A program made the position numbers and the translations under genes. From the IMG/VR virus record IMGVR_UViG_2510065010_000001, positions 1-64,000 of that record: a DNA stretch of 64,000 bases; one strand, 5' to 3'. Under the pieces are notes generated by a model. The model did no database searches and was not told the origin of the DNA. It saw only the letters and a program-made list of their open reading frames with translations. Source of the stretch: a virus (Duplodnaviria; Caudoviricetes). Positions 1 to 64,000 of this stretch are shown here, piece after piece. The number at the start of each line of letters is the position of its first letter. Position 1 is the stretch's first letter.

Positions 1-594
1 CTAACGCATACAATCGGTACAGTTCTCATCTCGTTTTCTGGTGTGGTAAGAGGTGGCTAAATAAGCTGTTGGAGTGACACCCTTATCAGCTTTTTGCATT
101 GCTCGGAAAACCCTGGCGGGGTCAACTAAGCTTTGATTAAATCTTAACTCAAAATGTAAGTGAGGACCGCTGGAGTTACCCGTTGATCCTGCTAACCCCA
201 AAGTGTCTCCAGCTTTTACTTCTTGTCCTTTCTGAACTGAAACTGCACTGAGGTGACAGTAACGATGATCCCACCGTCCTGACACCACGTAAACTTCTAA
301 GCCGCACCCACCCTGGTCTGTAGTAACAACGTCTTCAACTTTACCTTTCCACCAGTTGATTACGGGTTTACCAGTATCCACAGCTATGTCTATAGCACTG
401 TGGAATCCACCAGCTCTGTTTCCGAAAGGAGACGTGTACCCGACAAAATCCTGAAGTTTGATGGGAAACCGAGCATAACTCCAGTCTGTTTTACTAATAG
501 CAGCCTGGACTTGCAAAGTATCCCAGTTCAAAAAAAGTATAAGAGAAAGCGTCAGTAAAAAACTGGTTATAAATTTAAGCAGCCTGTTTTGCAT
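1..594 (-). CDS. M23 family metallopeptidase (peptidoglycan endopeptidase), secreted
   Basis: Signal peptide; HSAID, YCHLS and GNSSGPHLHFE M23 motifs. Confidence 0.9.
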   Translation of the reverse strand: MQNRLLKFITSFLLTLSLILFLNWDTLQVQAAISKTDWSYARFPIKLQDFVGYTSPFGNRAGGFHSAIDIAVDTGKPVINWWKGKVEDVVTTDQGGCGLEVYVVSGRWDHRYCHLSAVSVQKGQEVKAGDTLGLAGSTGNSSGPHLHFELRFNQSLVDPARVFRAMQKADKGVTPTAYLATSYHTRKRDENCTDCMR

Positions 595-1087
595 GAACGG
601 TGTGTGTATTCTGGTTACGAATTGCAGCCCACAGCCAGCTGCGTTCTATTTCACTTAATTGATCCTCAACTCGTGTATTTAACCACGAGTAAACAAAATC
701 GTATCCGTAGTCCTGGCACATAGGAGCTAAAACTTGTCTTAGACGGTCCGCATTCTGTGCACGACACGTTAATAAAACTAGTCCCATACTAGTTTCCAAT
801 GCGTTTGTACTTAAGAAAAACTCTTGAGTACGTGTCAGATAAAGAAATGGCAGCGACTCAACTGCTTTCTTGGAAGTTTGTTTAATCGTTCCAACAACTT
901 GATATTGTATTGCAGCAACTACTGAAACAACCAGTACTAAGGGTACTAAAACATTTCCGGCTAAGTAACCCAAAGCTCCGCCTGCGATAATCATGCAGGC
1001 TACAAATGCACCCAGTAAGTATATTAAAATCCACTGAGACGATACCCACTCGATAAGTGTGTTTGTATAAAGCTTTTGAGTAAACAT
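575..1087 (-). CDS. Membrane protein with 2 TM helices, hypothetical
   Basis: Two N-terminal hydrophobic segments; overlaps the M23 gene, so likely operonic. Confidence 0.7.
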   Translation of the reverse strand: MFTQKLYTNTLIEWVSSQWILIYLLGAFVACMIIAGGALGYLAGNVLVPLVLVVSVVAAIQYQVVGTIKQTSKKAVESLPFLYLTRTQEFFLSTNALETSMGLVLLTCRAQNADRLRQVLAPMCQDYGYDFVYSWLNTRVEDQLSEIERSWLWAAIRNQNTHTVHAKQAA

Positions 1088-1089
1088 TT

Positions 1090-2136
1090 TCAGGAACGCT
1101 TAAAACTTTTATATCCTTCTAGATAAACGTTATCATCCATTGAGGGTGTTGCGCCAGCTGCGGCGTCCAATCTGCCTTGCGTCCAAAGAACAGCTTTAAT
1201 TTTTTGCTCAGTTAAAGGCAGTCTGGTGACTGAGCGTAATTGAGCTTCGAAACGGTATGGGTTTTGGTCTAAAGCAGGACGATACGATACAGGTTGAAAT
1301 GATGTTGGGCGCACTCCAGCCAACCATTTATCCAACGCTTGTGTCATCATGGTCATTCGTCTCTTTTGATCGGTACGTAACCAATATTCAGATACAAACG
1401 TCGTATCGTAGCTTCCCGTATCAGGATTAATAAATGCTTTTGTTCTTGCCTCTAAGATAGCTTCGTCACCCTTTAACCCCTTAGATTTCGCTTCTTTTAG
1501 CCGATCAAAGTAGTTGCCTCGACTATAGCCAAAGCTACCTCCGTTTCCGTCTCCACTACAACCAGATGAACAATAACCAATGCAAAGGGGAGCTTGGTTG
1601 ACCACATCAATTGCGTTATAAACTTCGGCGTCTGAAAGATTATCCGAAGCTATCTTCGGTTTAATAAGTTGATGATAGAAAGCTTTTAGTTTACCGTATT
1701 GTCTTTTGTCTGCTTCATGAGGACTTAGATTATCAGCATTTCCAAATTGATATGAAAAGGCACCCCTGTTATGCACCCCATTACCGGGGTCGGTGTGTCC
1801 GTCATAATTAGGAGTTGTGTTTCCATTAATATCGACACACCCCTCGGCAGCACCCACTAAGCGCCAAACTAATGATTTTTGCACAGGTTCATCCACCCAC
1901 AAGTCTGCTTCAGTAAATCTAAATCCTTGTGGATTATTTTTTTGTTCTGGGTGTTTCTGGACTTTCTCTTTTTTCTGATTGTTCTGACTAGGAATTGGAA
2001 CAATAGAGTTTAAGGTACTAGTTTTATTAAACTGGTCTGACATTGTATGTAAAACTATTACACCAATTGCGCCACCAGCTAACCCTTCTAGAAACTTACG
2101 CCGTTTAACTGTGGTTGAATAACTGCTGTAAATCAT
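1090..2136 (-). CDS. Secreted or anchored lysozyme-like putative cell-wall hydrolase (cyanobacterial GHxDPGNG family)
   Basis: KRRKFL plus TM N-terminus; GAAEG...YDGHTDPGNG..NRGAFSYQ motif; function inferred. Confidence 0.55.
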   Translation of the reverse strand: MIYSSYSTTVKRRKFLEGLAGGAIGVIVLHTMSDQFNKTSTLNSIVPIPSQNNQKKEKVQKHPEQKNNPQGFRFTEADLWVDEPVQKSLVWRLVGAAEGCVDINGNTTPNYDGHTDPGNGVHNRGAFSYQFGNADNLSPHEADKRQYGKLKAFYHQLIKPKIASDNLSDAEVYNAIDVVNQAPLCIGYCSSGCSGDGNGGSFGYSRGNYFDRLKEAKSKGLKGDEAILEARTKAFINPDTGSYDTTFVSEYWLRTDQKRRMTMMTQALDKWLAGVRPTSFQPVSYRPALDQNPYRFEAQLRSVTRLPLTEQKIKAVLWTQGRLDAAAGATPSMDDNVYLEGYKSFKRS

Positions 2137-2154
2137 CTTTTGACTACGTAGAAC

Positions 2155-2952
2155 TTACTTAATTTTTTTAAGCTCAGCTTCCACTTGAGCAACTGGAATA
2201 GCAATAGCCTTTCCGACACCTCCTGAAGCAGAGTTCATGCCCACAACCATTCCAGTTTCATTCAACAGAGGACCGCCTGAATTTCCTGGATTTATTAGGC
2301 TGTTGTGGGCGATCACGTTAGTTAACTGGGATACAGCTCTCCCTTTGTACCTAATAGAAGGTATTACATCTACGATTTTACCCACAGAAATGTTGATGCC
2401 TAGTCCAAAAGGATTACCGATACTTACTATTAATTGATCTCTTTGAAAACCCGATAACCCCAACGTTTTGCAAGGACAATCATGTTTAACGAACGCAATA
2501 TCATTGTCTTCAGACTGATGTATAACAGTTCCTTTGCAACGCTTGTTATTTCCAAAGTTAGTTAGCTCAACAGTAGAGTTACCCATAACCACATGCTTGT
2601 TAGTAACCACCAGGTCTTGGCTGATTGACCAACCACTACCTATCTCTCCATTAGCATTTATTGCAAATACTCCTTCTAACGATTTATTCACCACTTGAGA
2701 AATAACTTTAGTTTTATCTCCTGAGATAGTCACTGCTGCCTGGTTTAATCCAGGTATGTTTGGTGCATCCACTTTTGGAGGATCTACTAAAGTGTTGGAG
2801 CCTGGAACAACTTGTGCAAACTTATCCTTAATACTTTGTAAGAATGCAAGGTCTAAAAGTACTGATGTGTCTCCATGAAGATACAATACCGTGCCAGCAG
2901 TTATTGCTGAGCATATTAATAAAGTGTTGCGTCTAGATTTGATACTCATCAT
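2155..2952 (-). CDS. Trypsin-like S1C serine protease without PDZ domain
   Basis: GSGW, VTNKHVV, DIA and NPGNSGGPL triad motifs; N-terminal anchor. Confidence 0.9.
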   Translation of the reverse strand: MMSIKSRRNTLLICSAITAGTVLYLHGDTSVLLDLAFLQSIKDKFAQVVPGSNTLVDPPKVDAPNIPGLNQAAVTISGDKTKVISQVVNKSLEGVFAINANGEIGSGWSISQDLVVTNKHVVMGNSTVELTNFGNNKRCKGTVIHQSEDNDIAFVKHDCPCKTLGLSGFQRDQLIVSIGNPFGLGINISVGKIVDVIPSIRYKGRAVSQLTNVIAHNSLINPGNSGGPLLNETGMVVGMNSASGGVGKAIAIPVAQVEAELKKIK

Positions 2953-4928
2953 GTTTTATTTGCCATGTTTCGGACAATCTGCTCCACCGCTTGTTGTTGA
3001 GCTGGGACAGGATTATTAGGTTTTTGTGTAGCTTGTGGAACAACTTGCTGAACAGGCTGTTTATTGGTTTGTGTTGTTTTATTAGTTGCTTGCGGCTTTT
3101 TTGGAAGTTGGGGTAACTGAGGGACAGGTTCTTTTAACTGGTCAGTAACCGCTGGTTTAACCTTGGAATATAAAGTCTTTAACTCTTCTACCGTTCTTTG
3201 TAACAGATTTTCACTTAGAAAACCTATCTGTGCTCGAACTGGTGGTCTTCCGAAGTAATAAACCCAGCTGTCACCTTTACCAACAAGTTGTGAGCCAATC
3301 TTACCATCTGAATTCTTCTCATCAAAGATATACATGGATGCGTGTGGGGTAGAATGCAACACAACTCTAGTTGGACACATATCCCGAACATCTGTAGTAA
3401 TAGATTCTTCAGTGGGGGTATGTGCTCCGATCGCCCATAAAATTCCGTTAGAACTAGTTGTTCTAGTTCCTTCTTCTAAGAGGTCATCTATTTCTTTTGA
3501 GAATTGCTTTGTTTGTCGGTATTTTAGAGTGTCAATCTCTTCAAGAACAACAAACCAGATCGGCATGGGTGGTAGCCCTTTTTCAATCCTACGTTTGTTG
3601 TACGACCAAATGTTGTCTACACCTTCTGCCGAAAAGATTTTATCTCTGCGGGAGTACTCCTTAGCAATCAGATGCAAAACTTGATAGGCGCGTTCAACAG
3701 TAGTAATTACTTCACCGTTCCATAAGTGCGGTAACCCCTGAAAGGGGGAGAAGCTTTTTAGTCTTAAGTCGATTGCGATAACCGAAACCCACTGTGGTTC
3801 GTACTTAAGGCACACCTGCAGGAGAATTTGTCTAGCAAGGTTAGACTTACCAGATCTTGTAATACCTGCGTAGAGTATTGGTTGCTCAAACGATACGTAG
3901 ATTCGTGTGTTCTGAAGGTCCACCCCAATCGGAAATTTAGGAGGCTGGGATGGGTCTGCCATCACAACTCTTCGTTGCTGATCGAAATTTAATAAGGAAG
4001 TAAATGGGCAATGCTCCCAATACTCTTCGGGTTTTGGTACTTGAACCTCAAATACTCCCCTTAACCCAGCAATAATTGTAGGCTTGGGAATACCGAGGTA
4101 CTGCATTCCCATTTGCACTGCTTCCCCGGACATTGCACGAAACCGGGTGAAATCTTGCAGCTTACATCTAAAAATAAAACGGATTACTCGTAAGTGTATA
4201 ACTACTACGGGGTTGCCCAACTCATCTAATGCGGGTTGAACCGTAGGAAAGTTTAATGAGTTAAATACCAACTGCATCGAATAAGACAATTGGCGTAATA
4301 AGTTTATATCGTTGCAATGTTGGTCTAAATCAATCTGGATAATTTCTTTTTCGGGTAACACAATATCGCTTGGTGGTCTATGCGCCAAAGCTCCAGGAGA
4401 ATTTGTAGAAATTTGCTTATTGCTTTCTTGATTTGAACTTAGAGAAGTTGTAGGAGCAGGAGCAGACATCGGTGGTTGCTGCAAAGCAGTAGTATTTTGC
4501 TGAGTCGTAGCCCTTGTGTTTTGGTCACTGGAGCTTGTCGAATTAGTTACAAAATTTTGAATTTTAGAGTTGGCAACTTTTTTACCAACTCTCTCAACAA
4601 TATGTTTAGGTAGTTGAAATAAATGAATCCAGTTTTCTATATCCTTCATCGCTCGTTCACGTTCTGACTCCGAATTCGCTCTGTAAGCAGATTCATATAG
4701 AACCTGTAAACCTTCTGCGATGAAGGCGTCAGCTGAGCAGTTAGAAGTTAATATTCGACTCCCAAATTCTCGTAGAGTTGCAACCTTGTTAGGACTGCTT
4801 TGCACAGCAATACGCATCTCGCGGAGCAACTGAGATTCACTTTCGACGGTTTGTAGATTAGGTAAGGACTCAGGCTGTGGCACAGCCTGAGTCCTTCTGA
4901 GTAGAGAATTAAGCACGTCCACCAGCAA
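2949..4928 (-). CDS. FtsK/SpoIIIE-family ATPase
   Basis: PIGVD, Walker A AGITRSGKS, IDLR, R..IF...GV.NI..YN, Walker B VVLEE, PTRV and L.GKGD motifs; no TM or gamma domain seen. Confidence 0.88.
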   Translation of the reverse strand: MLVDVLNSLLRRTQAVPQPESLPNLQTVESESQLLREMRIAVQSSPNKVATLREFGSRILTSNCSADAFIAEGLQVLYESAYRANSESERERAMKDIENWIHLFQLPKHIVERVGKKVANSKIQNFVTNSTSSSDQNTRATTQQNTTALQQPPMSAPAPTTSLSSNQESNKQISTNSPGALAHRPPSDIVLPEKEIIQIDLDQHCNDINLLRQLSYSMQLVFNSLNFPTVQPALDELGNPVVVIHLRVIRFIFRCKLQDFTRFRAMSGEAVQMGMQYLGIPKPTIIAGLRGVFEVQVPKPEEYWEHCPFTSLLNFDQQRRVVMADPSQPPKFPIGVDLQNTRIYVSFEQPILYAGITRSGKSNLARQILLQVCLKYEPQWVSVIAIDLRLKSFSPFQGLPHLWNGEVITTVERAYQVLHLIAKEYSRRDKIFSAEGVDNIWSYNKRRIEKGLPPMPIWFVVLEEIDTLKYRQTKQFSKEIDDLLEEGTRTTSSNGILWAIGAHTPTEESITTDVRDMCPTRVVLHSTPHASMYIFDEKNSDGKIGSQLVGKGDSWVYYFGRPPVRAQIGFLSENLLQRTVEELKTLYSKVKPAVTDQLKEPVPQLPQLPKKPQATNKTTQTNKQPVQQVVPQATQKPNNPVPAQQQAVEQIVRNMANKT

Positions 4929-4929
4929 A

Positions 4930-5586
4930 TTAAAAGTGCAAAATAACTCCTAACCCATAAGCTATTAAACTGTACAGGAAGGGTTTTCTTAATCGTTTCA
5001 ACCAATTAACATTTTCAGCATAGAAAAGGATGAATCCACCGATTATGGCTACTGCGATCCATAGGTGTAAGTTTAACAATAGAGCGTTTAGTTCGAGTGA
5101 AAACTTGCTTACTTTTCGTAGTATTGCAATTACTAAGTAGTAGAACCCGATGTGCAGATGATGCTGATTTTCACTAAAAGTAGTTTGAGGTTTCTTTTTA
5201 GATAGCTTCGGTTTGGTTTCTTCTTCTTTTGCTTCGTTTTTTCGAAACCTACCTAAAAAGTTTGGAAACGCCCCTTTAGATTGCTCCTCTTCAGAAGCAT
5301 TTACATCAGTTTCTTGTTTTGGTTGTTCAGGTTTTGGAGTTGGCGTAAACGTAGAGTTGACTGGAGACTGAATTGGAGGTCTGCGTGGGATAGTCCCACG
5401 AGAAGGTGTTGCACCAGAAGCTTCTGTTCTATTAGGAATTGGAGCACTCTGCGGTGAACGAGGAGACTCGTATTCAATAGTTACAGCCTCCGTTGAAATC
5501 GTCTCAAACCCATTGTCTACAAATCCTCGCAGGAACTCCTCACTACGTTCCAGTCTATTTTTATTATTATCAGCTTTGCTTTGCAT
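4930..5586 (-). CDS. Membrane protein with Pro-rich N-terminus and C-terminal TM helices
   Basis: Hydrophobic C-terminal segments; 1 nt from the FtsK start. Confidence 0.7.
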   Translation of the reverse strand: MQSKADNNKNRLERSEEFLRGFVDNGFETISTEAVTIEYESPRSPQSAPIPNRTEASGATPSRGTIPRRPPIQSPVNSTFTPTPKPEQPKQETDVNASEEEQSKGAFPNFLGRFRKNEAKEEETKPKLSKKKPQTTFSENQHHLHIGFYYLVIAILRKVSKFSLELNALLLNLHLWIAVAIIGGFILFYAENVNWLKRLRKPFLYSLIAYGLGVILHF

Positions 5587-5600
5587 ATACGATTTAAGGA

Positions 5601-6389
5601 TTACTGCAAACTAGGAGGTTCATCTGGTGGAGTACCTGTTCCTTCTTTCGACTTAGGTTGCTCTTTCTTTTCTGCAGGCACTTCTTTCTTTTCTAAAGCA
5701 GCGGGGGGAGTCGGAGGTTTTTTAATTTTAGGAGAAGTCAGAATAGCTAATAACAACCCTCCTACCAAAAGTGCAACAGCTATGCCATACAGTCTTGGGT
5801 GGCGTAACAGAAGATAATCAATGAACCCTGTCACTCTTGCATAAAGGTTTTTATTTTGAGTGGCAGCACCAGGAGGAGCAACTAAGTTAGAAAGTTCACT
5901 AACTACAGTGTGAGCTTGTGCCGTTACGTCTTGATAATGTCGTTCTACATTTGTTGGTAGTTCATACGGTGGTGATTGGTAAACAGGTTGAGAGGACGTA
6001 CTGACTGGAGCATCATAGAGGGGAAAAGATGCTGGGTGAGGCTGAGCATAATTTTGATACTCATGTTGATGATGTGGTTGTTGTTGGTAAACAGGTTCCT
6101 GTTGGTAAACAGGTTGTTGGAACTCAGACCGGGCAGGTGGTAGTGCAGCAGTAGGTTGAGCACCTGCTAACATTCTTCCAGCATTGAGATAGGTGGCTTG
6201 CTGGTAGACCTCCGCAAGTGTTGCAAGTTGCTGAACGTGCTCTTTATAACGATGCTGAGAAGAATTTGATAGCTCTTTCATCTCTTGTCGTCTGGAAAGC
6301 AGCACGTCAATTTCTACTACGTCGCCCTTAAATTCGATGGTCTGACCATCATACTTCAGCTCCATCATTACCTCCCCAGGCATCCTCAT
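5601..6389 (-). CDS. Q/P-rich single-TM membrane protein
   Basis: QQPVYQ repeats; TM segment near the C-terminus. Confidence 0.7.
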   Translation of the reverse strand: MRMPGEVMMELKYDGQTIEFKGDVVEIDVLLSRRQEMKELSNSSQHRYKEHVQQLATLAEVYQQATYLNAGRMLAGAQPTAALPPARSEFQQPVYQQEPVYQQQPHHQHEYQNYAQPHPASFPLYDAPVSTSSQPVYQSPPYELPTNVERHYQDVTAQAHTVVSELSNLVAPPGAATQNKNLYARVTGFIDYLLLRHPRLYGIAVALLVGGLLLAILTSPKIKKPPTPPAALEKKEVPAEKKEQPKSKEGTGTPPDEPPSLQ

Positions 6390-7023
6390 CCTCTATAAAT
6401 CGCGCCGGAGTTAACGGCTGGTCCTCAGTGATTTTCTGATTACCGTTATTAATAGCGGGTGCCAATCTCTCGTGCGTCTCAGCAAAGTTAGGTTTATCAA
6501 CAGATGTCGCTGCTGTATTAATAGTCTGAGCTGAAGGTAAAGCTTGAGTCGGACGCTCTGACATTTTCTGTAATATGCTTTGAGTTTCTTCAGACAATCC
6601 TACTTCCAGCCGCAAATTGTTTGGGAACTGGTTTGTAACGTAGTTAGCTGGTTGACTGGACTGTAGAAGTACCTCGTCTTCGTCCTCACCTTTGCTTTTT
6701 ATTACTATCAACGAACTAAGCCAACCAATTGTAGCCCCGCCTGCGCACAGTAGCATCCAAGTAAACGGCGTCGTCGGTTTATTATCAGGTCGAATACAAA
6801 GTGCAGCTAGAAGTCCAAGACTACCAGCAGCGATAATCCTAAATCCGGCTTGGATGGTGATTGGTTTTTTCATAGCGGTTGGCGGCAGTGTTTGTAAGGT
6901 TTGAAAACTATGCACACTTACTACTGCTTTTGTTTCCGGGTAGCAGGGCAGTGGGTTGTGTGTAGGGACTAAGTTTATTGGATGCCTTTGGTAATTCAGG
7001 TAAGGCACTTCGAAAGTTGGCAT
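6349..7023 (-). CDS. Membrane protein with 2 TM helices (true start probably MKKP near 6873)
   Basis: Two hydrophobic segments; operonic position. Confidence 0.65.
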   Translation of the reverse strand: MPTFEVPYLNYQRHPINLVPTHNPLPCYPETKAVVSVHSFQTLQTLPPTAMKKPITIQAGFRIIAAGSLGLLAALCIRPDNKPTTPFTWMLLCAGGATIGWLSSLIVIKSKGEDEDEVLLQSSQPANYVTNQFPNNLRLEVGLSEETQSILQKMSERPTQALPSAQTINTAATSVDKPNFAETHERLAPAINNGNQKITEDQPLTPARFIEDEDAWGGNDGAEV

Positions 7024-7579
7024 CCCAGATGGAATTTAGCACCTCCTCTTTAGTTAAAGCTTGATTTTCAAACCGAGTAGGTGGGTGCTCTTTATTTAGG
7101 ATTATGTACTTCTGGAGAGCTTCGCTTGGGATTAAAGACGCTCGGTGATGTAGGTGGAGAGCAACTTGATCTGTAAACTTGTCTATTACCTCTGACTGAG
7201 TTTGGATCAACTCGTTTGCTTGCTCGATGTATCCCCCTATTGTTTGCCCTATGGCATTACTTAATAGAGCAAGACCGGAATTTGGTCCAGAAGAATCTTC
7301 AAAAACATTAGGGTCAGCTTTTTCCGAATTTGCTTTCCCTAACCCTTGGATATAATCTAAGGTTTCTCTGATGGTGCTAAACGCTTCTGTATTTTTCACA
7401 GATATCACATTACGAATAGTATCAATGTCTGCCTGCTTAAAATTACTTTTGTTGCCTACAATCAACAGGATGTCTTCTTCACTTACTCCTGTTATTTCAG
7501 CAACTTGACTAACAGCGTACATCTGCGGTCCTCTCATATTTCTCTCAATTGGTAAAGTAGCTGCGGCTTCATTCAGCAT
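6908..7579 (-). CDS. Putative HTH DNA-binding protein (MerR/excisionase-like N-terminus)
   Basis: YAVSQVAEITGVSEEDI HTH-like motif followed by a helical region; first gene of the operon. Confidence 0.55.
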   Translation of the reverse strand: MLNEAAATLPIERNMRGPQMYAVSQVAEITGVSEEDILLIVGNKSNFKQADIDTIRNVISVKNTEAFSTIRETLDYIQGLGKANSEKADPNVFEDSSGPNSGLALLSNAIGQTIGGYIEQANELIQTQSEVIDKFTDQVALHLHHRASLIPSEALQKYIILNKEHPPTRFENQALTKEEVLNSIWDANFRSALPELPKASNKLSPYTQPTALLPGNKSSSKCA

Positions 7580-7598
7580 AATCTGTATTGCCGCAGAA

Positions 7599-8030
7599 AT
7601 GCAATCCTGTAGTGTCTTTTTTGAGGCAATAATGTTATATGTTGGAAGTCACTGCGAAAACGAGAACCAATATACCTGTATGGAAGACGTGTTAGAGTTG
7701 CTGAATTCTGCAGAAAGATCTGCGGTTATTAAACATTTAGATACTAGGTTTTATATCAAACCAGATAGGATGACTCATCTCAATTTAATAAAGTGGGCTT
7801 ACATTAAAGGTAGATCTAAAAGTGAACGGGCTGAACACACGATCGAAAGTGGTTTGCACCATGTATTCGGTGATGTTTTGCAAGAAGAGATAGAAACTTT
7901 CAGTAAAGTGTCCGGGTTAGATGAGACTTCATTAATGCAGCAGGCTCTCCTTAAACACCTTACTGGAGTAAAAGAATTTGATAGCTGGGAGCTGGATACA
8001 CAAACGAATTTATATATCCGAAAAAAATGA
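7599..8030 (+). CDS. Hypothetical protein, divergent from the FtsK operon
   Basis: 143-aa ORF followed by a terminator hairpin. Confidence 0.55.
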   Translation: MQSCSVFFEAIMLYVGSHCENENQYTCMEDVLELLNSAERSAVIKHLDTRFYIKPDRMTHLNLIKWAYIKGRSKSERAEHTIESGLHHVFGDVLQEEIETFSKVSGLDETSLMQQALLKHLTGVKEFDSWELDTQTNLYIRKK

Positions 8031-8069
8031 AAATAAGAAAGGGCACTTAGTAAGTGCCCTTTCTTATTT
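8031..8069. terminator. Bidirectional terminator-like palindrome
   Basis: 19-bp perfect arms with a 1-nt spacer between convergent genes. Confidence 0.8.
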
Positions 8070-8080
8070 GTTAGAAAAAT

Positions 8081-8506
8081 CTAAGTCAAATCTGCCTCAT
8101 CTATACATTTGTCATCTTCGTCGTACCACTCAATCCATTCGTACTCTTGCTTATCTTCGTTGAACTCGTAAAGTTCTAATCCACCAGCATTTGCTGCAAT
8201 AAATTCATCTCCTAACGCAAGGTCATACATCGCCAAAATATTAAGGATTATTTTCGCTTGCTGAGGACTCTCTACATAAAAGTGAAAACCTTTAGCAGGG
8301 GGATTGGGTATCCGCCACACTCTTAATTTTCCTATAAGTACTTTTTCAGACTCTTCTTCTTCTCCAAACCCATCATAAATCGTAGAGACTAAATAATCAT
8401 CATACATAGTTAGGAGAACTTCACCCATTATTTTCTCTTCATTAGAGTTTATAGGGTGTGAAAAAAGAATTTCAGGTTTTAGTTTTGATTTGTGGACAAT
8501 TTTCAT
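8081..8506 (-). CDS. Phage-type hypothetical protein
   Basis: LRVWRIP...NAGGLE...W.EWYD motif typical of small phage proteins. Confidence 0.65.
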   Translation of the reverse strand: MKIVHKSKLKPEILFSHPINSNEEKIMGEVLLTMYDDYLVSTIYDGFGEEEESEKVLIGKLRVWRIPNPPAKGFHFYVESPQQAKIILNILAMYDLALGDEFIAANAGGLELYEFNEDKQEYEWIEWYDEDDKCIDEADLT

Positions 8507-8718
8507 CAGGTTTTGTGAACGATAACAATCATTGAAAACGTTCCGTTAAGGAACTAATTTTGAAAGGCTGACAGCTATAGCTGGATACTACACAATAACT
8601 GCCTTATGTTTCTCACAAATGGAGTAGACACATTCCTCTCCACGATCTCTTAGGGAGGTAATTGCGTTAATCACTAAAGTTAAAGTATCCTGCTTAGCCA
8701 TTAAACGCTCCACAGAGT

Positions 8719-9975
8719 TCAAGATTTTACTACTGATACCAAAGTTTCCGGGTCTAACTGAAAAGTCTCCCCTATACTATTCACAACACCTGCTTCGGTC
8801 AACTCGAAAACGTCTTGGATTGATGTTAGCTCTAAGTCGCCTCCAACTTTACCAATAACCTGAGGTGTCATAAACTGTTCGCCAATCTTTACTAATTTGA
8901 GTGGTTTTAGACCAAACCCGGCGGCAGGTTTATGTCCACCTCCACCAAATCTCTTAGCGATTCTGTTGGCGCGAACCGTACCATTTGTACGAATGCTAAA
9001 CCCATAGCTGTTATCTGGGTAAGTTTTCCAGGTGACTGCAACAGGAGCATCCAAAGTCTCTAACAGGTAGTGTCCTACATGAGAGTGATAGATAGAAGCA
9101 TAAACATAGGGATACTGCACTCCATCAATGGTGATTGTGTGGATTTCTCTACACATATCTTTTACAGCAGCACGTTGCTTTTCAATCGCGGGTTTACCAA
9201 GTTGAATTAACCTTTCGATTCCATCTGGATCTTTTATTAACTCTTCGAAGCATCGGACTGCAAGCATTGGATCTTTTTGGTTTAATACTCTTTGCTCCAA
9301 GCTATTTGTATTAATCCCAACATAAGTCTGGTACCAAAGGTCATACTGCCCTGCGTTTACTTCCTCTGAGAAAGGCATTCTCCAAACCCAGCGATCGCGA
9401 TCATCTACATACTGAATAAGTTCTGGTGGTGTTGTCCAGTGGAATTCTTTCCACGCAAGATAAGCACCGGACCGTCTCATGTCTACATTAATAGATAGAA
9501 GGCTATCTTTTTGGCGATAAGTATAACTCAACGCCTCAAGTCCGTTCTGGTCTATCCAGTCTTCTACACAAGCAGTTAACTCAGCAGTAACAGGTTGATT
9601 TTTAATTTTTGTAGTTAACAAGTCATACAACGGGAAGAAAGAATCATCATCTTTAACGATGACCTTGTTCAATGACATTTCAGTGAAATTCAGTTTTGCT
9701 GCCAGGATTATCGCTTCTACTAAGGCTGACTCGTGATGGTCGATTACGGTAACCGAGCTGCCCTGACTCAACAATTCTAAATACTCATCGCCAGGGCGTG
9801 ACATGTCCAGAAAATACACCTGTGCACCTGGGTTAATAGGTGGAAGTGGTTCTTGGTAATTAATAAGGTGGTATTCTGCTCTGTCTTCAAAATATCGATA
9901 GGCTGCATAGATGCTGGCGGCACCATCTGGGCAGTCAAAGTGGCTAAGAACTACTGTCTTCTGTGGTTGTGACAT
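8719..9975 (-). CDS. DHH/DHHA1 phosphoesterase (phage NrnB-like)
   Basis: HFDCPDG, IDHH and GGGGHKPAAG motifs. Confidence 0.9.
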   Translation of the reverse strand: MSQPQKTVVLSHFDCPDGAASIYAAYRYFEDRAEYHLINYQEPLPPINPGAQVYFLDMSRPGDEYLELLSQGSSVTVIDHHESALVEAIILAAKLNFTEMSLNKVIVKDDDSFFPLYDLLTTKIKNQPVTAELTACVEDWIDQNGLEALSYTYRQKDSLLSINVDMRRSGAYLAWKEFHWTTPPELIQYVDDRDRWVWRMPFSEEVNAGQYDLWYQTYVGINTNSLEQRVLNQKDPMLAVRCFEELIKDPDGIERLIQLGKPAIEKQRAAVKDMCREIHTITIDGVQYPYVYASIYHSHVGHYLLETLDAPVAVTWKTYPDNSYGFSIRTNGTVRANRIAKRFGGGGHKPAAGFGLKPLKLVKIGEQFMTPQVIGKVGGDLELTSIQDVFELTEAGVVNSIGETFQLDPETLVSVVKS

Positions 9976-10183
9976 TTTGTTGTTTCAGATAATGGGACGC
10001 CCAAACTGCTAGCTGAATACGGTTCATGTCAGTTTTATTAAATATGGTGTTAATGTGACTTTTAACTGTGTGAACACCCACATAAAGCTTGGAAGCTATG
10101 TCCTTGTTGGACAGTCCTTCCATTACAAGCTCTAAAATCTCTAGTTCTCGCTTGGTTAACGCAACTTTAAGGTCGGTTTTCAT
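9944..10183 (-). CDS. LuxR-type HTH regulator (standalone)
   Basis: LTKRELEILELVMEGLSNKDIA...TVKSH. Confidence 0.9.
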   Translation of the reverse strand: MKTDLKVALTKRELEILELVMEGLSNKDIASKLYVGVHTVKSHINTIFNKTDMNRIQLAVWASHYLKQQNVTTTEDSSS

Positions 10184-10428
10184 TTTTCAGTTTTGTTAAG
10201 GTCAAGCTCCGCGCAAACTGAGGGCGAAGGTAACATACGCCAGCCCTGCTTTAATAAGGCTTGCATTGTGGCAAATCCTTTTGACCCGTTTGGAACTGGA
10301 TGGTCAGAAACAGAAAATTGTCTAAAGGAGGTGTATGGTTTCCACCCTTCAACTGCGTCTGTGCGAAGGTGCAAAATCTTTGTACCATTCCCACCAGATG
10401 GGTCTAGCCAGCACATTTCTTTCAGCAT
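10180..10428 (-). CDS. Cyanobacterial-type hypothetical protein
   Basis: 82-aa ORF translationally coupled to the LuxR gene. Confidence 0.6.
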   Translation of the reverse strand: MLKEMCWLDPSGGNGTKILHLRTDAVEGWKPYTSFRQFSVSDHPVPNGSKGFATMQALLKQGWRMLPSPSVCAELDLNKTEK

Positions 10429-10530
10429 ACTAAATTCCTATAAGTTATTAAAACACATTTTGCCAAAACAAAAGCCAGATGTCCTCCGTATTGGTGGCAC
10501 CTGGCTTACTTCTAGAGAGTGAACCTAAGT

Positions 10531-11313
10531 CTATTCTGACAGGTCCGAAGCTGGTTTGTCTTGTTCAGTGGGTACTAAAGGCATTTGTTGAGCCAGCATT
10601 TTTTCTTGATGTTTCTTCGAAATACCTGAAACAAGATACTGCACCTCTTTTTTCTTGTCTTTGGGGACAACAGTTAACGTGTAGTCCCCAGCTGGGAGGC
10701 TAACCTCTTTAATCTCAGAGAACGTCATAATTCCCTCAGACATCTTGGATTTGTGCGAATGTTTGCCATCAGCACTAACTAATTTAAGGTCCGGCATCAA
10801 GTCCGGGTCAGCAGTGATCGCGGCAAAACTATAAACATCCTCTTGCCCAACGTGGAACTTGTACGTTTGTGGACTATTAGATAGGATTGCCCGGTAGTTA
10901 AAGAAGTTTTTTACTTCGCCAACTTTGAAATCGTGGTTCTCGAATTGTTCGGAAACCTCTAAGGTGTACTTAGCTGTGTCAGACCCTTCACCTAAATCCA
11001 CTTCAACGTAATAAGTACCTGGTTTTAGTAAGGTGACGCCCTCTGGAGATGATGCATAGGCGAACTCTTGATAATTAAGGTATTCGCTGGCAACCCCGTC
11101 GTTTTTACTAGCTACTTGGTCAATTCCAAAAAGTGTGATTGCTTGGTGGTCAGAGTTTTTTAGTACGAGGTCGGCATTACCTGTTAGGTTTGTTAGGGAG
11201 ATTGCGAGGTTGCCTGTGCTTGGAAGCTTAACAGAATATTCAAGCGAGGAGTGGTTTTTGGTGAGTTCTGCTTGAATAGGTTGATTAAAGGTGATAGTTG
11301 GTGTGGTTAGCAT
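10531..11313 (-). CDS. Tandem PPC (pre-peptidase C-terminal)-like domain protein
   Basis: LTNLTGNADL...S.N.G..SE...L.PGTYYVEV, present twice. Confidence 0.75.
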   Translation of the reverse strand: MLTTPTITFNQPIQAELTKNHSSLEYSVKLPSTGNLAISLTNLTGNADLVLKNSDHQAITLFGIDQVASKNDGVASEYLNYQEFAYASSPEGVTLLKPGTYYVEVDLGEGSDTAKYTLEVSEQFENHDFKVGEVKNFFNYRAILSNSPQTYKFHVGQEDVYSFAAITADPDLMPDLKLVSADGKHSHKSKMSEGIMTFSEIKEVSLPAGDYTLTVVPKDKKKEVQYLVSGISKKHQEKMLAQQMPLVPTEQDKPASDLSE

Positions 11314-11324
11314 GAGTTTTAGTT

Positions 11325-12047
11325 TTAGTCAGGAATACCTGGAAAAGATGCTGGTGTTTCAACCTCCGTTGAGTAATTTTCAACGTCTTTTGAAGTAAGA
11401 TGCTGAATTTTTTCTACGGAGTGAACAGCAAACACATAACTTGCATTAGCCTTTGCTGTTACTTTTACAGTATACTTTCCACTCGAAAGATGTCCTCTCC
11501 GAGTTGCTGCTATTGGCATCATCGCATCTACTGTAGTTTCTAGTACTTCATCATCTTTACTGAAAACAACATCCAGCGAATTTTTACTAGGTGAAGCAAC
11601 ACTAAGTAGATAATCTCCTTCTTCTGCAATGAAGAATTCATAAGTGTGACTCTCATCTGCAGTTAACTCACTAGGATAGATCACACTAGACTTAACTTCG
11701 CCAACATCTAGAGAGGTTATTTCGTGTGCTGAAACTAAAAGCTCATACGTAGCACTTTCTCCTTGTAGCAAAACTTCGACCGTATAATCGCCAGGGTCTA
11801 ACGTCTTTAGCCTTTCAGCAGTGTGGTTCAATGCAGAGAACGAAATATATTCCGTATTTGTTCCGACATTATTGCTGGTTGCAAGAATTGCGTCATCTTT
11901 TTTAAGAACTAGGGAGGCATCCCCATTAATGTTTTTTAGATGCGCAACGATGTTTGATGGGTTTTCAAGATGAATAGAATAAACTGCTTGCCTGTTTGTG
12001 AAAGACAGGTTACCAATTGAAGGTTGGTCTAGTTGGATGGGAATCAT
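11325..12047 (-). CDS. Tandem PPC-like domain protein
   Basis: LKNINGDASL...SNNVGTNTE...LDPGDYTVEV; paralog of neighbouring genes. Confidence 0.75.
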   Translation of the reverse strand: MIPIQLDQPSIGNLSFTNRQAVYSIHLENPSNIVAHLKNINGDASLVLKKDDAILATSNNVGTNTEYISFSALNHTAERLKTLDPGDYTVEVLLQGESATYELLVSAHEITSLDVGEVKSSVIYPSELTADESHTYEFFIAEEGDYLLSVASPSKNSLDVVFSKDDEVLETTVDAMMPIAATRRGHLSSGKYTVKVTAKANASYVFAVHSVEKIQHLTSKDVENYSTEVETPASFPGIPD

Positions 12048-12077
12048 TTCAAGTATTTCCTTTACTAATGGACAGAG

Positions 12078-12098
12078 GGGGGTGAGTCGCTCACCCCC
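12078..12098. terminator. Stem-loop
   Basis: GGGGGTGAG-tcg-CTCACCCCC just after the 1581-aa gene. Confidence 0.5.
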
Positions 12099-12108
12099 TT
12101 CTTCAGAA

Positions 12109-15100
12109 CTAGCTTAATGCATTCAGGGTGTCAGTCCTAGTCGTTTTGTCAAAGACTGTGTAATAGGCTCTATCTCTCATTTCCAATGAGATAGGAATTT
12201 GGTCTGACGTTAAGGAAGTGACCTGTCGAATAGACTTACCATCAGTGGCCCAGACTTGCCACCCAGTGGATGCTTTCTTTCCGATAAAGTAAACACGGAA
12301 ATTAGTTTCCACCATGTTTCCAAAATCTTCGAAATCGGTGCTTAATCTTTCAACAGTGTAATTTGAGACATCAGCTTCATTCGAATGCTTATCTTCTATC
12401 GCATAAAGTTGGAAACCTAAGTCGTCTCCGGCATCAGCTAAGAAAGTAATCCGACCATTCCCAACCGAGTGGAATCCGTGAGCACCTGAACCAACGGGCT
12501 TTCCATCTTTTATCCCAGGATTGATGTTGGACGGATGAGAAGTTGTAATAGGAACAGGGCATACAGGACCACCATCTCTGGCACGTAGATAGTACTCATA
12601 AGCAGTACCAAAGAAGGTTGCCGGGTTGATCACTCCAAACAAACTACCGTAAGTTACAGGATTGTCTGATCCATTAGTAGACTTACCATTGTCTGAATCA
12701 CTGGGGTATTTAGGAGAACCACCATATCCTTTTTCCGTATTCAGACCAAAATGCATACCAAAGGGTTCCCACCCAATTGCATACTGCTCGTTGTAGTTGG
12801 GACAGTCTCTATTTGCCTTACCCGTTGCTCGTGCTTCAAAAGCGTAGCCTGCACCAAAGACAGAGTTCTCGTAAACTACAAAGTCGTTAAAGAACGGAAA
12901 GATAACTTGTCCAGGTTTTACCATGAACCGTGCATCTCTAGGATGATTGTTAAATGCATTTGCATAACCAATTCCTCCACCTCCTTGATAAAGCATATAA
13001 GGAACACCATTTACAAAAAGGAGAGGTACAGGTCCAACTTCTTCATATCCTCTATAACCAATTTGGTACTCCTTAATTACTGCACTAGACAAGGAGAGAA
13101 CTTCACTTTGTATTGGACCGCCACCAGAACCAGAACTACCTGTACTAGATGCATAGTCAACATATGCAGATGTGTTCTTAATGTAATAGTCGTTTAACTT
13201 CTGTTCAGTCGTGTACCCACTAGTAGTTGGGAGCCTAAGGTCATTAGTTAAGGTCGGACCAAACACTTTAGTTCCAACTGCAGCAAAAATTCCTGGTTGG
13301 GTGCCTGCCTGCGAGTTAAAGTCCGCCATTGATAAGATACTAGTAATCGGAGTGGAAATATCCGTATTGTATTTGGTAACAAAACCAGGACTACCGGGCG
13401 TTGTACTAGCGTTGACTCTCCAAATACCATTTCCGTCGTTTGTTCCTGTCCCAGATTTGTAAGCACTGAAGTAGGTATAGCCATCGGTATGAACTACGAG
13501 GTTATCGATATTAGAAGATCCTTCCCCTGGTTCAATATCTGTCATCCGTTTGAGCACAGGTGGGTTGACAGTTGTATCTAACCGATCAAGTTCATAGCCA
13601 TATCCTGGGGTGTATCCGACGCCATAGATCATATTTCCCGAAACTACTAATCCGTGCAGGTCATATACTGGGTCTGACGTTTCAGCAACAGTCAACTCAG
13701 AAGTGTCACTAGATGTGTCTGCTGTACTAACCCAAAGGTTTGTTCCTTTTTCAGAAGGACCAATGAAGTATTTGTTAGAGCCAACCACCACAAAATCTGA
13801 AAATCCTACTCCATTTGAAGCAAGATTTAGATCCTTTAATAACGAAGCGGTGTTTGTTGTTGTCGTAAAAGTGTAAGGTTCATTACCGTAGGCTACAGTA
13901 TTCGCAGCCATCAGCAACAACGTAGAACTATGCGCAAATAGTGAGGATGGATTGCTACCGAAGTTGAATCCACCAGACGAAGCCCGTATTTCTGTTTTAG
14001 TTGGAGCAGAATTCGTACTAATTGTGTGTCTGAAAAGCTCGATGTTTTCCGCACTGGAAGCGTCACTTGCTGCCCAAAATACTTGGTCTGAACCTAACTT
14101 TGTAAATCCATAGGGGTCTGATGAACCAGAACTGTTTACTTGAGTTGTCCCCACAAGTCCTGGAGTCGTACTGGTATTTTGAATTCGAAACGCTTCATAA
14201 TCGTCTGAGCCAGAATTATCTGCGCTAAAGTACAACCAACTAGTATCGACTGCCGTCAAGTTAGTTGGGTTACTATCATCAGACCCGGAACGAATATCGA
14301 TCAAGGTTGGTGAAGTCTTGTTGGCGTTAGTTATCTTCCAAAGTTCTCTGCCTTGCGATGAGCTACCTGTTGCAGCAAAGAATAGTGCAGGAGTGGTTCC
14401 GTTTTTTACAACAGTCAGTTCAGAAGGGTTGCTACTGTCACTACCTGAAAGAATATCGATAGGAGTAGGTGCAGTCCAATTATTAGCGGAACTAACGTGG
14501 AATAACTCTGTTCCAATATTCGAAGCTTTTGTTTGAGTGGCAATAACATAGAGGTCGTCATCATCTAGAGCTACAATTTCTGTTGGGTTAGAGCTGTCAT
14601 ATACAAAGCCAGTCAAAGGGTCATACGTACTTCCAGGTTCGATCGCTGATCGCCTGGATACTGAGAAAGCTTCTGGAATAATTCCGTAGGTGTTTACTAG
14701 AAACCCAAACTCTACTGCAAAAAGGTCTTTCCCACCTATAGAAAGGTCTCCAATAAAATACACAAGAAACAGGTCATTGTTGTTTGACTGATACGTAAAA
14801 TCTGTAGGGAAAGACAACAGTTCATCAGATGCAACTACTCTAATATTAGGTCCATCCGAAGCTGTAGAACCATCAGTAGCCCAAATACGAATCTTACCTG
14901 ACTTGTACGCACCAAAGTACAGTAAGTTGTCGCCTGACGGACCAAGTGCAGTTAACGATGTTGGGTTACTACTACCATCAAGGTTAAGGTCAAACCTTTG
15001 CACATTTCCTGTAGTATTAACCCTATAGAGTTCTGTATCTCCATTTACATCTGTGGCTTTGAAATAGACCCAGCTGCCGTAACTATTGGAAAGGTTTGTT

Positions 15101-16854
15101 AACTCAGTTGGGTTAGACCCGGACGCTCCAGACACGATATCAACAACAGACGTATTACCTGTAGTTCCGTCTGTTTTGAACAATTCGGTTCCGTACTCGT
15201 CGCTATCTGCAACGAAATACGTTGTGCTGCCTAACTGAACAAATTCTCTAGGGTTACTTCCAGCGTTTCCGGCTATAACGTTATCTATCTGAACCGGGAC
15301 ATTATTAGACGTGGACCCTAACGACACAGTAAACGTGTATTTTTCAGAAGTTGACGCATTGGATAACTTCAGGTAATAACGATTACGGGGTTGAGAGGTG
15401 TAAGTCTGACTTAAGTTACCTGTGCCGCTATCAACAGTAGTTCCAGTTAATGATCCTCTTCTTAACTCCCAAGAAACTCCAGAGGGAGCCGTGATGTTAA
15501 GTGTTATAGAAGATGAATCATCGTAAAGGTCAAAGTAGTAAAGGTCATTCGGATCACTTGTACTTCCAACAGCATCTTTAAAAGTTGCACTTGCAGTTAG
15601 TGGACTAGCAATTTCTAATCCAGATTCATCTGCAGAATTAAAGAAATAGTCTAGGAAATTACCCGGTGTTGGTTTTTTGATAACAACTGGGTAGTTACCT
15701 GGTGGCATTGGAATTATGACTTCTTGCTTATACTGATAAGGATTTTGGAGTAGTACAATCCTTAATGAGGTGCCTGTATAAGAAGCAATATCTAACACAC
15801 CATTGTCATCAAAATCTGCAATCCCAGCAGGGTAACTTTGACCAGAAGTTGCAACACCAGTACCTAACAAGTAAGTTGTTAAGAGCTTTTGCATACGTGT
15901 CTGGTAGTTAACCCCTGGAACAAATTTTGACATCACTATGTAATATTTGTAGGGGTATAAAAGGTTTTCAAAGATAAAATCTGGAGTTCCGTTGTTATCC
16001 ATGTCTTCAAAACCCCTAGCTTGAAAGTTAGGTGGTGGATAGATCGTATTTACAAAACCACTACCCGTAACATTTCTTGTAGAAACAGCACTTACAAGGG
16101 TAGTTCCGTTCATAAACCATACAGAATAAGGGTCTGTTGATGCTGCACTATCTTGCACTAACAAATCCATATGTCCATCACTATCCATATCACCCACACC
16201 TACATACTTTGCTGTAAGAGGTAACGTAGGTAGTGCTGGAGTGGCTACTACTGTGTGTCCTGCGTTTAGTTGCCATATAGCTGTTGTACCTGTTGAGGTA
16301 TCCCTCCACACCAGGTCATCGATCCCATCATTATTAAGGTCACCTGTTGTGTCAATAACCCAAGGAAACTGTGCGTTTCCAACGTATGTGCTGGTAGTCC
16401 AAGTTGTCCCGTCAAAATCTCCGAAATAAACATTACCTGAAGTACCGTTGTGAAAAACTACATCTCCTGCTCTAGCATAGTTAGCTTCAATCCGTAGCGA
16501 GAAATCTGTGTCTAGAGAGCTAGACGCTAGAGCAACTTTGATGTAATACACTCCAGGAGTTAAAATATCTGACGTAGGAGATAAAACTCGTGCGTTTATA
16601 TACTCTGAGTTAACCCCAGTGTTTTCAGATTTAATGGCAGTGCCACCTAAACTCAGTTGACTTCCACTAGCATCGAGAACGTACAAATCAGCGTTTGTAG
16701 TAATGTCCTGCAGAATAGCAATTAGGTCAGACCTTTTCTGCAAATTGACTTTATAAAATTGTTCTGGTTGATCGACAGTTAATTTTCCTCTCACATACGC
16801 CTCTAAGTCGGAACGAAGAGTTAAGGGCGTTGCTGTCTCTAAGGAGAATCCCAT
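12109..16854 (-). CDS. Large surface protein: PPC + FG-GAP/VCBS repeats + PPC + ELWxxDGT beta-propeller repeats
   Basis: GDLNNDGIDDLVWR-type repeats; repeated SNP..LT...FF.A....G.EL(F/W)KTDGT units. Confidence 0.85.
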   Translation of the reverse strand: MGFSLETATPLTLRSDLEAYVRGKLTVDQPEQFYKVNLQKRSDLIAILQDITTNADLYVLDASGSQLSLGGTAIKSENTGVNSEYINARVLSPTSDILTPGVYYIKVALASSSLDTDFSLRIEANYARAGDVVFHNGTSGNVYFGDFDGTTWTTSTYVGNAQFPWVIDTTGDLNNDGIDDLVWRDTSTGTTAIWQLNAGHTVVATPALPTLPLTAKYVGVGDMDSDGHMDLLVQDSAASTDPYSVWFMNGTTLVSAVSTRNVTGSGFVNTIYPPPNFQARGFEDMDNNGTPDFIFENLLYPYKYYIVMSKFVPGVNYQTRMQKLLTTYLLGTGVATSGQSYPAGIADFDDNGVLDIASYTGTSLRIVLLQNPYQYKQEVIIPMPPGNYPVVIKKPTPGNFLDYFFNSADESGLEIASPLTASATFKDAVGSTSDPNDLYYFDLYDDSSSITLNITAPSGVSWELRRGSLTGTTVDSGTGNLSQTYTSQPRNRYYLKLSNASTSEKYTFTVSLGSTSNNVPVQIDNVIAGNAGSNPREFVQLGSTTYFVADSDEYGTELFKTDGTTGNTSVVDIVSGASGSNPTELTNLSNSYGSWVYFKATDVNGDTELYRVNTTGNVQRFDLNLDGSSNPTSLTALGPSGDNLLYFGAYKSGKIRIWATDGSTASDGPNIRVVASDELLSFPTDFTYQSNNNDLFLVYFIGDLSIGGKDLFAVEFGFLVNTYGIIPEAFSVSRRSAIEPGSTYDPLTGFVYDSSNPTEIVALDDDDLYVIATQTKASNIGTELFHVSSANNWTAPTPIDILSGSDSSNPSELTVVKNGTTPALFFAATGSSSQGRELWKITNANKTSPTLIDIRSGSDDSNPTNLTAVDTSWLYFSADNSGSDDYEAFRIQNTSTTPGLVGTTQVNSSGSSDPYGFTKLGSDQVFWAASDASSAENIELFRHTISTNSAPTKTEIRASSGGFNFGSNPSSLFAHSSTLLLMAANTVAYGNEPYTFTTTTNTASLLKDLNLASNGVGFSDFVVVGSNKYFIGPSEKGTNLWVSTADTSSDTSELTVAETSDPVYDLHGLVVSGNMIYGVGYTPGYGYELDRLDTTVNPPVLKRMTDIEPGEGSSNIDNLVVHTDGYTYFSAYKSGTGTNDGNGIWRVNASTTPGSPGFVTKYNTDISTPITSILSMADFNSQAGTQPGIFAAVGTKVFGPTLTNDLRLPTTSGYTTEQKLNDYYIKNTSAYVDYASSTGSSGSGGGPIQSEVLSLSSAVIKEYQIGYRGYEEVGPVPLLFVNGVPYMLYQGGGGIGYANAFNNHPRDARFMVKPGQVIFPFFNDFVVYENSVFGAGYAFEARATGKANRDCPNYNEQYAIGWEPFGMHFGLNTEKGYGGSPKYPSDSDNGKSTNGSDNPVTYGSLFGVINPATFFGTAYEYYLRARDGGPVCPVPITTSHPSNINPGIKDGKPVGSGAHGFHSVGNGRITFLADAGDDLGFQLYAIEDKHSNEADVSNYTVERLSTDFEDFGNMVETNFRVYFIGKKASTGWQVWATDGKSIRQVTSLTSDQIPISLEMRDRAYYTVFDKTTRTDTLNALS

Positions 16855-16923
16855 TTTAGTAAATTTGTGATGGACATTATCATAATGTCATGGCTTAGCT
16901 AAGAGAGTAGGAGCATATTGTAA

Positions 16924-17544
16924 ATGTTGATCCCAAACACATCAGTACAAGGTTATGTAAGTTATGAAACTACGGCTAACGAATATTTTTTTGATTTAGA
17001 AAGTGCTCAATCCGTTCAGCTTTGGTTGACCAAACAAGTTTCACCGTCTGCAAACTTTGAACTCTACGATGCAGACACCGGACGGATGCTAGAGTTTTGC
17101 ATGAACTTTGGTAATCTAAGTGGGTTAATGGAAGCTCAGCTTGAAGCTGGACATTATAAAGTAAAGGTGTTTGCTCCAGAAGAAGGACAAGCGACGAGTT
17201 ATGAGCTTTTACTTCGAGTTTCAGACCCGATTCACGGAGTTGACATTAGTAATAGTGAAGAAGATGCCTTTCCCATTTTTGAGGGTGGTGCACGAGGATT
17301 TGTAGATGCTTATTACAACACTAAGTTTGAATATATCAATGACGTAGACGTTTACAAAATGGAATTTGATGCTCCTACTAATTTGTTTATAAGTGTTCTA
17401 GGACACTTTATAAATTTTGGTATATACAGGAAGGGTGATGATGAACCTATAGACATACGAGAAGGCTTCGATGTCGGAACGTATTACGTGAAAATTAAGG
17501 GTTATAGCGGCGACTATAAGCTTTATGTGCACCCTAACTATTAA
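16924..17544 (+). CDS. PPC-like domain protein
   Basis: ANFELYD...LEAGHYKVKV and DVGTYYVKI. Confidence 0.7.
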   Translation: MLIPNTSVQGYVSYETTANEYFFDLESAQSVQLWLTKQVSPSANFELYDADTGRMLEFCMNFGNLSGLMEAQLEAGHYKVKVFAPEEGQATSYELLLRVSDPIHGVDISNSEEDAFPIFEGGARGFVDAYYNTKFEYINDVDVYKMEFDAPTNLFISVLGHFINFGIYRKGDDEPIDIREGFDVGTYYVKIKGYSGDYKLYVHPNY

Positions 17545-17585
17545 TAAGAAGGGCTAGACCGATCGGTCTAGCCCTTCTTATTAAT
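17540..17585. terminator. 46-bp perfect palindrome with no spacer between convergent genes
   Basis: ATTAATAAGAAGGGCTAGACCGA|TCGGTCTAGCCCTTCTTATTAAT. Confidence 0.75.
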
Positions 17586-17663
17586 TAATCCTAAAGTCTT
17601 TACACAACACCTTCAGTATACTCCTGTGGTATTTTGTTTTTGGCTGAACTTGAGTAAAAAGAT

Positions 17664-18053
17664 TTAATCATTGTTTTTTCCTTTCGCTTTTTTAGTACAA
17701 ATGTTGTATGCCATGCTGAAAGTCATACCGCAAGGTTCATATTCAGTGAGAAAATGTCCGGCAAATTCTGGCTGACCGTTTTCATCCTCGTGGTCTAAAT
17801 CTTTTCCGCATAATCCTGCTAAAGCTTCCAGATAAAGACGTAGGATTGGGTGGGAGTTTTTGAAGAAGCTTCCTTGCTGACGTGCTCGTGTTTCTTCACA
17901 GATTTTTTCCATAACACGCGCCAGCGAGAACACAATACCAGAAGAATTAACTGCTGAGAGCACCTCGATGGCGCGTTGATAATCTTCCGGTTGTAAAACG
18001 TGGTCTGATTCTAGATAAAAGTTTAGAATCTCGTCTTGGTTTTTGAAATTCAT
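17664..18053 (-). CDS. Phage/plasmid-type hypothetical protein
   Basis: ORF in a coupled run of small genes. Confidence 0.65.
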   Translation of the reverse strand: MNFKNQDEILNFYLESDHVLQPEDYQRAIEVLSAVNSSGIVFSLARVMEKICEETRARQQGSFFKNSHPILRLYLEALAGLCGKDLDHEDENGQPEFAGHFLTEYEPCGMTFSMAYNICTKKAKGKNND

Positions 18054-18421
18054 GGAAATAATGAAACGGGGTTTAAGTCAGCTAAAAGCTGGTCGTAGTT
18101 TGACAAATTAACGTTGAACTTTTGCAGCACAACTCGAAGTTCCACCAGTCTATCCAAAGCAATTTCTTTTAGGTAATCTTCCCCAGAGTCCGACTCGATA
18201 CCATCAATCCAACCACTAGATAAGTATTGAAGAATGGAGGTGTTTTTGTATAGTGGGCAGACTACTTCTGCAACAGCGTTGCACATTAAGTAGCACCACT
18301 CCTGTCTATCAAAACTTATTAAGCGCTCCCGATCCAACTCTTCTCCAGTTTGTTTAGCAAAATCTTTAGGGGACAGCAACTTAGGTTCCCACTTAACAAA
18401 CAACTTTCTGATTGTGATCAT
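18050..18421 (-). CDS. Phage/plasmid-type hypothetical protein
   Basis: GIESDSGEDY motif; 4-nt overlaps with both neighbours. Confidence 0.65.
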   Translation of the reverse strand: MITIRKLFVKWEPKLLSPKDFAKQTGEELDRERLISFDRQEWCYLMCNAVAEVVCPLYKNTSILQYLSSGWIDGIESDSGEDYLKEIALDRLVELRVVLQKFNVNLSNYDQLLADLNPVSLFP

Positions 18422-18687
18422 ACTAAAGATTGTTCAATACAAAACCGGGCGAATTTTGTAGCCCGGATCATTAACTGACGTTCGTTTAACCCACCCTCGA
18501 AGCTTTGATAATAATGCCGTCTGTTATTAACAAACTCCAGACATGAGCAGTTTATATCACTATAAACTGACACGATGCCATACTCGGTTACTACATGACC
18601 ATCGTAATGAGAGTCTCTGAGTGAGTTGTGTCTACGGATTCTGTTATACGAGATGGAGATTTTCCATTTTTGAGGGTTAAACTTCAT
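18418..18687 (-). CDS. Hypothetical protein
   Basis: Coupled small ORF. Confidence 0.55.
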   Translation of the reverse strand: MKFNPQKWKISISYNRIRRHNSLRDSHYDGHVVTEYGIVSVYSDINCSCLEFVNNRRHYYQSFEGGLNERQLMIRATKFARFCIEQSLV

Positions 18688-18916
18688 TTGAAACCTCCAA
18701 CGAGTCTTGAATATTCAATGTTTTAACTTTAAGGTTATCTATCTCTTGCACCAAATCATTCACTTTTTCCCAAACTTGATAGTCGAAAGCGGCGGTTAGC
18801 TTAGCACTCTCTGCGGAAGACTGAGCAGAGTTTAGACAACGATAGAGTTGTTCCAATTTTCGTTTAAGAGTTTGCCGAGCGTGGAGTTCGTTTTCATTCA
18901 CTTTTATTAAGCTCAT
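18677..18916 (-). CDS. Hypothetical coiled-coil protein
   Basis: Coupled small ORF. Confidence 0.55.
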   Translation of the reverse strand: MSLIKVNENELHARQTLKRKLEQLYRCLNSAQSSAESAKLTAAFDYQVWEKVNDLVQEIDNLKVKTLNIQDSLEVSNEV

Positions 18917-18934
18917 CTATAATCAACCAAGTAA

Positions 18935-18958
18935 AGCAGGGGAGTTAACTCCCCTGCT
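18935..18958. terminator. 24-bp perfect palindrome
   Basis: AGCAGGGGAGTT|AACTCCCCTGCT downstream of the DUF932 gene. Confidence 0.65.
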
Positions 18959-18969
18959 CAGTGCAGATC

Positions 18970-19899
18970 TTAGCTACGCAAGTAGCAAGATACTAACTGA
19001 TCTTGCATTTTTTTGATTCCAGAGTATCGCCCACCTTGTAGTAGTGCATTCAACTGAGTTTGTGCAGACCCACGAGATGGAGCGTGCCAGTTAAAGTATT
19101 CTGAAACAGAGTTGAGAAGTCCCCAGGCAGTGTTGTACGCCGTGATCAGTTCACTACCTTTCGCTTGTCCTTCAAACAACCTCAGTCCAATTTGTACAGG
19201 TTTTGGTTGCTCATCAATGGTCTTTTTGGGGTCACCAAATGCGTTAATAAGATGCATCACTGCTTCTTCTTTTGTGACTGGAACTCCAGTCAATTTTTCG
19301 TACACCTCTTCTTCTTTGCGAAGTGTTCGGGTTGCAGCACCAAGAAGTTCATTGATTCTGTCTTTATTAAACTCCCCAAGGTGGGCAATCACTTTATTGC
19401 CTTCTCGGATTAGACGGTGCATCCCGTTGGTGCAGATTAGTCTGTTTGCATACAGAGACACTTTCAACCCGCTGCCATTCATATGGCTATCGCGTAGGAT
19501 TAACCACCACTCGATTATGTCACCAGCCTTACGAACATCCGTAATCACAGGCAGTCTGGCGGCAGCGTAAAGGATCAAACCTTTATTCAACGAACCGATG
19601 TATTCCACTTTTAAGCTCAGGTCAGATTCATTACAAAAGTCGTGGAAGTGTTGCAGTATTTCACGATTTTGCCAGGGTTTTCTGTCTATATACTTGTCAA
19701 TATACTTACCATCAATATCCCGGTAAGCAACTTTTACTTTCGGGTCAGTATACTGAAACTGATCTCCATACCGAAATGGACCAATATTTACTGACCAATC
19801 CAACCGTGCGGCTCGGAGCTGTTCTTGTAGGCTCAGACCATCAACATGTACTGCTGTATTACGGTGCCAAGGCAGTACATTAGACGATTGCATATTCAT
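18970..19899 (-). CDS. DUF932 / TIGR03299-like phage/plasmid protein
   Basis: PWH...LDWSV, GSL..G, SH.NGS, RLICTNG and TAWGLLNSVSEY motifs. Confidence 0.85.
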   Translation of the reverse strand: MNMQSSNVLPWHRNTAVHVDGLSLQEQLRAARLDWSVNIGPFRYGDQFQYTDPKVKVAYRDIDGKYIDKYIDRKPWQNREILQHFHDFCNESDLSLKVEYIGSLNKGLILYAAARLPVITDVRKAGDIIEWWLILRDSHMNGSGLKVSLYANRLICTNGMHRLIREGNKVIAHLGEFNKDRINELLGAATRTLRKEEEVYEKLTGVPVTKEEAVMHLINAFGDPKKTIDEQPKPVQIGLRLFEGQAKGSELITAYNTAWGLLNSVSEYFNWHAPSRGSAQTQLNALLQGGRYSGIKKMQDQLVSCYLRS

Positions 19900-20071
19900 A
19901 GTTTTTAGAAGAAAAAGAACAAATAACCCTGATGGGTTTTTACAAGGCGTTTGCTATCTGAAGAAGACAATGCCTAAAACAAATCCGAAACATACAGCCC
20001 CGACATAGCAAAGAATCTGCATTAATAAATTTGCTCTAGTCTTAGGTTGTCGAACTTTTACTTTCTCGTAT

Positions 20072-20404
20072 CTACGCCGCTGAACTTTCGGTGCTTGCTG
20101 TTTGTTCTTGACGGTCATCTGTTAATCCTAATACTCTCGCAAAGCACTCAATCTCTTGAGCGTTAATAAAGTGGCATCCAGCCGTGATTCCGATACCTGG
20201 CTTAATACTATTCAAGTTATACGACCCAATTTTAATTCTTCTCTCCTCTGTTGACCAGTCGTATACTTTACCAGATCGCCACATTCGGTATAACAATAAG
20301 CAAATTTCCTTTGGAAAGCATACACCCCTCGATGTCTGGATGACTTCAGGTTCGTTTGGCTTAACCCTCAGATAAATGTTGTCGTCATAAGATAAAGGAA
20401 ACAC
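20072..20404 (-). CDS. Phage-type hypothetical protein, possibly only a C-terminal remnant
   Basis: IQTSRG...IGSY...AGCH.I...EI motif; overlaps the truncated MTase. Confidence 0.55.
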   Translation of the reverse strand: MFPLSYDDNIYLRVKPNEPEVIQTSRGVCFPKEICLLLYRMWRSGKVYDWSTEERRIKIGSYNLNSIKPGIGITAGCHFINAQEIECFARVLGLTDDRQEQTASTESSAA

Positions 20405-20721
20405 GACAAACTTACTATCTTATTAAACTCGTTACGCCTGCAGTAGTAAGCATCTTTGTTGTTTACACAAAACCCATTTGGGATGCGTAACCCTTTCTTA
20501 ATCTGCTGGTAGACGTTAATAAGATGTGGATTAATATCACACAGTAAAGCTTGCTCAGGTAAAACATGCAAACTCATAGCCAGTGCTCCGCAGAAAGGCT
20601 CCACCAGCTTGGGAGTTATCCCTTTTTGCTCACAGTACTGTGTGTACGGCATCCAGAACTTTTCAGAAAATAAAGGGGCAAACCATTGTTTACCCCCAGC
20701 CCATTTAAGAAAAGGCTTCAT
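20368..20721 (-). pseudogene. Truncated Dam-like (D12-class) DNA adenine methyltransferase, N-terminal part only
   Basis: MKPFLKWAGGK, EPFCG and DINPHLIN present; DPPY half absent. Confidence 0.8.
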
Positions 20722-20741
20722 ACTGTTCTTTCGAGTCCTAT

Positions 20742-21122
20742 TTAGAACTCGTCCTCTTCAGACTTATGTAAAACCTTCATGTCATACAGGTGACCAGAGA
20801 GGATCGCTATAACGAGATTATTAACGGATTCTCGGAATCTAACAATCTCTGCTGCGTCCTCAAAAATTTCTTTTACTTCTTCCAGTTTTAGACCTGTTTC
20901 ACGAACAACGGTTGAAAACAGGAGCGGCACCCCGTCTAGTAATTCCAGTAAGTTTTTTAGGGCAATGTAAGATTGGTAATCTGCTTCAGACCTCTCATTA
21001 ATTGCGATATGAAAATCTTTTTGACGACGCTCATCTTGAAATGCTGGGATTAGTTCTGTAACTGATTTAGTCTTTTGCATTGTGGTGATAGATATAAACT
21101 TTAAGACTTTATTAGCCACCAT
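20742..21122 (-). CDS. Hypothetical protein
   Basis: 126-aa ORF; its start lies in a 12-bp-arm palindrome at 21114-21138. Confidence 0.55.
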   Translation of the reverse strand: MVANKVLKFISITTMQKTKSVTELIPAFQDERRQKDFHIAINERSEADYQSYIALKNLLELLDGVPLLFSTVVRETGLKLEEVKEIFEDAAEIVRFRESVNNLVIAILSGHLYDMKVLHKSEEDEF

Positions 21123-21145
21123 TAAGTTAATGGTGGCTTAAGCAT

Positions 21146-23629
21146 CTAGTTAATTCCAGTTATGGAATATCCACTATCTGCGAGGATAGCAAAGTCAATG
21201 GCAGAAGGTTCAGATAAGAACCAAGTCCAGCCATAACTCATGATCGACTGAACAGTGTTGTTAGGATGCCAGTAATCATAGGTTCCCGTAACAACATTCG
21301 GACCGTCTTGGGACTGTAAGGGGACGGGTGCATTTCCATTAGCTGCTTGTGCATATGTTCCGTTGAACGTAGCTTGTTGTGGTGGAAATAACGTTTGATT
21401 TACGTGCCCTTCCCAATTTAAGCCTATCAATCCGAGAGCATGTCCTATTTCGTGCAAAACAGCATTGTACAAAAATTGGTTGCCTACGGACGAAGCAATT
21501 GCAATTTGTCCTACTCTTGGTTTGATACTAGGCGAATATGCCCAGCCACCTATAGAATAGGTTATTTTACCATAACCACCTGCAGTGGTTGTATTGATGG
21601 TGTCTACAAAGATAACCAGGTCATCGACATACCTTTTGGTATTGAAACCTATGTTTGAATAGTCACCAGAGTCGTTAATTCGGAACAAAGTGTTGTTAAG
21701 TGTCAACCCGCTCCATTCATTTGCAATTCTATCAGCCCATGTATCAGCTGCACTTTGTGCAATGGCACGTCGGGTCGAATTCCAAAATCCAGTGGTATCA
21801 TTTCTAAAGTCTAGCTCTATATTGAAATCAGTCAGGTTAGGCGAGTAAGTGTTGGTGACAGTTCCAATACTGTAAGAACCGCTATCACCAGAGCCACCTA
21901 AAGACCCGTAGTTAATAACATTTCCAGAAGAACGGTTTGTTGAAACACCGTCTACTTCAGCTAAAAACCATATGGTTTTCGGCTGATTCCAATTACTTGT
22001 AGTAAACGTAAGTCTATCTTGAGTGCCGTTTTGAAGATCGTTATCTGTATCTACTACTAGAAAGTTACCACCAACAAAAATAGTGTTTACATTCGAACTA
22101 GGAGCTGATGACAATGTTACTTGTACTGTACCCGTTGACCCTTCATTACCATTAAAAGATAAGTTGGAGAAAACGACTTGTGGTTGACTTGCACTTACTG
22201 TTTTAACTTCAAGAGTCCCATCTCCTGAAACCTGGTCTACTCTAAATACATCTACAAAAGCTTGAGCATTTGGTCCAGGTACGTTAAAACTAAACTGCTG
22301 TGTCAGTGTAGAGGAAGTTGCTGTTAAATCATATGCAGTTAATAACGTTTCGTTATTACTTGAGTCAATAGATTTAACCTCGATCCTGAAAGTATCATCG
22401 GCATCAATATCTACGAACTTAACTTCAACAGTTTTATTAAGGTTACCTGACCCGTCTTTCTCAAAAGTAAACCGACGGATGGCGGTATCGTATCCTGCTA
22501 ACGGTTGCGTAACCGTACTCGTGTTATTCACAAAGTAATTTGGTTGTTCTCTCACACCCTTGAATGTCCAGCTATTAGCTGCAACCTGTGGGTAGGTGCC
22601 AACGTAAGAGATGGTACTTGGATTTGTCATTATCCAACTACCAACAACTCCCAGTGAGTAGCTATACCAAAGAAGGTCTGGTCTGCTTGTACCACCGTAG
22701 TTACCTACTCCAGCTAAAGTCCACCCAAAGAAATTACTAATAGGAAAAGAGTTAGAACTTACTTGAGATGTACCTTCCATTTCCCACCAACCCCCGACAG
22801 CGTTAGTGGCGTCTACCCAAAAGATGTCTGGGTCACCATCCCCGTCAAAGTCTGCAACAGATTGAATATCCCAGTTGGTTGTTGCCGAAGGTAATCCAAC
22901 AATGCTTGCGATTGTTGTTCCACCATCTTCCATCAGCCAAACTCCATTATCCCCCGTTGAGATGTCACGCCAAACAATATCGTTTTGCCCATCACCGTCA
23001 AAGTCGGCAATACCACGCACACTCCAAGGTGGTGAGACAGTATTTGACAAAATGGCAGTATTTTTCAGAGTGTTTCCACGCATATACCAAATGCCTAAAA
23101 CGCCGTTTGAAACGTTCTGTAAAAAGACATCTCCTTCTCCATCCATGTCCAGGTCACCAGGTAATGCGTAGGCGTCAGGTGTTAGTGACTGACCAAACCC
23201 ATACCGTAGAATCTTTTTATCAACTGGACTGATTTGCCAGCTAAAAAAACCGGAGCTGTTATCACGTACTACCAAGTTTGGCATTACCTCTTCTAAGGCG
23301 GTTGTCACAGTTAGTCGATAATTTACCGTCCCTGAAGTCGCATTAGCGACTTTGATGTAATAAATGCCGGGGTCTAAATTACGAGCAACTTGATCGTTAG
23401 TTGTTCCGGTATTGTTACTGTCTAAGACAGGTGACAGAGCATTTCCATCAAAATCAAGTACGCTAAGGTTCGCATTTGCGTCTAGATTTGACAGAAGAAT
23501 AGTTAAATCTCCCCGTCGAGGGAGTTGGATTTTATAGTAATCTTCTTGGTTGGTTGTAGACACGGATTGATCTACAACATAGGGTGCATAAAGTGCTGGT
23601 GCATTTGTGTAAGGTGAAGGTGCAGGCAT
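21146..23629 (-). CDS. PPC + FG-GAP repeats + Ig/Calx-like domain + zinc metallopeptidase
   Basis: PPC motif; ADFDGDGQNDIVWR repeats; LTFTTSNWNQP; VLHEIGHALG; SIM Met-turn. Confidence 0.85.
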   Translation of the reverse strand: MPAPSPYTNAPALYAPYVVDQSVSTTNQEDYYKIQLPRRGDLTILLSNLDANANLSVLDFDGNALSPVLDSNNTGTTNDQVARNLDPGIYYIKVANATSGTVNYRLTVTTALEEVMPNLVVRDNSSGFFSWQISPVDKKILRYGFGQSLTPDAYALPGDLDMDGEGDVFLQNVSNGVLGIWYMRGNTLKNTAILSNTVSPPWSVRGIADFDGDGQNDIVWRDISTGDNGVWLMEDGGTTIASIVGLPSATTNWDIQSVADFDGDGDPDIFWVDATNAVGGWWEMEGTSQVSSNSFPISNFFGWTLAGVGNYGGTSRPDLLWYSYSLGVVGSWIMTNPSTISYVGTYPQVAANSWTFKGVREQPNYFVNNTSTVTQPLAGYDTAIRRFTFEKDGSGNLNKTVEVKFVDIDADDTFRIEVKSIDSSNNETLLTAYDLTATSSTLTQQFSFNVPGPNAQAFVDVFRVDQVSGDGTLEVKTVSASQPQVVFSNLSFNGNEGSTGTVQVTLSSAPSSNVNTIFVGGNFLVVDTDNDLQNGTQDRLTFTTSNWNQPKTIWFLAEVDGVSTNRSSGNVINYGSLGGSGDSGSYSIGTVTNTYSPNLTDFNIELDFRNDTTGFWNSTRRAIAQSAADTWADRIANEWSGLTLNNTLFRINDSGDYSNIGFNTKRYVDDLVIFVDTINTTTAGGYGKITYSIGGWAYSPSIKPRVGQIAIASSVGNQFLYNAVLHEIGHALGLIGLNWEGHVNQTLFPPQQATFNGTYAQAANGNAPVPLQSQDGPNVVTGTYDYWHPNNTVQSIMSYGWTWFLSEPSAIDFAILADSGYSITGIN

Positions 23630-23678
23630 AGAGTGTTTGTCAAAAAGAACACCCTATGCTTGCAGAAAGTTTCATTTA

Positions 23679-24071
23679 TTATGTGCGCAATAGTGGTTCA
23701 GCCGTAGTTTGCGCTGCCGTAGGGTAGAAGACTGCTGGTGAGAGAACAAAATAACCAGCTAAAATTTTCGCTTCATTGTAATTTATTGAGCGATCGCCAC
23801 TGAGAATTTTGTTTCCATCTCGTATATTTAGTAGTCTGTTTAAGTCTTCTACCTGTAACACCTCTTCTTTGAGCAGTTTTCCTAGAAGTACATGCGGTTG
23901 AAGATTCTGCTCAGCTAAATTACAGTTCTCGAACTGTTCAAGAAGCTCTTTGACTTCTTTCTTTACTTGACTGGTGGAAGTTGACCGACCTTGAAGCTTC
24001 AGAGCTTGATATTGAAGTGAGTTTATTAACGTCTGTAATCTTTGATGGTAAGGTAACATCGATAGTTCCAT
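23679..24071 (-). CDS. HigA-like / XRE HTH protein
   Basis: PHVLL..LL...ILSGDRSI....AKILAGYF.LSPAVF resembles a HigA C-terminus. Confidence 0.65.
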   Translation of the reverse strand: MELSMLPYHQRLQTLINSLQYQALKLQGRSTSTSQVKKEVKELLEQFENCNLAEQNLQPHVLLGKLLKEEVLQVEDLNRLLNIRDGNKILSGDRSINYNEAKILAGYFVLSPAVFYPTAAQTTAEPLLRT

Positions 24072-24408
24072 CCTCTATATATTGTTTTGCATTTTGCTGA
24101 AGTAGGCGTTTGTAGTTAGTGTTGAGGTCTAACCAATTACGACCTTTTTGCGTAATTGCATAAGGGCACCTACGCTCTATACCTTTGTGAGTTAATTTTT
24201 CTGTAAGACCTTTTTTAGCTAGGTTGAACAAGGCTTTAGCAATAGCATTTGGCGTGTATTCCCAAACACTACCTTGCTGTGCAGCCACTTTATGCAAGTA
24301 ATGGTGCAGCACTATAGGCTGAAAGCTTTGATTTTTCAATGCGATTAGACATATCTCTTCCAGTCTAGAAACACTACTAAGCGGAGTTGCGAGGTTTATA
24401 GCTTTCAT
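23938..24408 (-). CDS. PadR-like winged-helix protein
   Basis: ALFNLAKKGL...RRCPYAITQKGR. Confidence 0.65.
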   Translation of the reverse strand: MKAINLATPLSSVSRLEEICLIALKNQSFQPIVLHHYLHKVAAQQGSVWEYTPNAIAKALFNLAKKGLTEKLTHKGIERRCPYAITQKGRNWLDLNTNYKRLLQQNAKQYIEDGTIDVTLPSKITDVNKLTSISSSEASRSVNFHQSSKERSQRAS

Positions 24409-24470
24409 AAAAATATGATTAAATCGAGTACAAGGGTTTTATCTATCGAAAATAGCGCCTCGTGCGCGCC

Positions 24471-24632
24471 TTAGGAAAGTTCCTGTTCAATACACAAGAA
24501 AATAAAAAGAAAGGCTAACGTTACGTATACTGCACAAAGTATGGCGGTAACTTTGTCCAGGGTTATCCCAGCAACTACTCCTAAGAAGATAGCTCCGATT
24601 AAACACCCAACGCAAGCTTCACGGTATTTCAT
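24471..24632 (-). CDS. 53-aa two-TM protein (holin-like size), not in the ORF track
   Basis: Manual translation MKYREACVGCLIGAIFLGVVAGITLDKVTAILCAVYVTLAFLFIFLCIEQELS; downstream of the C39 gene. Confidence 0.45.
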   Translation of the reverse strand: MKYREACVGCLIGAIFLGVVAGITLDKVTAILCAVYVTLAFLFIFLCIEQELS

Positions 24633-24807
24633 TATTTTAAAGCCGAAACTATTAATGGAGCTGCTACTACACAGCTTAAGACGCTTAGAAAAGTAGCAGG
24701 CAGGAGAAAAATAGGATTGTCGTAATTATTAAAAATAACAAGCAGTGCTTGCCCTGAAAAAAGAGCAAACACTGCTGTAAGGAACAAACAAACCCTAGTT
24801 AGCAACT

Positions 24808-25578
24808 TCACAATGAAGTTTTTCCATCGACACTCTGTACAAGCCTACCCCATCCAGTGTGTGTACCGTCAACCTGCCAGCGGCGATCTAAAGAGGGATA
24901 AAACGGTATTTCAATTGAACGTCCATTATGACTGGCATAGCTAAAAGCTACACCCCACGGATCGTTTGCAATGAACACCTGTTTATCTTCATCTACACCT
25001 GTTATTAACAGCACATGCCCACCACCAGTAGGAGCGTGTACAGGTCCGTGGTGTAATACACCAATCACAACCGGAAACCCACGCTTTAGTGAGTTAATAA
25101 GGTCGTCGAATCCCAGATTTTGGAAGTATCTAGAAACAATTCCAAATTTTGCAAGTGCTGCGGTATGAACACCCCAGTCGGTACTGTCACCAACTGGTTT
25201 CACAAATCTTTGAAAGTAATCATCATCTCCAGCGATCGCTTGTGGTTTTAAGTACTTTAGCAACATAGCGTGGCTACTAGTTGAGCATGTTCTCCACCAC
25301 TGTTCTTGGTTATCTCTTTGAGAGAAATAAGGAACTTTTAGTTCGATCTTGACTTTTTCTCCTGGACAATCAACATGTTCATCAAAGGCTAACCAAGTCT
25401 GGTAGCCTCCTATTGGCTCCTTAAAAGTAATAGAGCGGTGTTGGGCAACATCCGCACTATGCTTTGTGATTTCGAGTTCTGTACCTGATTTAATAAAATG
25501 CTTGTGGTTTTCTGCTAGACGTGCAGCAGGTAAGACATCTTGTTTAAGGAAAGTATCATGAGTAAACTTGGCTTTCAT
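24808..25578 (-). CDS. C39-like peptidase (cyanobacterial/phage type)
   Basis: LKVPYFSQRDN..TCSTSS, GGHVL and NDPWG. Confidence 0.85.
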   Translation of the reverse strand: MKAKFTHDTFLKQDVLPAARLAENHKHFIKSGTELEITKHSADVAQHRSITFKEPIGGYQTWLAFDEHVDCPGEKVKIELKVPYFSQRDNQEQWWRTCSTSSHAMLLKYLKPQAIAGDDDYFQRFVKPVGDSTDWGVHTAALAKFGIVSRYFQNLGFDDLINSLKRGFPVVIGVLHHGPVHAPTGGGHVLLITGVDEDKQVFIANDPWGVAFSYASHNGRSIEIPFYPSLDRRWQVDGTHTGWGRLVQSVDGKTSL

Positions 25579-25642
25579 ATTTTTATTTTTTAACTCTTAC
25601 GCCATTCTTACTTAGTAATCTATACTATGCCAAGAGTTATTA

Positions 25643-25888
25643 TTAAGCACATTCGTCAAATCCAAAGCTTTTTAGATCGTTTAGTTGCTGCTGCTTAATG
25701 ATGTGTCGAGGTCCGTATAATTTGTCGATGCTAATCGTACCGTCTAGACATTTGGACAAGCTCAAGACACATGCAGTGTAAAAGATGTTGGGTGGTATCA
25801 AGATTTTCTGCTTGCGAGATTCGACAACATGAGCGATCGCAGCCTGGATGTCAGTTGATGCAAAGTAGCAGATGCCATAATCACGCAT
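25643..25888 (-). CDS. Hypothetical protein
   Basis: 81-aa ORF containing a HIP1 site. Confidence 0.45.
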   Translation of the reverse strand: MRDYGICYFASTDIQAAIAHVVESRKQKILIPPNIFYTACVLSLSKCLDGTISIDKLYGPRHIIKQQQLNDLKSFGFDECA

Positions 25889-25938
25889 TCCCTATCCTCT
25901 GTTGGTTTTCACTTTGAGTACTCACAAGAAAAAAAATA

Positions 25939-25963
25939 GCTGCTGCTAAGAACCAGCAGCAGC
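25939..25963 (-). terminator. Rho-independent terminator
   Basis: GCTGCTGCT/AGCAGCAGC stem followed by a T-run on the minus strand. Confidence 0.65.
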
Positions 25964-25977
25964 CATCCCTAAAATTG

Positions 25978-26496
25978 TCAGTCTGCAACTACTCGAACAT
26001 CTTTTGAAGAAAACTCACGTTGCCGACCAATAAAATAGTTACCCGGTTGTAATCGGATCGAATTGTGTTCCCCAGTCAAGGAATTATTTTTTGTGTGAGC
26101 AATAATAACTGGACGTTCTACCACTAGAAATCCAATCATCAAATTAGGATCGTCAACAACTTTCGTAGCTGCTGCTTCATCTAAATAGAACTTAGCTGCT
26201 GGTGCCGCTTCTAGTGTGTAAAGAGCTTCTAAACTTCGTCGGTCTGATAGTGTACTATCTGCATAGACTGCGTGTACATGACCAGAAGATTCTCCTTCTA
26301 GTAAGGAAATTTTGTTCTGCTTTAGGGAAACCTCTTGAGTTTGGTCAATTTTGAATGATTTCTGGAGTGGGTATATCATCAGGTCACCCTGAAAAGCAAT
26401 TCCTGATTTTGGGTTGTAGTCAACAATCATGTTCTGACTCCTTCTTTGTAACTGTCTGTAGATAAACCATACGACCAGGCTACTCCTGCAGAACAA
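25978..26496 (-). CDS. Partner of the DUF6745-like protein (true start probably MIVDY near 26430)
   Basis: FQGD, GESSGHVH, EH..I.L.PG.Y...RQREF....RVVAD. Confidence 0.8.
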   Translation of the reverse strand: MFCRSSLVVWFIYRQLQRRSQNMIVDYNPKSGIAFQGDLMIYPLQKSFKIDQTQEVSLKQNKISLLEGESSGHVHAVYADSTLSDRRSLEALYTLEAAPAAKFYLDEAAATKVVDDPNLMIGFLVVERPVIIAHTKNNSLTGEHNSIRLQPGNYFIGRQREFSSKDVRVVAD

Positions 26497-27953
26497 GTAT
26501 TAATTTCTGTGGGTACGCCTAGTAAAAAACGTCTTCTAGAACCATTTTCAACAGTTCCGTTGAAAACTTCTAAAAGTCTGACTTCCTCGTTATTTAACTT
26601 TATTGACAGTAGTCTTCTAGGCAATTCTAGCGACGTATCTGAGTCAATTACAACAGGGTCAAAAAGCTCTAGCGTTTTGTCCCAGCCAATAATTTCGCAC
26701 ATTGACCTACGAATCTCAACGTTTGTTTCAGCAAGAATTTTTTCTTTGGTTATTAAATTCTTGTGCTCAATCGTCCAAGCAGGAACTCGAACTCCATGCC
26801 AACTGTATAGTTTTGAACCATCAGCCCATTCACAAAATGGACCTTCAGAATTATGTGGACGGTTCTGATTATCTACAGTTAACTTGATTGGAAAATCGGA
26901 TACTATGCAAAATTTTTCGTGGACGAATCTAATTGCTCCATACATACAAGCTTTCTCGTATGGGTCCCACACATCCCAATTTATAGGTAGTTTAGCCACA
27001 TATCGAAAGAACGTGTAATAAGAGACTATTGAACTTTGTTCTTTCCCAAACTGTAAGAATTTATAAGCGTTTTCAGCACACTTTAGCCCATATTTACCAA
27101 TCCCTAATTTTTTCGATATTGGTTTTGGGTCAAAAGATACATACCATTTGTCTAAATTTTTAGATTGATTAGTATTTTCAATGGTAGTTCCCTTCCTTGT
27201 TGCATCCCAAGTTGCATCACAAGTTGCATCTTCAGTTGCATCCCAAGTTGCCTCCCAAGTTGCCTCCTCAGTTGCATCCCAAGTTGCATCCCTAGTTGCA
27301 TCCCAAGTTACATCCCTAGTTACATTCTCAGTTGCATCCCTAGTTGCATCCCAAGTTGCTTTCTCAATTGCATCCATAGTTGCATCCCTAGTTGCATCCC
27401 AAGTTGCATTCTCAGTTGCATCCATAGTTGCATCCCAGGTTTCATCCCTAGTTGCATCCCAAGTTGCTTTCTCAATTGCATCCCAAGTTGCATCCCTAGT
27501 TGCATCCCAAGTTGCATCCCAAGTTGCTTTCTCAATTGCATCCCAAGTTGCATCCCTAGTTGCATCCCAAGTTGCATCCTCAGTTGCATCCTCAGTTGCA
27601 TCTCTAGTTGCATCCTCAGTTGCATCCCTAGTTGCACTCCTAGTTGCATCCTCCGTTGCACCCCTAGTTGCATCCTCCGTTGCATCTAAAGGTGATTTAC
27701 TTCCTTCACTATTTTTCTTTAAGTACCATATTGCTGCTGCAAAGCCTGCAGCAAACCGTGCTATAAACGGTGAAGAAACCAAAACAATGTTGGGCACTTC
27801 TAGTCCTGCAACTTCATACAATCTTTTGATTGCATCAAAAAGCAGTGGTTTTTCTTGTTCAGTTAAAGGAGTTGCACGCATGGCGTGCGCAATCCATTGG
27901 TCTTTCCACGTTTTCAGGATCTCTTTGTGTTCAGGCGTGAGTTTGTAAACCAT
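26427..27953 (-). CDS. DUF6745-like protein with tetrapeptide (xDAT) repeats
   Basis: HNSEGP...WADG..LY.WHGVRVP...N.EIRR C-terminal domain. Confidence 0.8.
   Translation of the reverse strand: MVYKLTPEHKEILKTWKDQWIAHAMRATPLTEQEKPLLFDAIKRLYEVAGLEVPNIVLVSSPFIARFAAGFAAAIWYLKKNSEGSKSPLDATEDATRGATEDATRSATRDATEDATRDATEDATEDATWDATRDATWDAIEKATWDATWDATRDATWDAIEKATWDATRDETWDATMDATENATWDATRDATMDAIEKATWDATRDATENVTRDVTWDATRDATWDATEEATWEATWDATEDATCDATWDATRKGTTIENTNQSKNLDKWYVSFDPKPISKKLGIGKYGLKCAENAYKFLQFGKEQSSIVSYYTFFRYVAKLPINWDVWDPYEKACMYGAIRFVHEKFCIVSDFPIKLTVDNQNRPHNSEGPFCEWADGSKLYSWHGVRVPAWTIEHKNLITKEKILAETNVEIRRSMCEIIGWDKTLELFDPVVIDSDTSLELPRRLLSIKLNNEEVRLLEVFNGTVENGSRRRFLLGVPTEINTCSAGVAWSYGLSTDSYKEGVRT
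27199..27686. repeat. About 40 degenerate 12-bp tandem repeats (GTTGCATCCCAA-like) inside the CDS
   Basis: Read directly from the sequence; encodes WDAT/RDAT/EDAT. Confidence 0.95.
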
Positions 27954-28082
27954 GTGTGTACCTAAATTTGGAACTATATTAATGTGACATACTCCCGACG
28001 CTGTACCGCCTAAGCGGTCAGCGCGGGCTTCTCTTCCGAGCCGAAGCTGGTTGAGCGTTTTTGAGTAAGCCGATGTCCAAGC

Positions 28083-29281
28083 CTACTTTTTGATGAGAAT
28101 TGCCGCATTGGTATCCCTGTCGAGTTCTGTACCGCAATGTGGGCAGGAATGCCATCGGTCAGACAACTCTTTTGAAACACGATTCAGGCAGTTTGAGCAA
28201 TGCTGTGAGGTTCCTTTGTGGTTAACCTTGACCACTCTCGAACCAGCTTTTTCAGCTTTAAAAGCGAGTATGTCAATGAATTGACTCCACTCTGCATCAG
28301 CAATACTCTTGTTCAGTCCAGACTTAGCCGATTGACCCTTGGGAAGAAACTTACCCGCTTCATCCTGTTTGGGCTTGGCTCGTCTGGACATATTCTTTGC
28401 GTTAAGGTCTTCAGCAAATACCACATCGGCTTTACTGAGAACCTTTTGTGCTGTTTCGCAATGAAACTGTTTGCGTTGCCGTGCAATTTTCTGATGCAGC
28501 TTAGCAACCTTGCGAACTAGCAGCTTTCGGGCACGACTCCCTTTTTTGGCAGTCGATACTTTCTGCTGCAAACGTACAAGCTTTTCTTCTGACTTTCTGA
28601 AGTGCTGAGGTATCGGCTTAAATTCCCCTTCTGAGTCAGCCAAAACTTTTCAAGTCCCAAGTCTATCCCGATAGAGTTGTCTGCCGTTGGCTTAACATCT
28701 GGGGCAAATTTTGGGACAGATACATCTTCCAGAGTTAACGTGATATACCAACCATCCGCTTTTTGGGTGATGATGGCGGTTTTGACATTGAAGCCTTCAG
28801 GCAGTGGACGATGCCAAATTACCTTGAACACCCCAAGCTTAGGTAGCTCGATTTTGTTGCCATCAATCCAGTCGATTGAGGCTTGAGGATAGGTGAATGA
28901 GCGGTAGCGGTTCTTCCCTTTAAAGCGCGGCTTTCCGCTCCGGTTGCCATTACTATCGCCATTGAGATAACGGTCAAATGCCAGTTTGACCCGCTTCACC
29001 ATATCCTGAAGCACTTGAGAGTGAATCTCTTTGTACCAGGGTCTATCCTGCTTCAGTGGAACAAGGGAGCGTTTTTGGCTGTAGTAGTCGGGTTGATCTT
29101 TCAGTTCCGGTAGATGACACAGCAACGGGCAAGCGTTGACTGGGGTACGATTTCCTTCCCACCATTGAAACCGCTCTGTCAACATCCAGTTATATTGCAA
29201 TCGCAACATATCGAGCCAGCGCGACATTTCAGCGCGTTGTTCAGAAGTTGGCAGTAGGCGGTATTGGTAGGCGATTCGCAT
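28083..29281 (-). pseudogene. tnpB: TnpB, frameshifted near 28642
   Basis: YQYRL, IGIDLG, FAEDL, Zn finger and DRDTNAA; one T missing in the TTT TTG run. Confidence 0.9.
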
Positions 29282-29586
29282 CAGCTTTTCTCCGACAATT
29301 GGCGAAATCCAGCCATAGCAATCAACTTAGCTCGATTGACCGATTCCTGTTCTTCCTCGGTTGCGGGTCTGAACTCATGCCCAGTGAATGCGCCAGCAGC
29401 GCACATATGATAGACGTGGAGGAATCCTTGAGGTTTGGCTGGATGCTTCCAATCAGGGTTGGCTTTGCAGTCTCCACTACAGGTGTAGTAGTTGCAAGGA
29501 AGAACCTTTGACTTTCTGACCGTCTGAGTCCTTCCACATCCAGGACAGGAAACAGTTACCCTCTCCGCCGTCTTGTGTTTTGCCAT
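29281..29586 (-). CDS. Cys-rich cargo protein coupled to tnpB
   Basis: CPGC and CSGDC motifs; stop overlaps the tnpB start. Confidence 0.6.
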
Positions 29587-29601
29587 AACAATCCAGATGA
29601 T

Positions 29602-29729
29602 TTAACAGTAATAGTCTTTTAAGACTTTTTCAATCTCCTGAGAAACGCTTCGGTTTTCACGTTTTGCTGCCGCTTTGATAACTTCCAGTAAACTTTCATC
29701 CAGAGTTACAGACGTTTTTTTTTTTTCAT
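29602..29729 (-). pseudogene. Ribbon-helix-helix (CopG/Arc) gene put out of frame by an A12 tract
   Basis: ATG-A12, then TSVTLDESLLEVIKAAAKRENRSVSQEIEKVL in a shifted frame. Confidence 0.7.
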
Positions 29730-29777
29730 TTCTTATATTAGGTATAATAGCATATATGTAAGTATATCAGGAATTTT

Positions 29778-30180
29778 ATAGTCTGCGGAATTTACAAAAT
29801 CACAAATATAGCGACGGGTAAGGTTTATGTTGGGTCTAGCAAAAATATCAAACAGCGGTGGCTCAACCATCTTTCTGAACTCAGGGTTGGCAAGCATTAC
29901 AACCCAAAACTTCAGAGATCTTTTGATAAGCATGGGGAAGGTTGTTTTGTTATGGAGGTTCTTTGTGAGGTTCAGGAGTGTCAGTTAATAGAAGTAGAGC
30001 AGCAGTTTATTGACCAATACCAGTCATGGCAACTTGGGTACAACATTTCACAGGTTGCAGGCAGAAGTGGCAGAACAAGTACCTTTGGCAAAAAGTTAAA
30101 TATTCGAGTCACCGATAAAGAATGGGATAAGTTGAAAGCTTACTCAGACAAAAAAAGGGTTGAGTATGGCAGAGGTCCTT
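29778..30180 (+). pseudogene. GIY-YIG endonuclease-RHH fusion (ATA start, A7 frameshift, truncated)
   Basis: In-frame upstream of ORF 29952: CGIYKITNIATGKVYVGSS..RW..H..HYNPKLQ; C-terminal LNIRVTDKE...GLSMAEVL. Confidence 0.75.
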
Positions 30181-30246
30181 ATTTCGAAGAATTTCTAAGC
30201 TCTTGTGCAGCTGCTTCTAGTTTCTTAATTACTTCATTTATGTCTG

Positions 30247-30564
30247 TCATCTGAATAAATTGGGTTTATTATCTACAAATCGCATTGCTTCTTTTGCTGT
30301 TACACAACCTACGCAGTACCCTGTGTAGCTAAAGTCGCTGTTTGCTCCAGCATTGACGCAAAACGACCAACTGCCCTCTTTACCAAACACAGTCACAGGA
30401 ACTTTGCGGTTGTTATTAAAGGGGTTAGAGAATTTCTTTGTGAAGCTCAATAACCCAAGACTTGGGTTTCCTTCCCACTCTGTGTCTTGTTTCCAGTCTG
30501 CTATAACCTGGTCAGAAGTCATATTTGAAATCTCCAGAAACGAAGAACCCTTTGGACTCCTCAA
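30247..30564 (-). CDS. Hypothetical protein
   Basis: ORF in the small-gene run. Confidence 0.5.
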   Translation of the reverse strand: MRSPKGSSFLEISNMTSDQVIADWKQDTEWEGNPSLGLLSFTKKFSNPFNNNRKVPVTVFGKEGSWSFCVNAGANSDFSYTGYCVGCVTAKEAMRFVDNKPNLFR

Positions 30565-31000
30565 ACACTATTGGGTCCAACTTCTCTAGCAACTTTTCAA
30601 AATGTTCAGAATCAGACTTATCGGTAATAGCAGCGATCGCATCTTCAACATTTGGAGCAACTGCAAAGGCAAACCCGAACCCTAAGTCTCCGACAGATAT
30701 ATCCTTCCAGATATACAACTTAGGTGTTTCTGCGTTAGTAACTACGTAGTGCATTCCTTGCAGAAATCCTTTTGCAACTTCAAAGTCTACAGAGTGCTGC
30801 CAGATTTCAGGAACGTTGATCATTTTTGATCGTGACATCTCATGAATACATTTTTCTAGGTCATCACTTAATGCGGTGTAACGATCACCTTCAGCACTAC
30901 TCATTGCATTTAGAATACGGTCGTATTCTTCCTGAATGCTTTTATAGTCTGTTTGCGCCTTATAAATTTTTTCCCAAACGGCTTTAACATCTAACGTCAT
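30512..31000 (-). CDS. Hypothetical protein
   Basis: 162-aa ORF. Confidence 0.6.
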   Translation of the reverse strand: MTLDVKAVWEKIYKAQTDYKSIQEEYDRILNAMSSAEGDRYTALSDDLEKCIHEMSRSKMINVPEIWQHSVDFEVAKGFLQGMHYVVTNAETPKLYIWKDISVGDLGFGFAFAVAPNVEDAIAAITDKSDSEHFEKLLEKLDPIVFEESKGFFVSGDFKYDF

Positions 31001-31103
31001 TGGTGCAATACTCCGAAGAATACTAATAATGGCATGATTGTTGAAACGAGATAGGCGACGGTTGAAAGTCCTATCACCAATACAAACAGTGGGCGATTGT
31101 TTC

Positions 31104-31730
31104 TCATAGTCCTGTTAACGAAACACCTGCAAGAAATTTATAGTGGTTAATGTTCACAATTCGGACAGGAATAGAACCAGTGGGGCGGTCGATTACTTTA
31201 CCGTTACCTATTGCTATCCCAACGTGGGTGATTGTTCCTTTCGGATAGTCTCCGTAGGTATTCACCCAAGCTACCAGATCACCGGGTTTAAGTTTGTTAG
31301 GGTCTTTTATTAAAAGTCCGATGTCAGGACCAAAAAACGAGTTAGCATGTCCTTTCTCTGCAGTAAACCCATCAATCGTTTGTTTACTAACTCCTACATT
31401 TACCCCAGCCTGCTCCAATACATGCCTAACAAAAAATGCACATTGTGCACTATGTCCGGGTTTGAATTCTTTGCCTTCCCAAGATTTTGCAATCTCAACT
31501 ATGCGTTCTGAGGCAGTTTTTGTAATCTTTTCAGGAGTCGTAATAGGTTTATTAACTTCTGCAAGTTTTACGTCTGTCTTAGAGTACTGTGTTTCACGGT
31601 TAGTAGAGTTACCAGACACGAGAGAATTTGAGATGACTACTACAAAAATCCCAACAGCAAGCCCCTCTAATACTTTACGTTTGGAGGCTTGCTGTTGAGC
31701 TGTTTTTGGAGAGTAGTTAGAAACACTCAT
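31104..31730 (-). CDS. NlpC/P60-CHAP family cell-wall hydrolase
   Basis: QCAFFV, LKPGDLV and THVGIA; N-terminal TM. Confidence 0.85.
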   Translation of the reverse strand: MSVSNYSPKTAQQQASKRKVLEGLAVGIFVVVISNSLVSGNSTNRETQYSKTDVKLAEVNKPITTPEKITKTASERIVEIAKSWEGKEFKPGHSAQCAFFVRHVLEQAGVNVGVSKQTIDGFTAEKGHANSFFGPDIGLLIKDPNKLKPGDLVAWVNTYGDYPKGTITHVGIAIGNGKVIDRPTGSIPVRIVNINHYKFLAGVSLTGL

Positions 31731-31733
31731 TCT

Positions 31734-31952
31734 TCACATATTTAATAAGTACTGAGCAACTCGATCAAAAAGATTGTCTTTTCCAAACACGGTTGATTTA
31801 GTTATTGGATCGGCACCGCACACAAGTGACATATGACGGAGAACTGGGAAAGACACTGGAAGATTATCCTCGTCAAGTCCATGCACCATAAGTACAGGAC
31901 TACCAGAAAATCCAAGTCCTAGCTTTACCTTTCTTATTTTTATTCCGTGCAT
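31734..31952 (-). CDS. Hypothetical protein
   Basis: Coupled small ORF. Confidence 0.45.
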   Translation of the reverse strand: MHGIKIRKVKLGLGFSGSPVLMVHGLDEDNLPVSFPVLRHMSLVCGADPITKSTVFGKDNLFDRVAQYLLNM

Positions 31953-32057
31953 ACTTCTGCTGCTCTGGGTCTAACTCATTAATAAAGTGCCAACCGATAG
32001 CACTTGTTACTGATATTCCGACTAAGAATAGTAGTCCGATCAAAACTTCCATGAGAG

Positions 32058-32612
32058 TTACTTAAATATGTTTTCAACGCTTTCTTTTGATAAGTTGCTT
32101 GGTTGCCATTCTTGACGACCAGAACTAACCCAGGTGCTTACCCTAATGACCTCACCTTTAATAAACTGTCCGATTGGTTCGAAAGAAGTAACCTCACCTT
32201 CTTTGAAGGTTGTTTTGATGTTCCCGCAAAACTGGTAGATTTCGCGGCGAGACTCTACTACATAGCACCCTTCATCGTTATGCCGAATTTTGCCGTCAAT
32301 GGGGGTGTAAAACTCACCGTCTTCATTAGGTAAGAACGCAACTTCATTCCAGGAGTTAACGGAAGTGACTTTATTAAATACTGAACCTGCGTAGATAGAA
32401 CCTGACTGAGGTAAACTACCACGCCCATCGTCTGGACTGTCAGTAGGTGACGTTGAAGGTAAAGGGCGGGGACGGTTACGATCTCGCCACCATTGGGGAG
32501 GAGCGTCAGCTTGTGCGTTGTTACCCTTTGTACCAAAAACAGCAGCTCCGATAAGTCCCCCCGCCATTACTAGAGAAATTCCAATAGGAATCAGGATTAA
32601 ATTAAACTTCAT
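32058..32612 (-). CDS. Membrane-anchored protein, possibly a degenerate M23 fold
   Basis: TM segment; YTPIDGKI...G.V....PIG without Zn ligands. Confidence 0.5.
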   Translation of the reverse strand: MKFNLILIPIGISLVMAGGLIGAAVFGTKGNNAQADAPPQWWRDRNRPRPLPSTSPTDSPDDGRGSLPQSGSIYAGSVFNKVTSVNSWNEVAFLPNEDGEFYTPIDGKIRHNDEGCYVVESRREIYQFCGNIKTTFKEGEVTSFEPIGQFIKGEVIRVSTWVSSGRQEWQPSNLSKESVENIFK

Positions 32613-32931
32613 AGAGAAAGAAAGAATTGAATTTCTCTTTTAGCTTATCTAAAGTTCACCCGATTTGCATACAGAAGACACCATTTTCAATACACGTTTC
32701 TCTGAAATCAGTAGCCTGTTCAGAAGAAACGTGAAAGTAAAACCGCTCGGTACTTCTGGCAGTTAGTCGAAATTTAGCAAACGTTAACTTCTTTGCATCT
32801 ATATCTGACTGAACTAGAAATATAAGCATGTTCGTTAACTATCTATTAACTTGGGCAAGTTAGATACCAGACTTTTTGAAGCAACCAAAATGTGACAGAA
32901 GTGATTGAAAACAACGATATGGAGTTAATCG

Positions 32932-33150
32932 CTATTGAGGTAGATAAAACCTTAAAAGTTTGTAATCTAAATTAGTGATTCCTACCTCTTCCAACTCGTC
33001 ATCTGTAAATAAAGAAGTACCATTGGCAGCACCTAATCCAAGAAAAACTGTTCGATTTCTGAAGAGGTAACTAGCATTCCACAATTCTGTTACATCTATG
33101 TCTTCGTCTGGTAGCTCAAACGAACCTGATAAAGTGAATTCAACTTTCAT
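32932..33150 (-). CDS. Hypothetical protein
   Basis: Small acidic ORF. Confidence 0.5.
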   Translation of the reverse strand: MKVEFTLSGSFELPDEDIDVTELWNASYLFRNRTVFLGLGAANGTSLFTDDELEEVGITNLDYKLLRFYLPQ

Positions 33151-33300
33151 CGCACAATCCTTTGATAACGAAGACTAAATTCTTGAGGAAGTTGTTTTAC
33201 TGAAGCAGGCGCAGCTTTTACTACACCTTTCATGATAGGTGTTGGTGTCTGTTCGTAATATTCAATTGCTTTAATTAACAGATCTATCGACATAAAACTC

Positions 33301-33531
33301 CTAAGTATTAGATAGTTTATTTTGGATTTTTTCTAGCACTGCTGCGTTTAGAGTCTCAACAGCAATAGTTTTGCCATCTTCACTCAAGAATTCAACCTCA
33401 AAATTTTCTGAGTCGTAAACATGCACAACAGTTCCGATCGAACCCCTTTTAACAGTTAAACAATCAGCTAACAATCTCACACGAGATAGAAGAGAGACCT
33501 TATCCACGTTGGCTACCTGTATAAAAGACAC
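33301..33531 (-). CDS. DUF4926-like protein
   Basis: GSIGTVVHVY...FEVEF...G.TIAV. Confidence 0.75.
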   Translation of the reverse strand: MSFIQVANVDKVSLLSRVRLLADCLTVKRGSIGTVVHVYDSENFEVEFLSEDGKTIAVETLNAAVLEKIQNKLSNT

Positions 33532-33802
33532 GTCCTAAGTTTTTCTCAACTTCTTCTGGTCGCACTACGATGTACCTATTGTGAACAACAAAGAACCGCA
33601 CACCTCTAAGAAGCAGCAGTACTCTGTCAGTGCAATACTTTGCAGTGTCGTAGAAGTAGTTATTAAGACCAATTTGCTCGGCTGGAAACCAAGAAGGAAT
33701 GCTACCGTTCCAGTCGTCTGTCCAAGCTTGACAAAGCGTAAAGTTGTAGCGAAGTATACCGGACTTCACTACAACGGTTACTGGGAGATTGGTTTTAAGC
33801 AT
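33500..33802 (-). CDS. Hypothetical protein
   Basis: Coupled ORF. Confidence 0.5.
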   Translation of the reverse strand: MLKTNLPVTVVVKSGILRYNFTLCQAWTDDWNGSIPSWFPAEQIGLNNYFYDTAKYCTDRVLLLLRGVRFFVVHNRYIVVRPEEVEKNLGRVFYTGSQRG

Positions 33803-34236
33803 TAGTTAGATAGGTGGATTATCAAAGCCTTTTTATGTAGTTCTGAACCTGCTTCAGCTTTACGGCAGACAAATTTAATTGCTCGGAAATCCTCGTCAAA
33901 AATTTCAGCCTCGTCTAAACGCTGGATTTGATAGACGAACCCATTATGAAAAACATCCCAACCTTCTGTTACTGCTTGGATTGAGTCTTCTTTAGTCCAA
34001 ACCTCATGTTCGTAAACAGTTAATAATTCTGGAGGACTGCTTTCCCAAACGTCTAAAGCTTCTTCAATATCATCGTATGACATTGACGCTACTTTTTCTT
34101 TAGCTAAGTGACCTAAAGCTAATATTTCTTTATCAGGAGTATCCGAGAACATCTCAACAAATTCATGCCCGTTTAACTCCTGTTCGCACTCCAGTTTAAG
34201 TCGAAGATATACATTGATTTTCTTTTTGATTTTCAT
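33802..34236 (-). CDS. Phage-type hypothetical protein
   Basis: EGWDVF...QIQRLD...A..GS.LH.KAL motif. Confidence 0.6.
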   Translation of the reverse strand: MKIKKKINVYLRLKLECEQELNGHEFVEMFSDTPDKEILALGHLAKEKVASMSYDDIEEALDVWESSPPELLTVYEHEVWTKEDSIQAVTEGWDVFHNGFVYQIQRLDEAEIFDEDFRAIKFVCRKAEAGSELHKKALIIHLSN

Positions 34237-34936
34237 AGAGGATTTTGTTTAAACTGATAACACTGTTTCCAACTACTTTATAAGTTTGAGTTGCCCAATC
34301 TGGTAACTCAGCTGAATACACGGCTCCCAACTTTTCCAATTCCTCTTGGTTACATAAAATGTCTGCCTGCAAATCGTCCATTTGGTGAGGAGTTAAATCT
34401 ACCCAATGACTATTAACTATCTGCTGAGCAGCAATTAATTCATCGTGGTGAACGTCAAAAACCCAACGAGTTGTATAGGTTCTGTCACTATCTCCGTAAA
34501 TATGATCCCAACCATCTGAATGCGCATAGCGCTTCGTCAAAGTGACGGGAATAGTTTGTCTCCACTCACCTTCCTCCCGATCTTTATCCAATGCTGCTTC
34601 AATTTCAGCAAGACTTTGCGGTTCTAGTAGACTAAAAATTAATCCTTTCGCAAGAGTTGATGCTTCTTCATAGTTTGCACAATCCCAAATTTTGTCTTCA
34701 AATCTGGGATTATCTGTGTCGTAACTGATTTCAGAATTTTTATCTACCATCGAGAAGAGAGCGTCGGAAACTCCGTTTACGTTAGTTACGGTAGAAGAAC
34801 GTTCTGTTTTAAGATGGAAGGCTTCTACCTCTAAACGCTCTGCAAAAACATATTCAGGAATTGGGTAGCTCTGAATAGAAAAGGTATAGTCATGACCTAC
34901 GATTGTGATTTCCATGTTATGAGGCATTACCTGCAA
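34196..34936 (-). CDS. Hypothetical acidic protein
   Basis: 246-aa ORF. Confidence 0.6.
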   Translation of the reverse strand: MQVMPHNMEITIVGHDYTFSIQSYPIPEYVFAERLEVEAFHLKTERSSTVTNVNGVSDALFSMVDKNSEISYDTDNPRFEDKIWDCANYEEASTLAKGLIFSLLEPQSLAEIEAALDKDREEGEWRQTIPVTLTKRYAHSDGWDHIYGDSDRTYTTRWVFDVHHDELIAAQQIVNSHWVDLTPHQMDDLQADILCNQEELEKLGAVYSAELPDWATQTYKVVGNSVISLNKILYENQKENQCISST

Positions 34937-34942
34937 TAGCTA

Positions 34943-35380
34943 TTAAACAATCGGAAATTTGTTTTTATATTGGTCTAACAATTGAAAGAAGTACTTTAGA
35001 GGTTCCTCAGTTACTACTGCAATTGCTCTATCCCAAGAGTTTCCTGGTGCAACATTTAACGTTTGAAGTACCCAATCACCAAAATCTGCAAAGTGCTCTT
35101 TCTCCTTAGAAGGAACATCCCAGGTGGCAACGTTGTAACCACAAATGAATGCATACAACCGATGAATACAAGCACCTCCTAGATACATTTGTGGGCGTTG
35201 CTCAATTTTTTCTAGTAATTCGTAAAATTCCATTCTTGACACACTTTGATAATACAAACAAGATTGAGCTTCGCACTTAAACTCTCTTTCTATTAAATCT
35301 AGTTTAGGTGCATACTCAGTTTTAATGGAGGTAGCAACTGAGCAGGTTTGAAAATAAATACAATTGCTACACGATTTCAT
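34943..35380 (-). CDS. Hypothetical protein (RP.MY immunity-like domain)
   Basis: LLEKIEQRPQMYLG...AFICGY...F.DW. Confidence 0.6.
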   Translation of the reverse strand: MKSCSNCIYFQTCSVATSIKTEYAPKLDLIEREFKCEAQSCLYYQSVSRMEFYELLEKIEQRPQMYLGGACIHRLYAFICGYNVATWDVPSKEKEHFADFGDWVLQTLNVAPGNSWDRAIAVVTEEPLKYFFQLLDQYKNKFPIV

Positions 35381-35511
35381 AGCTTCAAATTACGAATTCT
35401 TTACCGTTCTATATCAAGAGTGCTCCAACCTTTTGCAATCATCACTCCTTCTAAGCTCAGAATCTTTTTGGTACAAACTGATCTCCTTGGTTAAGTGATG
35501 ACAAACTGCAC

Positions 35512-36039
35512 TTATTGTGCGTTTTTGATTGCCGTTTCTAATACCTTTTCAATTTCTACTGGGTAGAAATTCCAAGCGTCAACACCTACGTCAGCTCGAC
35601 GAAGATTGTTGCTGTATTCACACGGAGTTTTCGAATGTCGATGTCCATGCAAGTGAACACTCCCATAATGAGATCCGTTCCACTCTTGTATTGGATAGTG
35701 GAATAGTATTACAAACACCCCACCGACTTCAATTTCTGCATAATCTTCAACGCTTGTGATACGCCCGTGATTTCGAAAGAATTGCTTTTTTTTAAGGTCA
35801 TGGTTTCCCAATATGAGATGTATTTTGCCGTTTAGCTCTTCTAATATCAAATTGGTTTGATGAGAATTTCCAAAAGAGACATCACCTAGTAAATAAACAT
35901 GGTCTTCATCACTGATGGTAGAGTTCCAGTTATTAACAATAGTTGAGTTCATTTCTTCAACGGAGTTAAATGGTCGTTTTGCATACTGGATTATGTTTTT
36001 GTGGAAGAAATGCAGGTCGGAAGTTACGAAAGTTTTCAT
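35512..36039 (-). CDS. Calcineurin-like metallophosphoesterase (phage type)
   Basis: SDLHF, LGD, GNHD, HYP and HGHRH. Confidence 0.92.
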   Translation of the reverse strand: MKTFVTSDLHFFHKNIIQYAKRPFNSVEEMNSTIVNNWNSTISDEDHVYLLGDVSFGNSHQTNLILEELNGKIHLILGNHDLKKKQFFRNHGRITSVEDYAEIEVGGVFVILFHYPIQEWNGSHYGSVHLHGHRHSKTPCEYSNNLRRADVGVDAWNFYPVEIEKVLETAIKNAQ

Positions 36040-36055
36040 TTATTTTTCTCTAAAT

Positions 36056-36313
36056 TTAACTACACGCAAAAGTATTAGACGCAATAAAACCAACCTTACC
36101 CTTATATTTAACGTGATAATAGGAACCACTCTCTTTTAAGACTTGAATGGTTCCACCTTTAGGAATAACCATTGCAGAGCCATCTTTATTTCTGTAAGTT
36201 ATATAAGGTGAAACTTTATAGACAAAAGTTGTTGGCTTTACGGTTGAACAAGTCGATGGTTGAGCTTTTACTGGTAGAGCTTGAGTTTGGAGTGCAATAG
36301 ATGCTACCAGCAA
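36056..36313 (-). CDS. Secreted SH3b-like domain protein
   Basis: IPKG..IQVLKESGSYYHVKYKGKVGFI. Confidence 0.65.
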   Translation of the reverse strand: MLVASIALQTQALPVKAQPSTCSTVKPTTFVYKVSPYITYRNKDGSAMVIPKGGTIQVLKESGSYYHVKYKGKVGFIASNTFACS

Positions 36314-36370
36314 CCAATGAAGTTTTTGTATTTTGACAAATGTGAAAAGAACAAGACTTTGTTTCCAGAC

Positions 36371-36721
36371 TTATTTTACTTGTATCCTCCCTACAAGGGA
36401 AGGCATCTCAGACTTTAATCTTTCCTGGATTGCGAGAGCTTCAGATTGATTCGAGAAGTTAATAAATACTACTGCCCTTTTGTTTTTTGTGGTCAGACAA
36501 CGATAGCTGCGGGAATTCAAAGCTTTGAATTCTTCGTTGATAAGGTGCTTAGTGAATTGATCTTCTTCCTGGGATGGTTCGGTAAGTTCTAGGTGTACTT
36601 GCTGGTTATGTGTATACCTTTGGCACGGACTAAGAGCACCTGGTCCTGCCTGTGCAGGTATTGTTAATAAGACTAACCAGGTTAATGAAAACGGTACATG
36701 TTGAAATCTACACATTTGCAT
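36371..36721 (-). CDS. Secreted hypothetical protein (SPOR-like?)
   Basis: Signal peptide ending AQA; F.N..EA..I..RL motif. Confidence 0.45.
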   Translation of the reverse strand: MQMCRFQHVPFSLTWLVLLTIPAQAGPGALSPCQRYTHNQQVHLELTEPSQEEDQFTKHLINEEFKALNSRSYRCLTTKNKRAVVFINFSNQSEALAIQERLKSEMPSLVGRIQVK

Positions 36722-36777
36722 AGCTGTATTCGACGGTTCGAACTGTAAGTTAGAGATAGTGAATTGATGAAAGACTT

Positions 36778-38109
36778 ATGCTCGGTGTTCCTACTCCATC
36801 TACTCAGTTTGAAGACTTTGGCTATCTCCAATCTAACCAAAGAATTTCTCTAGTCAACACTTCTCAATCTAATGATACCTTTCAGTTTTACTTGGAGAAG
36901 GAGGGGTACGTCACAGCAAGTACAGATGCCGTGGATGCCACCCTATCTTTATTGTCGTCAAGCGGTAGAGTTATTGAGCAGTCGGACTCGGACCTGGTTC
37001 GCAAAATCATTCCTGGACTTTACTTTATTAAAGCTGAAACCCCTTCTGGTAAATATGCTATTCAAGTTAAGCATTCTAGAAATCCAGACCTACCACCTTT
37101 GAAATTTGAAGATATGCAGTTCATTGGTCATGAAGGGGCTGTTGGCACAGTAAAAGTAAGTCTGAAGCAGAAACCGTTAAAACCTATCACCGCAGTATTT
37201 AACCCGGATCGTATTCAGTACACTACAGCGGATACAGACGGGGATATAACTAACGTTACTAAGAAGGAACTAAAGTTCACGCCGAAAGATTGGAACAAAC
37301 CCAAAACGATCGCATTTGTTGCGGAGTGGGATAACACTTCTAGCAATGCAGAACGGGAGCTTGGTTACGAGATACAAGACGGTAACCGTAAGAAAGCCTT
37401 TGAAAAAGCGATCGGCACAGTGACAAACACTTACGCGCCTGACCCAACTAAGTTTAATGTCCTGGTCGATTACCGTATGGTTGAGAACAACCCCGCCTGG
37501 ACGCAAGCTCGTCGTAGCTGGCTAGAGCAGGAAATTAATAAATGGGTGGCTCGAATTAGAAATGAGCTGCAACCTTACGACGACCGTTTTAATGTTTTTA
37601 TCGACCAGGCTCCATTTAGTACGTATGCCCATGTGGATGACATGATCATTTTTATAAGTGAAGACAACACGCCTGGGGCATTAGCCAGAACAGGTGCTAT
37701 GTACGGAAATTTAGCTGGTGAGGACACTTATCCTCGACTAATTACGATGCGTTTTAACTCAGACGTATATCAAGATACTGAGCTGCAATTTAGAGAGCTG
37801 GTTTCCCATGAAATGACTCATGCACTTGGTATGGTTGCATTAGAAGATAACGGTTTAGGTTTCCAGCATTTGCAGGGTTCCCCTGTACACACTGCTTTTA
37901 ATGGTCCCTATGCTCGTGCAGCCAATGGTAACCAAGCCGTTCCGTTGTATTCACAAGATACGTCCAACGAAGACGATCGAATTCACGTTCGGAACAGTGT
38001 GAATTCGATTATGGTTGACAATTTAGATAATGCACCATCAAGTTTTCCAACCACTTTGGATTGGGCTATTCTCGCAGACCACGGCTGGTTAGTACAGGGC
38101 GTCAATTGA
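36778..38109 (+). CDS. PPC + Ig/Calx-like domain + zinc metallopeptidase
   Basis: LKFTPKDWNKP, SHEMTHALG and SIM; paralog of 21146-23629. Confidence 0.85.
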   Translation: MLGVPTPSTQFEDFGYLQSNQRISLVNTSQSNDTFQFYLEKEGYVTASTDAVDATLSLLSSSGRVIEQSDSDLVRKIIPGLYFIKAETPSGKYAIQVKHSRNPDLPPLKFEDMQFIGHEGAVGTVKVSLKQKPLKPITAVFNPDRIQYTTADTDGDITNVTKKELKFTPKDWNKPKTIAFVAEWDNTSSNAERELGYEIQDGNRKKAFEKAIGTVTNTYAPDPTKFNVLVDYRMVENNPAWTQARRSWLEQEINKWVARIRNELQPYDDRFNVFIDQAPFSTYAHVDDMIIFISEDNTPGALARTGAMYGNLAGEDTYPRLITMRFNSDVYQDTELQFRELVSHEMTHALGMVALEDNGLGFQHLQGSPVHTAFNGPYARAANGNQAVPLYSQDTSNEDDRIHVRNSVNSIMVDNLDNAPSSFPTTLDWAILADHGWLVQGVN

Positions 38110-38169
38110 GACTGAAACTTAATAATAGGAGTTACCTCTTATATATAGAGGGTGTTAGCTTGGATTTGA

Positions 38170-39045
38170 ATGTTTCTTGAAATTAATAACTTTATGAAAA
38201 AGCAACTCTTTGCTGCACTTACAGCAGTTGCTACTGTCGCAATTGGGGCAGTAGAGGCTAAAGCCGATGTCATTTGGGGTCAGGCTAACAGCCCAGTTCC
38301 TTACGAAAATGCTGAACCGTTTATTGGTACACAACTAGACGGGCTAACTGAAACACAGTTGAATGTACCTTGGTCTGTTGGTTGTCCTTCTGAGTCTTCT
38401 TCGAGTGTTGCGAGAGTTTATGGTTTTGCAGATTTTAACCAAGATGGCAATAAGGACGTTCTCTATCACCTATCTGACGGCGATGTTTACATTGCTTTAG
38501 GTACCGGTGCTTGGAACACCTACTCTTCTTGTGTACTTTTGCAAAACGTACCTCTTGATTGGTATGCTGTCCCCGCTAAATTAGTGGGTGATGGACATGT
38601 AGACATTGCTTGGCATAACAAATCTAGTGGTGCTTTTGGACTTTGGGAGATGAACGGTACGGCTGTTGCTGGATATGCTGGAGTTTCGGGTGCAGATACT
38701 ATTCCTCCTGAATGGATTCTATCCGCATCATCAGACTTTAACGCTGACGGAAAGGATGATCTTGTTTGGCGGAACACCACATCAGGACAGAACGCTATTT
38801 GGGTGTTAGACAACGGAACCATCGTTGATGTGAAGTTTCTGACAGATGTACCTTCTGGTTGGTATATTCGTGGGGCAGGAGATTACAACGGTGATGGTAA
38901 GCCTGATTTATTGTGGTGGTCACCTTCTGCAGCTCCAGATGGACTAACTGCAGTTTGGGTACTAAATGAGTATCTGCAGATTACTGCTGCTCCTTTGCTA
39001 ACATCCCCTGGTGCTAACTACATTCCTTTAGGTGGTTGGGATTAA
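38170..39045 (+). CDS. Secreted FG-GAP/VCBS repeat protein
   Basis: Signal peptide; DFNADGKDDLVWRN-type repeats. Confidence 0.88.
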   Translation: MFLEINNFMKKQLFAALTAVATVAIGAVEAKADVIWGQANSPVPYENAEPFIGTQLDGLTETQLNVPWSVGCPSESSSSVARVYGFADFNQDGNKDVLYHLSDGDVYIALGTGAWNTYSSCVLLQNVPLDWYAVPAKLVGDGHVDIAWHNKSSGAFGLWEMNGTAVAGYAGVSGADTIPPEWILSASSDFNADGKDDLVWRNTTSGQNAIWVLDNGTIVDVKFLTDVPSGWYIRGAGDYNGDGKPDLLWWSPSAAPDGLTAVWVLNEYLQITAAPLLTSPGANYIPLGGWD

Positions 39046-39061
39046 GTGCTAACTAAATAAT

Positions 39062-39091
39062 AAAACCGGGGAGAGTGTTCTTCCCGGTTTT
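39062..39091. terminator. Bidirectional terminator
   Basis: AAAACCGGG...CCCGGTTTT. Confidence 0.7.
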
Positions 39092-39217
39092 GTTATAAGA
39101 ACTCGAATGGTTCAAGTTCTTAGTGTAGCTAGAGTATGCCTTCTCCCGCCGTATTTAGTAATGTGTACGGTTAGCTACTTCTATATAGTAGCTTATGATG
39201 CACGAGATCGAAGCATT

Positions 39218-39919
39218 TTATCTTTTATATATGTCTGAAGCACGTCTTAAAATGAAGTTTTCATACCGTTTAAGAATTTGGACTGCTGGAACTTTTGGTG
39301 TGTTGAAAGGCAGTAAGATTTGACCACTTGTTAGTTTTAGTGCTGCTTCTAAACCAAAGATAGAAATTAGACTCTCGCTAACTACTTGCCTTAAACGGGA
39401 TGGCAGTGTAATTTCGGCAACAGACTGCTGAACATCTTTTAGGTCTGAACAAATTACTAAAGGGTCTTCACCTAAATCTCCTCCTACTATTGCTGATCTA
39501 TTAACACTACCCTCACTTGTTATGTAGTTCAAAGCACCGTTTACAAGCTCCACCTGTGTGGTACCGACACCAACAAAACGGGTGGTCATTATTGCTGCAA
39601 TTCTACTTGGAGTAGCCTTTGCTATTCTTTCATACGGTATGTTAGCAGGATTACCTGACGTTTGAAACTGCGTAGTTTCGTCTATGCCTGACGGTTCACC
39701 ACTAAGTGGTAAAAGAGAAACTTTGTTATTAACTCTTTCTAGTCCAGCCCAAACAATATAAATGTTTGTTTTCGGTATTGCTGCACAGTACATTAGTCCG
39801 AAAAATTGGCTATCTCTTGTCTTTAGAATACTTGTACCTGATGCAAATACTGGTGTTATAGACGTTAGAAAAAACGTAACAGCTAAAAGAACAGACAAAA
39901 ATGCTTTTTGAAAAGTCAC
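39218..39919 (-). CDS. Secreted two-Cys family protein, paralog 1
   Basis: Signal peptide; G...C..IPKTN and NRS.IV.GD...P.VIC shared with 52045-52761. Confidence 0.75.
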   Translation of the reverse strand: MTFQKAFLSVLLAVTFFLTSITPVFASGTSILKTRDSQFFGLMYCAAIPKTNIYIVWAGLERVNNKVSLLPLSGEPSGIDETTQFQTSGNPANIPYERIAKATPSRIAAIMTTRFVGVGTTQVELVNGALNYITSEGSVNRSAIVGGDLGEDPLVICSDLKDVQQSVAEITLPSRLRQVVSESLISIFGLEAALKLTSGQILLPFNTPKVPAVQILKRYENFILRRASDIYKR

Positions 39920-39931
39920 AGTTTGAGACGT

Positions 39932-39961
39932 AATTCAACAGCATAATTATGCTGTTGAATT
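39932..39961. promoter_or_regulatory. 30-bp perfect palindrome between the partner gene and the secreted gene
   Basis: AATTCAACAGCATAA|TTATGCTGTTGAATT. Confidence 0.5.
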
Positions 39962-39976
39962 CTTATGCTTGTGTGC

Positions 39977-40633
39977 TTAATTATTCTCTTGCACCCACGG
40001 AGGTTTTTCAAACTTGTGTTTTGTTTTGTTGATTAGCCTAACACTGACGATGCTGCCTAAGAAATTATTAATATGGTACGGCTCAAGACCCAACGAACTA
40101 ACTACCAAAGTTAGTTCGTCACTCTCCAATTCTTCGTCATTCATCTTCAACCCAGCTGGCAATCCAATCGAAATAGGAAAGGGGTTTAGACTTTCTACTT
40201 CTCTTAACAAAAAACTATGGTTGTAGCCTGAATTAGGCTCTTGCCTACTCATGTAGTGTTTGACTTGGACTAGACTTCTAGCCTCATCATATAGATATTC
40301 ATCTTCGTCAGGAGGTAGCCTGTCAACAAAGTGCCGCAACCGACGTATCTCTGATACGACTTTAAACTCTTTATCTGTAAACACTTCGTCATTGAGATTT
40401 TCCAAAATTGGTATCGAATCTCGATTAATAATCTCGGTGAGTTCCTCGTATCTTTGTTTATTGAAATCTAGAAACGTGTACAACTCCGTAAACAAAGTGT
40501 ATTTGGCTAATTTTTCCCACTTAAAGTAAACGTCTGAAATGGTCTGCTGTTTAGTTAGTACAGACTCTAAAAACCCATGCTGTTTTGCTAACCAAAGTAC
40601 TTGTTCAAGTGACGGCGAATAGTGTGCTTTCAT
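39977..40633 (-). CDS. Acidic cytoplasmic hypothetical protein (partner 1)
   Basis: 218 aa; no TM segment. Confidence 0.65.
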   Translation of the reverse strand: MKAHYSPSLEQVLWLAKQHGFLESVLTKQQTISDVYFKWEKLAKYTLFTELYTFLDFNKQRYEELTEIINRDSIPILENLNDEVFTDKEFKVVSEIRRLRHFVDRLPPDEDEYLYDEARSLVQVKHYMSRQEPNSGYNHSFLLREVESLNPFPISIGLPAGLKMNDEELESDELTLVVSSLGLEPYHINNFLGSIVSVRLINKTKHKFEKPPWVQENN

Positions 40634-40927
40634 AAATTGTTTAGTTTAAGTTAGACATTAAAGCCATGCATAATATTCTCTGGCTAAGAATGAGCAAGAC
40701 TTTTGCAGGCTAGTCACAGTAATGTAATCAAGCATTACACATATTTTAACTTCTTTGTTATTAAACACTCTTCTGAAGAAAGATTGCGCATCTGTTTCGA
40801 ATAGTGTGAACTCTTTGTCATTTATATAGCCCAGACATTTAGATCACGCGGTTATTTAGATTGACCGTTCTATGAGGCAGAATGTGACTTGTGTTAGAAA
40901 TTAAATAACTCACTTTATAAAACTGTC

Positions 40928-41674
40928 ATGAACTTAACAACTCTTCTCAAGCAGGTAGACAAAGGGCTGTATAAACGGGAAGACACTGTTATATCCACTG
41001 AACTAGTTGATTTTTGTCTCTGGTATTCAGAAACTCAACCCAATCTTTACCCTCCAGATTGGCATCGTTGGTTAGGGTCTATTGTGATTGGCTGCTGTAG
41101 AACAGTTTTCTGGCAACAGCTAGATGTTTTGAATGTAACTCACAACTATTACTGCAATCGAAATAAAATAACCAACTTCAGATGTTTCGATCGTGATCAT
41201 TTAGAGTCTTTACATCCGGTGGTGAATTGGTCACATGTCAAGCACGAGGATATTAGGACTTACTTTGAGGAGCGTTATTGCTGTGTTGCGGATACATACA
41301 CAAATCTTAAACAGGTTGAAGAAAAATACCCTGATATTTCTGGAGATTTTCAGCAGCAAGCTGCTTTTTACTTATCAGTAGATGTTTCTGTTATTAACCA
41401 AGCTTGGGGTGATTTTCAGACCTTTCGTAGAGTTCTGGGAAGAGATTTAGGCGAACCTGAAATTATAAATGAAGGAGGTCTAGTCTGTACTATTTACCAA
41501 CCAGGTTATGGTGAAGGGTTTATGTGGTTAGACCAATATAAAAAGAAAATCGGAACATATGCATTGCCCGATTTTCTTTTTGTCAGTATTGTTGGTCAAG
41601 AATATCAGCTATTGAACTTAGATGAGTTTTTTCCTAATTGCGAACTTATTATCGGGGCACTAATGGACAAGTAG
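40928..41674 (+). CDS. Cytoplasmic hypothetical protein (partner 2)
   Basis: PPDWHRWLGSIV..CC resembles PDEWKVWVKDIV..VC of 51281-51964. Confidence 0.65.
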   Translation: MNLTTLLKQVDKGLYKREDTVISTELVDFCLWYSETQPNLYPPDWHRWLGSIVIGCCRTVFWQQLDVLNVTHNYYCNRNKITNFRCFDRDHLESLHPVVNWSHVKHEDIRTYFEERYCCVADTYTNLKQVEEKYPDISGDFQQQAAFYLSVDVSVINQAWGDFQTFRRVLGRDLGEPEIINEGGLVCTIYQPGYGEGFMWLDQYKKKIGTYALPDFLFVSIVGQEYQLLNLDEFFPNCELIIGALMDK

Positions 41675-42305
41675 CAGGTACTTTTGGCATAGTCCCTCGT
41701 GGAGCTGCTTCTGGAAAGCGTTGCTTGATAATGATCGGAGGTGTCTCTCCATCTAAGAAAGTATCAATCTTGTTTCTCAACTGACTAGACCGCCCTAATA
41801 GGTCATCTTCCCACCAGCGTGCTGTAGAACAAGTTGTGGTAGGTGATATATCTGTGCCACGACGCACAACTCGACTTCCACCTTTAGTCCCCGTCTTATA
41901 GTTTTGCCATAAGGCTGTTCCTTGAAACCTCATCCCAACAGGACTTAGAATTGGCTTACTTCCTAACAAAACTGCTCCTAGACCATAAAAACCATACCTA
42001 AAAGGAATTATCATGTCGATGCTGCCTGTAGTTCTGACAGCACCAGCCCACCCTCTACCAGCAAAGATGCTACCTTTTGTTGTTCCTAATTCAAATACAT
42101 TTCTAGGTGCTATCGCGTAGATTGCAAATCCAGCTGATTCATAATTAGTTGGAGTACCGCTTAACGCATACAGAGCTACAGAGCCTCTAGCAACTGTAGG
42201 AGCAATAGCTGTTGCAAGAGTGTCGTCGTCATCTTGAGCGACACCATCAGGAGTTCTCTCCTGAAATAAGAGGTACATTATTGGTTTCTTAGTTTTAGGT
42301 TCTAA
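41649..42305 (-). pseudogene. Secreted two-Cys family paralog 2, N-terminus removed by IS insertion
   Basis: In-frame LEPKTKKPIM up to the IS end; SRVV..DISPTTTC matches SKIV..DLSPSVTC. Confidence 0.7.
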
Positions 42306-43765
42306 TTGACATCTCCCCCTGCTAGAAGCATGGGGATTCTAAACTGATGTTGCTACGGCGGCTATAAGCCGCACTTCGCAACGTTTACGATATGATTTAT
42401 TTAACCTCTTAAACAAGTCATATCGCTGTGGCACTGTCAAAGATGCCCTACCCACCTCGACTAGGTTTAATCCTAGCTGTGTGGCTACTTTTCTCATGAT
42501 GTTGGCACTTCCATTACAATCAGCGTTAATTAAGTGACCATCACGACTTTTATACAATCCACGTTTTACCCGTTGTCCTGACGGTTTCCATCCGTTGGGT
42601 TTTTCACCGTGTTTATGGAGGCTGTCGCCATCTAGGTAAGACACTTTCGATGTGTAAGCTTCTTCAGTAATTGTTAACTGTATTCCGTATTCTGGGCAAA
42701 GTTGTTTTAAGCGCTCAATCAATCTGCCTGTAGGTATGACCACAAAGTTTTGATTTCCACGCTTGCCCATATTGGAGCTATTCTTTTGACCGTCGTTCCA
42801 TCCAATAATCAGATTACCAACTTTATCATTAAGACATTGATTAACAATAAATCTTGCTGCTTTGTTAGTAGCATCCCGCATCTGATTATTACGTTTACGC
42901 TGTACTCGGTCTAAGTTGCTATCCCAATAAAAATCTGACTTCCCTTGTTTGTATTTAGCGACCAGACGGCAGTATCCTTGATTCATTGACTTAAGTTTCC
43001 TGCCATCAATAATCAAGCTTTTACCGCGAGTTGAAACACCTGTTAGCCAGTTAGTACCGCCGTGGTCAAAACTCCAAGCTTGGGAGTAATCAAGATTAGG
43101 ATTAACATCGATTGGTTCTTTGCCATCATCAATAACCCAATCAATCCATAATTCACCCAAATAAGGTCTGACTGTCACCTCTTTAACCCAATCAGAGTCA
43201 ATGAAATCTGGTAAGTGTAAAGTGATTTCAGTTAGTAACTGTGGTTTAGTTTCCTTGCTTATTGAAGGGTAAAAACAACCGTTTTTGTAGGTCAAAGCTT
43301 GACGTGGAAATGTTACTGCTGCTAAACCTCCCTTTTTACGATACTTAGGCAAAGATGGTCTATCAACATCACCTTGATAATATTTTTTGACCAACCCGTT
43401 GTAACTGGTTATTGATTCTCCCACAGTCTTGAGCGTTTGTTGTGCTGACTGTGCAGCCATTGCCTTGTAATGTGGGTTGTCTTTAAGAATTTTATCTAGC
43501 TCTGGGTAAGTAGTTTTGCAATGGTAGGTTTTCCACCCATAACGCAATTCATCACCTTTCCAGTATGTCGTAAAAGCATTTTCGGATTCTTGCAAACTTG
43601 CATAATGGGCTTGCTTTGTCACGTATATGGCGCAATTAATCAAGCTGTTAGCGTGTTCACATTGGTCAACCCAAAAAGCTTTTTCTTCATCGGGGAATTT
43701 AGCTTTTAGCGGTATTGTTCTGTACAACTTGTTATCACCTCCTGTTTAGGAGTATAGGCAACAGA
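42306..43765 (-). mobile_element. IS605-type tnpB-only element; left end not recognisable
   Basis: Right end CCCCATGCTTCTAGCAGGGGGAGATGTCAA. Confidence 0.75.
42339..43727 (-). CDS. tnpB: TnpB (IGWN / EExYTSK subtype)
   Basis: SFDHG, IIGWN, TEEAYTSK and INADCNG. Confidence 0.92.
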   Translation of the reverse strand: MYRTIPLKAKFPDEEKAFWVDQCEHANSLINCAIYVTKQAHYASLQESENAFTTYWKGDELRYGWKTYHCKTTYPELDKILKDNPHYKAMAAQSAQQTLKTVGESITSYNGLVKKYYQGDVDRPSLPKYRKKGGLAAVTFPRQALTYKNGCFYPSISKETKPQLLTEITLHLPDFIDSDWVKEVTVRPYLGELWIDWVIDDGKEPIDVNPNLDYSQAWSFDHGGTNWLTGVSTRGKSLIIDGRKLKSMNQGYCRLVAKYKQGKSDFYWDSNLDRVQRKRNNQMRDATNKAARFIVNQCLNDKVGNLIIGWNDGQKNSSNMGKRGNQNFVVIPTGRLIERLKQLCPEYGIQLTITEEAYTSKVSYLDGDSLHKHGEKPNGWKPSGQRVKRGLYKSRDGHLINADCNGSANIMRKVATQLGLNLVEVGRASLTVPQRYDLFKRLNKSYRKRCEVRLIAAVATSV

Positions 43766-44278
43766 CTGGTAATACTCCAGTCTCTTTTCATCGAACGCAA
43801 TGTCTGCTTCTTTTACACTAACCAAGCTAAATCCTCTATATTTAATCAGACGGTCTTCACCTTCTTCAAAACAAAAGGTATTAGCATTGTCATTTGAAAA
43901 AGGTGTTCCAGTCCAAATTGGATTTCCGTCATCGTCTTCGCCATCTAAATAAGTGCAGGCGATCGACTTGGCGTAATCTTCAGCTAGAGCTGAGTTTGGA
44001 CAGTTAAATGTAATTGCATCGTCATACTCGTGCTCTCCATCAATTATTGTGACTCGAAGCTCGTAGTTAGTTGACTTGCCAGCTTCTTGTTCTAGATGCT
44101 CTATGTAGCCACACAGTCCAAGGCTGTACTCATGGAGTAATCTAATCTGATAGACCAGTTCTTCACCAGATTGACTATTTTTACCATTGATACCATTGCA
44201 CAGTTGTGCAGATAGCTCGTGTATTTTTACAACATCCTTCTTGATGTACTGAAAGTCTTGTTCGTTTAGAGTTATCAT
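43706..44278 (-). CDS. Hypothetical protein whose 3' end runs into the tnpB leader
   Basis: 190-aa acidic ORF. Confidence 0.6.
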   Translation of the reverse strand: MITLNEQDFQYIKKDVVKIHELSAQLCNGINGKNSQSGEELVYQIRLLHEYSLGLCGYIEHLEQEAGKSTNYELRVTIIDGEHEYDDAITFNCPNSALAEDYAKSIACTYLDGEDDDGNPIWTGTPFSNDNANTFCFEEGEDRLIKYRGFSLVSVKEADIAFDEKRLEYYQSVAYTPKQEVITSCTEQYR

Positions 44279-44289
44279 TGTTACTTCTG

Positions 44290-44505
44290 CTAGAAGTTAA
44301 ACAGCAAGGTGAAACCTGCTTTCTTAGTCGCCTTCAAAACAGCATTCGGGTGCTGGTTTCCACCTCTTAGCTCTTTTAGAATTTTGTCTTCAACTTTTTT
44401 GTCGTAAATTTTGTCCCCGGAAGCCATTGCATTTCCGCGAACAGGTGTATCTTCTTCGATGGCTTTTACACTAATCTGAACTTCTCCAATTTTTTCAATG
44501 TGCAT
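44290..44505 (-). CDS. Phage-type hypothetical protein, probably truncated
   Basis: EDTPVRGNAMASGD motif. Confidence 0.5.
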   Translation of the reverse strand: MHIEKIGEVQISVKAIEEDTPVRGNAMASGDKIYDKKVEDKILKELRGGNQHPNAVLKATKKAGFTLLFNF

Positions 44506-44670
44506 ATAGGGTTTAAGTCAAGTTGCAAATAACTAAGTAGCGTTATGTTCATATGAAAATAACTTATGAAGGCGTTTAACTCCTTCAAGGTCAGTAGTGG
44601 TGCTGACTGTTATGCGATTGTTTTCAACCTTAAACTGACAACTTCCCACGGCTAGAAGCCAGGGGGTTCT

Positions 44671-46227
44671 TTAGGTTATCGGTTTCTCCCTCAGGCTCTC
44701 GCACGAAGCTACAGCATCCTGGGTCTTAAAATCTTCCCCTAAAGCTTTCGAGACGACCCTCTCCGACGCAGCGTTGTCACTACGTTGACAAACCATCGGT
44801 TTGCCGATTGAAGATTGGTTATAGCGCGTGGTCGCCTGTTGCCAAGCCTTCATCAGGATGGTGTCCCAACCTTGACCCCAGACTTGATTGGCTAGAGTCG
44901 CATTGAAACAGGCGGTTTCAAGATCCACAAATTGACCCAAGAATCCGCTAAACAGATCCCGTTGGGCAATAATGCCGCACTCACAGCGATGCACTCGCAT
45001 TGAGAGCGGCTTTTTGTGGATTCGACCACAGAGACAACGTTGAGATAGCTTGGTTTCCCTGGTTGGAAACTCAAATACAGTGGCTGACGCAGCAGTTTCA
45101 GCTATCCGTCGCAACCGCTCAACAAACATACCGGGGGCACGTCTGCCCACCGACTTTCCGTACATCCTTTGGAAGGCTCTGTACGAAAGCTTTTCTAGCT
45201 TCACCACATTGCCCAAACTGAACACTTCATGGGCGAGTTGATTTTGCAAACTTTTTCGATGTGCCGTCAGTTGACGCTCAATCTCTGCCTTCGAGGAGCG
45301 GGTTTTGAGATAGGTCTTGGAGTGCTGCCAACGCTTTGAACCTTTCTTGACTTTCCCTTTCTTCTTACGCCCCTTAGCATCGACAAAATTAGGTTCAAAG
45401 TTGTCTGGGTTGTTGGCTCTGCGTTGCCGCTCCATTTTGCGCTGCAATCGTCGAACCTCTCTATCCTTGTTCGCCAGTTCATCGCAGAACGGTTTTAATT
45501 CGGCTTGCTCATTGCCAACAATCGCAATGGTGGATGTGCCGATGTCCAGTCCGACAACGCCTTCTCCCATTTGATGCTTGGGCTTCTGAAAAGGCTTCCC
45601 TTCGTTGATGAGTTGTACGTAAAACAGGTTTTGTCCTCTGACCTTACGACGCACCAGACGAACGTATTTAACTGGACTATTTAGCCCGTGCAGGATGACC
45701 GGATCATTCTGATCAATCAGTGGATTCAGAACCAGTCCCGACCAATGGACTTGCTCATTCCTCCAACGAATTCCGGTTGTGTTGGTCTTCCCTTCTAGGC
45801 TATCAAGCTGATTTTTGCTCTTGAAGCGAACCTTCCTGGCTTTGCCGAAATTGACTCGCTCTGTTGCCTGAAATGCGCGAGTTGCAAGTTTCTGAGCGGT
45901 GTTGGCATCAATATGTTTGGCAATCCATCCACCTCCACCATTGCGGATTTCGGTTGCATAGGCATGGAGCGCATATTCGGTATAACCTACAAATTCCCGT
46001 GCGGTCTGAAAGGCTTTGGTTCGCTCTTTCCCTTTCGATAAGGTCTTAGCAAACTGGTACAGCTTCGATTGCTTGTAGAGTCCCAATCGCTTCACCGATT
46101 CTCCCAGGCAGGCGTTATAGAGTTGACGACCAGCTTCTAACCGAGCCAACAAGACTCGCGCCTCTGATGGACTAACCACTAGAGGAATGTCGGTTACAAA
46201 GCTGGGTGTTTTTGCTCTTTTTGCCAT
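44671..46227 (-). CDS. tnpB: TnpB, 518 aa, with intact D-E-D triad
   Basis: GLDIG, LEKL, CLC..CEC and QRDLFS. Confidence 0.9.
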   Translation of the reverse strand: MAKRAKTPSFVTDIPLVVSPSEARVLLARLEAGRQLYNACLGESVKRLGLYKQSKLYQFAKTLSKGKERTKAFQTAREFVGYTEYALHAYATEIRNGGGGWIAKHIDANTAQKLATRAFQATERVNFGKARKVRFKSKNQLDSLEGKTNTTGIRWRNEQVHWSGLVLNPLIDQNDPVILHGLNSPVKYVRLVRRKVRGQNLFYVQLINEGKPFQKPKHQMGEGVVGLDIGTSTIAIVGNEQAELKPFCDELANKDREVRRLQRKMERQRRANNPDNFEPNFVDAKGRKKKGKVKKGSKRWQHSKTYLKTRSSKAEIERQLTAHRKSLQNQLAHEVFSLGNVVKLEKLSYRAFQRMYGKSVGRRAPGMFVERLRRIAETAASATVFEFPTRETKLSQRCLCGRIHKKPLSMRVHRCECGIIAQRDLFSGFLGQFVDLETACFNATLANQVWGQGWDTILMKAWQQATTRYNQSSIGKPMVCQRSDNAASERVVSKALGEDFKTQDAVASCESLREKPIT

Positions 46228-46229
46228 CT

Positions 46230-46478
46230 CTATCCAGGGAAAGAATCTGAAAAGTAGCGGTTATAAGCGATGCGATCATACTGCCCAAAGTTTTTGGGAT
46301 TCTGTTTCAGGACGTTGAGATGCTGACCGTACTTCAGCCTGTACCCGTTTGGCAGTTGAATCTCAAACCGCCGAGAAAGCTTGCCTAAAAATACAAGTTG
46401 TTGCCACCTATCCTGTGTCATCGGGCTGGGGAATACGGCAATTAAATCACCTCGTTTGTTGCGCCGAATCACATTCAT
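46230..46478 (-). CDS. Cargo hypothetical protein
   Basis: Coupled between cargo ORF 1 and tnpB. Confidence 0.6.
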   Translation of the reverse strand: MNVIRRNKRGDLIAVFPSPMTQDRWQQLVFLGKLSRRFEIQLPNGYRLKYGQHLNVLKQNPKNFGQYDRIAYNRYFSDSFPG

Positions 46479-46942
46479 TCGCTGATCATCTCCCCTTCAA
46501 ACTTGCGCTCACGCAACATCACGTTTACCCGGTCAATTAAGCCTCTACGTTTTGCTTCTTTCTTAACCTCTTTAGACTCTTCGATGCACATTTCCTCTTC
46601 AATCCCATAGACCGCTTCTTGAAACTGCTTGTTGATGCGTATCCAGTCATCTGCTAGTTCTCGCGTTTTGACTTCTTGCGGATCAAGTTTTTGATGTCCA
46701 GATGCCTGCATCAAACCAGTAACCTTTTGCTTGTTCCACCTGAAAAACGGAGTCCCATCTTTGAGCGGAGTTGACTTGCAGAACTCCTCAGATAAAGCTT
46801 GCTCAGTGGGCTTGCCATCCTCAGAGCGTAATCCCAACTCTTTCAGCTTCTTTCCAATTGCCACAGCCGACAGTCCAAACTGCTTTCCGAGCGTGGTTTG
46901 ATTGACCCAGGCATCTGAAAATTTCTGTTTCTTTTTGCCCAT
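46475..46942 (-). CDS. Cargo protein with HTH-like N-terminus
   Basis: NQTTLGKQFGLSAVAIGKKL..G...PT..A...WN resembles antirepressor-type DNA-binding domains. Confidence 0.65.
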   Translation of the reverse strand: MGKKKQKFSDAWVNQTTLGKQFGLSAVAIGKKLKELGLRSEDGKPTEQALSEEFCKSTPLKDGTPFFRWNKQKVTGLMQASGHQKLDPQEVKTRELADDWIRINKQFQEAVYGIEEEMCIEESKEVKKEAKRRGLIDRVNVMLRERKFEGEMISE

Positions 46943-47001
46943 ACCGCGATTCCACTATAAGATCATTAGGTATCTATATGTATAGCGCATTGTATAGCGA
47001 T

Positions 47002-47151
47002 ATGGCAAGAACAAATACACTACCAATTCGATTAACAGACTTGGAGTTAGCAAAGCTAAAGGCTGAGGCAGAACGACAAGACATCTCAATGTCAGAAGTG
47101 ATTAGAGCCTGGATTAACGTCTTGCCTGAACCAGACGGGAAACGTCGATAA
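47002..47151 (+). CDS. Ribbon-helix-helix (CopG) protein, 49 aa, not in the ORF track
   Basis: MARTNTLPIRLTDLELAKLKAEAERQDISMSEVIRAWI. Confidence 0.8.
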   Translation: MARTNTLPIRLTDLELAKLKAEAERQDISMSEVIRAWINVLPEPDGKRR

Positions 47152-47419
47152 GCGAATACTCTGCCGACCTCCGGGGCATCGAACCCCATCGGTCGGCGCG
47201 GGAGGGTTCCGCTTCCTCACCCGTGTCTAAAGCCAGGGGCATCCGCGTTCCCTCCCCAGCCCTCCCATTTCCGGTGACAAAATACTAAAAAATTTCTCAA
47301 CTACTTAACAGTTTCGTAGGGAGTTTGCATCTTTCTGCATTAGTACTGAACAAAATATTGAACACCTTGCGCGCAGATAAACAATCTATGGTTGTTGCAG
47401 CTCTGTTCAACACTTTTTT

Positions 47420-48178
47420 ATGAAACCAATATTAAAAAGGTTTTTCTGTTTCTTAGCTCTTCTCGTTACTCTCTCGAACCTTGGAACTTTACCTTCTCTG
47501 GCAGGCTCGGTACCTGTACAATTTGCCACTACCAGTGGTAACGAAGCAAGCGGGTACTTTGGTTGTGTGATCGAGAGTAAAACTAAACGCCCGGTTTTTG
47601 GAACTATTCTTCATGCTTCTCCAACACCCAGCAGTGTTGGAGGTAGTGGTAAAAACCTTTTAAGCGCTATCAAAGGTAGCGTTTTATTTACTACTAACAA
47701 TATAACTGAGAGAGTACAGCTTAGACCTCTGTCCCAGACGATCAAATACGGTCAATCTTTTGGGTTTTCCGTGCGTATCCCTGATGGAGGCTTGGCTTTG
47801 GTTGCTGTGGGTAGACCCGTAACTGCTTTAACTTCCTATAAGTTAGATGCAAAACTCTTTTGGGTTGACCGAGCAGTGAACCCGATTCGTCCGAGAAATT
47901 CACAACTGGTTACAGTGGATATAGACGGAAAAACTCCAACTCGTTTGTTACCTAGCGGCATTTGCGTCGATGAATCCAAATTTGATGACCAGGACAACCT
48001 TAAAATCTTTAACTGGGGCTGGCAATCTATAAAGGCTCGAATCTCTCAATACTCGCTATCTAACGATAACTTAAGAGATGGATTTTTCGGATTTGTTCTT
48101 GGAGTTGGTGAAGTACTCCGCTGTCTTTTCGGTGGATGTAGTATTGAAAGACCTGGCGGATTTCAGTTTTCACCTTGA
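47420..48178 (+). CDS. Secreted two-Cys family protein, paralog 3
   Basis: Signal peptide; GYFGCVIESKTKRP...PSGIC. Confidence 0.7.
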   Translation: MKPILKRFFCFLALLVTLSNLGTLPSLAGSVPVQFATTSGNEASGYFGCVIESKTKRPVFGTILHASPTPSSVGGSGKNLLSAIKGSVLFTTNNITERVQLRPLSQTIKYGQSFGFSVRIPDGGLALVAVGRPVTALTSYKLDAKLFWVDRAVNPIRPRNSQLVTVDIDGKTPTRLLPSGICVDESKFDDQDNLKIFNWGWQSIKARISQYSLSNDNLRDGFFGFVLGVGEVLRCLFGGCSIERPGGFQFSP

Positions 48179-48643
48179 ATTTACGCTAGTAGCGTAAGAG
48201 AGCCACACCTGAATTAAATCTTCATTACTAACTAAACCACTCGTCAGACTACCAACCTTGCTATTTGCATCTCTTACAATTAAAGGTTTGTTCTTTAACA
48301 AACAAGGATGCACCCCGCACAAGTCTGTTAGTTCTACGCCATCTGAGCCAAATAGTGTATAGATTACTATTTCAAACTCAGGTGGCGTTTTTAGTCCACC
48401 CACTGCATCAACTAAATCACTAATAAGTGGGTCTTCGAGATTAGGCTCTAATGAGTCAGGGCAGATTATTAGCTCATTTATTTCTTTGTTTAGCCCTAAC
48501 GCACGACGATTAAGCTCGTCCGTCGTTAGCTCCTCATTTATTAAGCTTAACAACTTTGGTAAGTTAACTAAACTAGCCTCAGTTGGCGAGACTAGATGCT
48601 GGTTATTTTCTGCAAAACGGAATAGATCTTTTAACGTTTCCAC
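48170..48643 (-). CDS. Acidic cytoplasmic hypothetical protein (partner 3)
   Basis: Convergent with paralog 3, overlapping its stop. Confidence 0.6.
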   Translation of the reverse strand: METLKDLFRFAENNQHLVSPTEASLVNLPKLLSLINEELTTDELNRRALGLNKEINELIICPDSLEPNLEDPLISDLVDAVGGLKTPPEFEIVIYTLFGSDGVELTDLCGVHPCLLKNKPLIVRDANSKVGSLTSGLVSNEDLIQVWLSYATSVNSR

Positions 48644-48764
48644 GAGTTTTGCTCAACAAATGCAAAAAAATACTTGACCACCTTAGTCAAACACCATCGG
48701 CAGTCAAGCATTCATAATTTTCTTGTCTTTACTGTATCACATCTTAAGAGTTTTTGGAGGTTGG

Positions 48765-48935
48765 TCAGACTGATATAAACCAGTCCATCCAATACTGGAT
48801 GAACTCTTCAGACTTTTCAAGTTGTTTCAGTTTTGTTGCTACTCCTTCTTCTATAGCAAGGGCAGTTTCCGCAAACCCAGTACCCAGAACAAGCATTAAG
48901 AGTAATGCCACTAATATCTTTTTTATCCTTTTCAT
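48765..48935 (-). CDS. 56-aa secreted peptide, not in the ORF track
   Basis: MKRIKKILVALLLMLVLGTGFAETALA signal peptide followed by a 29-aa mature peptide. Confidence 0.55.
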   Translation of the reverse strand: MKRIKKILVALLLMLVLGTGFAETALAIEEGVATKLKQLEKSEEFIQYWMDWFISV

Positions 48936-49294
48936 TGAAAAATCTCTCTGTTAATAAGCCAAGTCTACAAAGAGGAATATTTTCTTTTGAGTTTGAATTA
49001 TTAATTTTGGCTGTAAACCTGAAAATTTTTTCTAAAAGAAATCCCCTCAGGATTACTCCATCGGGGATTTGTAGGTTAAGCAAGAAGTTCAGTCCTTCTC
49101 ACTCAAATTCTAGCAAATGCTGGCTTGTTAGACTTCAAACGCTTGGGAATGCTTTTGAACTTTTAACCCTGGCGTTCCCCATTTTTCACAAGCTATATAC
49201 TGTTCTGTGTACTCTTTCCGGTGTTGCACCGAGGTGTAAAAGTTAATGTTGACTTCTCCGCCATTTGAAAAAGGCGGATTCTAAGCGGATGTTG

Positions 49295-50677
49295 CTACGC
49301 GCTCTGAAGAGACGCTTCGCAACGCTTACGATATGATTTCTTCAATCCCTTGAATAGATCGTATCGTTTTGGCAGAGTCAAAACTGCCCTAACGGACTCG
49401 GTTAGAACGATGCCTAACTGTGCCGATACCTTTCTGAGGATATTAGCCGCTCCATTGCAATCTGCATTAATCAGAATGCTTTGAGCGGTTTTGTATTGCC
49501 CCCGTTTGATGCGCTTTCCCGATGGTTTCCAGCTTGCGGGTTTTTCACCGTATGTTGGCAAGAAATCCTCATCAATGAATGACGCTTTCGATGTGTACGA
49601 TTCTTCAGTTTCAGTAAACTGAATGCCGCTTTCTTCGCACAGTTGCTTAATGCGATTCTTCAATCGCGATGTGGGAATCTGCACAAATTCTTGATTGTTC
49701 TTCGCACCGATATTGATTCCGTCTTTGTTGCCTTCATTCCAACCGAAAACGACATGACCGATACGGTTTTCGAGGCAGTGATTGATTACTAATCTTGCTG
49801 CTTTGTTAATCGCATCTCTAATTTGACGGTTACGTTTTTCGGTGATTCTAGCTAACTCGAAATCCCAGTATTTAGCAGGCTTGCCAGTCTTGAGAGAGGC
49901 AACGCGGCGATTGTAATTCTGGTTAATCGATTTGAGCTTGCGTCCGTCAACGATGAAACTTTTACCGCGTGTTGAGACACAGGTTAACCAGTTTGATAGA
50001 CCTGGATCAATCCCTAGCGCTTGAGTTGAATCTAATCCTAAGTGACAGGTTGCGCCATCGTTACCATGCTTATAAACGTACTCAGCATAGAATTCGTTGT
50101 TTCTGGGCAGAATTCGCAACTCTACAATTTGATCTGCTTTGATGCCAAAAGCACCATTGATTCTAAGCTCTGACAATCCGAAATGTTCTTTGACAGACGC
50201 GGCATTTTCTTGGCTAATCGGGATTCTGCATTCACCCGTTTCGATATCGAACTGCAACGCCTGTGCAGGAAACGTAATCGGAGCTAAACCGCCTTTTGTC
50301 CGATAATTCGGCATTCTGGGCTTATCAACTTCACCCTTAAAGAACAGTTGCAGCAACTTGTTGAAACTGGTGAAAGACTCAGAAACGCTCTTTAACGTCT
50401 GTTGAGCGCATTGACCGCCTAGCACCTTGTAATGCGGATTGTCTTTCATGACGCTGCACAGATGAGCGTATGGTGCTTTTACCGTTTTCGTTTTGAACTC
50501 AGAGCGGTAAAAGCCATTTGCATCAAAGAATTCAACCCGTGGGCAATCCTCAAAATGAGATTGACGCACTTCAAACAAAGTGGAGTTAATCAAGCTGTTT
50601 GAATGTTGGCACTGATGCACCAAATACGCCATTACTTCGTCCGAAACATTGAGTTTAACTTGAATCGTGCCGTACAT
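49295..50677 (-). CDS. tnpB: TnpB (FGWN / EESYTSK subtype)
   Basis: GIDPG, VFGWN, TEESYTSK and INADCNG. Confidence 0.92.
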   Translation of the reverse strand: MYGTIQVKLNVSDEVMAYLVHQCQHSNSLINSTLFEVRQSHFEDCPRVEFFDANGFYRSEFKTKTVKAPYAHLCSVMKDNPHYKVLGGQCAQQTLKSVSESFTSFNKLLQLFFKGEVDKPRMPNYRTKGGLAPITFPAQALQFDIETGECRIPISQENAASVKEHFGLSELRINGAFGIKADQIVELRILPRNNEFYAEYVYKHGNDGATCHLGLDSTQALGIDPGLSNWLTCVSTRGKSFIVDGRKLKSINQNYNRRVASLKTGKPAKYWDFELARITEKRNRQIRDAINKAARLVINHCLENRIGHVVFGWNEGNKDGINIGAKNNQEFVQIPTSRLKNRIKQLCEESGIQFTETEESYTSKASFIDEDFLPTYGEKPASWKPSGKRIKRGQYKTAQSILINADCNGAANILRKVSAQLGIVLTESVRAVLTLPKRYDLFKGLKKSYRKRCEASLQSA

Positions 50678-50738
50678 TCTGAATCACCTCCTGTATTCTA
50701 GTACAATATTAACAACGCGGTCTAACAATAAAATCCAT

Positions 50739-51149
50739 ATGAAGTTATCACCCAAAGATTACGAATACCGTCGCACTGAAGGATCTGTGTCCTCAATCAA
50801 CTATCACTTCATCTCTGTCCCTAAACGGCGTAAAGCGGTTCTTGTTCAAGATGTGGCGAAACGATTGCAAGAAATTATCTTTGAGTTAGTCACTGAGCAT
50901 AACTGGAGACTGATTGCGCTCGAAATTATGCCGGATCACGTTCATATGCTCAATAACGCTCCGACCGATGAATCAGCAGCACAGATAGCTAGATGGGTTA
51001 AAGGCAGAGCGGCTAGGATATTGAGGTTAGAATTTCCGCAACTTAAAAAACTACCATGTCTGTGGAGTCCCAGTTACTTTGTTGCAACCACTGGGCAAGT
51101 CAGCACAGACACGGTGATGAAATACATTGAGAACCAACGGAATAAATAA
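50739..51149 (+). CDS. tnpA: IS200-family Y1 transposase
   Basis: YHF..PKRR, MPDHVH, LWSPSYF and YIENQ. Confidence 0.93.
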   Translation: MKLSPKDYEYRRTEGSVSSINYHFISVPKRRKAVLVQDVAKRLQEIIFELVTEHNWRLIALEIMPDHVHMLNNAPTDESAAQIARWVKGRAARILRLEFPQLKKLPCLWSPSYFVATTGQVSTDTVMKYIENQRNK

Positions 51150-51280
51150 CCCGGACACACAGAGGGCTAAAGCCCGTTGTTAGCTTTCACCCCTCGATTA
51201 GAAATCGAAGGCTCTCAGCATGATTCAGGTAGGTTTGTAAAACCGGACCCACGGACAGGCTGAATGTATCTTTATTGGTT

Positions 51281-51964
51281 TTACACATCAACAAAAAGAA
51301 AAATTACTTCTTGACTACCTAGAACTAATTTTTCTTCACTTTTTAACTGTCTATCTGACCTTACGACAAATGTGACTTTGTTGGTCATCAATCCTACAAA
51401 CTTCTTCAAGACCTGTTGAAAGGTAGACTCTTCGTTGAGGATGAAGTAATAATTGTCATCTACCTCCCAGGAGTTGTCCGTGTTATTAATAGCACTTTGT
51501 ACAAAACCCGGCAGGTTATTACTTAAACTTAGTCTACTCTTTACAAACTCTGTGTTTAATAGATTTTTGTAATTTTCTGGTATATCTATATTAACTATAG
51601 GACTAAGACTTTTGACGAATTCTGCAAGTTTTAGGTCCGTAGGGTCTGGTTTTACTACAAGTTCTTCTAGTGTTACTTTCGATTTTTCATACAAATATTC
51701 GTATAGTGTTTTTCCGGTAAGTTCATTTGGATGATTTTTGAACCTAAACACTTCCTGCTCTTTTGCATCTATTAAATCGTTGTGGCATGACCAACACACT
51801 TTTTTTACTATATCTTTAACCCAGACTTTCCACTCGTCAGGTTCGTCACCTCTAAACTGTAGAAAATCACGAACCCAAAAAGCTTTCTCAAGCTCATAGC
51901 TCCAGAAGTAAGGTATTTCCATATTTTTTCTCATAGTATAAAGGTTGAGCATAGTATAGCTCAA
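51281..51964 (-). CDS. Cytoplasmic hypothetical protein (partner 4)
   Basis: Downstream of paralog 4; W..W...IV...C motif shared with partner 2. Confidence 0.65.
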   Translation of the reverse strand: MSYTMLNLYTMRKNMEIPYFWSYELEKAFWVRDFLQFRGDEPDEWKVWVKDIVKKVCWSCHNDLIDAKEQEVFRFKNHPNELTGKTLYEYLYEKSKVTLEELVVKPDPTDLKLAEFVKSLSPIVNIDIPENYKNLLNTEFVKSRLSLSNNLPGFVQSAINNTDNSWEVDDNYYFILNEESTFQQVLKKFVGLMTNKVTFVVRSDRQLKSEEKLVLGSQEVIFLFVDV

Positions 51965-52044
51965 CCTTTAATTCGTTTAATAAGTTTTAGACTTAATGGT
52001 TAAGATGATTCTGAGTTTGGGACTTCACACTTGTCTTTAGACCA

Positions 52045-52761
52045 TCAGAAACTTAGCTGACGTTGTTGAATTGATGAGATAACAAAGTCTATCAGCACTT
52101 TAATAATCCCAGTAAGTGCACTTAATCCTGCACCAACAAGGGTTCCAGCTCCACCAACTTTAATTGCTAAATCTGCCATTCCGATTGCCATCTGTCTAAT
52201 GAAACCTTTAAGCGTTGCATCTATCGACAGGGCATTCAAACCATCTAGAAAGTCGATGTAGCTAGCACACGTTACACTTGGGCTAAGGTCACCACTGAAA
52301 CTCTCGACAATTTTTGACCGATTAAGAGCATTGTTGTTGTTGAAGTAGTCTAGCCTAGCACTTAGAACTGCTGGTATCTCTTGCAATCCAGACACTTGTG
52401 TGAAGAAAGTTGCTACTGCGATTTTTCCTTGTTTAATTGTTGCTGCGTATGGATTTCTTGTTGTTACTCCTTCACGATTTCCTCCAGCCTTACTGTTAAA
52501 AGTTTGTGCTCTTACAATTATTCTGTACAACCCTGTGTATCTCTCTAAAGCTTTTACTTCACTTGACTTTACTGGGACTAATCCAGATATTGCAAACGCC
52601 CAATTAGACTTTGGGATTACGAAGCATCCGAATGCACCATACAGTTGATTATCCTGAGTTCTTACGGCTATAACGTTATTAGCTAAAGCATTGACAGGAT
52701 TAGTAATTACAATCAATCCTGTTAACACCACGCACAGCAGCACTTTAAGGACTTTATTCAT
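52045..52761 (-). CDS. Secreted two-Cys family protein, paralog 4, with a hydrophobic Gly-rich C-terminus
   Basis: Signal peptide; GAFGCFVIPKSN and DLSPSVTC. Confidence 0.75.
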   Translation of the reverse strand: MNKVLKVLLCVVLTGLIVITNPVNALANNVIAVRTQDNQLYGAFGCFVIPKSNWAFAISGLVPVKSSEVKALERYTGLYRIIVRAQTFNSKAGGNREGVTTRNPYAATIKQGKIAVATFFTQVSGLQEIPAVLSARLDYFNNNNALNRSKIVESFSGDLSPSVTCASYIDFLDGLNALSIDATLKGFIRQMAIGMADLAIKVGGAGTLVGAGLSALTGIIKVLIDFVISSIQQRQLSF

Positions 52762-52878
52762 TTTTTTAGTAAACTCTTCTTTTCTCTTTTAAGCTTTTAT
52801 TGCTCTTATTATGTACTCATAAAAATGATTGGAGATAAGTATTTTTATCGATCGCTCGTAAAACCCCTGTGCCTAGCT

Positions 52879-52913
52879 ACAAGCCCCGTCCCCTTGTGGG
52901 CGGGGTAATTGAC
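52879..52913 (-). mobile_element. Isolated IS200/IS605 (IscB-type) end hairpin remnant
   Basis: GTCAATTACCCCGCCCACAAGGGGACGGGGCTTGT on the minus strand. Confidence 0.6.
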
Positions 52914-52991
52914 TTAACTTGCTGCTGTGGTTAATAAAAAGGGAGGTTTACCTCCCCTTTCTGTAATTTACCGAAACCATTCAATTTCAGC

Positions 52992-54122
52992 TTACAACAC
53001 GCCACCTAAGAACAACAGGCTGCGTACAGTACCAGGCGCACCCACTGATTTAATAACAAAGTGAGTCACCAGTCCGGTAAGAATTAGCACGGCACCAGGG
53101 ATTACTCCAGCACCGAGGATAACCGTTAGTGTGGCAATTGCCAGTGCAATAAAGTGAGCACCAGATTGCAGCCCTATCACTTTGTAGTTGTTGTAAACGT
53201 AAGGTAGGAGGATTCTTGAAACGATTGCTCCCACGAGAAGTAGTGCGATCGCTTCAAACCCAACACCTAGCGGCAACTCCATCGCCAACACAGATTTACC
53301 CGTTGCGATGCCCTGAATAGTTGCAATCAAACCGAATGCTTCGATTGCTTGTTCGGCAGCAGCGCTTGTTAATTGGGTTCCGGCATTAGTCTTACGACTG
53401 GTTGCTTGGGTTATTAAGTTAGGTGAGATACCAGGCGTTGCCATTGCAAGGATGGTACCAATTGATAACTTAATAAAGTCGGGAAGCCAGATGGTTTTGA
53501 TTACGCCTTCAAACTGAAGGCGGGGGTCAGGCTGACCGGGTTCTGTTTTCTTAGGACGCATTGCATCAATGCAACCTGGAATTAAAAAGACTGCTGCTCC
53601 TAACACGTAAATTGGGTTAGAGATATTTAGCATTGGTGCCAGGGCAAAGAATGCTTGAGAGAAGAACAGATAACCCAGAATTACCCACCAATGTTGTTTG
53701 AAACTACCCCACAGCAATGCAGTTATTAACACTGCAACAACTGGAGTGATAGGTAGGGTTGTGAATGGGATAACAATTCCGCCGAGCCAGGTTGCTGCAA
53801 AGATGCCTAGAGCACTACCGATTACTTTTGCCCAGTAGGATGATTCGGTCATCTGTTTGGGGTCAATTTGGTGTTGCTCTTCTTGAGCGCCGCTAGCAAC
53901 GTTTACGTTACCGCTGGCATTAGGTGTAAGTGCTTCTTTGGCACTACCTAAAATATTTGAAACTGTATAGGCAGTGATAGTAGCAGCGATTGCTGCATCT
54001 GGTCCAAGTAGACCAAGGACTGAGGCACCTGCAACTGCATGTTGAGGTCCGAGTCCGGGAATTAAGGCAGTCCCTACTCCAATGAGGGTACCACCGATCG
54101 CTCCTGCAATTAGTCCGATCAT
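52992..54122 (-). CDS. Polytopic membrane protein, TctA/DUF112-like
   Basis: G..IG...ALIPGLG N-terminal motif with internal IPG/TPG repeats; about 10 TM segments. Confidence 0.6.
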   Translation of the reverse strand: MIGLIAGAIGGTLIGVGTALIPGLGPQHAVAGASVLGLLGPDAAIAATITAYTVSNILGSAKEALTPNASGNVNVASGAQEEQHQIDPKQMTESSYWAKVIGSALGIFAATWLGGIVIPFTTLPITPVVAVLITALLWGSFKQHWWVILGYLFFSQAFFALAPMLNISNPIYVLGAAVFLIPGCIDAMRPKKTEPGQPDPRLQFEGVIKTIWLPDFIKLSIGTILAMATPGISPNLITQATSRKTNAGTQLTSAAAEQAIEAFGLIATIQGIATGKSVLAMELPLGVGFEAIALLLVGAIVSRILLPYVYNNYKVIGLQSGAHFIALAIATLTVILGAGVIPGAVLILTGLVTHFVIKSVGAPGTVRSLLFLGGVL

Positions 54123-54194
54123 GTCGTTACCCTCCTTGGGTAAGTCTTTATGGTTGTAGTTGAAAACTTGAACAGTTCGAGAACTTAAAACAAA

Positions 54195-54221
54195 AAATCC
54201 CGCCGGGTGATGGCGGGATTT
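54195..54221 (-). terminator. Rho-independent terminator after nblA
   Basis: AAATCCCGCC/GGCGGGATTT stem with a T-run on the minus strand. Confidence 0.75.
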
Positions 54222-54247
54222 AGCAGTTCGGACGTGATGAAACGTGT

Positions 54248-54550
54248 CTACAGCTTATCACTTACTTGTTCTTTTAGAAATGGGCTTCCAGAGAGCAACA
54301 TGCTGCTAATAATGTTCTGTCGTGCCATGCACAGAATTAATGTGTCTTGCAGTAAACCGACCAGCTGCTCTTTGCTGGCATTGCGAAACTGACGGCACAT
54401 GTTTAGATAATGGAATTGTTGCTCCATTGATAGATCTTTAGCCTTTTCAGCTAGTTCTCTATCAGTGTATCCGCCGCAAGAGTCTCCTCTCATTTCGTTA
54501 AGGTCAGGTTGGTTGGGTTGATCATGGTCGTCTGGATAAAGAATGGTCAT
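54248..54550 (-). CDS. nblA: NblA-like phycobilisome degradation adaptor with N-terminal extension
   Basis: LSMEQQF...FRNASKEQL...L....MARQNI matches the NblA consensus. Confidence 0.75.
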   Translation of the reverse strand: MTILYPDDHDQPNQPDLNEMRGDSCGGYTDRELAEKAKDLSMEQQFHYLNMCRQFRNASKEQLVGLLQDTLILCMARQNIISSMLLSGSPFLKEQVSDKL

Positions 54551-54736
54551 GGTTTTTTTCCTGCGTAATAGAAGAAGTTTGGTCTAAGTGTAACGGGAAA
54601 TCGGAGTAAACCGGAATTCCACTTTTATACTCTCTCCTCTGTAAGCCATCAAACCAGCACCTAGAGACTTGCTCACACTGATTTGAGGTAAAGGGTAGGA
54701 AAGAACTAGGGAGTTACACTGCCCTTGTGATAAGGT

Positions 54737-56134
54737 TCAAGTAGGTCGCGCTACTGGTCGTATAGAACCTTCATCACACCACCCTGTTACTAGGAGTGGC
54801 TTTGAATAGTAACGCTGGCAGAATTTGAGCGCAATATTGCGACACGCATTCAAGCCAGCGTTAATGATTTTTCCAGATCGGGAAACTGCCAAGGAGCCAG
54901 GATGATAACCTTCCGCTTGCCGGAAGTAATCCCAGTTCTCCTCGTCAAAAACCAGCCATTGAGCTTGCCACATCGCACTGACCCGCATTACAGGTTCACC
55001 GCTTATCGCCTCGGTGTTCGATGTGTTTCGAGGGTTGACCCTGGCAGTTAGAATGTTGTGGTCCTGTCGCGCAATCCGGGCTACTTGCTGCCACACTGCC
55101 GACTTCAGCCAGTAAGCTCGTTTTTGGTTTGAACGTCTGGAGTACTTCCCTTTCTGGGGTCGCAACCTAGTCAGGTGTTCAAACACAATGACAGCGCATC
55201 CATGACGAGCGGCAAACTCAGTAATTTGCCGAGCCTGCTTTCTGGCTTGGTCTTGCTCGGTATTACGAACTTTCTGCCAACGGGTTGAGGCAAACCCTTC
55301 GCCAATGATCCCAGTCCGATTCATCGATTGGGCAATCTTGCCGATTCGTGACTTCCTAAGTGTTGTATGGCATTTGTGACCGGATGTTATCATCCGGGCG
55401 ACTTCACGTAATTTGCCATTCACTTCCACGTCGTAGACTGCACATTTGGTGAGTTCCCCATCCAGGTCAAGATCAACCGAGCAGATCCGGCTTCCATCCT
55501 GCATCACCTTGTTTAATCCACCAGTGGCAAGCTGGTAACGTTCCACGACCCAACTTAGCCATGCTGAGCCATTTGCCCTGGTGACCAGGGTGGGGGTAGA
55601 AAGCGTCCATCCCTCTGGGTGCTGGGGAGATTGATAGGTGAATTTAACCCATTTCCAGACTCCTTTAACGACAATCTTCAAGACTATGGACCGCCCGTCA
55701 TCCTCTTTGAACATCCCTGCGTATAGCGTGGCATTGAGGCGTAATTCAGTGGGCAAGGTGGGAGGACGATGCTTCTTGGACGACTTACCCCTCCTGGCTA
55801 ACCGCTTCGCTTCTCGCGCCTGCCAGTTCTGATAACTAGAGCGCCAGGATTTATAGATGCCAATCGCCTTCGCTAAGGCTGCACGTCGGAATAGCTGTGG
55901 GCAGTCAAACGGGAATGTTTGGGCTGCCTCTGGGCTGAAGAATCGCGGTTCATAGTAACGCTTGAAGTCAGCCACATCTACGCCACCTGGGTCCTCTGCA
56001 ATAATCAGCAACCAGAATAAAGCAATATCACTGAACAGTTGATTGGTTTCGGTTAAATCAAATCCATCACGCAGCAACTTGGTTTGCAGCGTTTTAGTTT
56101 CAATTCGATAGCCTTTCTTTTTGCTCAGTGGCAT
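54737..56134 (-). CDS. tnpB: TnpB-like protein lacking the RuvC-III Asp and the Zn finger
   Basis: FRRAA, SVDLD, VFEHL and RVNPRNTS present; NAGLNA replaces NAD.NA. Confidence 0.8.
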   Translation of the reverse strand: MPLSKKKGYRIETKTLQTKLLRDGFDLTETNQLFSDIALFWLLIIAEDPGGVDVADFKRYYEPRFFSPEAAQTFPFDCPQLFRRAALAKAIGIYKSWRSSYQNWQAREAKRLARRGKSSKKHRPPTLPTELRLNATLYAGMFKEDDGRSIVLKIVVKGVWKWVKFTYQSPQHPEGWTLSTPTLVTRANGSAWLSWVVERYQLATGGLNKVMQDGSRICSVDLDLDGELTKCAVYDVEVNGKLREVARMITSGHKCHTTLRKSRIGKIAQSMNRTGIIGEGFASTRWQKVRNTEQDQARKQARQITEFAARHGCAVIVFEHLTRLRPQKGKYSRRSNQKRAYWLKSAVWQQVARIARQDHNILTARVNPRNTSNTEAISGEPVMRVSAMWQAQWLVFDEENWDYFRQAEGYHPGSLAVSRSGKIINAGLNACRNIALKFCQRYYSKPLLVTGWCDEGSIRPVARPT

Positions 56135-56193
56135 TGTTCTACTTGTTGTACTTCAGGGTCGTTTTGGATTTCTTTTTTGTACCTTCTTAGGAA
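56125..56193 (-). pseudogene. 3' tail of an IS607-type serine recombinase tnpA
   Basis: LRRYKKEIQND resembles the IS607 TnpA C-terminus LRKYKK.I.ED; overlaps the tnpB start. Confidence 0.5.
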
Positions 56194-56440
56194 CTGACAT
56201 CCTCCCGACGCTGATGCTTCGCATACAGCGCGGGGTTCCTCCTTCATCCAGCCGACTTGTCCAAACCAATTGCTTGATTCAGATAGAGGTCGTTCTGTCC
56301 AGAGGCGTTCATTCCGGTATGCCCTACCGTACTCAAACCAGCCAGCCTCAATCCCTTCTCCAGGATGTTCCACGCTGCATTTTTATCTCTGCATCGAACA
56401 GAGCCGCAGTGAGGACATACATGGGTGCGAGTGCTGACTG
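56194..56440 (-). mobile_element. IS605 3' stub: TnpB Zn-finger tail, omega-RNA region and right end
   Basis: CPHCG..RDKNAA; end CAGCGTCGGGAGGATGTCA similar to the end at 27984. Confidence 0.75.
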
Positions 56441-56572
56441 GATACCCGTTTAGTTTTAAGTAACAGGACCACCAGATGGCGTTTTCTTTGACTATCCACC
56501 ACCCTAACTGGATGGTCTTGAATACTTTGTACAACTGATACATTACGGTTTACATGGGAGATTAATAGGTTT

Positions 56573-57313
56573 TTAGCACAATTGGCTTATAGAGACATCC
56601 GTGTTGAATCGTGATACGTATTTCTTTGGAGGAGTTCTACTGCAGTTGCATCTTTTGCATAGAATTCTCAGCGTTGCGTTCTTTTTGTGGAATCTTCTCC
56701 ATGTTGCTTTGAACTTATTATCCTCCTTCTTAAATATTCGGAAGTGGTATACAGGGTCGTCATCAAACTCCATTGGGACGCTAGTTACAGTCTCCTCGAA
56801 TTTTTCCACTAAGGTTATTAATGGTTCTATATGGTCAACTTCAGGACGATCTAAGCTTCCACACAGCTCACATACAAGTGGGTTATCGCTTTTGAACTTA
56901 AGGATTTGGTCATCAACTGAATTTCTGTACGCTTCTAACCTACTGTTATCTGGCGTGTCTTTTTCAGGAGATATGCACACTTCATAACTGAAGTCTACAG
57001 AAGACCCATCTAGACGCTGCACGTAAAAACAATAACAGTTAGACTTATTAACCCCTTGTTGATTTTGTGTCCGTTTCACAAATATAGCTTTCACACCATT
57101 TCCGATCTTTTCATTTGCTTGAGGGTGGCGATCAAGCAATGCTCTGATGATCTCGAACTCCCGACCTCTCAGTTGTTTATTAATGTTCTTCTTTAGCAGG
57201 AACTTTATATTTCTAGTCGCCTCAGCCTTTGTTTCATACTTGACTATGCCAAGGTCTACAGGTTTAGCGTGTTTTGGTGGTTTTCGCTTTTGTTTTTGGT
57301 GTTCTAGCAACAT
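56573..57313 (-). CDS. DCL/DUF3223 + HNH domain protein
   Basis: RHP....KIG.G...CFYV.R.DG...DFSY..C; CELC..VDH..LCKRCN. Confidence 0.8.
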   Translation of the reverse strand: MLLEHQKQKRKPPKHAKPVDLGIVKYETKAEATRNIKFLLKKNINKQLRGREFEIIRALLDRHPQANEKIGNGVKAIFVKRTQNQQGVNKSNCYCFYVQRLDGSSVDFSYEVCISPEKDTPDNSRLEAYRNSVDDQILKFKSDNPLVCELCGSLDRPEVDHIEPLITLVEKFEETVTSVPMEFDDDPVYHFRIFKKEDNKFKATWRRFHKKNATLRILCKRCNCSRTPPKKYVSRFNTDVSISQLC

Positions 57314-57490
57314 GCGTTTGCTCTATTAATATCAAAAGAACTCCAGCATAAGCTAGAGTTCCGAGTTAAAGTAAAGGTGGTAACTAACACAACGCTTCTG
57401 CTGGGTGCCAACCGCTGAAGCATTCCCCCTTTTACAAGTGCTAATGAAAGCTTACCTGTTAAAAGAGTGTCAAAGACTGCTTGGAGCTTT

Positions 57491-57574
57491 TAGCTATCAA
57501 GGGGCTTCTAGATTGGTAGAAGTTTGTAGCTATCAAGGGGCTTCTAGATTGGTAGAAGTTTGTAGCTATCAAGG
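57491..57574 (+). repeat. 36-bp direct repeat, 2.3 copies, just upstream of rep
   Basis: TAGCTATCAAGGGGCTTCTAGATTGGTAGAAGTTTG in tandem with no spacers. Confidence 0.95.
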
Positions 57575-57589
57575 AGTCTCGACATTCTT

Positions 57590-59458
57590 ATGGTAGCAGT
57601 TGTTCAGTTAAAACACCCACTCTTTGCAGATAAACCTGAAAAAGTATCAAGGGCGATCGCTTCACTAAATGCCTGTAGTGGTTCATCTGATACTCTTAGA
57701 ATTCTTCAAAAACCCACTCAAACCTGCGCCAGCCAAGCATTCCAACTCTTACGTTCTTCTGACCACTCTTCCCACTCTTCCCACTCTTCCCACTCTTCCC
57801 ACTCTTCCCACTCTTCCCACTCTTACAACGCATTCCAACTCTTACGTTCTTCTGACCACTCTTCCCACTCTTACAACGCATTCCAACTTTTACGTTCTTT
57901 AGACCACTCATTCCACTTAAGTTATTCCAACGATCCTAACTGCTCTAGCTATACATCCCAACTCTTACATTTTTCTAACCACTCAAATCACTCAGCCTGT
58001 TCTAGCTGTTCTAACCGATTTAGTTGTTCTAGCCACTCATTTCAGCTTTTACATGTTTCTAAAGCTTCAAGCTGGTCTACTTGTGTAAGAGATTCTAATG
58101 GGTTTAATCCATCTTACGTTTCTAACCCTAGTCAGGTTAGTTCTAGTGGCTCTGATGATCTTTCGTTTGTATCAAGTAGGAGTGGTCAGAGAGTATCTAG
58201 GTGGTTAGGCAAGTTATTAGGGTATTTATCAGACAGCGATGCCGGGGCGAGTGGGAATAGAGATCAGTTTAATAGTTCTAATAAGGTTATTGGTAGCAGT
58301 TGCGAGTCAGCTGGGCGGCAGTTAGTTGGCAAACGTTTGTCTTTGGTTGATAACAGCATTGGGTTAGGTGTTATCAGTAGCAAGACTGGGGCGGCTGGCA
58401 GTTACGCCTCTAATAAGGTATCGTCTAGTTCACGTAGAGAGCGTTCTGTTCGTGGGTTATCCCGCAGTGGTTCAAAAACTATCCGGCGTGGGATTTTAGA
58501 GTTAGCCTCACGAAGTCAGTCAGCTGGTGGGTTAATGGAGTTTATTACTTTGACAGTACCTACCAGGCGAGCTGGTGGGGATTTGTCATCTATGGATTTC
58601 AGCGCACTCAACAATAACTTTGCCTCTATAGCCACAGAGATACGTAAGGGGTTAGAGAATGTTAATAAATCTGCAGGTAAGGCTGGTGTGCCGACCGTTT
58701 CAGTCACGTCAGAAGTTTTTCTGGTTAAGGAATTACAGGTTAGCCGTTCTCTTTTTAATCATGTTCCCGTACCACATTTGCACATTGTTTGTAGGGTTGC
58801 TGGGAGTGCTGACAGTGGTGGGATGAATAAACACGAGCGCGACGTGTGGCGTGAGATTATCACTAACTTGTGGAAGAAAGCCTTATTAAAGCGATTTACT
58901 AATAAATGGAATTATTACAACTGGGCGGCGTGTTCGTCTTCTCAGCCTGTTCGTAACGTAAAAGCCACAGCACGGTATCTTGCTAAATGGGAGAGTAAAG
59001 GTAGCAATGATATTGAGAACTTGAAGGATTCGGGTATTGACGTTACTTCTCTAGCTGGGCGTTGGTATTACTGCTCTAACCGTCTTCGGAAGGTGCTAGA
59101 AGACCAGACAGTCGTTTTAACGGATCAGCAACAGGAGCGTTTACAGGAGTGGGTTCAAACTAGAGATCGTAGGTATATCCGCCACGCTCATTTTGTGAAA
59201 CCACATCAGCATTGTGGGTCTATTGGAGCTTCTGTCCAGTTGACAGATGAAGGTATTGCTGAATTGTTGTTGGAGTCGGAAGAAGTTAAGCAAGCGTCTG
59301 TTTTACCATCTACGAACTTTATTTACAAGATTGCTCTTTTCTTGTGTCTTTTTTGCCCGATGTCTGCTTTCGCTTGTTGTGTCGTCACACTGCACTACTT
59401 TGACTATTTCTTATTAAGTGCCGAACGTGGTCCTCCTCCTCCTCCTGCGAAAACCTAA
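57590..59458 (+). CDS. HUH rolling-circle replication initiator with a long low-complexity N-terminus
   Basis: Motif I FITLTVP, ELQ..R, motif II PHLHIV, motif III YLAKWESK. Confidence 0.8.
   Translation: MVAVVQLKHPLFADKPEKVSRAIASLNACSGSSDTLRILQKPTQTCASQAFQLLRSSDHSSHSSHSSHSSHSSHSSHSYNAFQLLRSSDHSSHSYNAFQLLRSLDHSFHLSYSNDPNCSSYTSQLLHFSNHSNHSACSSCSNRFSCSSHSFQLLHVSKASSWSTCVRDSNGFNPSYVSNPSQVSSSGSDDLSFVSSRSGQRVSRWLGKLLGYLSDSDAGASGNRDQFNSSNKVIGSSCESAGRQLVGKRLSLVDNSIGLGVISSKTGAAGSYASNKVSSSSRRERSVRGLSRSGSKTIRRGILELASRSQSAGGLMEFITLTVPTRRAGGDLSSMDFSALNNNFASIATEIRKGLENVNKSAGKAGVPTVSVTSEVFLVKELQVSRSLFNHVPVPHLHIVCRVAGSADSGGMNKHERDVWREIITNLWKKALLKRFTNKWNYYNWAACSSSQPVRNVKATARYLAKWESKGSNDIENLKDSGIDVTSLAGRWYYCSNRLRKVLEDQTVVLTDQQQERLQEWVQTRDRRYIRHAHFVKPHQHCGSIGASVQLTDEGIAELLLESEEVKQASVLPSTNFIYKIALFLCLFCPMSAFACCVVTLHYFDYFLLSAERGPPPPPAKT
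57737..57915 (+). repeat. Nested repeats: CCACTCTTC x6-7 within a ~48-bp unit x3
   Basis: Read directly from the sequence; encodes SHS and AFQLLRSSDH. Confidence 0.9.
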
Positions 59459-59475
59459 CCCTTACCTAACCCTTG

Positions 59476-59519
59476 CCGATCTCAAGCATAAGTACTAGCG
59501 TACTTATGCTTGAGATCGG
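59476..59519. other. Perfect 20-bp-stem hairpin with TAGC loop; candidate double-strand origin
   Basis: CCGATCTCAAGCATAAGTAC-tagc-GTACTTATGCTTGAGATCGG; no T-tail; 17 nt after the rep stop. Confidence 0.5.
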
Positions 59520-59589
59520 GGCGCGATTGCGTTTCAGCCCCCTCTCGCTCCTTTCGTGCCTCTTTTCGCCTCTTCTGCGTCTTCCAACC

Positions 59590-59916
59590 TTAGTGAACCA
59601 AGTGTTCTCGTAGCACAGCGGCTATATTTCCCACCATATGTTTGTGCTGGTGTACTTGCTCCAGGGACATCCACTCCCCGTCTTCTGCTCTACCGAGGCA
59701 AGTTACAGAGTCTTCTGGGATTATTAATCCTGGTTCATCAGATTCAGCGTGGCTGAAATATTGAGCCACTCTCACAGCATAGTAAAAACGGCTGAAACCC
59801 ACTGTTTCCTCGGACTCCACAGAATTGTGGAATCGGGAGTTAGTTCCCCCGTACTGAATGAATCCCCTCTTTATTAAACTGAACCCACCCGTGTCCTTCC
59901 ACCTTTCCATACACAC
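59590..59916 (-). CDS. Hypothetical protein
   Basis: ORF; start uncertain. Confidence 0.4.
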   Translation of the reverse strand: MCMERWKDTGGFSLIKRGFIQYGGTNSRFHNSVESEETVGFSRFYYAVRVAQYFSHAESDEPGLIIPEDSVTCLGRAEDGEWMSLEQVHQHKHMVGNIAAVLREHLVH

Positions 59917-60259
59917 CGTCGCCGTGTTCTCTGACTTCTAGCAGCCTTCCTTCAACTGCTGCATCTTTGTCAGGTTGCCATTTCACGAGGCTGAAGGTGC
60001 CCCCTTGTTTAGTAAGGGTTGCTTTGCCACGACCGAGCTTGCCATTGTCTATAGACCCATATGCGTTCAGCTGGTGACCTGTTTGGTCAGTGATGGTTAC
60101 GCTGCGTCCGTCTTGATGGATTACCTGAGCATTGTTAATAACAAAACTCGAACTGTTCGAGATCTGAGCTTGTGCGATAGTTACCTGCTTGGTTGGTGTG
60201 ATTCGCATGACGAGTCCAACTGCGATCGCAGTAACCGCACCGAAAATTAATAATTTCAT
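59840..60259 (-). CDS. Secreted OB-fold-like protein
   Basis: Signal or anchor peptide; beta-rich; strong SD (GGAGGA). Confidence 0.6.
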   Translation of the reverse strand: MKLLIFGAVTAIAVGLVMRITPTKQVTIAQAQISNSSSFVINNAQVIHQDGRSVTITDQTGHQLNAYGSIDNGKLGRGKATLTKQGGTFSLVKWQPDKDAAVEGRLLEVREHGDGVYGKVEGHGWVQFNKEGIHSVRGN

Positions 60260-60290
60260 GATCTTTGTCCTCCAGATAGATTACCTTTGT

Positions 60291-61061
60291 CTATTCATTG
60301 AATTCTTTTTTGTTTTCTTCAGTTAGGAAGTTCCTAAGTTCTGGGTGATCAGCAATTAAGATTGATAATTTTTTCATCGTTGTTAGGTCGTTTCTGTTAC
60401 TTTCCACAAGGTTGTTTAGGTTATATGCTGCCTCTTTCCAATTCACTATTTCAGTCAGTTCTTTTGCAATTTTGCTAATCTCTTTTAACACTGATTTTTG
60501 ACCTTCTATAGCGTCTGACAGTTCTCTTATATTTCTATTCAGCTGTGCAAACGTTAGTAACAACCCAAAGTCATCTGTCGTAGGTTCTTTCACTTCTTTT
60601 TTATAATTGCTGTCTGCTGCAAACTCCGCTAGTACCCTTATGCCTTTGCGAACCGGGTCTTTAAGTCTTATTGTTATTTCGTTTATCAAATAGTTTATTT
60701 TCTCTAATTTCAGTTCTCTTAACTTGTCTTTCAGCGTTTCTAATTCTTCATCTGGACCGCAGTTTAACGACCCGTTTAGGATTGGGTCGTACTTATTGAT
60801 CAACTTGTTTTCAAGTTCTCTTAGTCCATTAGTGCTTGCTTCTAACCACGCTATGTGCACATCTCTTTTGTCAACTAAGAATTCCAACTTATGATGTCTT
60901 CTCCACCTGTCTTTTATGTTGGTGCTCATTCCTATATAAAGTATTTCTGTTCTACCTAGTACGAAGTACACTCCTGCTACTTCTGGTAGGTTACTTCTAT
61001 TACTTACTGCTACCTTAGGTAGTTCAGTTATGTTGACTTCATTTATGCAGTAAATATCCAT
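60291..61061 (-). CDS. GIY-YIG domain + coiled-coil protein
   Basis: AGVYFV...LYIGMS.N...RW..HH...E..LI..Y.P.LN. Confidence 0.85.
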   Translation of the reverse strand: MDIYCINEVNITELPKVAVSNRSNLPEVAGVYFVLGRTEILYIGMSTNIKDRWRRHHKLEFLVDKRDVHIAWLEASTNGLRELENKLINKYDPILNGSLNCGPDEELETLKDKLRELKLEKINYLINEITIRLKDPVRKGIRVLAEFAADSNYKKEVKEPTTDDFGLLLTFAQLNRNIRELSDAIEGQKSVLKEISKIAKELTEIVNWKEAAYNLNNLVESNRNDLTTMKKLSILIADHPELRNFLTEENKKEFNE

Positions 61062-61101
61062 ATTTTTAAGTTTTTGTCGTTTTGACTATGCTAGTTTATA
61101 T

Positions 61102-61319
61102 TTGTGAGGTCACAAGCCTCACAACTTAAAGTCTTGTGGTCACAAGTAATGTCACAACACAAAATATGAACTCTAAAATCCGTGAAACTCCCGCTACTGC
61201 TGACTTTTCTGTTTCAGACTCCGACTCTTCGCCTAAGGGGTCACAATGTGGTGTCACATGTGAACCCCTTGTGAGGGGTTGTGAACCCCTTGTGAGGGGT
61301 TGTGAACCCCTTGTGAGGG
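61102..61319. repeat. TGTGA/TCACA-rich array including a 21-bp tandem repeat x3
   Basis: TGTGAACCCCTTGTGAGGGGT x3 at 61259-61319 plus upstream TTGTGAGG..CCTCACAA. Confidence 0.9.
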
Positions 61320-61957
61320 ATAACCCTGATTTTTATACTCGCAAGAATTTATCTGAGTTGTTGGGTGGTATTCACGTCAATTCCGTAGATAACTACCTTC
61401 GTAAGATGAGTGAAGTTAACTGGGGTGGACGTATCTTTCGCGATGCCAATGGTTATCAACCTTGGGTTTTAGATGAATTGCGAATTTACCAAAAGTCTTG
61501 TGCACCTACTGTTTTTGTAGACGGGACGTTGGTTACTAATACCAATCGGATTTCTTTTGAGCAATACAAGGAGCAGGTTGAGCGACGTATAGGTACGTAT
61601 GTCGAACCTGTTGAGGTAGAAGATGAAGAGGACTGGTTGCCAGTTGTTTCAGTTTCTCAAGCTATCAATGACTCTTCTATACCTTCTTCTGTGGAAGGGT
61701 TTACGGCTGCTCTTCGTACCTTTAGCAGTAATACTGACCAACAGTTGATTATGCAGGGGTTTGAGCAGGGTCGTCAGTTAGGTAAACGGGTTCGAGAGGC
61801 TCGTATTGCTGGGTTTGAACTGGAAATAGCTGCCGGATCGGTTGAACTTTCGAATGATAGAGCTAAGACCCAGCAGGAAACGGTTGCTCAGGCAGAGAAG
61901 CAAGTTGAGAAGCGAGTTAGTGCTGAAAAAAAGCGTTTCAAGCAACGCTCTTCTTAG
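61136..61957 (+). CDS. Putative HTH + coiled-coil DNA-binding protein (start uncertain)
   Basis: YTRKNLSELLGGIHVNSVDNYL HTH-like motif; C-terminal coiled coil. Confidence 0.6.
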   Translation: MVTSNVTTQNMNSKIRETPATADFSVSDSDSSPKGSQCGVTCEPLVRGCEPLVRGCEPLVRDNPDFYTRKNLSELLGGIHVNSVDNYLRKMSEVNWGGRIFRDANGYQPWVLDELRIYQKSCAPTVFVDGTLVTNTNRISFEQYKEQVERRIGTYVEPVEVEDEEDWLPVVSVSQAINDSSIPSSVEGFTAALRTFSSNTDQQLIMQGFEQGRQLGKRVREARIAGFELEIAAGSVELSNDRAKTQQETVAQAEKQVEKRVSAEKKRFKQRSS

Positions 61958-62058
61958 CATTTTTGCTCTTAGTCACTTACTCTTTCTACATCATCCATAA
62001 TTGCCAGCAGAACGTCTCTAGCCCTCAACAGGTACAAACACGCCAGAAACCATAAGAA

Positions 62059-62084
62059 AACCCCCAGGAAAGCTCCTGGGGGTT
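62059..62084. terminator. Terminator between convergent genes
   Basis: AACCCCCAGGA-aagc-TCCTGGGGGTT. Confidence 0.75.
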
Positions 62085-62123
62085 CTTGCGTTTGTGGTAT
62101 CTTTTCTACACTGACTGGGTTAA

Positions 62124-62855
62124 TTATCCCACGATAACCAGATTTTCAGCCGCAGTTTGATCGATAATCTCTTCTCTAACCAACATTGGCTTAACCTTCG
62201 TGTGGGTTTCTGGCTCAACCTTGTTTGTCCAGATTTTACTGCTATGCAACAGTAAGTCTCCGGGAGTGAACAAAGGTTCACCACGTCCGCCCTTCAAGTA
62301 GCGTGGAACTCCAGCTGGGTTGTACAACTGTGAAACACTGCCTACACTTGCCTTGAACACTGACTTTTTCAGGTCTTTGCAAACCAATGTGACCGGGGTT
62401 GTGTACGTCGGAGATACGATGTTTGCGCGAGTTACGCTGTATCTCGTAAACTCCTGCCCATTGTCGAACACAGTAGTGAATTCTTCAACGATGTCGGTTG
62501 CAACAACATTGAACTGCAGGTAAAAACAGAACCGATTTCGACGGGCACGAGCGTACTTATTAAATACATCCCGGAAGTCAACCTTGTTGAACACTGCATG
62601 TATGCTCAGCATTACTGCATCATCCCCATATTGGGAAATCTCTTCAGGCTGGTTCTTTGAGATAATCGCTCTACAAATCTTTAGCGCCAAGCTATATCTG
62701 GGTTTTACTTTGCCAGTAATGCCGATCAGAACGTTTTCCTGACTTAGATTTGCGTTATTATCGCTCGATTCTTCACTAATCTTATTTTCAGCTTTTCCGA
62801 TTTTAACTGGGTTGTACCACAAGAGGTCTTCAGATGTCAGTGTCATGTCAATCAT
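62124..62855 (-). CDS. Hypothetical protein
   Basis: 243-aa ORF. Confidence 0.6.
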   Translation of the reverse strand: MIDMTLTSEDLLWYNPVKIGKAENKISEESSDNNANLSQENVLIGITGKVKPRYSLALKICRAIISKNQPEEISQYGDDAVMLSIHAVFNKVDFRDVFNKYARARRNRFCFYLQFNVVATDIVEEFTTVFDNGQEFTRYSVTRANIVSPTYTTPVTLVCKDLKKSVFKASVGSVSQLYNPAGVPRYLKGGRGEPLFTPGDLLLHSSKIWTNKVEPETHTKVKPMLVREEIIDQTAAENLVIVG

Positions 62856-63286
62856 TAGTTAGGTTTACAAAGGCTTTTTCAAAGTAATCTCACTTTACTT
62901 CAATAGAATTCAAAATGGAACAGTTTAGAGCCTAAAACTGACCCTAAACTGTCACTTTATTGTTTCTTCATGAAGAATAATGAGATTTTTAAGTGCAATT
63001 GGGCACAAACAAAGCGGTGCATAAAGAGCCTAGAAAATGCACCGCTTTGTTCATGTCCGATAGATTGTGGCTATTCGATACTTAATCCTCTCAGGTTACG
63101 GATTATTATCTCTCTAGCGTCTACTACGCTCATGTCTTTACGGACATTCTTGTTCACTTTTTTAACCTTTTGTGCTGTTTGTTCACGCACATTCCTTGAC
63201 ACGGGCATTAATGTCATGTGGAGTAGACGGATTCATCTCTTTCTCCGAGAAACCCAATCCCCTTGTGGGTTGGGTTGTTGACATAG

Positions 63287-63808
63287 CTAAACGGTTAATC
63301 CATCTACATCTACAGTTTTGTAAGAGACATACTCTCTTTGCCTACGTGCTGCACTCTTGTATTTATGCGCTGGGTTAACGCATTGATCTTTATTTGTACA
63401 ATTGTGCATTGCTAGGAGACTTACGCTTTTTGGTAGTTCTTCACTGGTAGAGCATACCCACACTAGTCTCGCAGCTTGGATTGGCTGCGAGTTTATATAC
63501 ATCGTTGGGTATCGCCTCGTTGTTGTTTTCCCATTCTTGTTTGTCTTCTTAACTGTGTGAAATTTACCTTTCCACAACCAACAGGCATCGTTTGGGTCTG
63601 CATTTTCAGGTACTAAGGTGAAATATCGACTTCGACCATATACCGTCAGTGCAACTTGGTCTAAGGGACTAAGTATTTCCCTAGTTAGTATGTCCGGTGT
63701 TCTTCTCAGCTTATTTGCCTGTTTTTGAGCTTCTGTTATTACTCCTTTGGGGACACCCATCTTCATCAACTCTTCTATGAAGCGTTGCCGTTGCTTTGAG
63801 GTTTTCAT
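63287..63808 (-). CDS. HNH endonuclease-like protein
   Basis: CWLWKG...YP...ARLVW...MHNC....CVNPAH. Confidence 0.8.
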   Translation of the reverse strand: MKTSKQRQRFIEELMKMGVPKGVITEAQKQANKLRRTPDILTREILSPLDQVALTVYGRSRYFTLVPENADPNDACWLWKGKFHTVKKTNKNGKTTTRRYPTMYINSQPIQAARLVWVCSTSEELPKSVSLLAMHNCTNKDQCVNPAHKYKSAARRQREYVSYKTVDVDGLTV

Positions 63809-63847
63809 ATCTCACATCTAATTCAACTTCTATACAATAGCTTATGA

Positions 63848-63969
63848 CTAGGTACGCTGAATAAAACTAAGATTGGGCGCGTAACACTTTTGTGTTGTCG
63901 TCATAACACTGAGGGTTAGGGTCGCATACACAATTGTTTAGGGTCGCTGACAGAATGCTTTAGGGTCGC
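63848..63969 (+). repeat. Iteron-like TTAGGGTCGC repeats at 22-bp period
   Basis: Exact copies at 63916, 63938 and 63960; degenerate copies near 63848 and 63872. Confidence 0.8.
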
Positions 63970-64000
63970 AGCTATACTTATTTATGTTCACCCTAAAGAT

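Follow-up and report, generated by a model that had tools for sequence, protein, structure and literature searches.

An FtsK-type motor encoded with membrane proteins and wall hydrolases in an integrated cyanobacterial prophage: a putative DNA-translocation cassette

Results

The window analysed here, a 64,000-nt stretch of viral DNA, carries between positions 1 and 7579 nine consecutive, tightly coupled ORFs on the minus strand, and all of them were located in the set and order given by the original prediction. They make up all but the last gene of a cassette of ten. Among the first three genes the longest ORFs share 116 and 41 nt, so that the true starts are probably later; elsewhere neighbouring ORFs lie no more than 18 nt apart or overlap by no more than 20 nt. 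At the other end, the ninth gene is complete, since its stop codon occupies window positions 1-3, and the tenth (minus strand, 146 aa) enters the window with its first 29 nt (1..29), the remainder reaching 411 nt before the window start. A hairpin at 8031..8069, with 18 pairs and T runs and lying between convergent genes, is the predicted upstream limit of the transcription unit according to a consensus scan. Next to it, a minus-strand gene at 8081..8506 matches PF17420, the GP17 superinfection-exclusion family (E 2.7e-9, 37.5 bits, cut-off 25).

Gene 1 (6908..7579; longest ORF 223 aa) is present in the collection in a 204-aa form, and its start is probably near 7522. The helix-turn-helix originally assigned to it is weakly echoed by its Atlas structure neighbours, which are MerR-like at low TM-score (0.27-0.37), but not by Pfam or PHROG, where it has no match, nor by relatives, none being found among 5.8 billion proteins; we regard this orphan as a possible MerR-like regulator. 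Membrane proteins follow. By Kyte-Doolittle scan, gene 2 (6349..7023; start likely later than that of the longest ORF, no Pfam match) has two predicted transmembrane segments and the bitopic gene 3 product (5601..6389) has one, at residues 200-218, preceded by a soluble N-terminal part and a long P/Q/Y-rich stretch and followed by a K/P-rich tail. Gene 4 (4930..5586), which ends 2 nt ahead of the ATPase gene, encodes a P-rich N-terminal part and hydrophobic C-terminal segments, and gene 8 (575..1087, 170 aa) a small membrane protein, polytopic by the hydrophobicity scan; at least one segment was called in each of these two, with more hydrophobic stretches visible by eye. A conserved Cys pair marks the tenth gene product, which also has a hydrophobic segment at its N-terminus.

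The fifth gene (2949..4928) encodes a 659-aa ATPase matching PF01580 with 62.5 bits (cut-off 24) and phrog_1358 at E 9e-31. It is laid out as a helical N-domain (~31-125), a disordered linker (126-193), the motor (~200-590) and a C-terminal tail that is disordered in the AF2 model (overall pLDDT 73.3). The Kyte-Doolittle scan found no transmembrane segment in it, and a search with PF09397 gave no gamma domain at E<=0.1; the protein is, as foreseen, an FtsK alpha+beta motor without a membrane or gamma domain. Compared with the PDB, the family profile finds FtsK (2iuu) at E 2.9e-41 over chain residues 24-464, and gives 145 bits to FtsK motor chains (over the alpha and beta domains) but 80 to TcpA and 75 to EssC/YukB; the 129 bits of EccC are summed over three domains. 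FtsK motors fill the first ten ranks of a Foldseek search with the ATPase model (E 3e-23 to 6e-21, TM-score by target 0.73-0.81), and TcpA and EccC enter at ranks 18 and 21 (E ~1e-15). With the single ATPase sequence, the top PDB match is EccC of T. curvata (E 7.5e-17). The cassette ATPase is closest to the true dsDNA translocases. Its Walker A reads GITRSGKS and its Walker B VVLEE, the atypical form pointed out originally; E463 and E464 are invariant across the five closest family members, but the homologue in genome G450 has the canonical DE, so that the oddity is confined to a subclade and is not general to the cassette family.

Three genes of the cassette encode a protease and putative wall hydrolases. 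The sixth product (2155..2952, 265 aa) is a trypsin/HtrA-like serine protease (Trypsin_2, E 1.8e-20) whose N-terminus is a hydrophobic anchor or signal and which has the His, Asp and Ser motifs, and the ninth (1..594, 197 aa) is an M23 metallo-endopeptidase (PF01551, E 8.7e-24) with a signal-like N-terminus and HxxxD and HxH motifs. The seventh (1090..2136, 348 aa) has no Pfam match. Its AF2 model, with a core at residues 74-277 and pLDDT mostly above 90, resembles MltE (Z 7.8, rmsd 3.8, 136 aligned), MltC (Z 7.5), MltF (Z 7.4) and the P22 and T4 lysozymes (Z 6.1-6.5), and its top Foldseek match is P1 Lyz (E 0.1). These model matches give moderate support for membership of the lysozyme superfamily, in line with the original call. 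The protein is predicted to be exported, with a twin-arginine-like N-terminus (KRRKFLEGL), and its Glu98 is nearly invariant; cyanobacterial relatives are fusions to M23, SLH or YkuD domains. It has no match among 50,697 phage records.

Conservation of the operon, which had been proposed as a check, is borne out by a second genome of the same order. On contig C275 of G450 (locus L050), eight cassette positions have the same local arrangement, six of them at 26-43% identity, among these the protease (29%, E 1.6e-15), the lysozyme-fold protein (34%, E 1.9e-28), gene 8 as a weak homologue (30% over 60 aa, E 4e-4), the M23 protein (43%, E 5e-36) and the tenth gene (35%, E 6e-15), which thus lies within that cassette too. 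The other two positions, the upstream membrane proteins of genes 3 and 4, are alike in architecture only, gene 3 with zero sequence similarity and gene 4 likewise without any; no counterpart of gene 2 was seen, the contig beginning just upstream of its cassette. The protease, M23 and lysozyme-fold proteins keep their catalytic motifs there, and the ATPase its Walker A. Beside the second cassette lie a cI-like HTH gene and a large serine recombinase, and a query with the prophage TerL found no TerL of that type in this genome, which is 85% complete. Lysozyme-fold homologues also occur on contigs of 137349 and 581901 nt, the same sizes as two contigs with ATPase relatives.

The ATPase family is tiny, a search of 1.84 billion entries giving five representatives at E<1e-100, and the cassette is rare and patchy (2/90 genomes of the order). 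Relatives of the ATPase at 23-27% identity occur in 211 phage records. The cassette-type ATPases form their own clade, separate from E. coli FtsK, and the gene is absent from all four same-genus genomes and lies inside an insertion; it is thus no housekeeping FtsK, as had been supposed.

That insertion is 206.8 kb long, sits in a 5.53-Mb cyanobacterial chromosome and holds the operon at 11.6-19.2 kb. It has 14-bp direct repeats, one of its ends carries an integrase-like gene, and the site is empty in a same-genus genome. A plasmid or AICE-like replicon, as first imagined, is therefore replaced by an integrated element. Virion genes, for which a search had been suggested, are present: terminase, portal, capsid, sheath and tail-fibre genes. 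The cassette carrier has a full virion module and is an integrated tailed prophage of Ma-LMM01 type; ParA and DNA-metabolism genes lie downstream of the cassette. The prophage shares with Ma-LMM01-type cyanomyophages a large genome rich in transposase genes and the gene set for a contractile tail, and its terminase matches theirs at 35.9% identity across 91% of the length (E 2e-92); unlike them, it is integrated, with its integrase-like gene and repeats, and measures ~207 kb as against 162-182 kb. Among the ten genera listed for phages with an ATPase relative (two more names exist), there is no Microcystis phage. As the element's own terminase covers packaging, we rule out the cassette motor as a packaging ATPase.

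The complete genome yielded no VirB4 (PF03135), no T4CP (PF02534), no PF03432 relaxase and no AAA_10 match above the cut-off; the reported lack of relaxase and VirB4 in the window agrees with all scans and extends to the rest of the replicon. The HUH Rep reported along with it fared less clearly. The candidate, a 622-aa protein (57590..59458, plus strand), belongs to the same prophage and lies outside the cassette, 50 kb away from the operon; an HLHIVC motif at residue 396 and Atlas features at 0.93 (REP_ORF2-G2P, Rep_1 and RepSA clusters, with 27 of 30 matches in the REP_ORF2-G2P set) make it a lead, but it has no Pfam, PHROG or PDB sequence match.

Discussion

The Streptomyces TraB/Spd systems (pIJ101, pSVH1) and AICEs offer the comparison drawn originally. 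There, an FtsK-superfamily motor is encoded in an operon with small, poorly conserved membrane or wall proteins (PMC4447253; pIJ101 gene map), and the text of PMC4447253 that treats them describes diverse small spd genes with overlapping stops and starts, peptidoglycan binding, and transfer needing neither T4SS nor relaxase. Homology to TraB beyond the FtsK superfamily is not borne out, the ATPase family HMM giving no match to pIJ101 Tra at E<=1e-3. Unlike the cassette ATPase, TraB carries a membrane part of its own along with a clt-binding domain at the C-terminus; the cassette has dedicated exported hydrolases and a protease, and its carrier is a tailed prophage instead of a plasmid or AICE. 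A precedent for a soluble FtsK-type motor anchored by a partner comes from pELF2 TraD/TraC/TraG of Enterococcus faecium, where a 12-gene operon encodes an FtsK/VirD4-type ATPase without a membrane segment and a membrane-partner anchor is proposed, as a section of PMC13492992 puts it. That system has a second ATPase as VirB4 analogue, only one ATPase is seen in the cassette, and the host envelopes differ. In pCW3 (TcpA, TcpF, TcpG; a Gram-positive T4SS), an FtsK-like ATPase likewise stands beside membrane proteins and a peptidoglycan hydrolase; however, its VirB4-like TcpF and relaxase TcpM are of kinds not found in the cassette genome, and TcpA falls well under FtsK by the cassette family profile (80 vs 145 bits).

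We tentatively favour, at somewhat short of an even chance, the reading that mobile elements carry this cassette as a putative envelope-associated module for translocating dsDNA without a T4SS. Proline-rich membrane proteins from the genes immediately upstream would bring the soluble motor, acting as a hexamer, to the inner membrane; the Tat- or Sec-exported lysozyme-fold enzyme, the M23 peptidase and the HtrA-like protease would locally open or process peptidoglycan and periplasmic parts; and the element's DNA would then be pumped across the septum or the cell envelope, leading perhaps to cell-to-cell spread or to forced segregation. That the products assemble into a single machine, that its substrate is DNA, and the direction and purpose of the transport are what we infer from these genes. 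Several considerations weigh against such translocation. With no gamma or winged-helix domain in the motor and no clt-like repeat cluster seen around its gene, nothing indicates how DNA would be recognised; the virion already provides a transfer route, which makes a second one less necessary; and a serine protease is an unusual component of FtsK-based conjugation. The lack of a match to pIJ101 Tra counts here too, as does the integrase-proximal position beside the GP17-type gene, a kind of region in which defence or moron genes are common.

The same genes might be read otherwise. It is fairly unlikely that they assist the lytic cycle, the hydrolases and small membrane proteins serving host lysis or wall remodelling and the motor clearing, segregating or concentrating phage or host DNA inside the cell, as is supposed for other phage FtsK-like proteins without a membrane domain. 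The match to phrog_1358, the relatives in phage records and the downstream ParA and DNA-metabolism genes are consistent with this. FtsK/SpoIIIE-like proteins of such kind are known from Cluster J mycobacteriophages, Bacillus Herelleviridae and Cylindrospermopsis phage Cr-LKS4, where the gene comes after a Cro/C1 gene and small transmembrane genes; those of Cluster J, whose role is called unclear in the relevant part of PMC3706429, share the lack of an N-terminal membrane domain and keep a gamma-like domain that the cassette ATPase lacks. The protease, lysozyme-fold and M23 set is in none of the phage records examined, and the linkage of motor and hydrolases, kept elsewhere at only 26-43% identity, argues for one function. 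Signal-bearing enzymes are also atypical of holin-endolysin lysis. Phage defence or superinfection exclusion, an envelope-located prophage system that would act against phage or plasmid DNA entering the cell, for example by pumping or blocking it at the membrane, or would abort infection by triggering wall damage, we judge unlikely as a whole. Integrase-proximal regions often house defence or moron genes, and the cassette, 11.6-19.2 kb from the integrase end and adjoining the GP17 exclusion-domain gene, moves between unrelated mobile elements and is rare and patchy; yet exported hydrolases with Sec- and Tat-type signals look constitutive, not triggered, and we know of no described defence system of this composition.

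Protein secretion of a type VII-like kind, with the ATPase as EssC/EccC, the protease as MycP and the hydrolases as EssH, seems improbable. The single-sequence match to EccC and the combination of a protease with membrane proteins suggest it, and T7SSb is described, in part of PMC13059805, as recruiting a dedicated wall hydrolase; but FtsK outscores EccC and EssC by both profile and model, the motor has a single ATPase domain instead of three together with an FtsK alpha domain, and no WXG100-like small gene was noted when reading the cassette proteins. Least probable would be a chance neighbourhood of separate morons without common function: 3/10 cassette proteins have no relatives detectable by the tools used, but the tight coupling, the synteny at low identity in the second genome and the apparent co-occurrence on the two further contigs, deduced from their matching sizes, all speak against it.

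Returning to the translocation reading, the two known carriers differ, one being a tailed prophage and the other a contig with a serine recombinase. In the prophage, the cassette forms an accessory phage module near the integrase end, probably a DNA-moving one, and transfer or spread of the element is one possible role for it.

The cassette is carried by an integrated tailed prophage

The window occupies positions 618804–682803 of contig C1 of a single-contig, 5.53-Mb cyanobacterial genome (G000), and eight photosystem reaction-centre matches identify this contig as a chromosome, not a plasmid. It lies within a 206.8-kb insertion (G000:C1:607175–814001) that begins 11,629 nt before the window and continues ~131 kb past its end, and the cassette operon is located 11.6–19.2 kb in from the integrase end. 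Four same-genus genomes share the sequence on the left side of the insertion but do not share the insertion itself. Its flanks, ~206.8 kb apart in G000, are adjacent in contig C56 of a same-genus genome (G004), and a 14-bp direct repeat is present at 607161–607174 and 813988–814001. This repeat was located once the empty site had given the right junction, a blastn-short search with the left junction alone having found none. Within the insertion, the gene nearest the left end is a 379-aa ORF that matches the tyrosine-recombinase family Phage_integrase only weakly (E 1e-3, below cut-off). The G+C content is 41.6% in the insertion against 47.7% in the rest of the chromosome, and the insertion shows, along its whole length, a 15.4-fold higher density of the 7-mer pair TTAATAA/TTATTAA (330 copies, 289 of them not fully intergenic); of all 50-kb bins in the genome, the four with the highest density are exactly those covering 600–800 kb. 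The G+C contrast together with the 7-mer density across the insertion argues for a single foreign element; the 7-mer pair seems to be avoided by the host.

The original prediction set this element beside the Streptomyces plasmids and AICEs and proposed a scan for virion genes. Such genes are present and change the nature of the element, which encodes a full virion set, including a Mu-type portal (PF06074, E 1.1e-11), major capsid protein E (PF03864, E 2.2e-15) with a Mu-like prohead protease, a tail sheath (PF17482, E 3.7e-14), a large terminase (phrog_17415, E 2.9e-21) and minor tail proteins, accompanied by a UvsX-like recombinase and a helicase; a tail-fibre/collar gene stops ~150 nt short of the right repeat. 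Compared with the terminases of Ma-LMM01-type Microcystis myophages, the one encoded here shows 35.9% identity over 91% of its length; its identity to that of Microcoleus phage My-WqHQDG is 36.4%. The carrier is thus an integrated, Ma-LMM01-related tailed prophage of the myovirus type with exact ends. It exceeds the 200-kb ‘jumbo’ line but contains several TnpB/IS605-type genes. We also note three giant ORFs of 3311, 5284 and 1523 aa (G000 708725–718660, 755464–771318 and 775613–780184) and a cluster of PPC-domain and FG-GAP-repeat proteins, 1581-aa and 827-aa members among them (window 10531–17544, 21146–23629 and 38170–39045).

The HUH Rep previously reported here can be maintained only as a lead. 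The 622-aa protein in question (window 57590–59458, plus strand) has an HLHIVC motif and a downstream Tyr motif, its language-model neighbours are Rep clusters at 0.93 (161 shared features vs 170 typical of true members), and the neighbours of its model structure are also rolling-circle Rep families. On the other hand, it has no Pfam or PHROG match and lies 50 kb from the operon. It may be the replication initiator of the prophage or part of a nested element.

Layout of the cassette and its surroundings

Window positions 1–7579 are filled by nine minus-strand ORFs, whose order is the one originally proposed: a putative HTH gene, three genes for membrane proteins, the FtsK-type ATPase, a trypsin-like protease, a lysozyme-like protein, a small membrane protein and an M23 peptidase. 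From gene 3 on, neighbouring genes overlap by 4–20 nt or are separated by 1–18 nt. Besides the ATPase, Pfam recognizes gene 6 (Trypsin_2, E 1.8e-20) and gene 9 (Peptidase_M23, E 8.7e-24), the other six genes giving no match; a hydrophobicity scan places TM segments in genes 2, 3, 4 and 8 and a signal-like N-terminus on the M23 protein. Window base 1 is the last base of the M23 gene. A further coupled gene, the tenth (146 aa), starts at window 29 and exits the window, followed after a 110-nt gap by a DUF4230 gene, a ThyX-like gene, a ParA gene and more minus-strand genes. The ThyX-like protein (523 aa, minus strand, 17184–18755 of the extended locus L001, or 1,245–2,816 nt before the window start) matches phrog_36506 end to end (E 2e-60) and is about twice the usual size.

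Upstream, the cassette unit is bounded by an 18-pair hairpin (window 8031–8069); a promoter scan gave a site count not above that of shuffled sequence. Just upstream of the operon, a 141-aa protein is encoded that carries the superinfection-exclusion domain GP17 (window 8081–8506, minus strand; PF17420, E 2.7e-9), the strong hairpin and a divergent 143-aa gene lying between the two.

An FtsK-type motor without membrane or gamma domain

The ATPase scores 62.5 bits against PF01580 (FtsK_SpoIIIE), above the curated cut-off of 24. A single-sequence search of the PDB placed EccC best (E 7.5e-17) and FtsK second. A family profile built from eight members reversed this order: the FtsK motor 2iuu was matched at E 2.9e-41 (145 bits) over chain residues 24–464, that is, its alpha and beta domains, against 129 bits for EccC over three domains, 80 for TcpA and 75 for EssC/YukB. 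The AF2 model (pLDDT 73.3) consists of a helical N-domain (~31–125), a disordered linker (126–193), the motor (~200–590) and a disordered tail. In a Foldseek search with this model FtsK motors took all of ranks 1–10 (E 3e-23 to 6e-21, TM by target 0.73–0.81, 416–432 aligned columns), TcpA (1e-15) and EccC (1.6e-15) entering only at ranks 18 and 21. Both the profile alignment and Foldseek show an alpha domain before the RecA-like beta domain.

The earlier description of an FtsK lacking TM and gamma domains stands: a Kyte-Doolittle scan found no hydrophobic segment that could form an N-terminal transmembrane domain, the winged-helix gamma domain PF09397 gave no match at E ≤ 0.1, and model confidence is low for residues 596–659. 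An invariant Walker A motif is present. The atypical Walker B held in part; it reads EE in the five closest members and DE in the member from G450, a second genome of the same order.

A putative lysozyme-fold partner

The protein encoded at window 1090–2136 has no Pfam match, and its core (residues 74–277) is predicted with high confidence. A structure search independent of Foldseek retrieved MltE, MltC, MltF and the P22 and T4 lysozymes at Z 7.8–6.1, the top rows (Z 7.8–5.0) being lytic transglycosylases, chitosanases, phage lysozymes and T4-lysozyme fusion proteins; the tool itself rates Z values under 8 as middling. Glu98 is nearly invariant among 30 sequences, and the N-terminus bears a twin-arginine-like motif. 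A wall-directed role fits the fusion of cyanobacterial relatives to M23, SLH or YkuD domains.

Rarity and phylogeny of the ATPase

Close relatives of the ATPase are extremely few. Among 5.8 billion clustered proteins only one, P0002, exceeds 30% identity (43%), and a HMMER search of all 1.84 billion representatives gave five at E < 1e-100, the window's own included, with P0026, P0027 and P0029 near 1e-40 and 14,432 below 1e-3; the clusters of close relatives have one or two members each. Of 301 genomes sampled from the class, G000 alone gives a strong match, with 11 more scoring 1e-26 to 1e-30, and at E ≤ 1e-35 two of 90 genomes of the order match, G000 and G450. Two scans each of genome_contigs and viral_contigs found no close relative, and metagenome_contigs yielded only two ATPase-like loci, both distant.

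We built a quick maximum-likelihood tree from 83 of the 164 motor domains whose match to the family HMM spans 150 positions or more, with unnamed representatives beyond P0060 thinned to every fourth and support expressed as SH-aLRT only. The cassette ATPases fall into a single seven-member clade (SH-aLRT 99), apart from a 37-row clade containing E. coli FtsK and nearer to other cyanobacterial mobile-element proteins and giant multi-domain proteins, the deep support for this latter placement being weak. We therefore reject a housekeeping FtsK, the more so because the gene is missing from all four same-genus genomes. The likeness to TraB drawn in the original prediction was not recovered as homology: pIJ101 Tra, the sole TraB-type reference, and pCW3 TcpB are both below detection with the family HMM at E ≤ 1e-3 and hence outside the tree. 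Several giant proteins (P0024, P0028 and P0030–P0036; 2300–3650 aa, with 5–8 FtsK-like stretches each) score closer to the cassette family than does ordinary FtsK. Elsewhere in G000, PF01580 has a single match, the C-terminal FtsK-like domain of a 1795-aa host ORF (4008997–4014384, plus strand); the control Synechococcus elongatus has none.

Conservation of the cassette elsewhere

A syntenic cassette was found in G450, on the 16,057-nt contig C275 (locus L050), bearing out the conservation of the operon. All its genes run in one direction, in the order two proline-rich proteins, ATPase (26% identity over 506 aa, E 2e-38), protease (29%), lysozyme-fold protein (34%), gene-10 homologue (35%), small polytopic protein (30% over 60 aa) and M23 (43%), with catalytic motifs retained. 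The two proline-rich proteins share no sequence similarity with genes 3 and 4 but have the same build, with a C-proximal TM segment. The contig also encodes a cI-like HTH protein and a large serine recombinase, and the G000 terminase as query found no match in G450 (85% complete). Two further lysozyme-fold homologues, 50% and 56% identical, come from contigs 137349 and 581901 nt long, the recorded sizes of the contigs of the ATPase relatives P0002 and P0022, co-location being read from this equality only. The cassette moves among distinct mobile elements.

Less close parallels were also seen. One operon of a Calothrix plasmid combines small TM genes with an M23 gene and a gene for a 722-aa FtsK-like protein, and in Cylindrospermopsis phage Cr-LKS4 an FtsK-like gene is accompanied by a Cro/C1 gene and small TM genes. 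On Leptolyngbya boryana NIES-2135 plasmid1 (L056; AP018204, 134929–155405), small TM genes form a long operon that includes an M23 protein (457 aa) and a lysozyme-fold homologue (224 aa), with no FtsK-like gene within 10 kb; the pair of hydrolases may be a recurrent unit on cyanobacterial plasmids. The neighbourhoods of distant FtsK-like genes in other cyanobacterial genomes, compared as L021–L027, represent a different, conserved three-gene system that is unrelated to the cassette and uninformative about it; five of them (L021, L022, L023, L025 and L027) show genes for proteins of ~270–370 aa, 700–750 aa and a TM-less FtsK-like protein of 660–870 aa. Among the papers listed by full-text searches none describes the cassette, although such a description may exist elsewhere.

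Discussion

Evolution has kept the ATPase together with membrane proteins and with three exported enzymes active on the wall or in the periplasm. A packaging ATPase is rejected, because the element has its own terminase. A T4SS coupling protein of the VirD4/TcpA type is excluded, as neither a VirB4-type ATPase nor a PF03432 relaxase was found in the genome: a six-frame search of complete G000 gave no match to PF03135, PF03432 or PF02534, in keeping with the absence of such genes originally noted in the window, and none of the 84 element ORFs scanned against Pfam or PHROGs (out of 216 of at least 60 aa) belongs to a T4SS or relaxase family. PF12846 has one sub-threshold match in G000, at 4.01 Mb. 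With these two roles removed, the FtsK-type motor, its evolutionary linkage to membrane proteins and the mobility of the cassette lead us to favor, tentatively and short of an even chance, an envelope-associated module for dsDNA translocation. Precedents are Streptomyces TraB/Spd (PMC4447253) and TraD/TraC of pELF2 (PMC13492992), in which a motor of this kind can transfer DNA from cell to cell with the help of few partners and be anchored in trans.

Other readings need to be weighed against this one. The cassette could be a helper of the lytic cycle, which we consider rather unlikely, or, ranked just after it, a device for phage defence or superinfection exclusion. Secretion of the type VII kind has on its side EccC as the best match of the single-sequence PDB search, but EssC and EccC possess two or three tandem FtsK-like domains and an N-terminal membrane part, whereas the cassette ATPase has one domain and no TM; we regard this as very unlikely. 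That the genes are neighbours merely by chance, in spite of their synteny in two genomes, seems to us the most improbable of all.

A more specific form of the translocation module, a portable conjugation-like FtsK machine by which a ~207-kb temperate cyanophage would pass dsDNA from cell to cell without virions, seems unlikely. In such a scenario the prophage, or any element with the cassette, would cross the septal or outer wall as dsDNA. Unlike the Streptomyces TraB/Spd plasmids or AICEs, the carrier of the cassette has virion genes. As for short direct repeats of the clt kind, a scan not dedicated to them, run from 3,000 nt ahead of the window as far as window position 9000, brought up only three-copy 10-mers, whose single cluster (5976–6112) falls in the P/Q-rich coding repeat.

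Irrespective of the function of the cassette, the carrier is notable in itself as an integrated relative of Ma-LMM01-type phages, ~207 kb long and with exact ends. Were the conjugation-like reading true, the phage could spread by a second route resembling that of plasmids, and the cassette would be the first DNA transfer system independent of a T4SS to come from cyanobacteria. Should the cassette move DNA across the envelope, TraB-like dsDNA transfer would extend beyond Actinobacteria and the line between phages and conjugative elements would be blurred; if it is a defence or lysis device instead, the gene combination would still be an undescribed one. Phage genomes contain scattered FtsK-like genes that lack a membrane domain. 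The conserved cassette joins such a motor to likely membrane and wall partners, and thereby turns a vague annotation into a testable machine.
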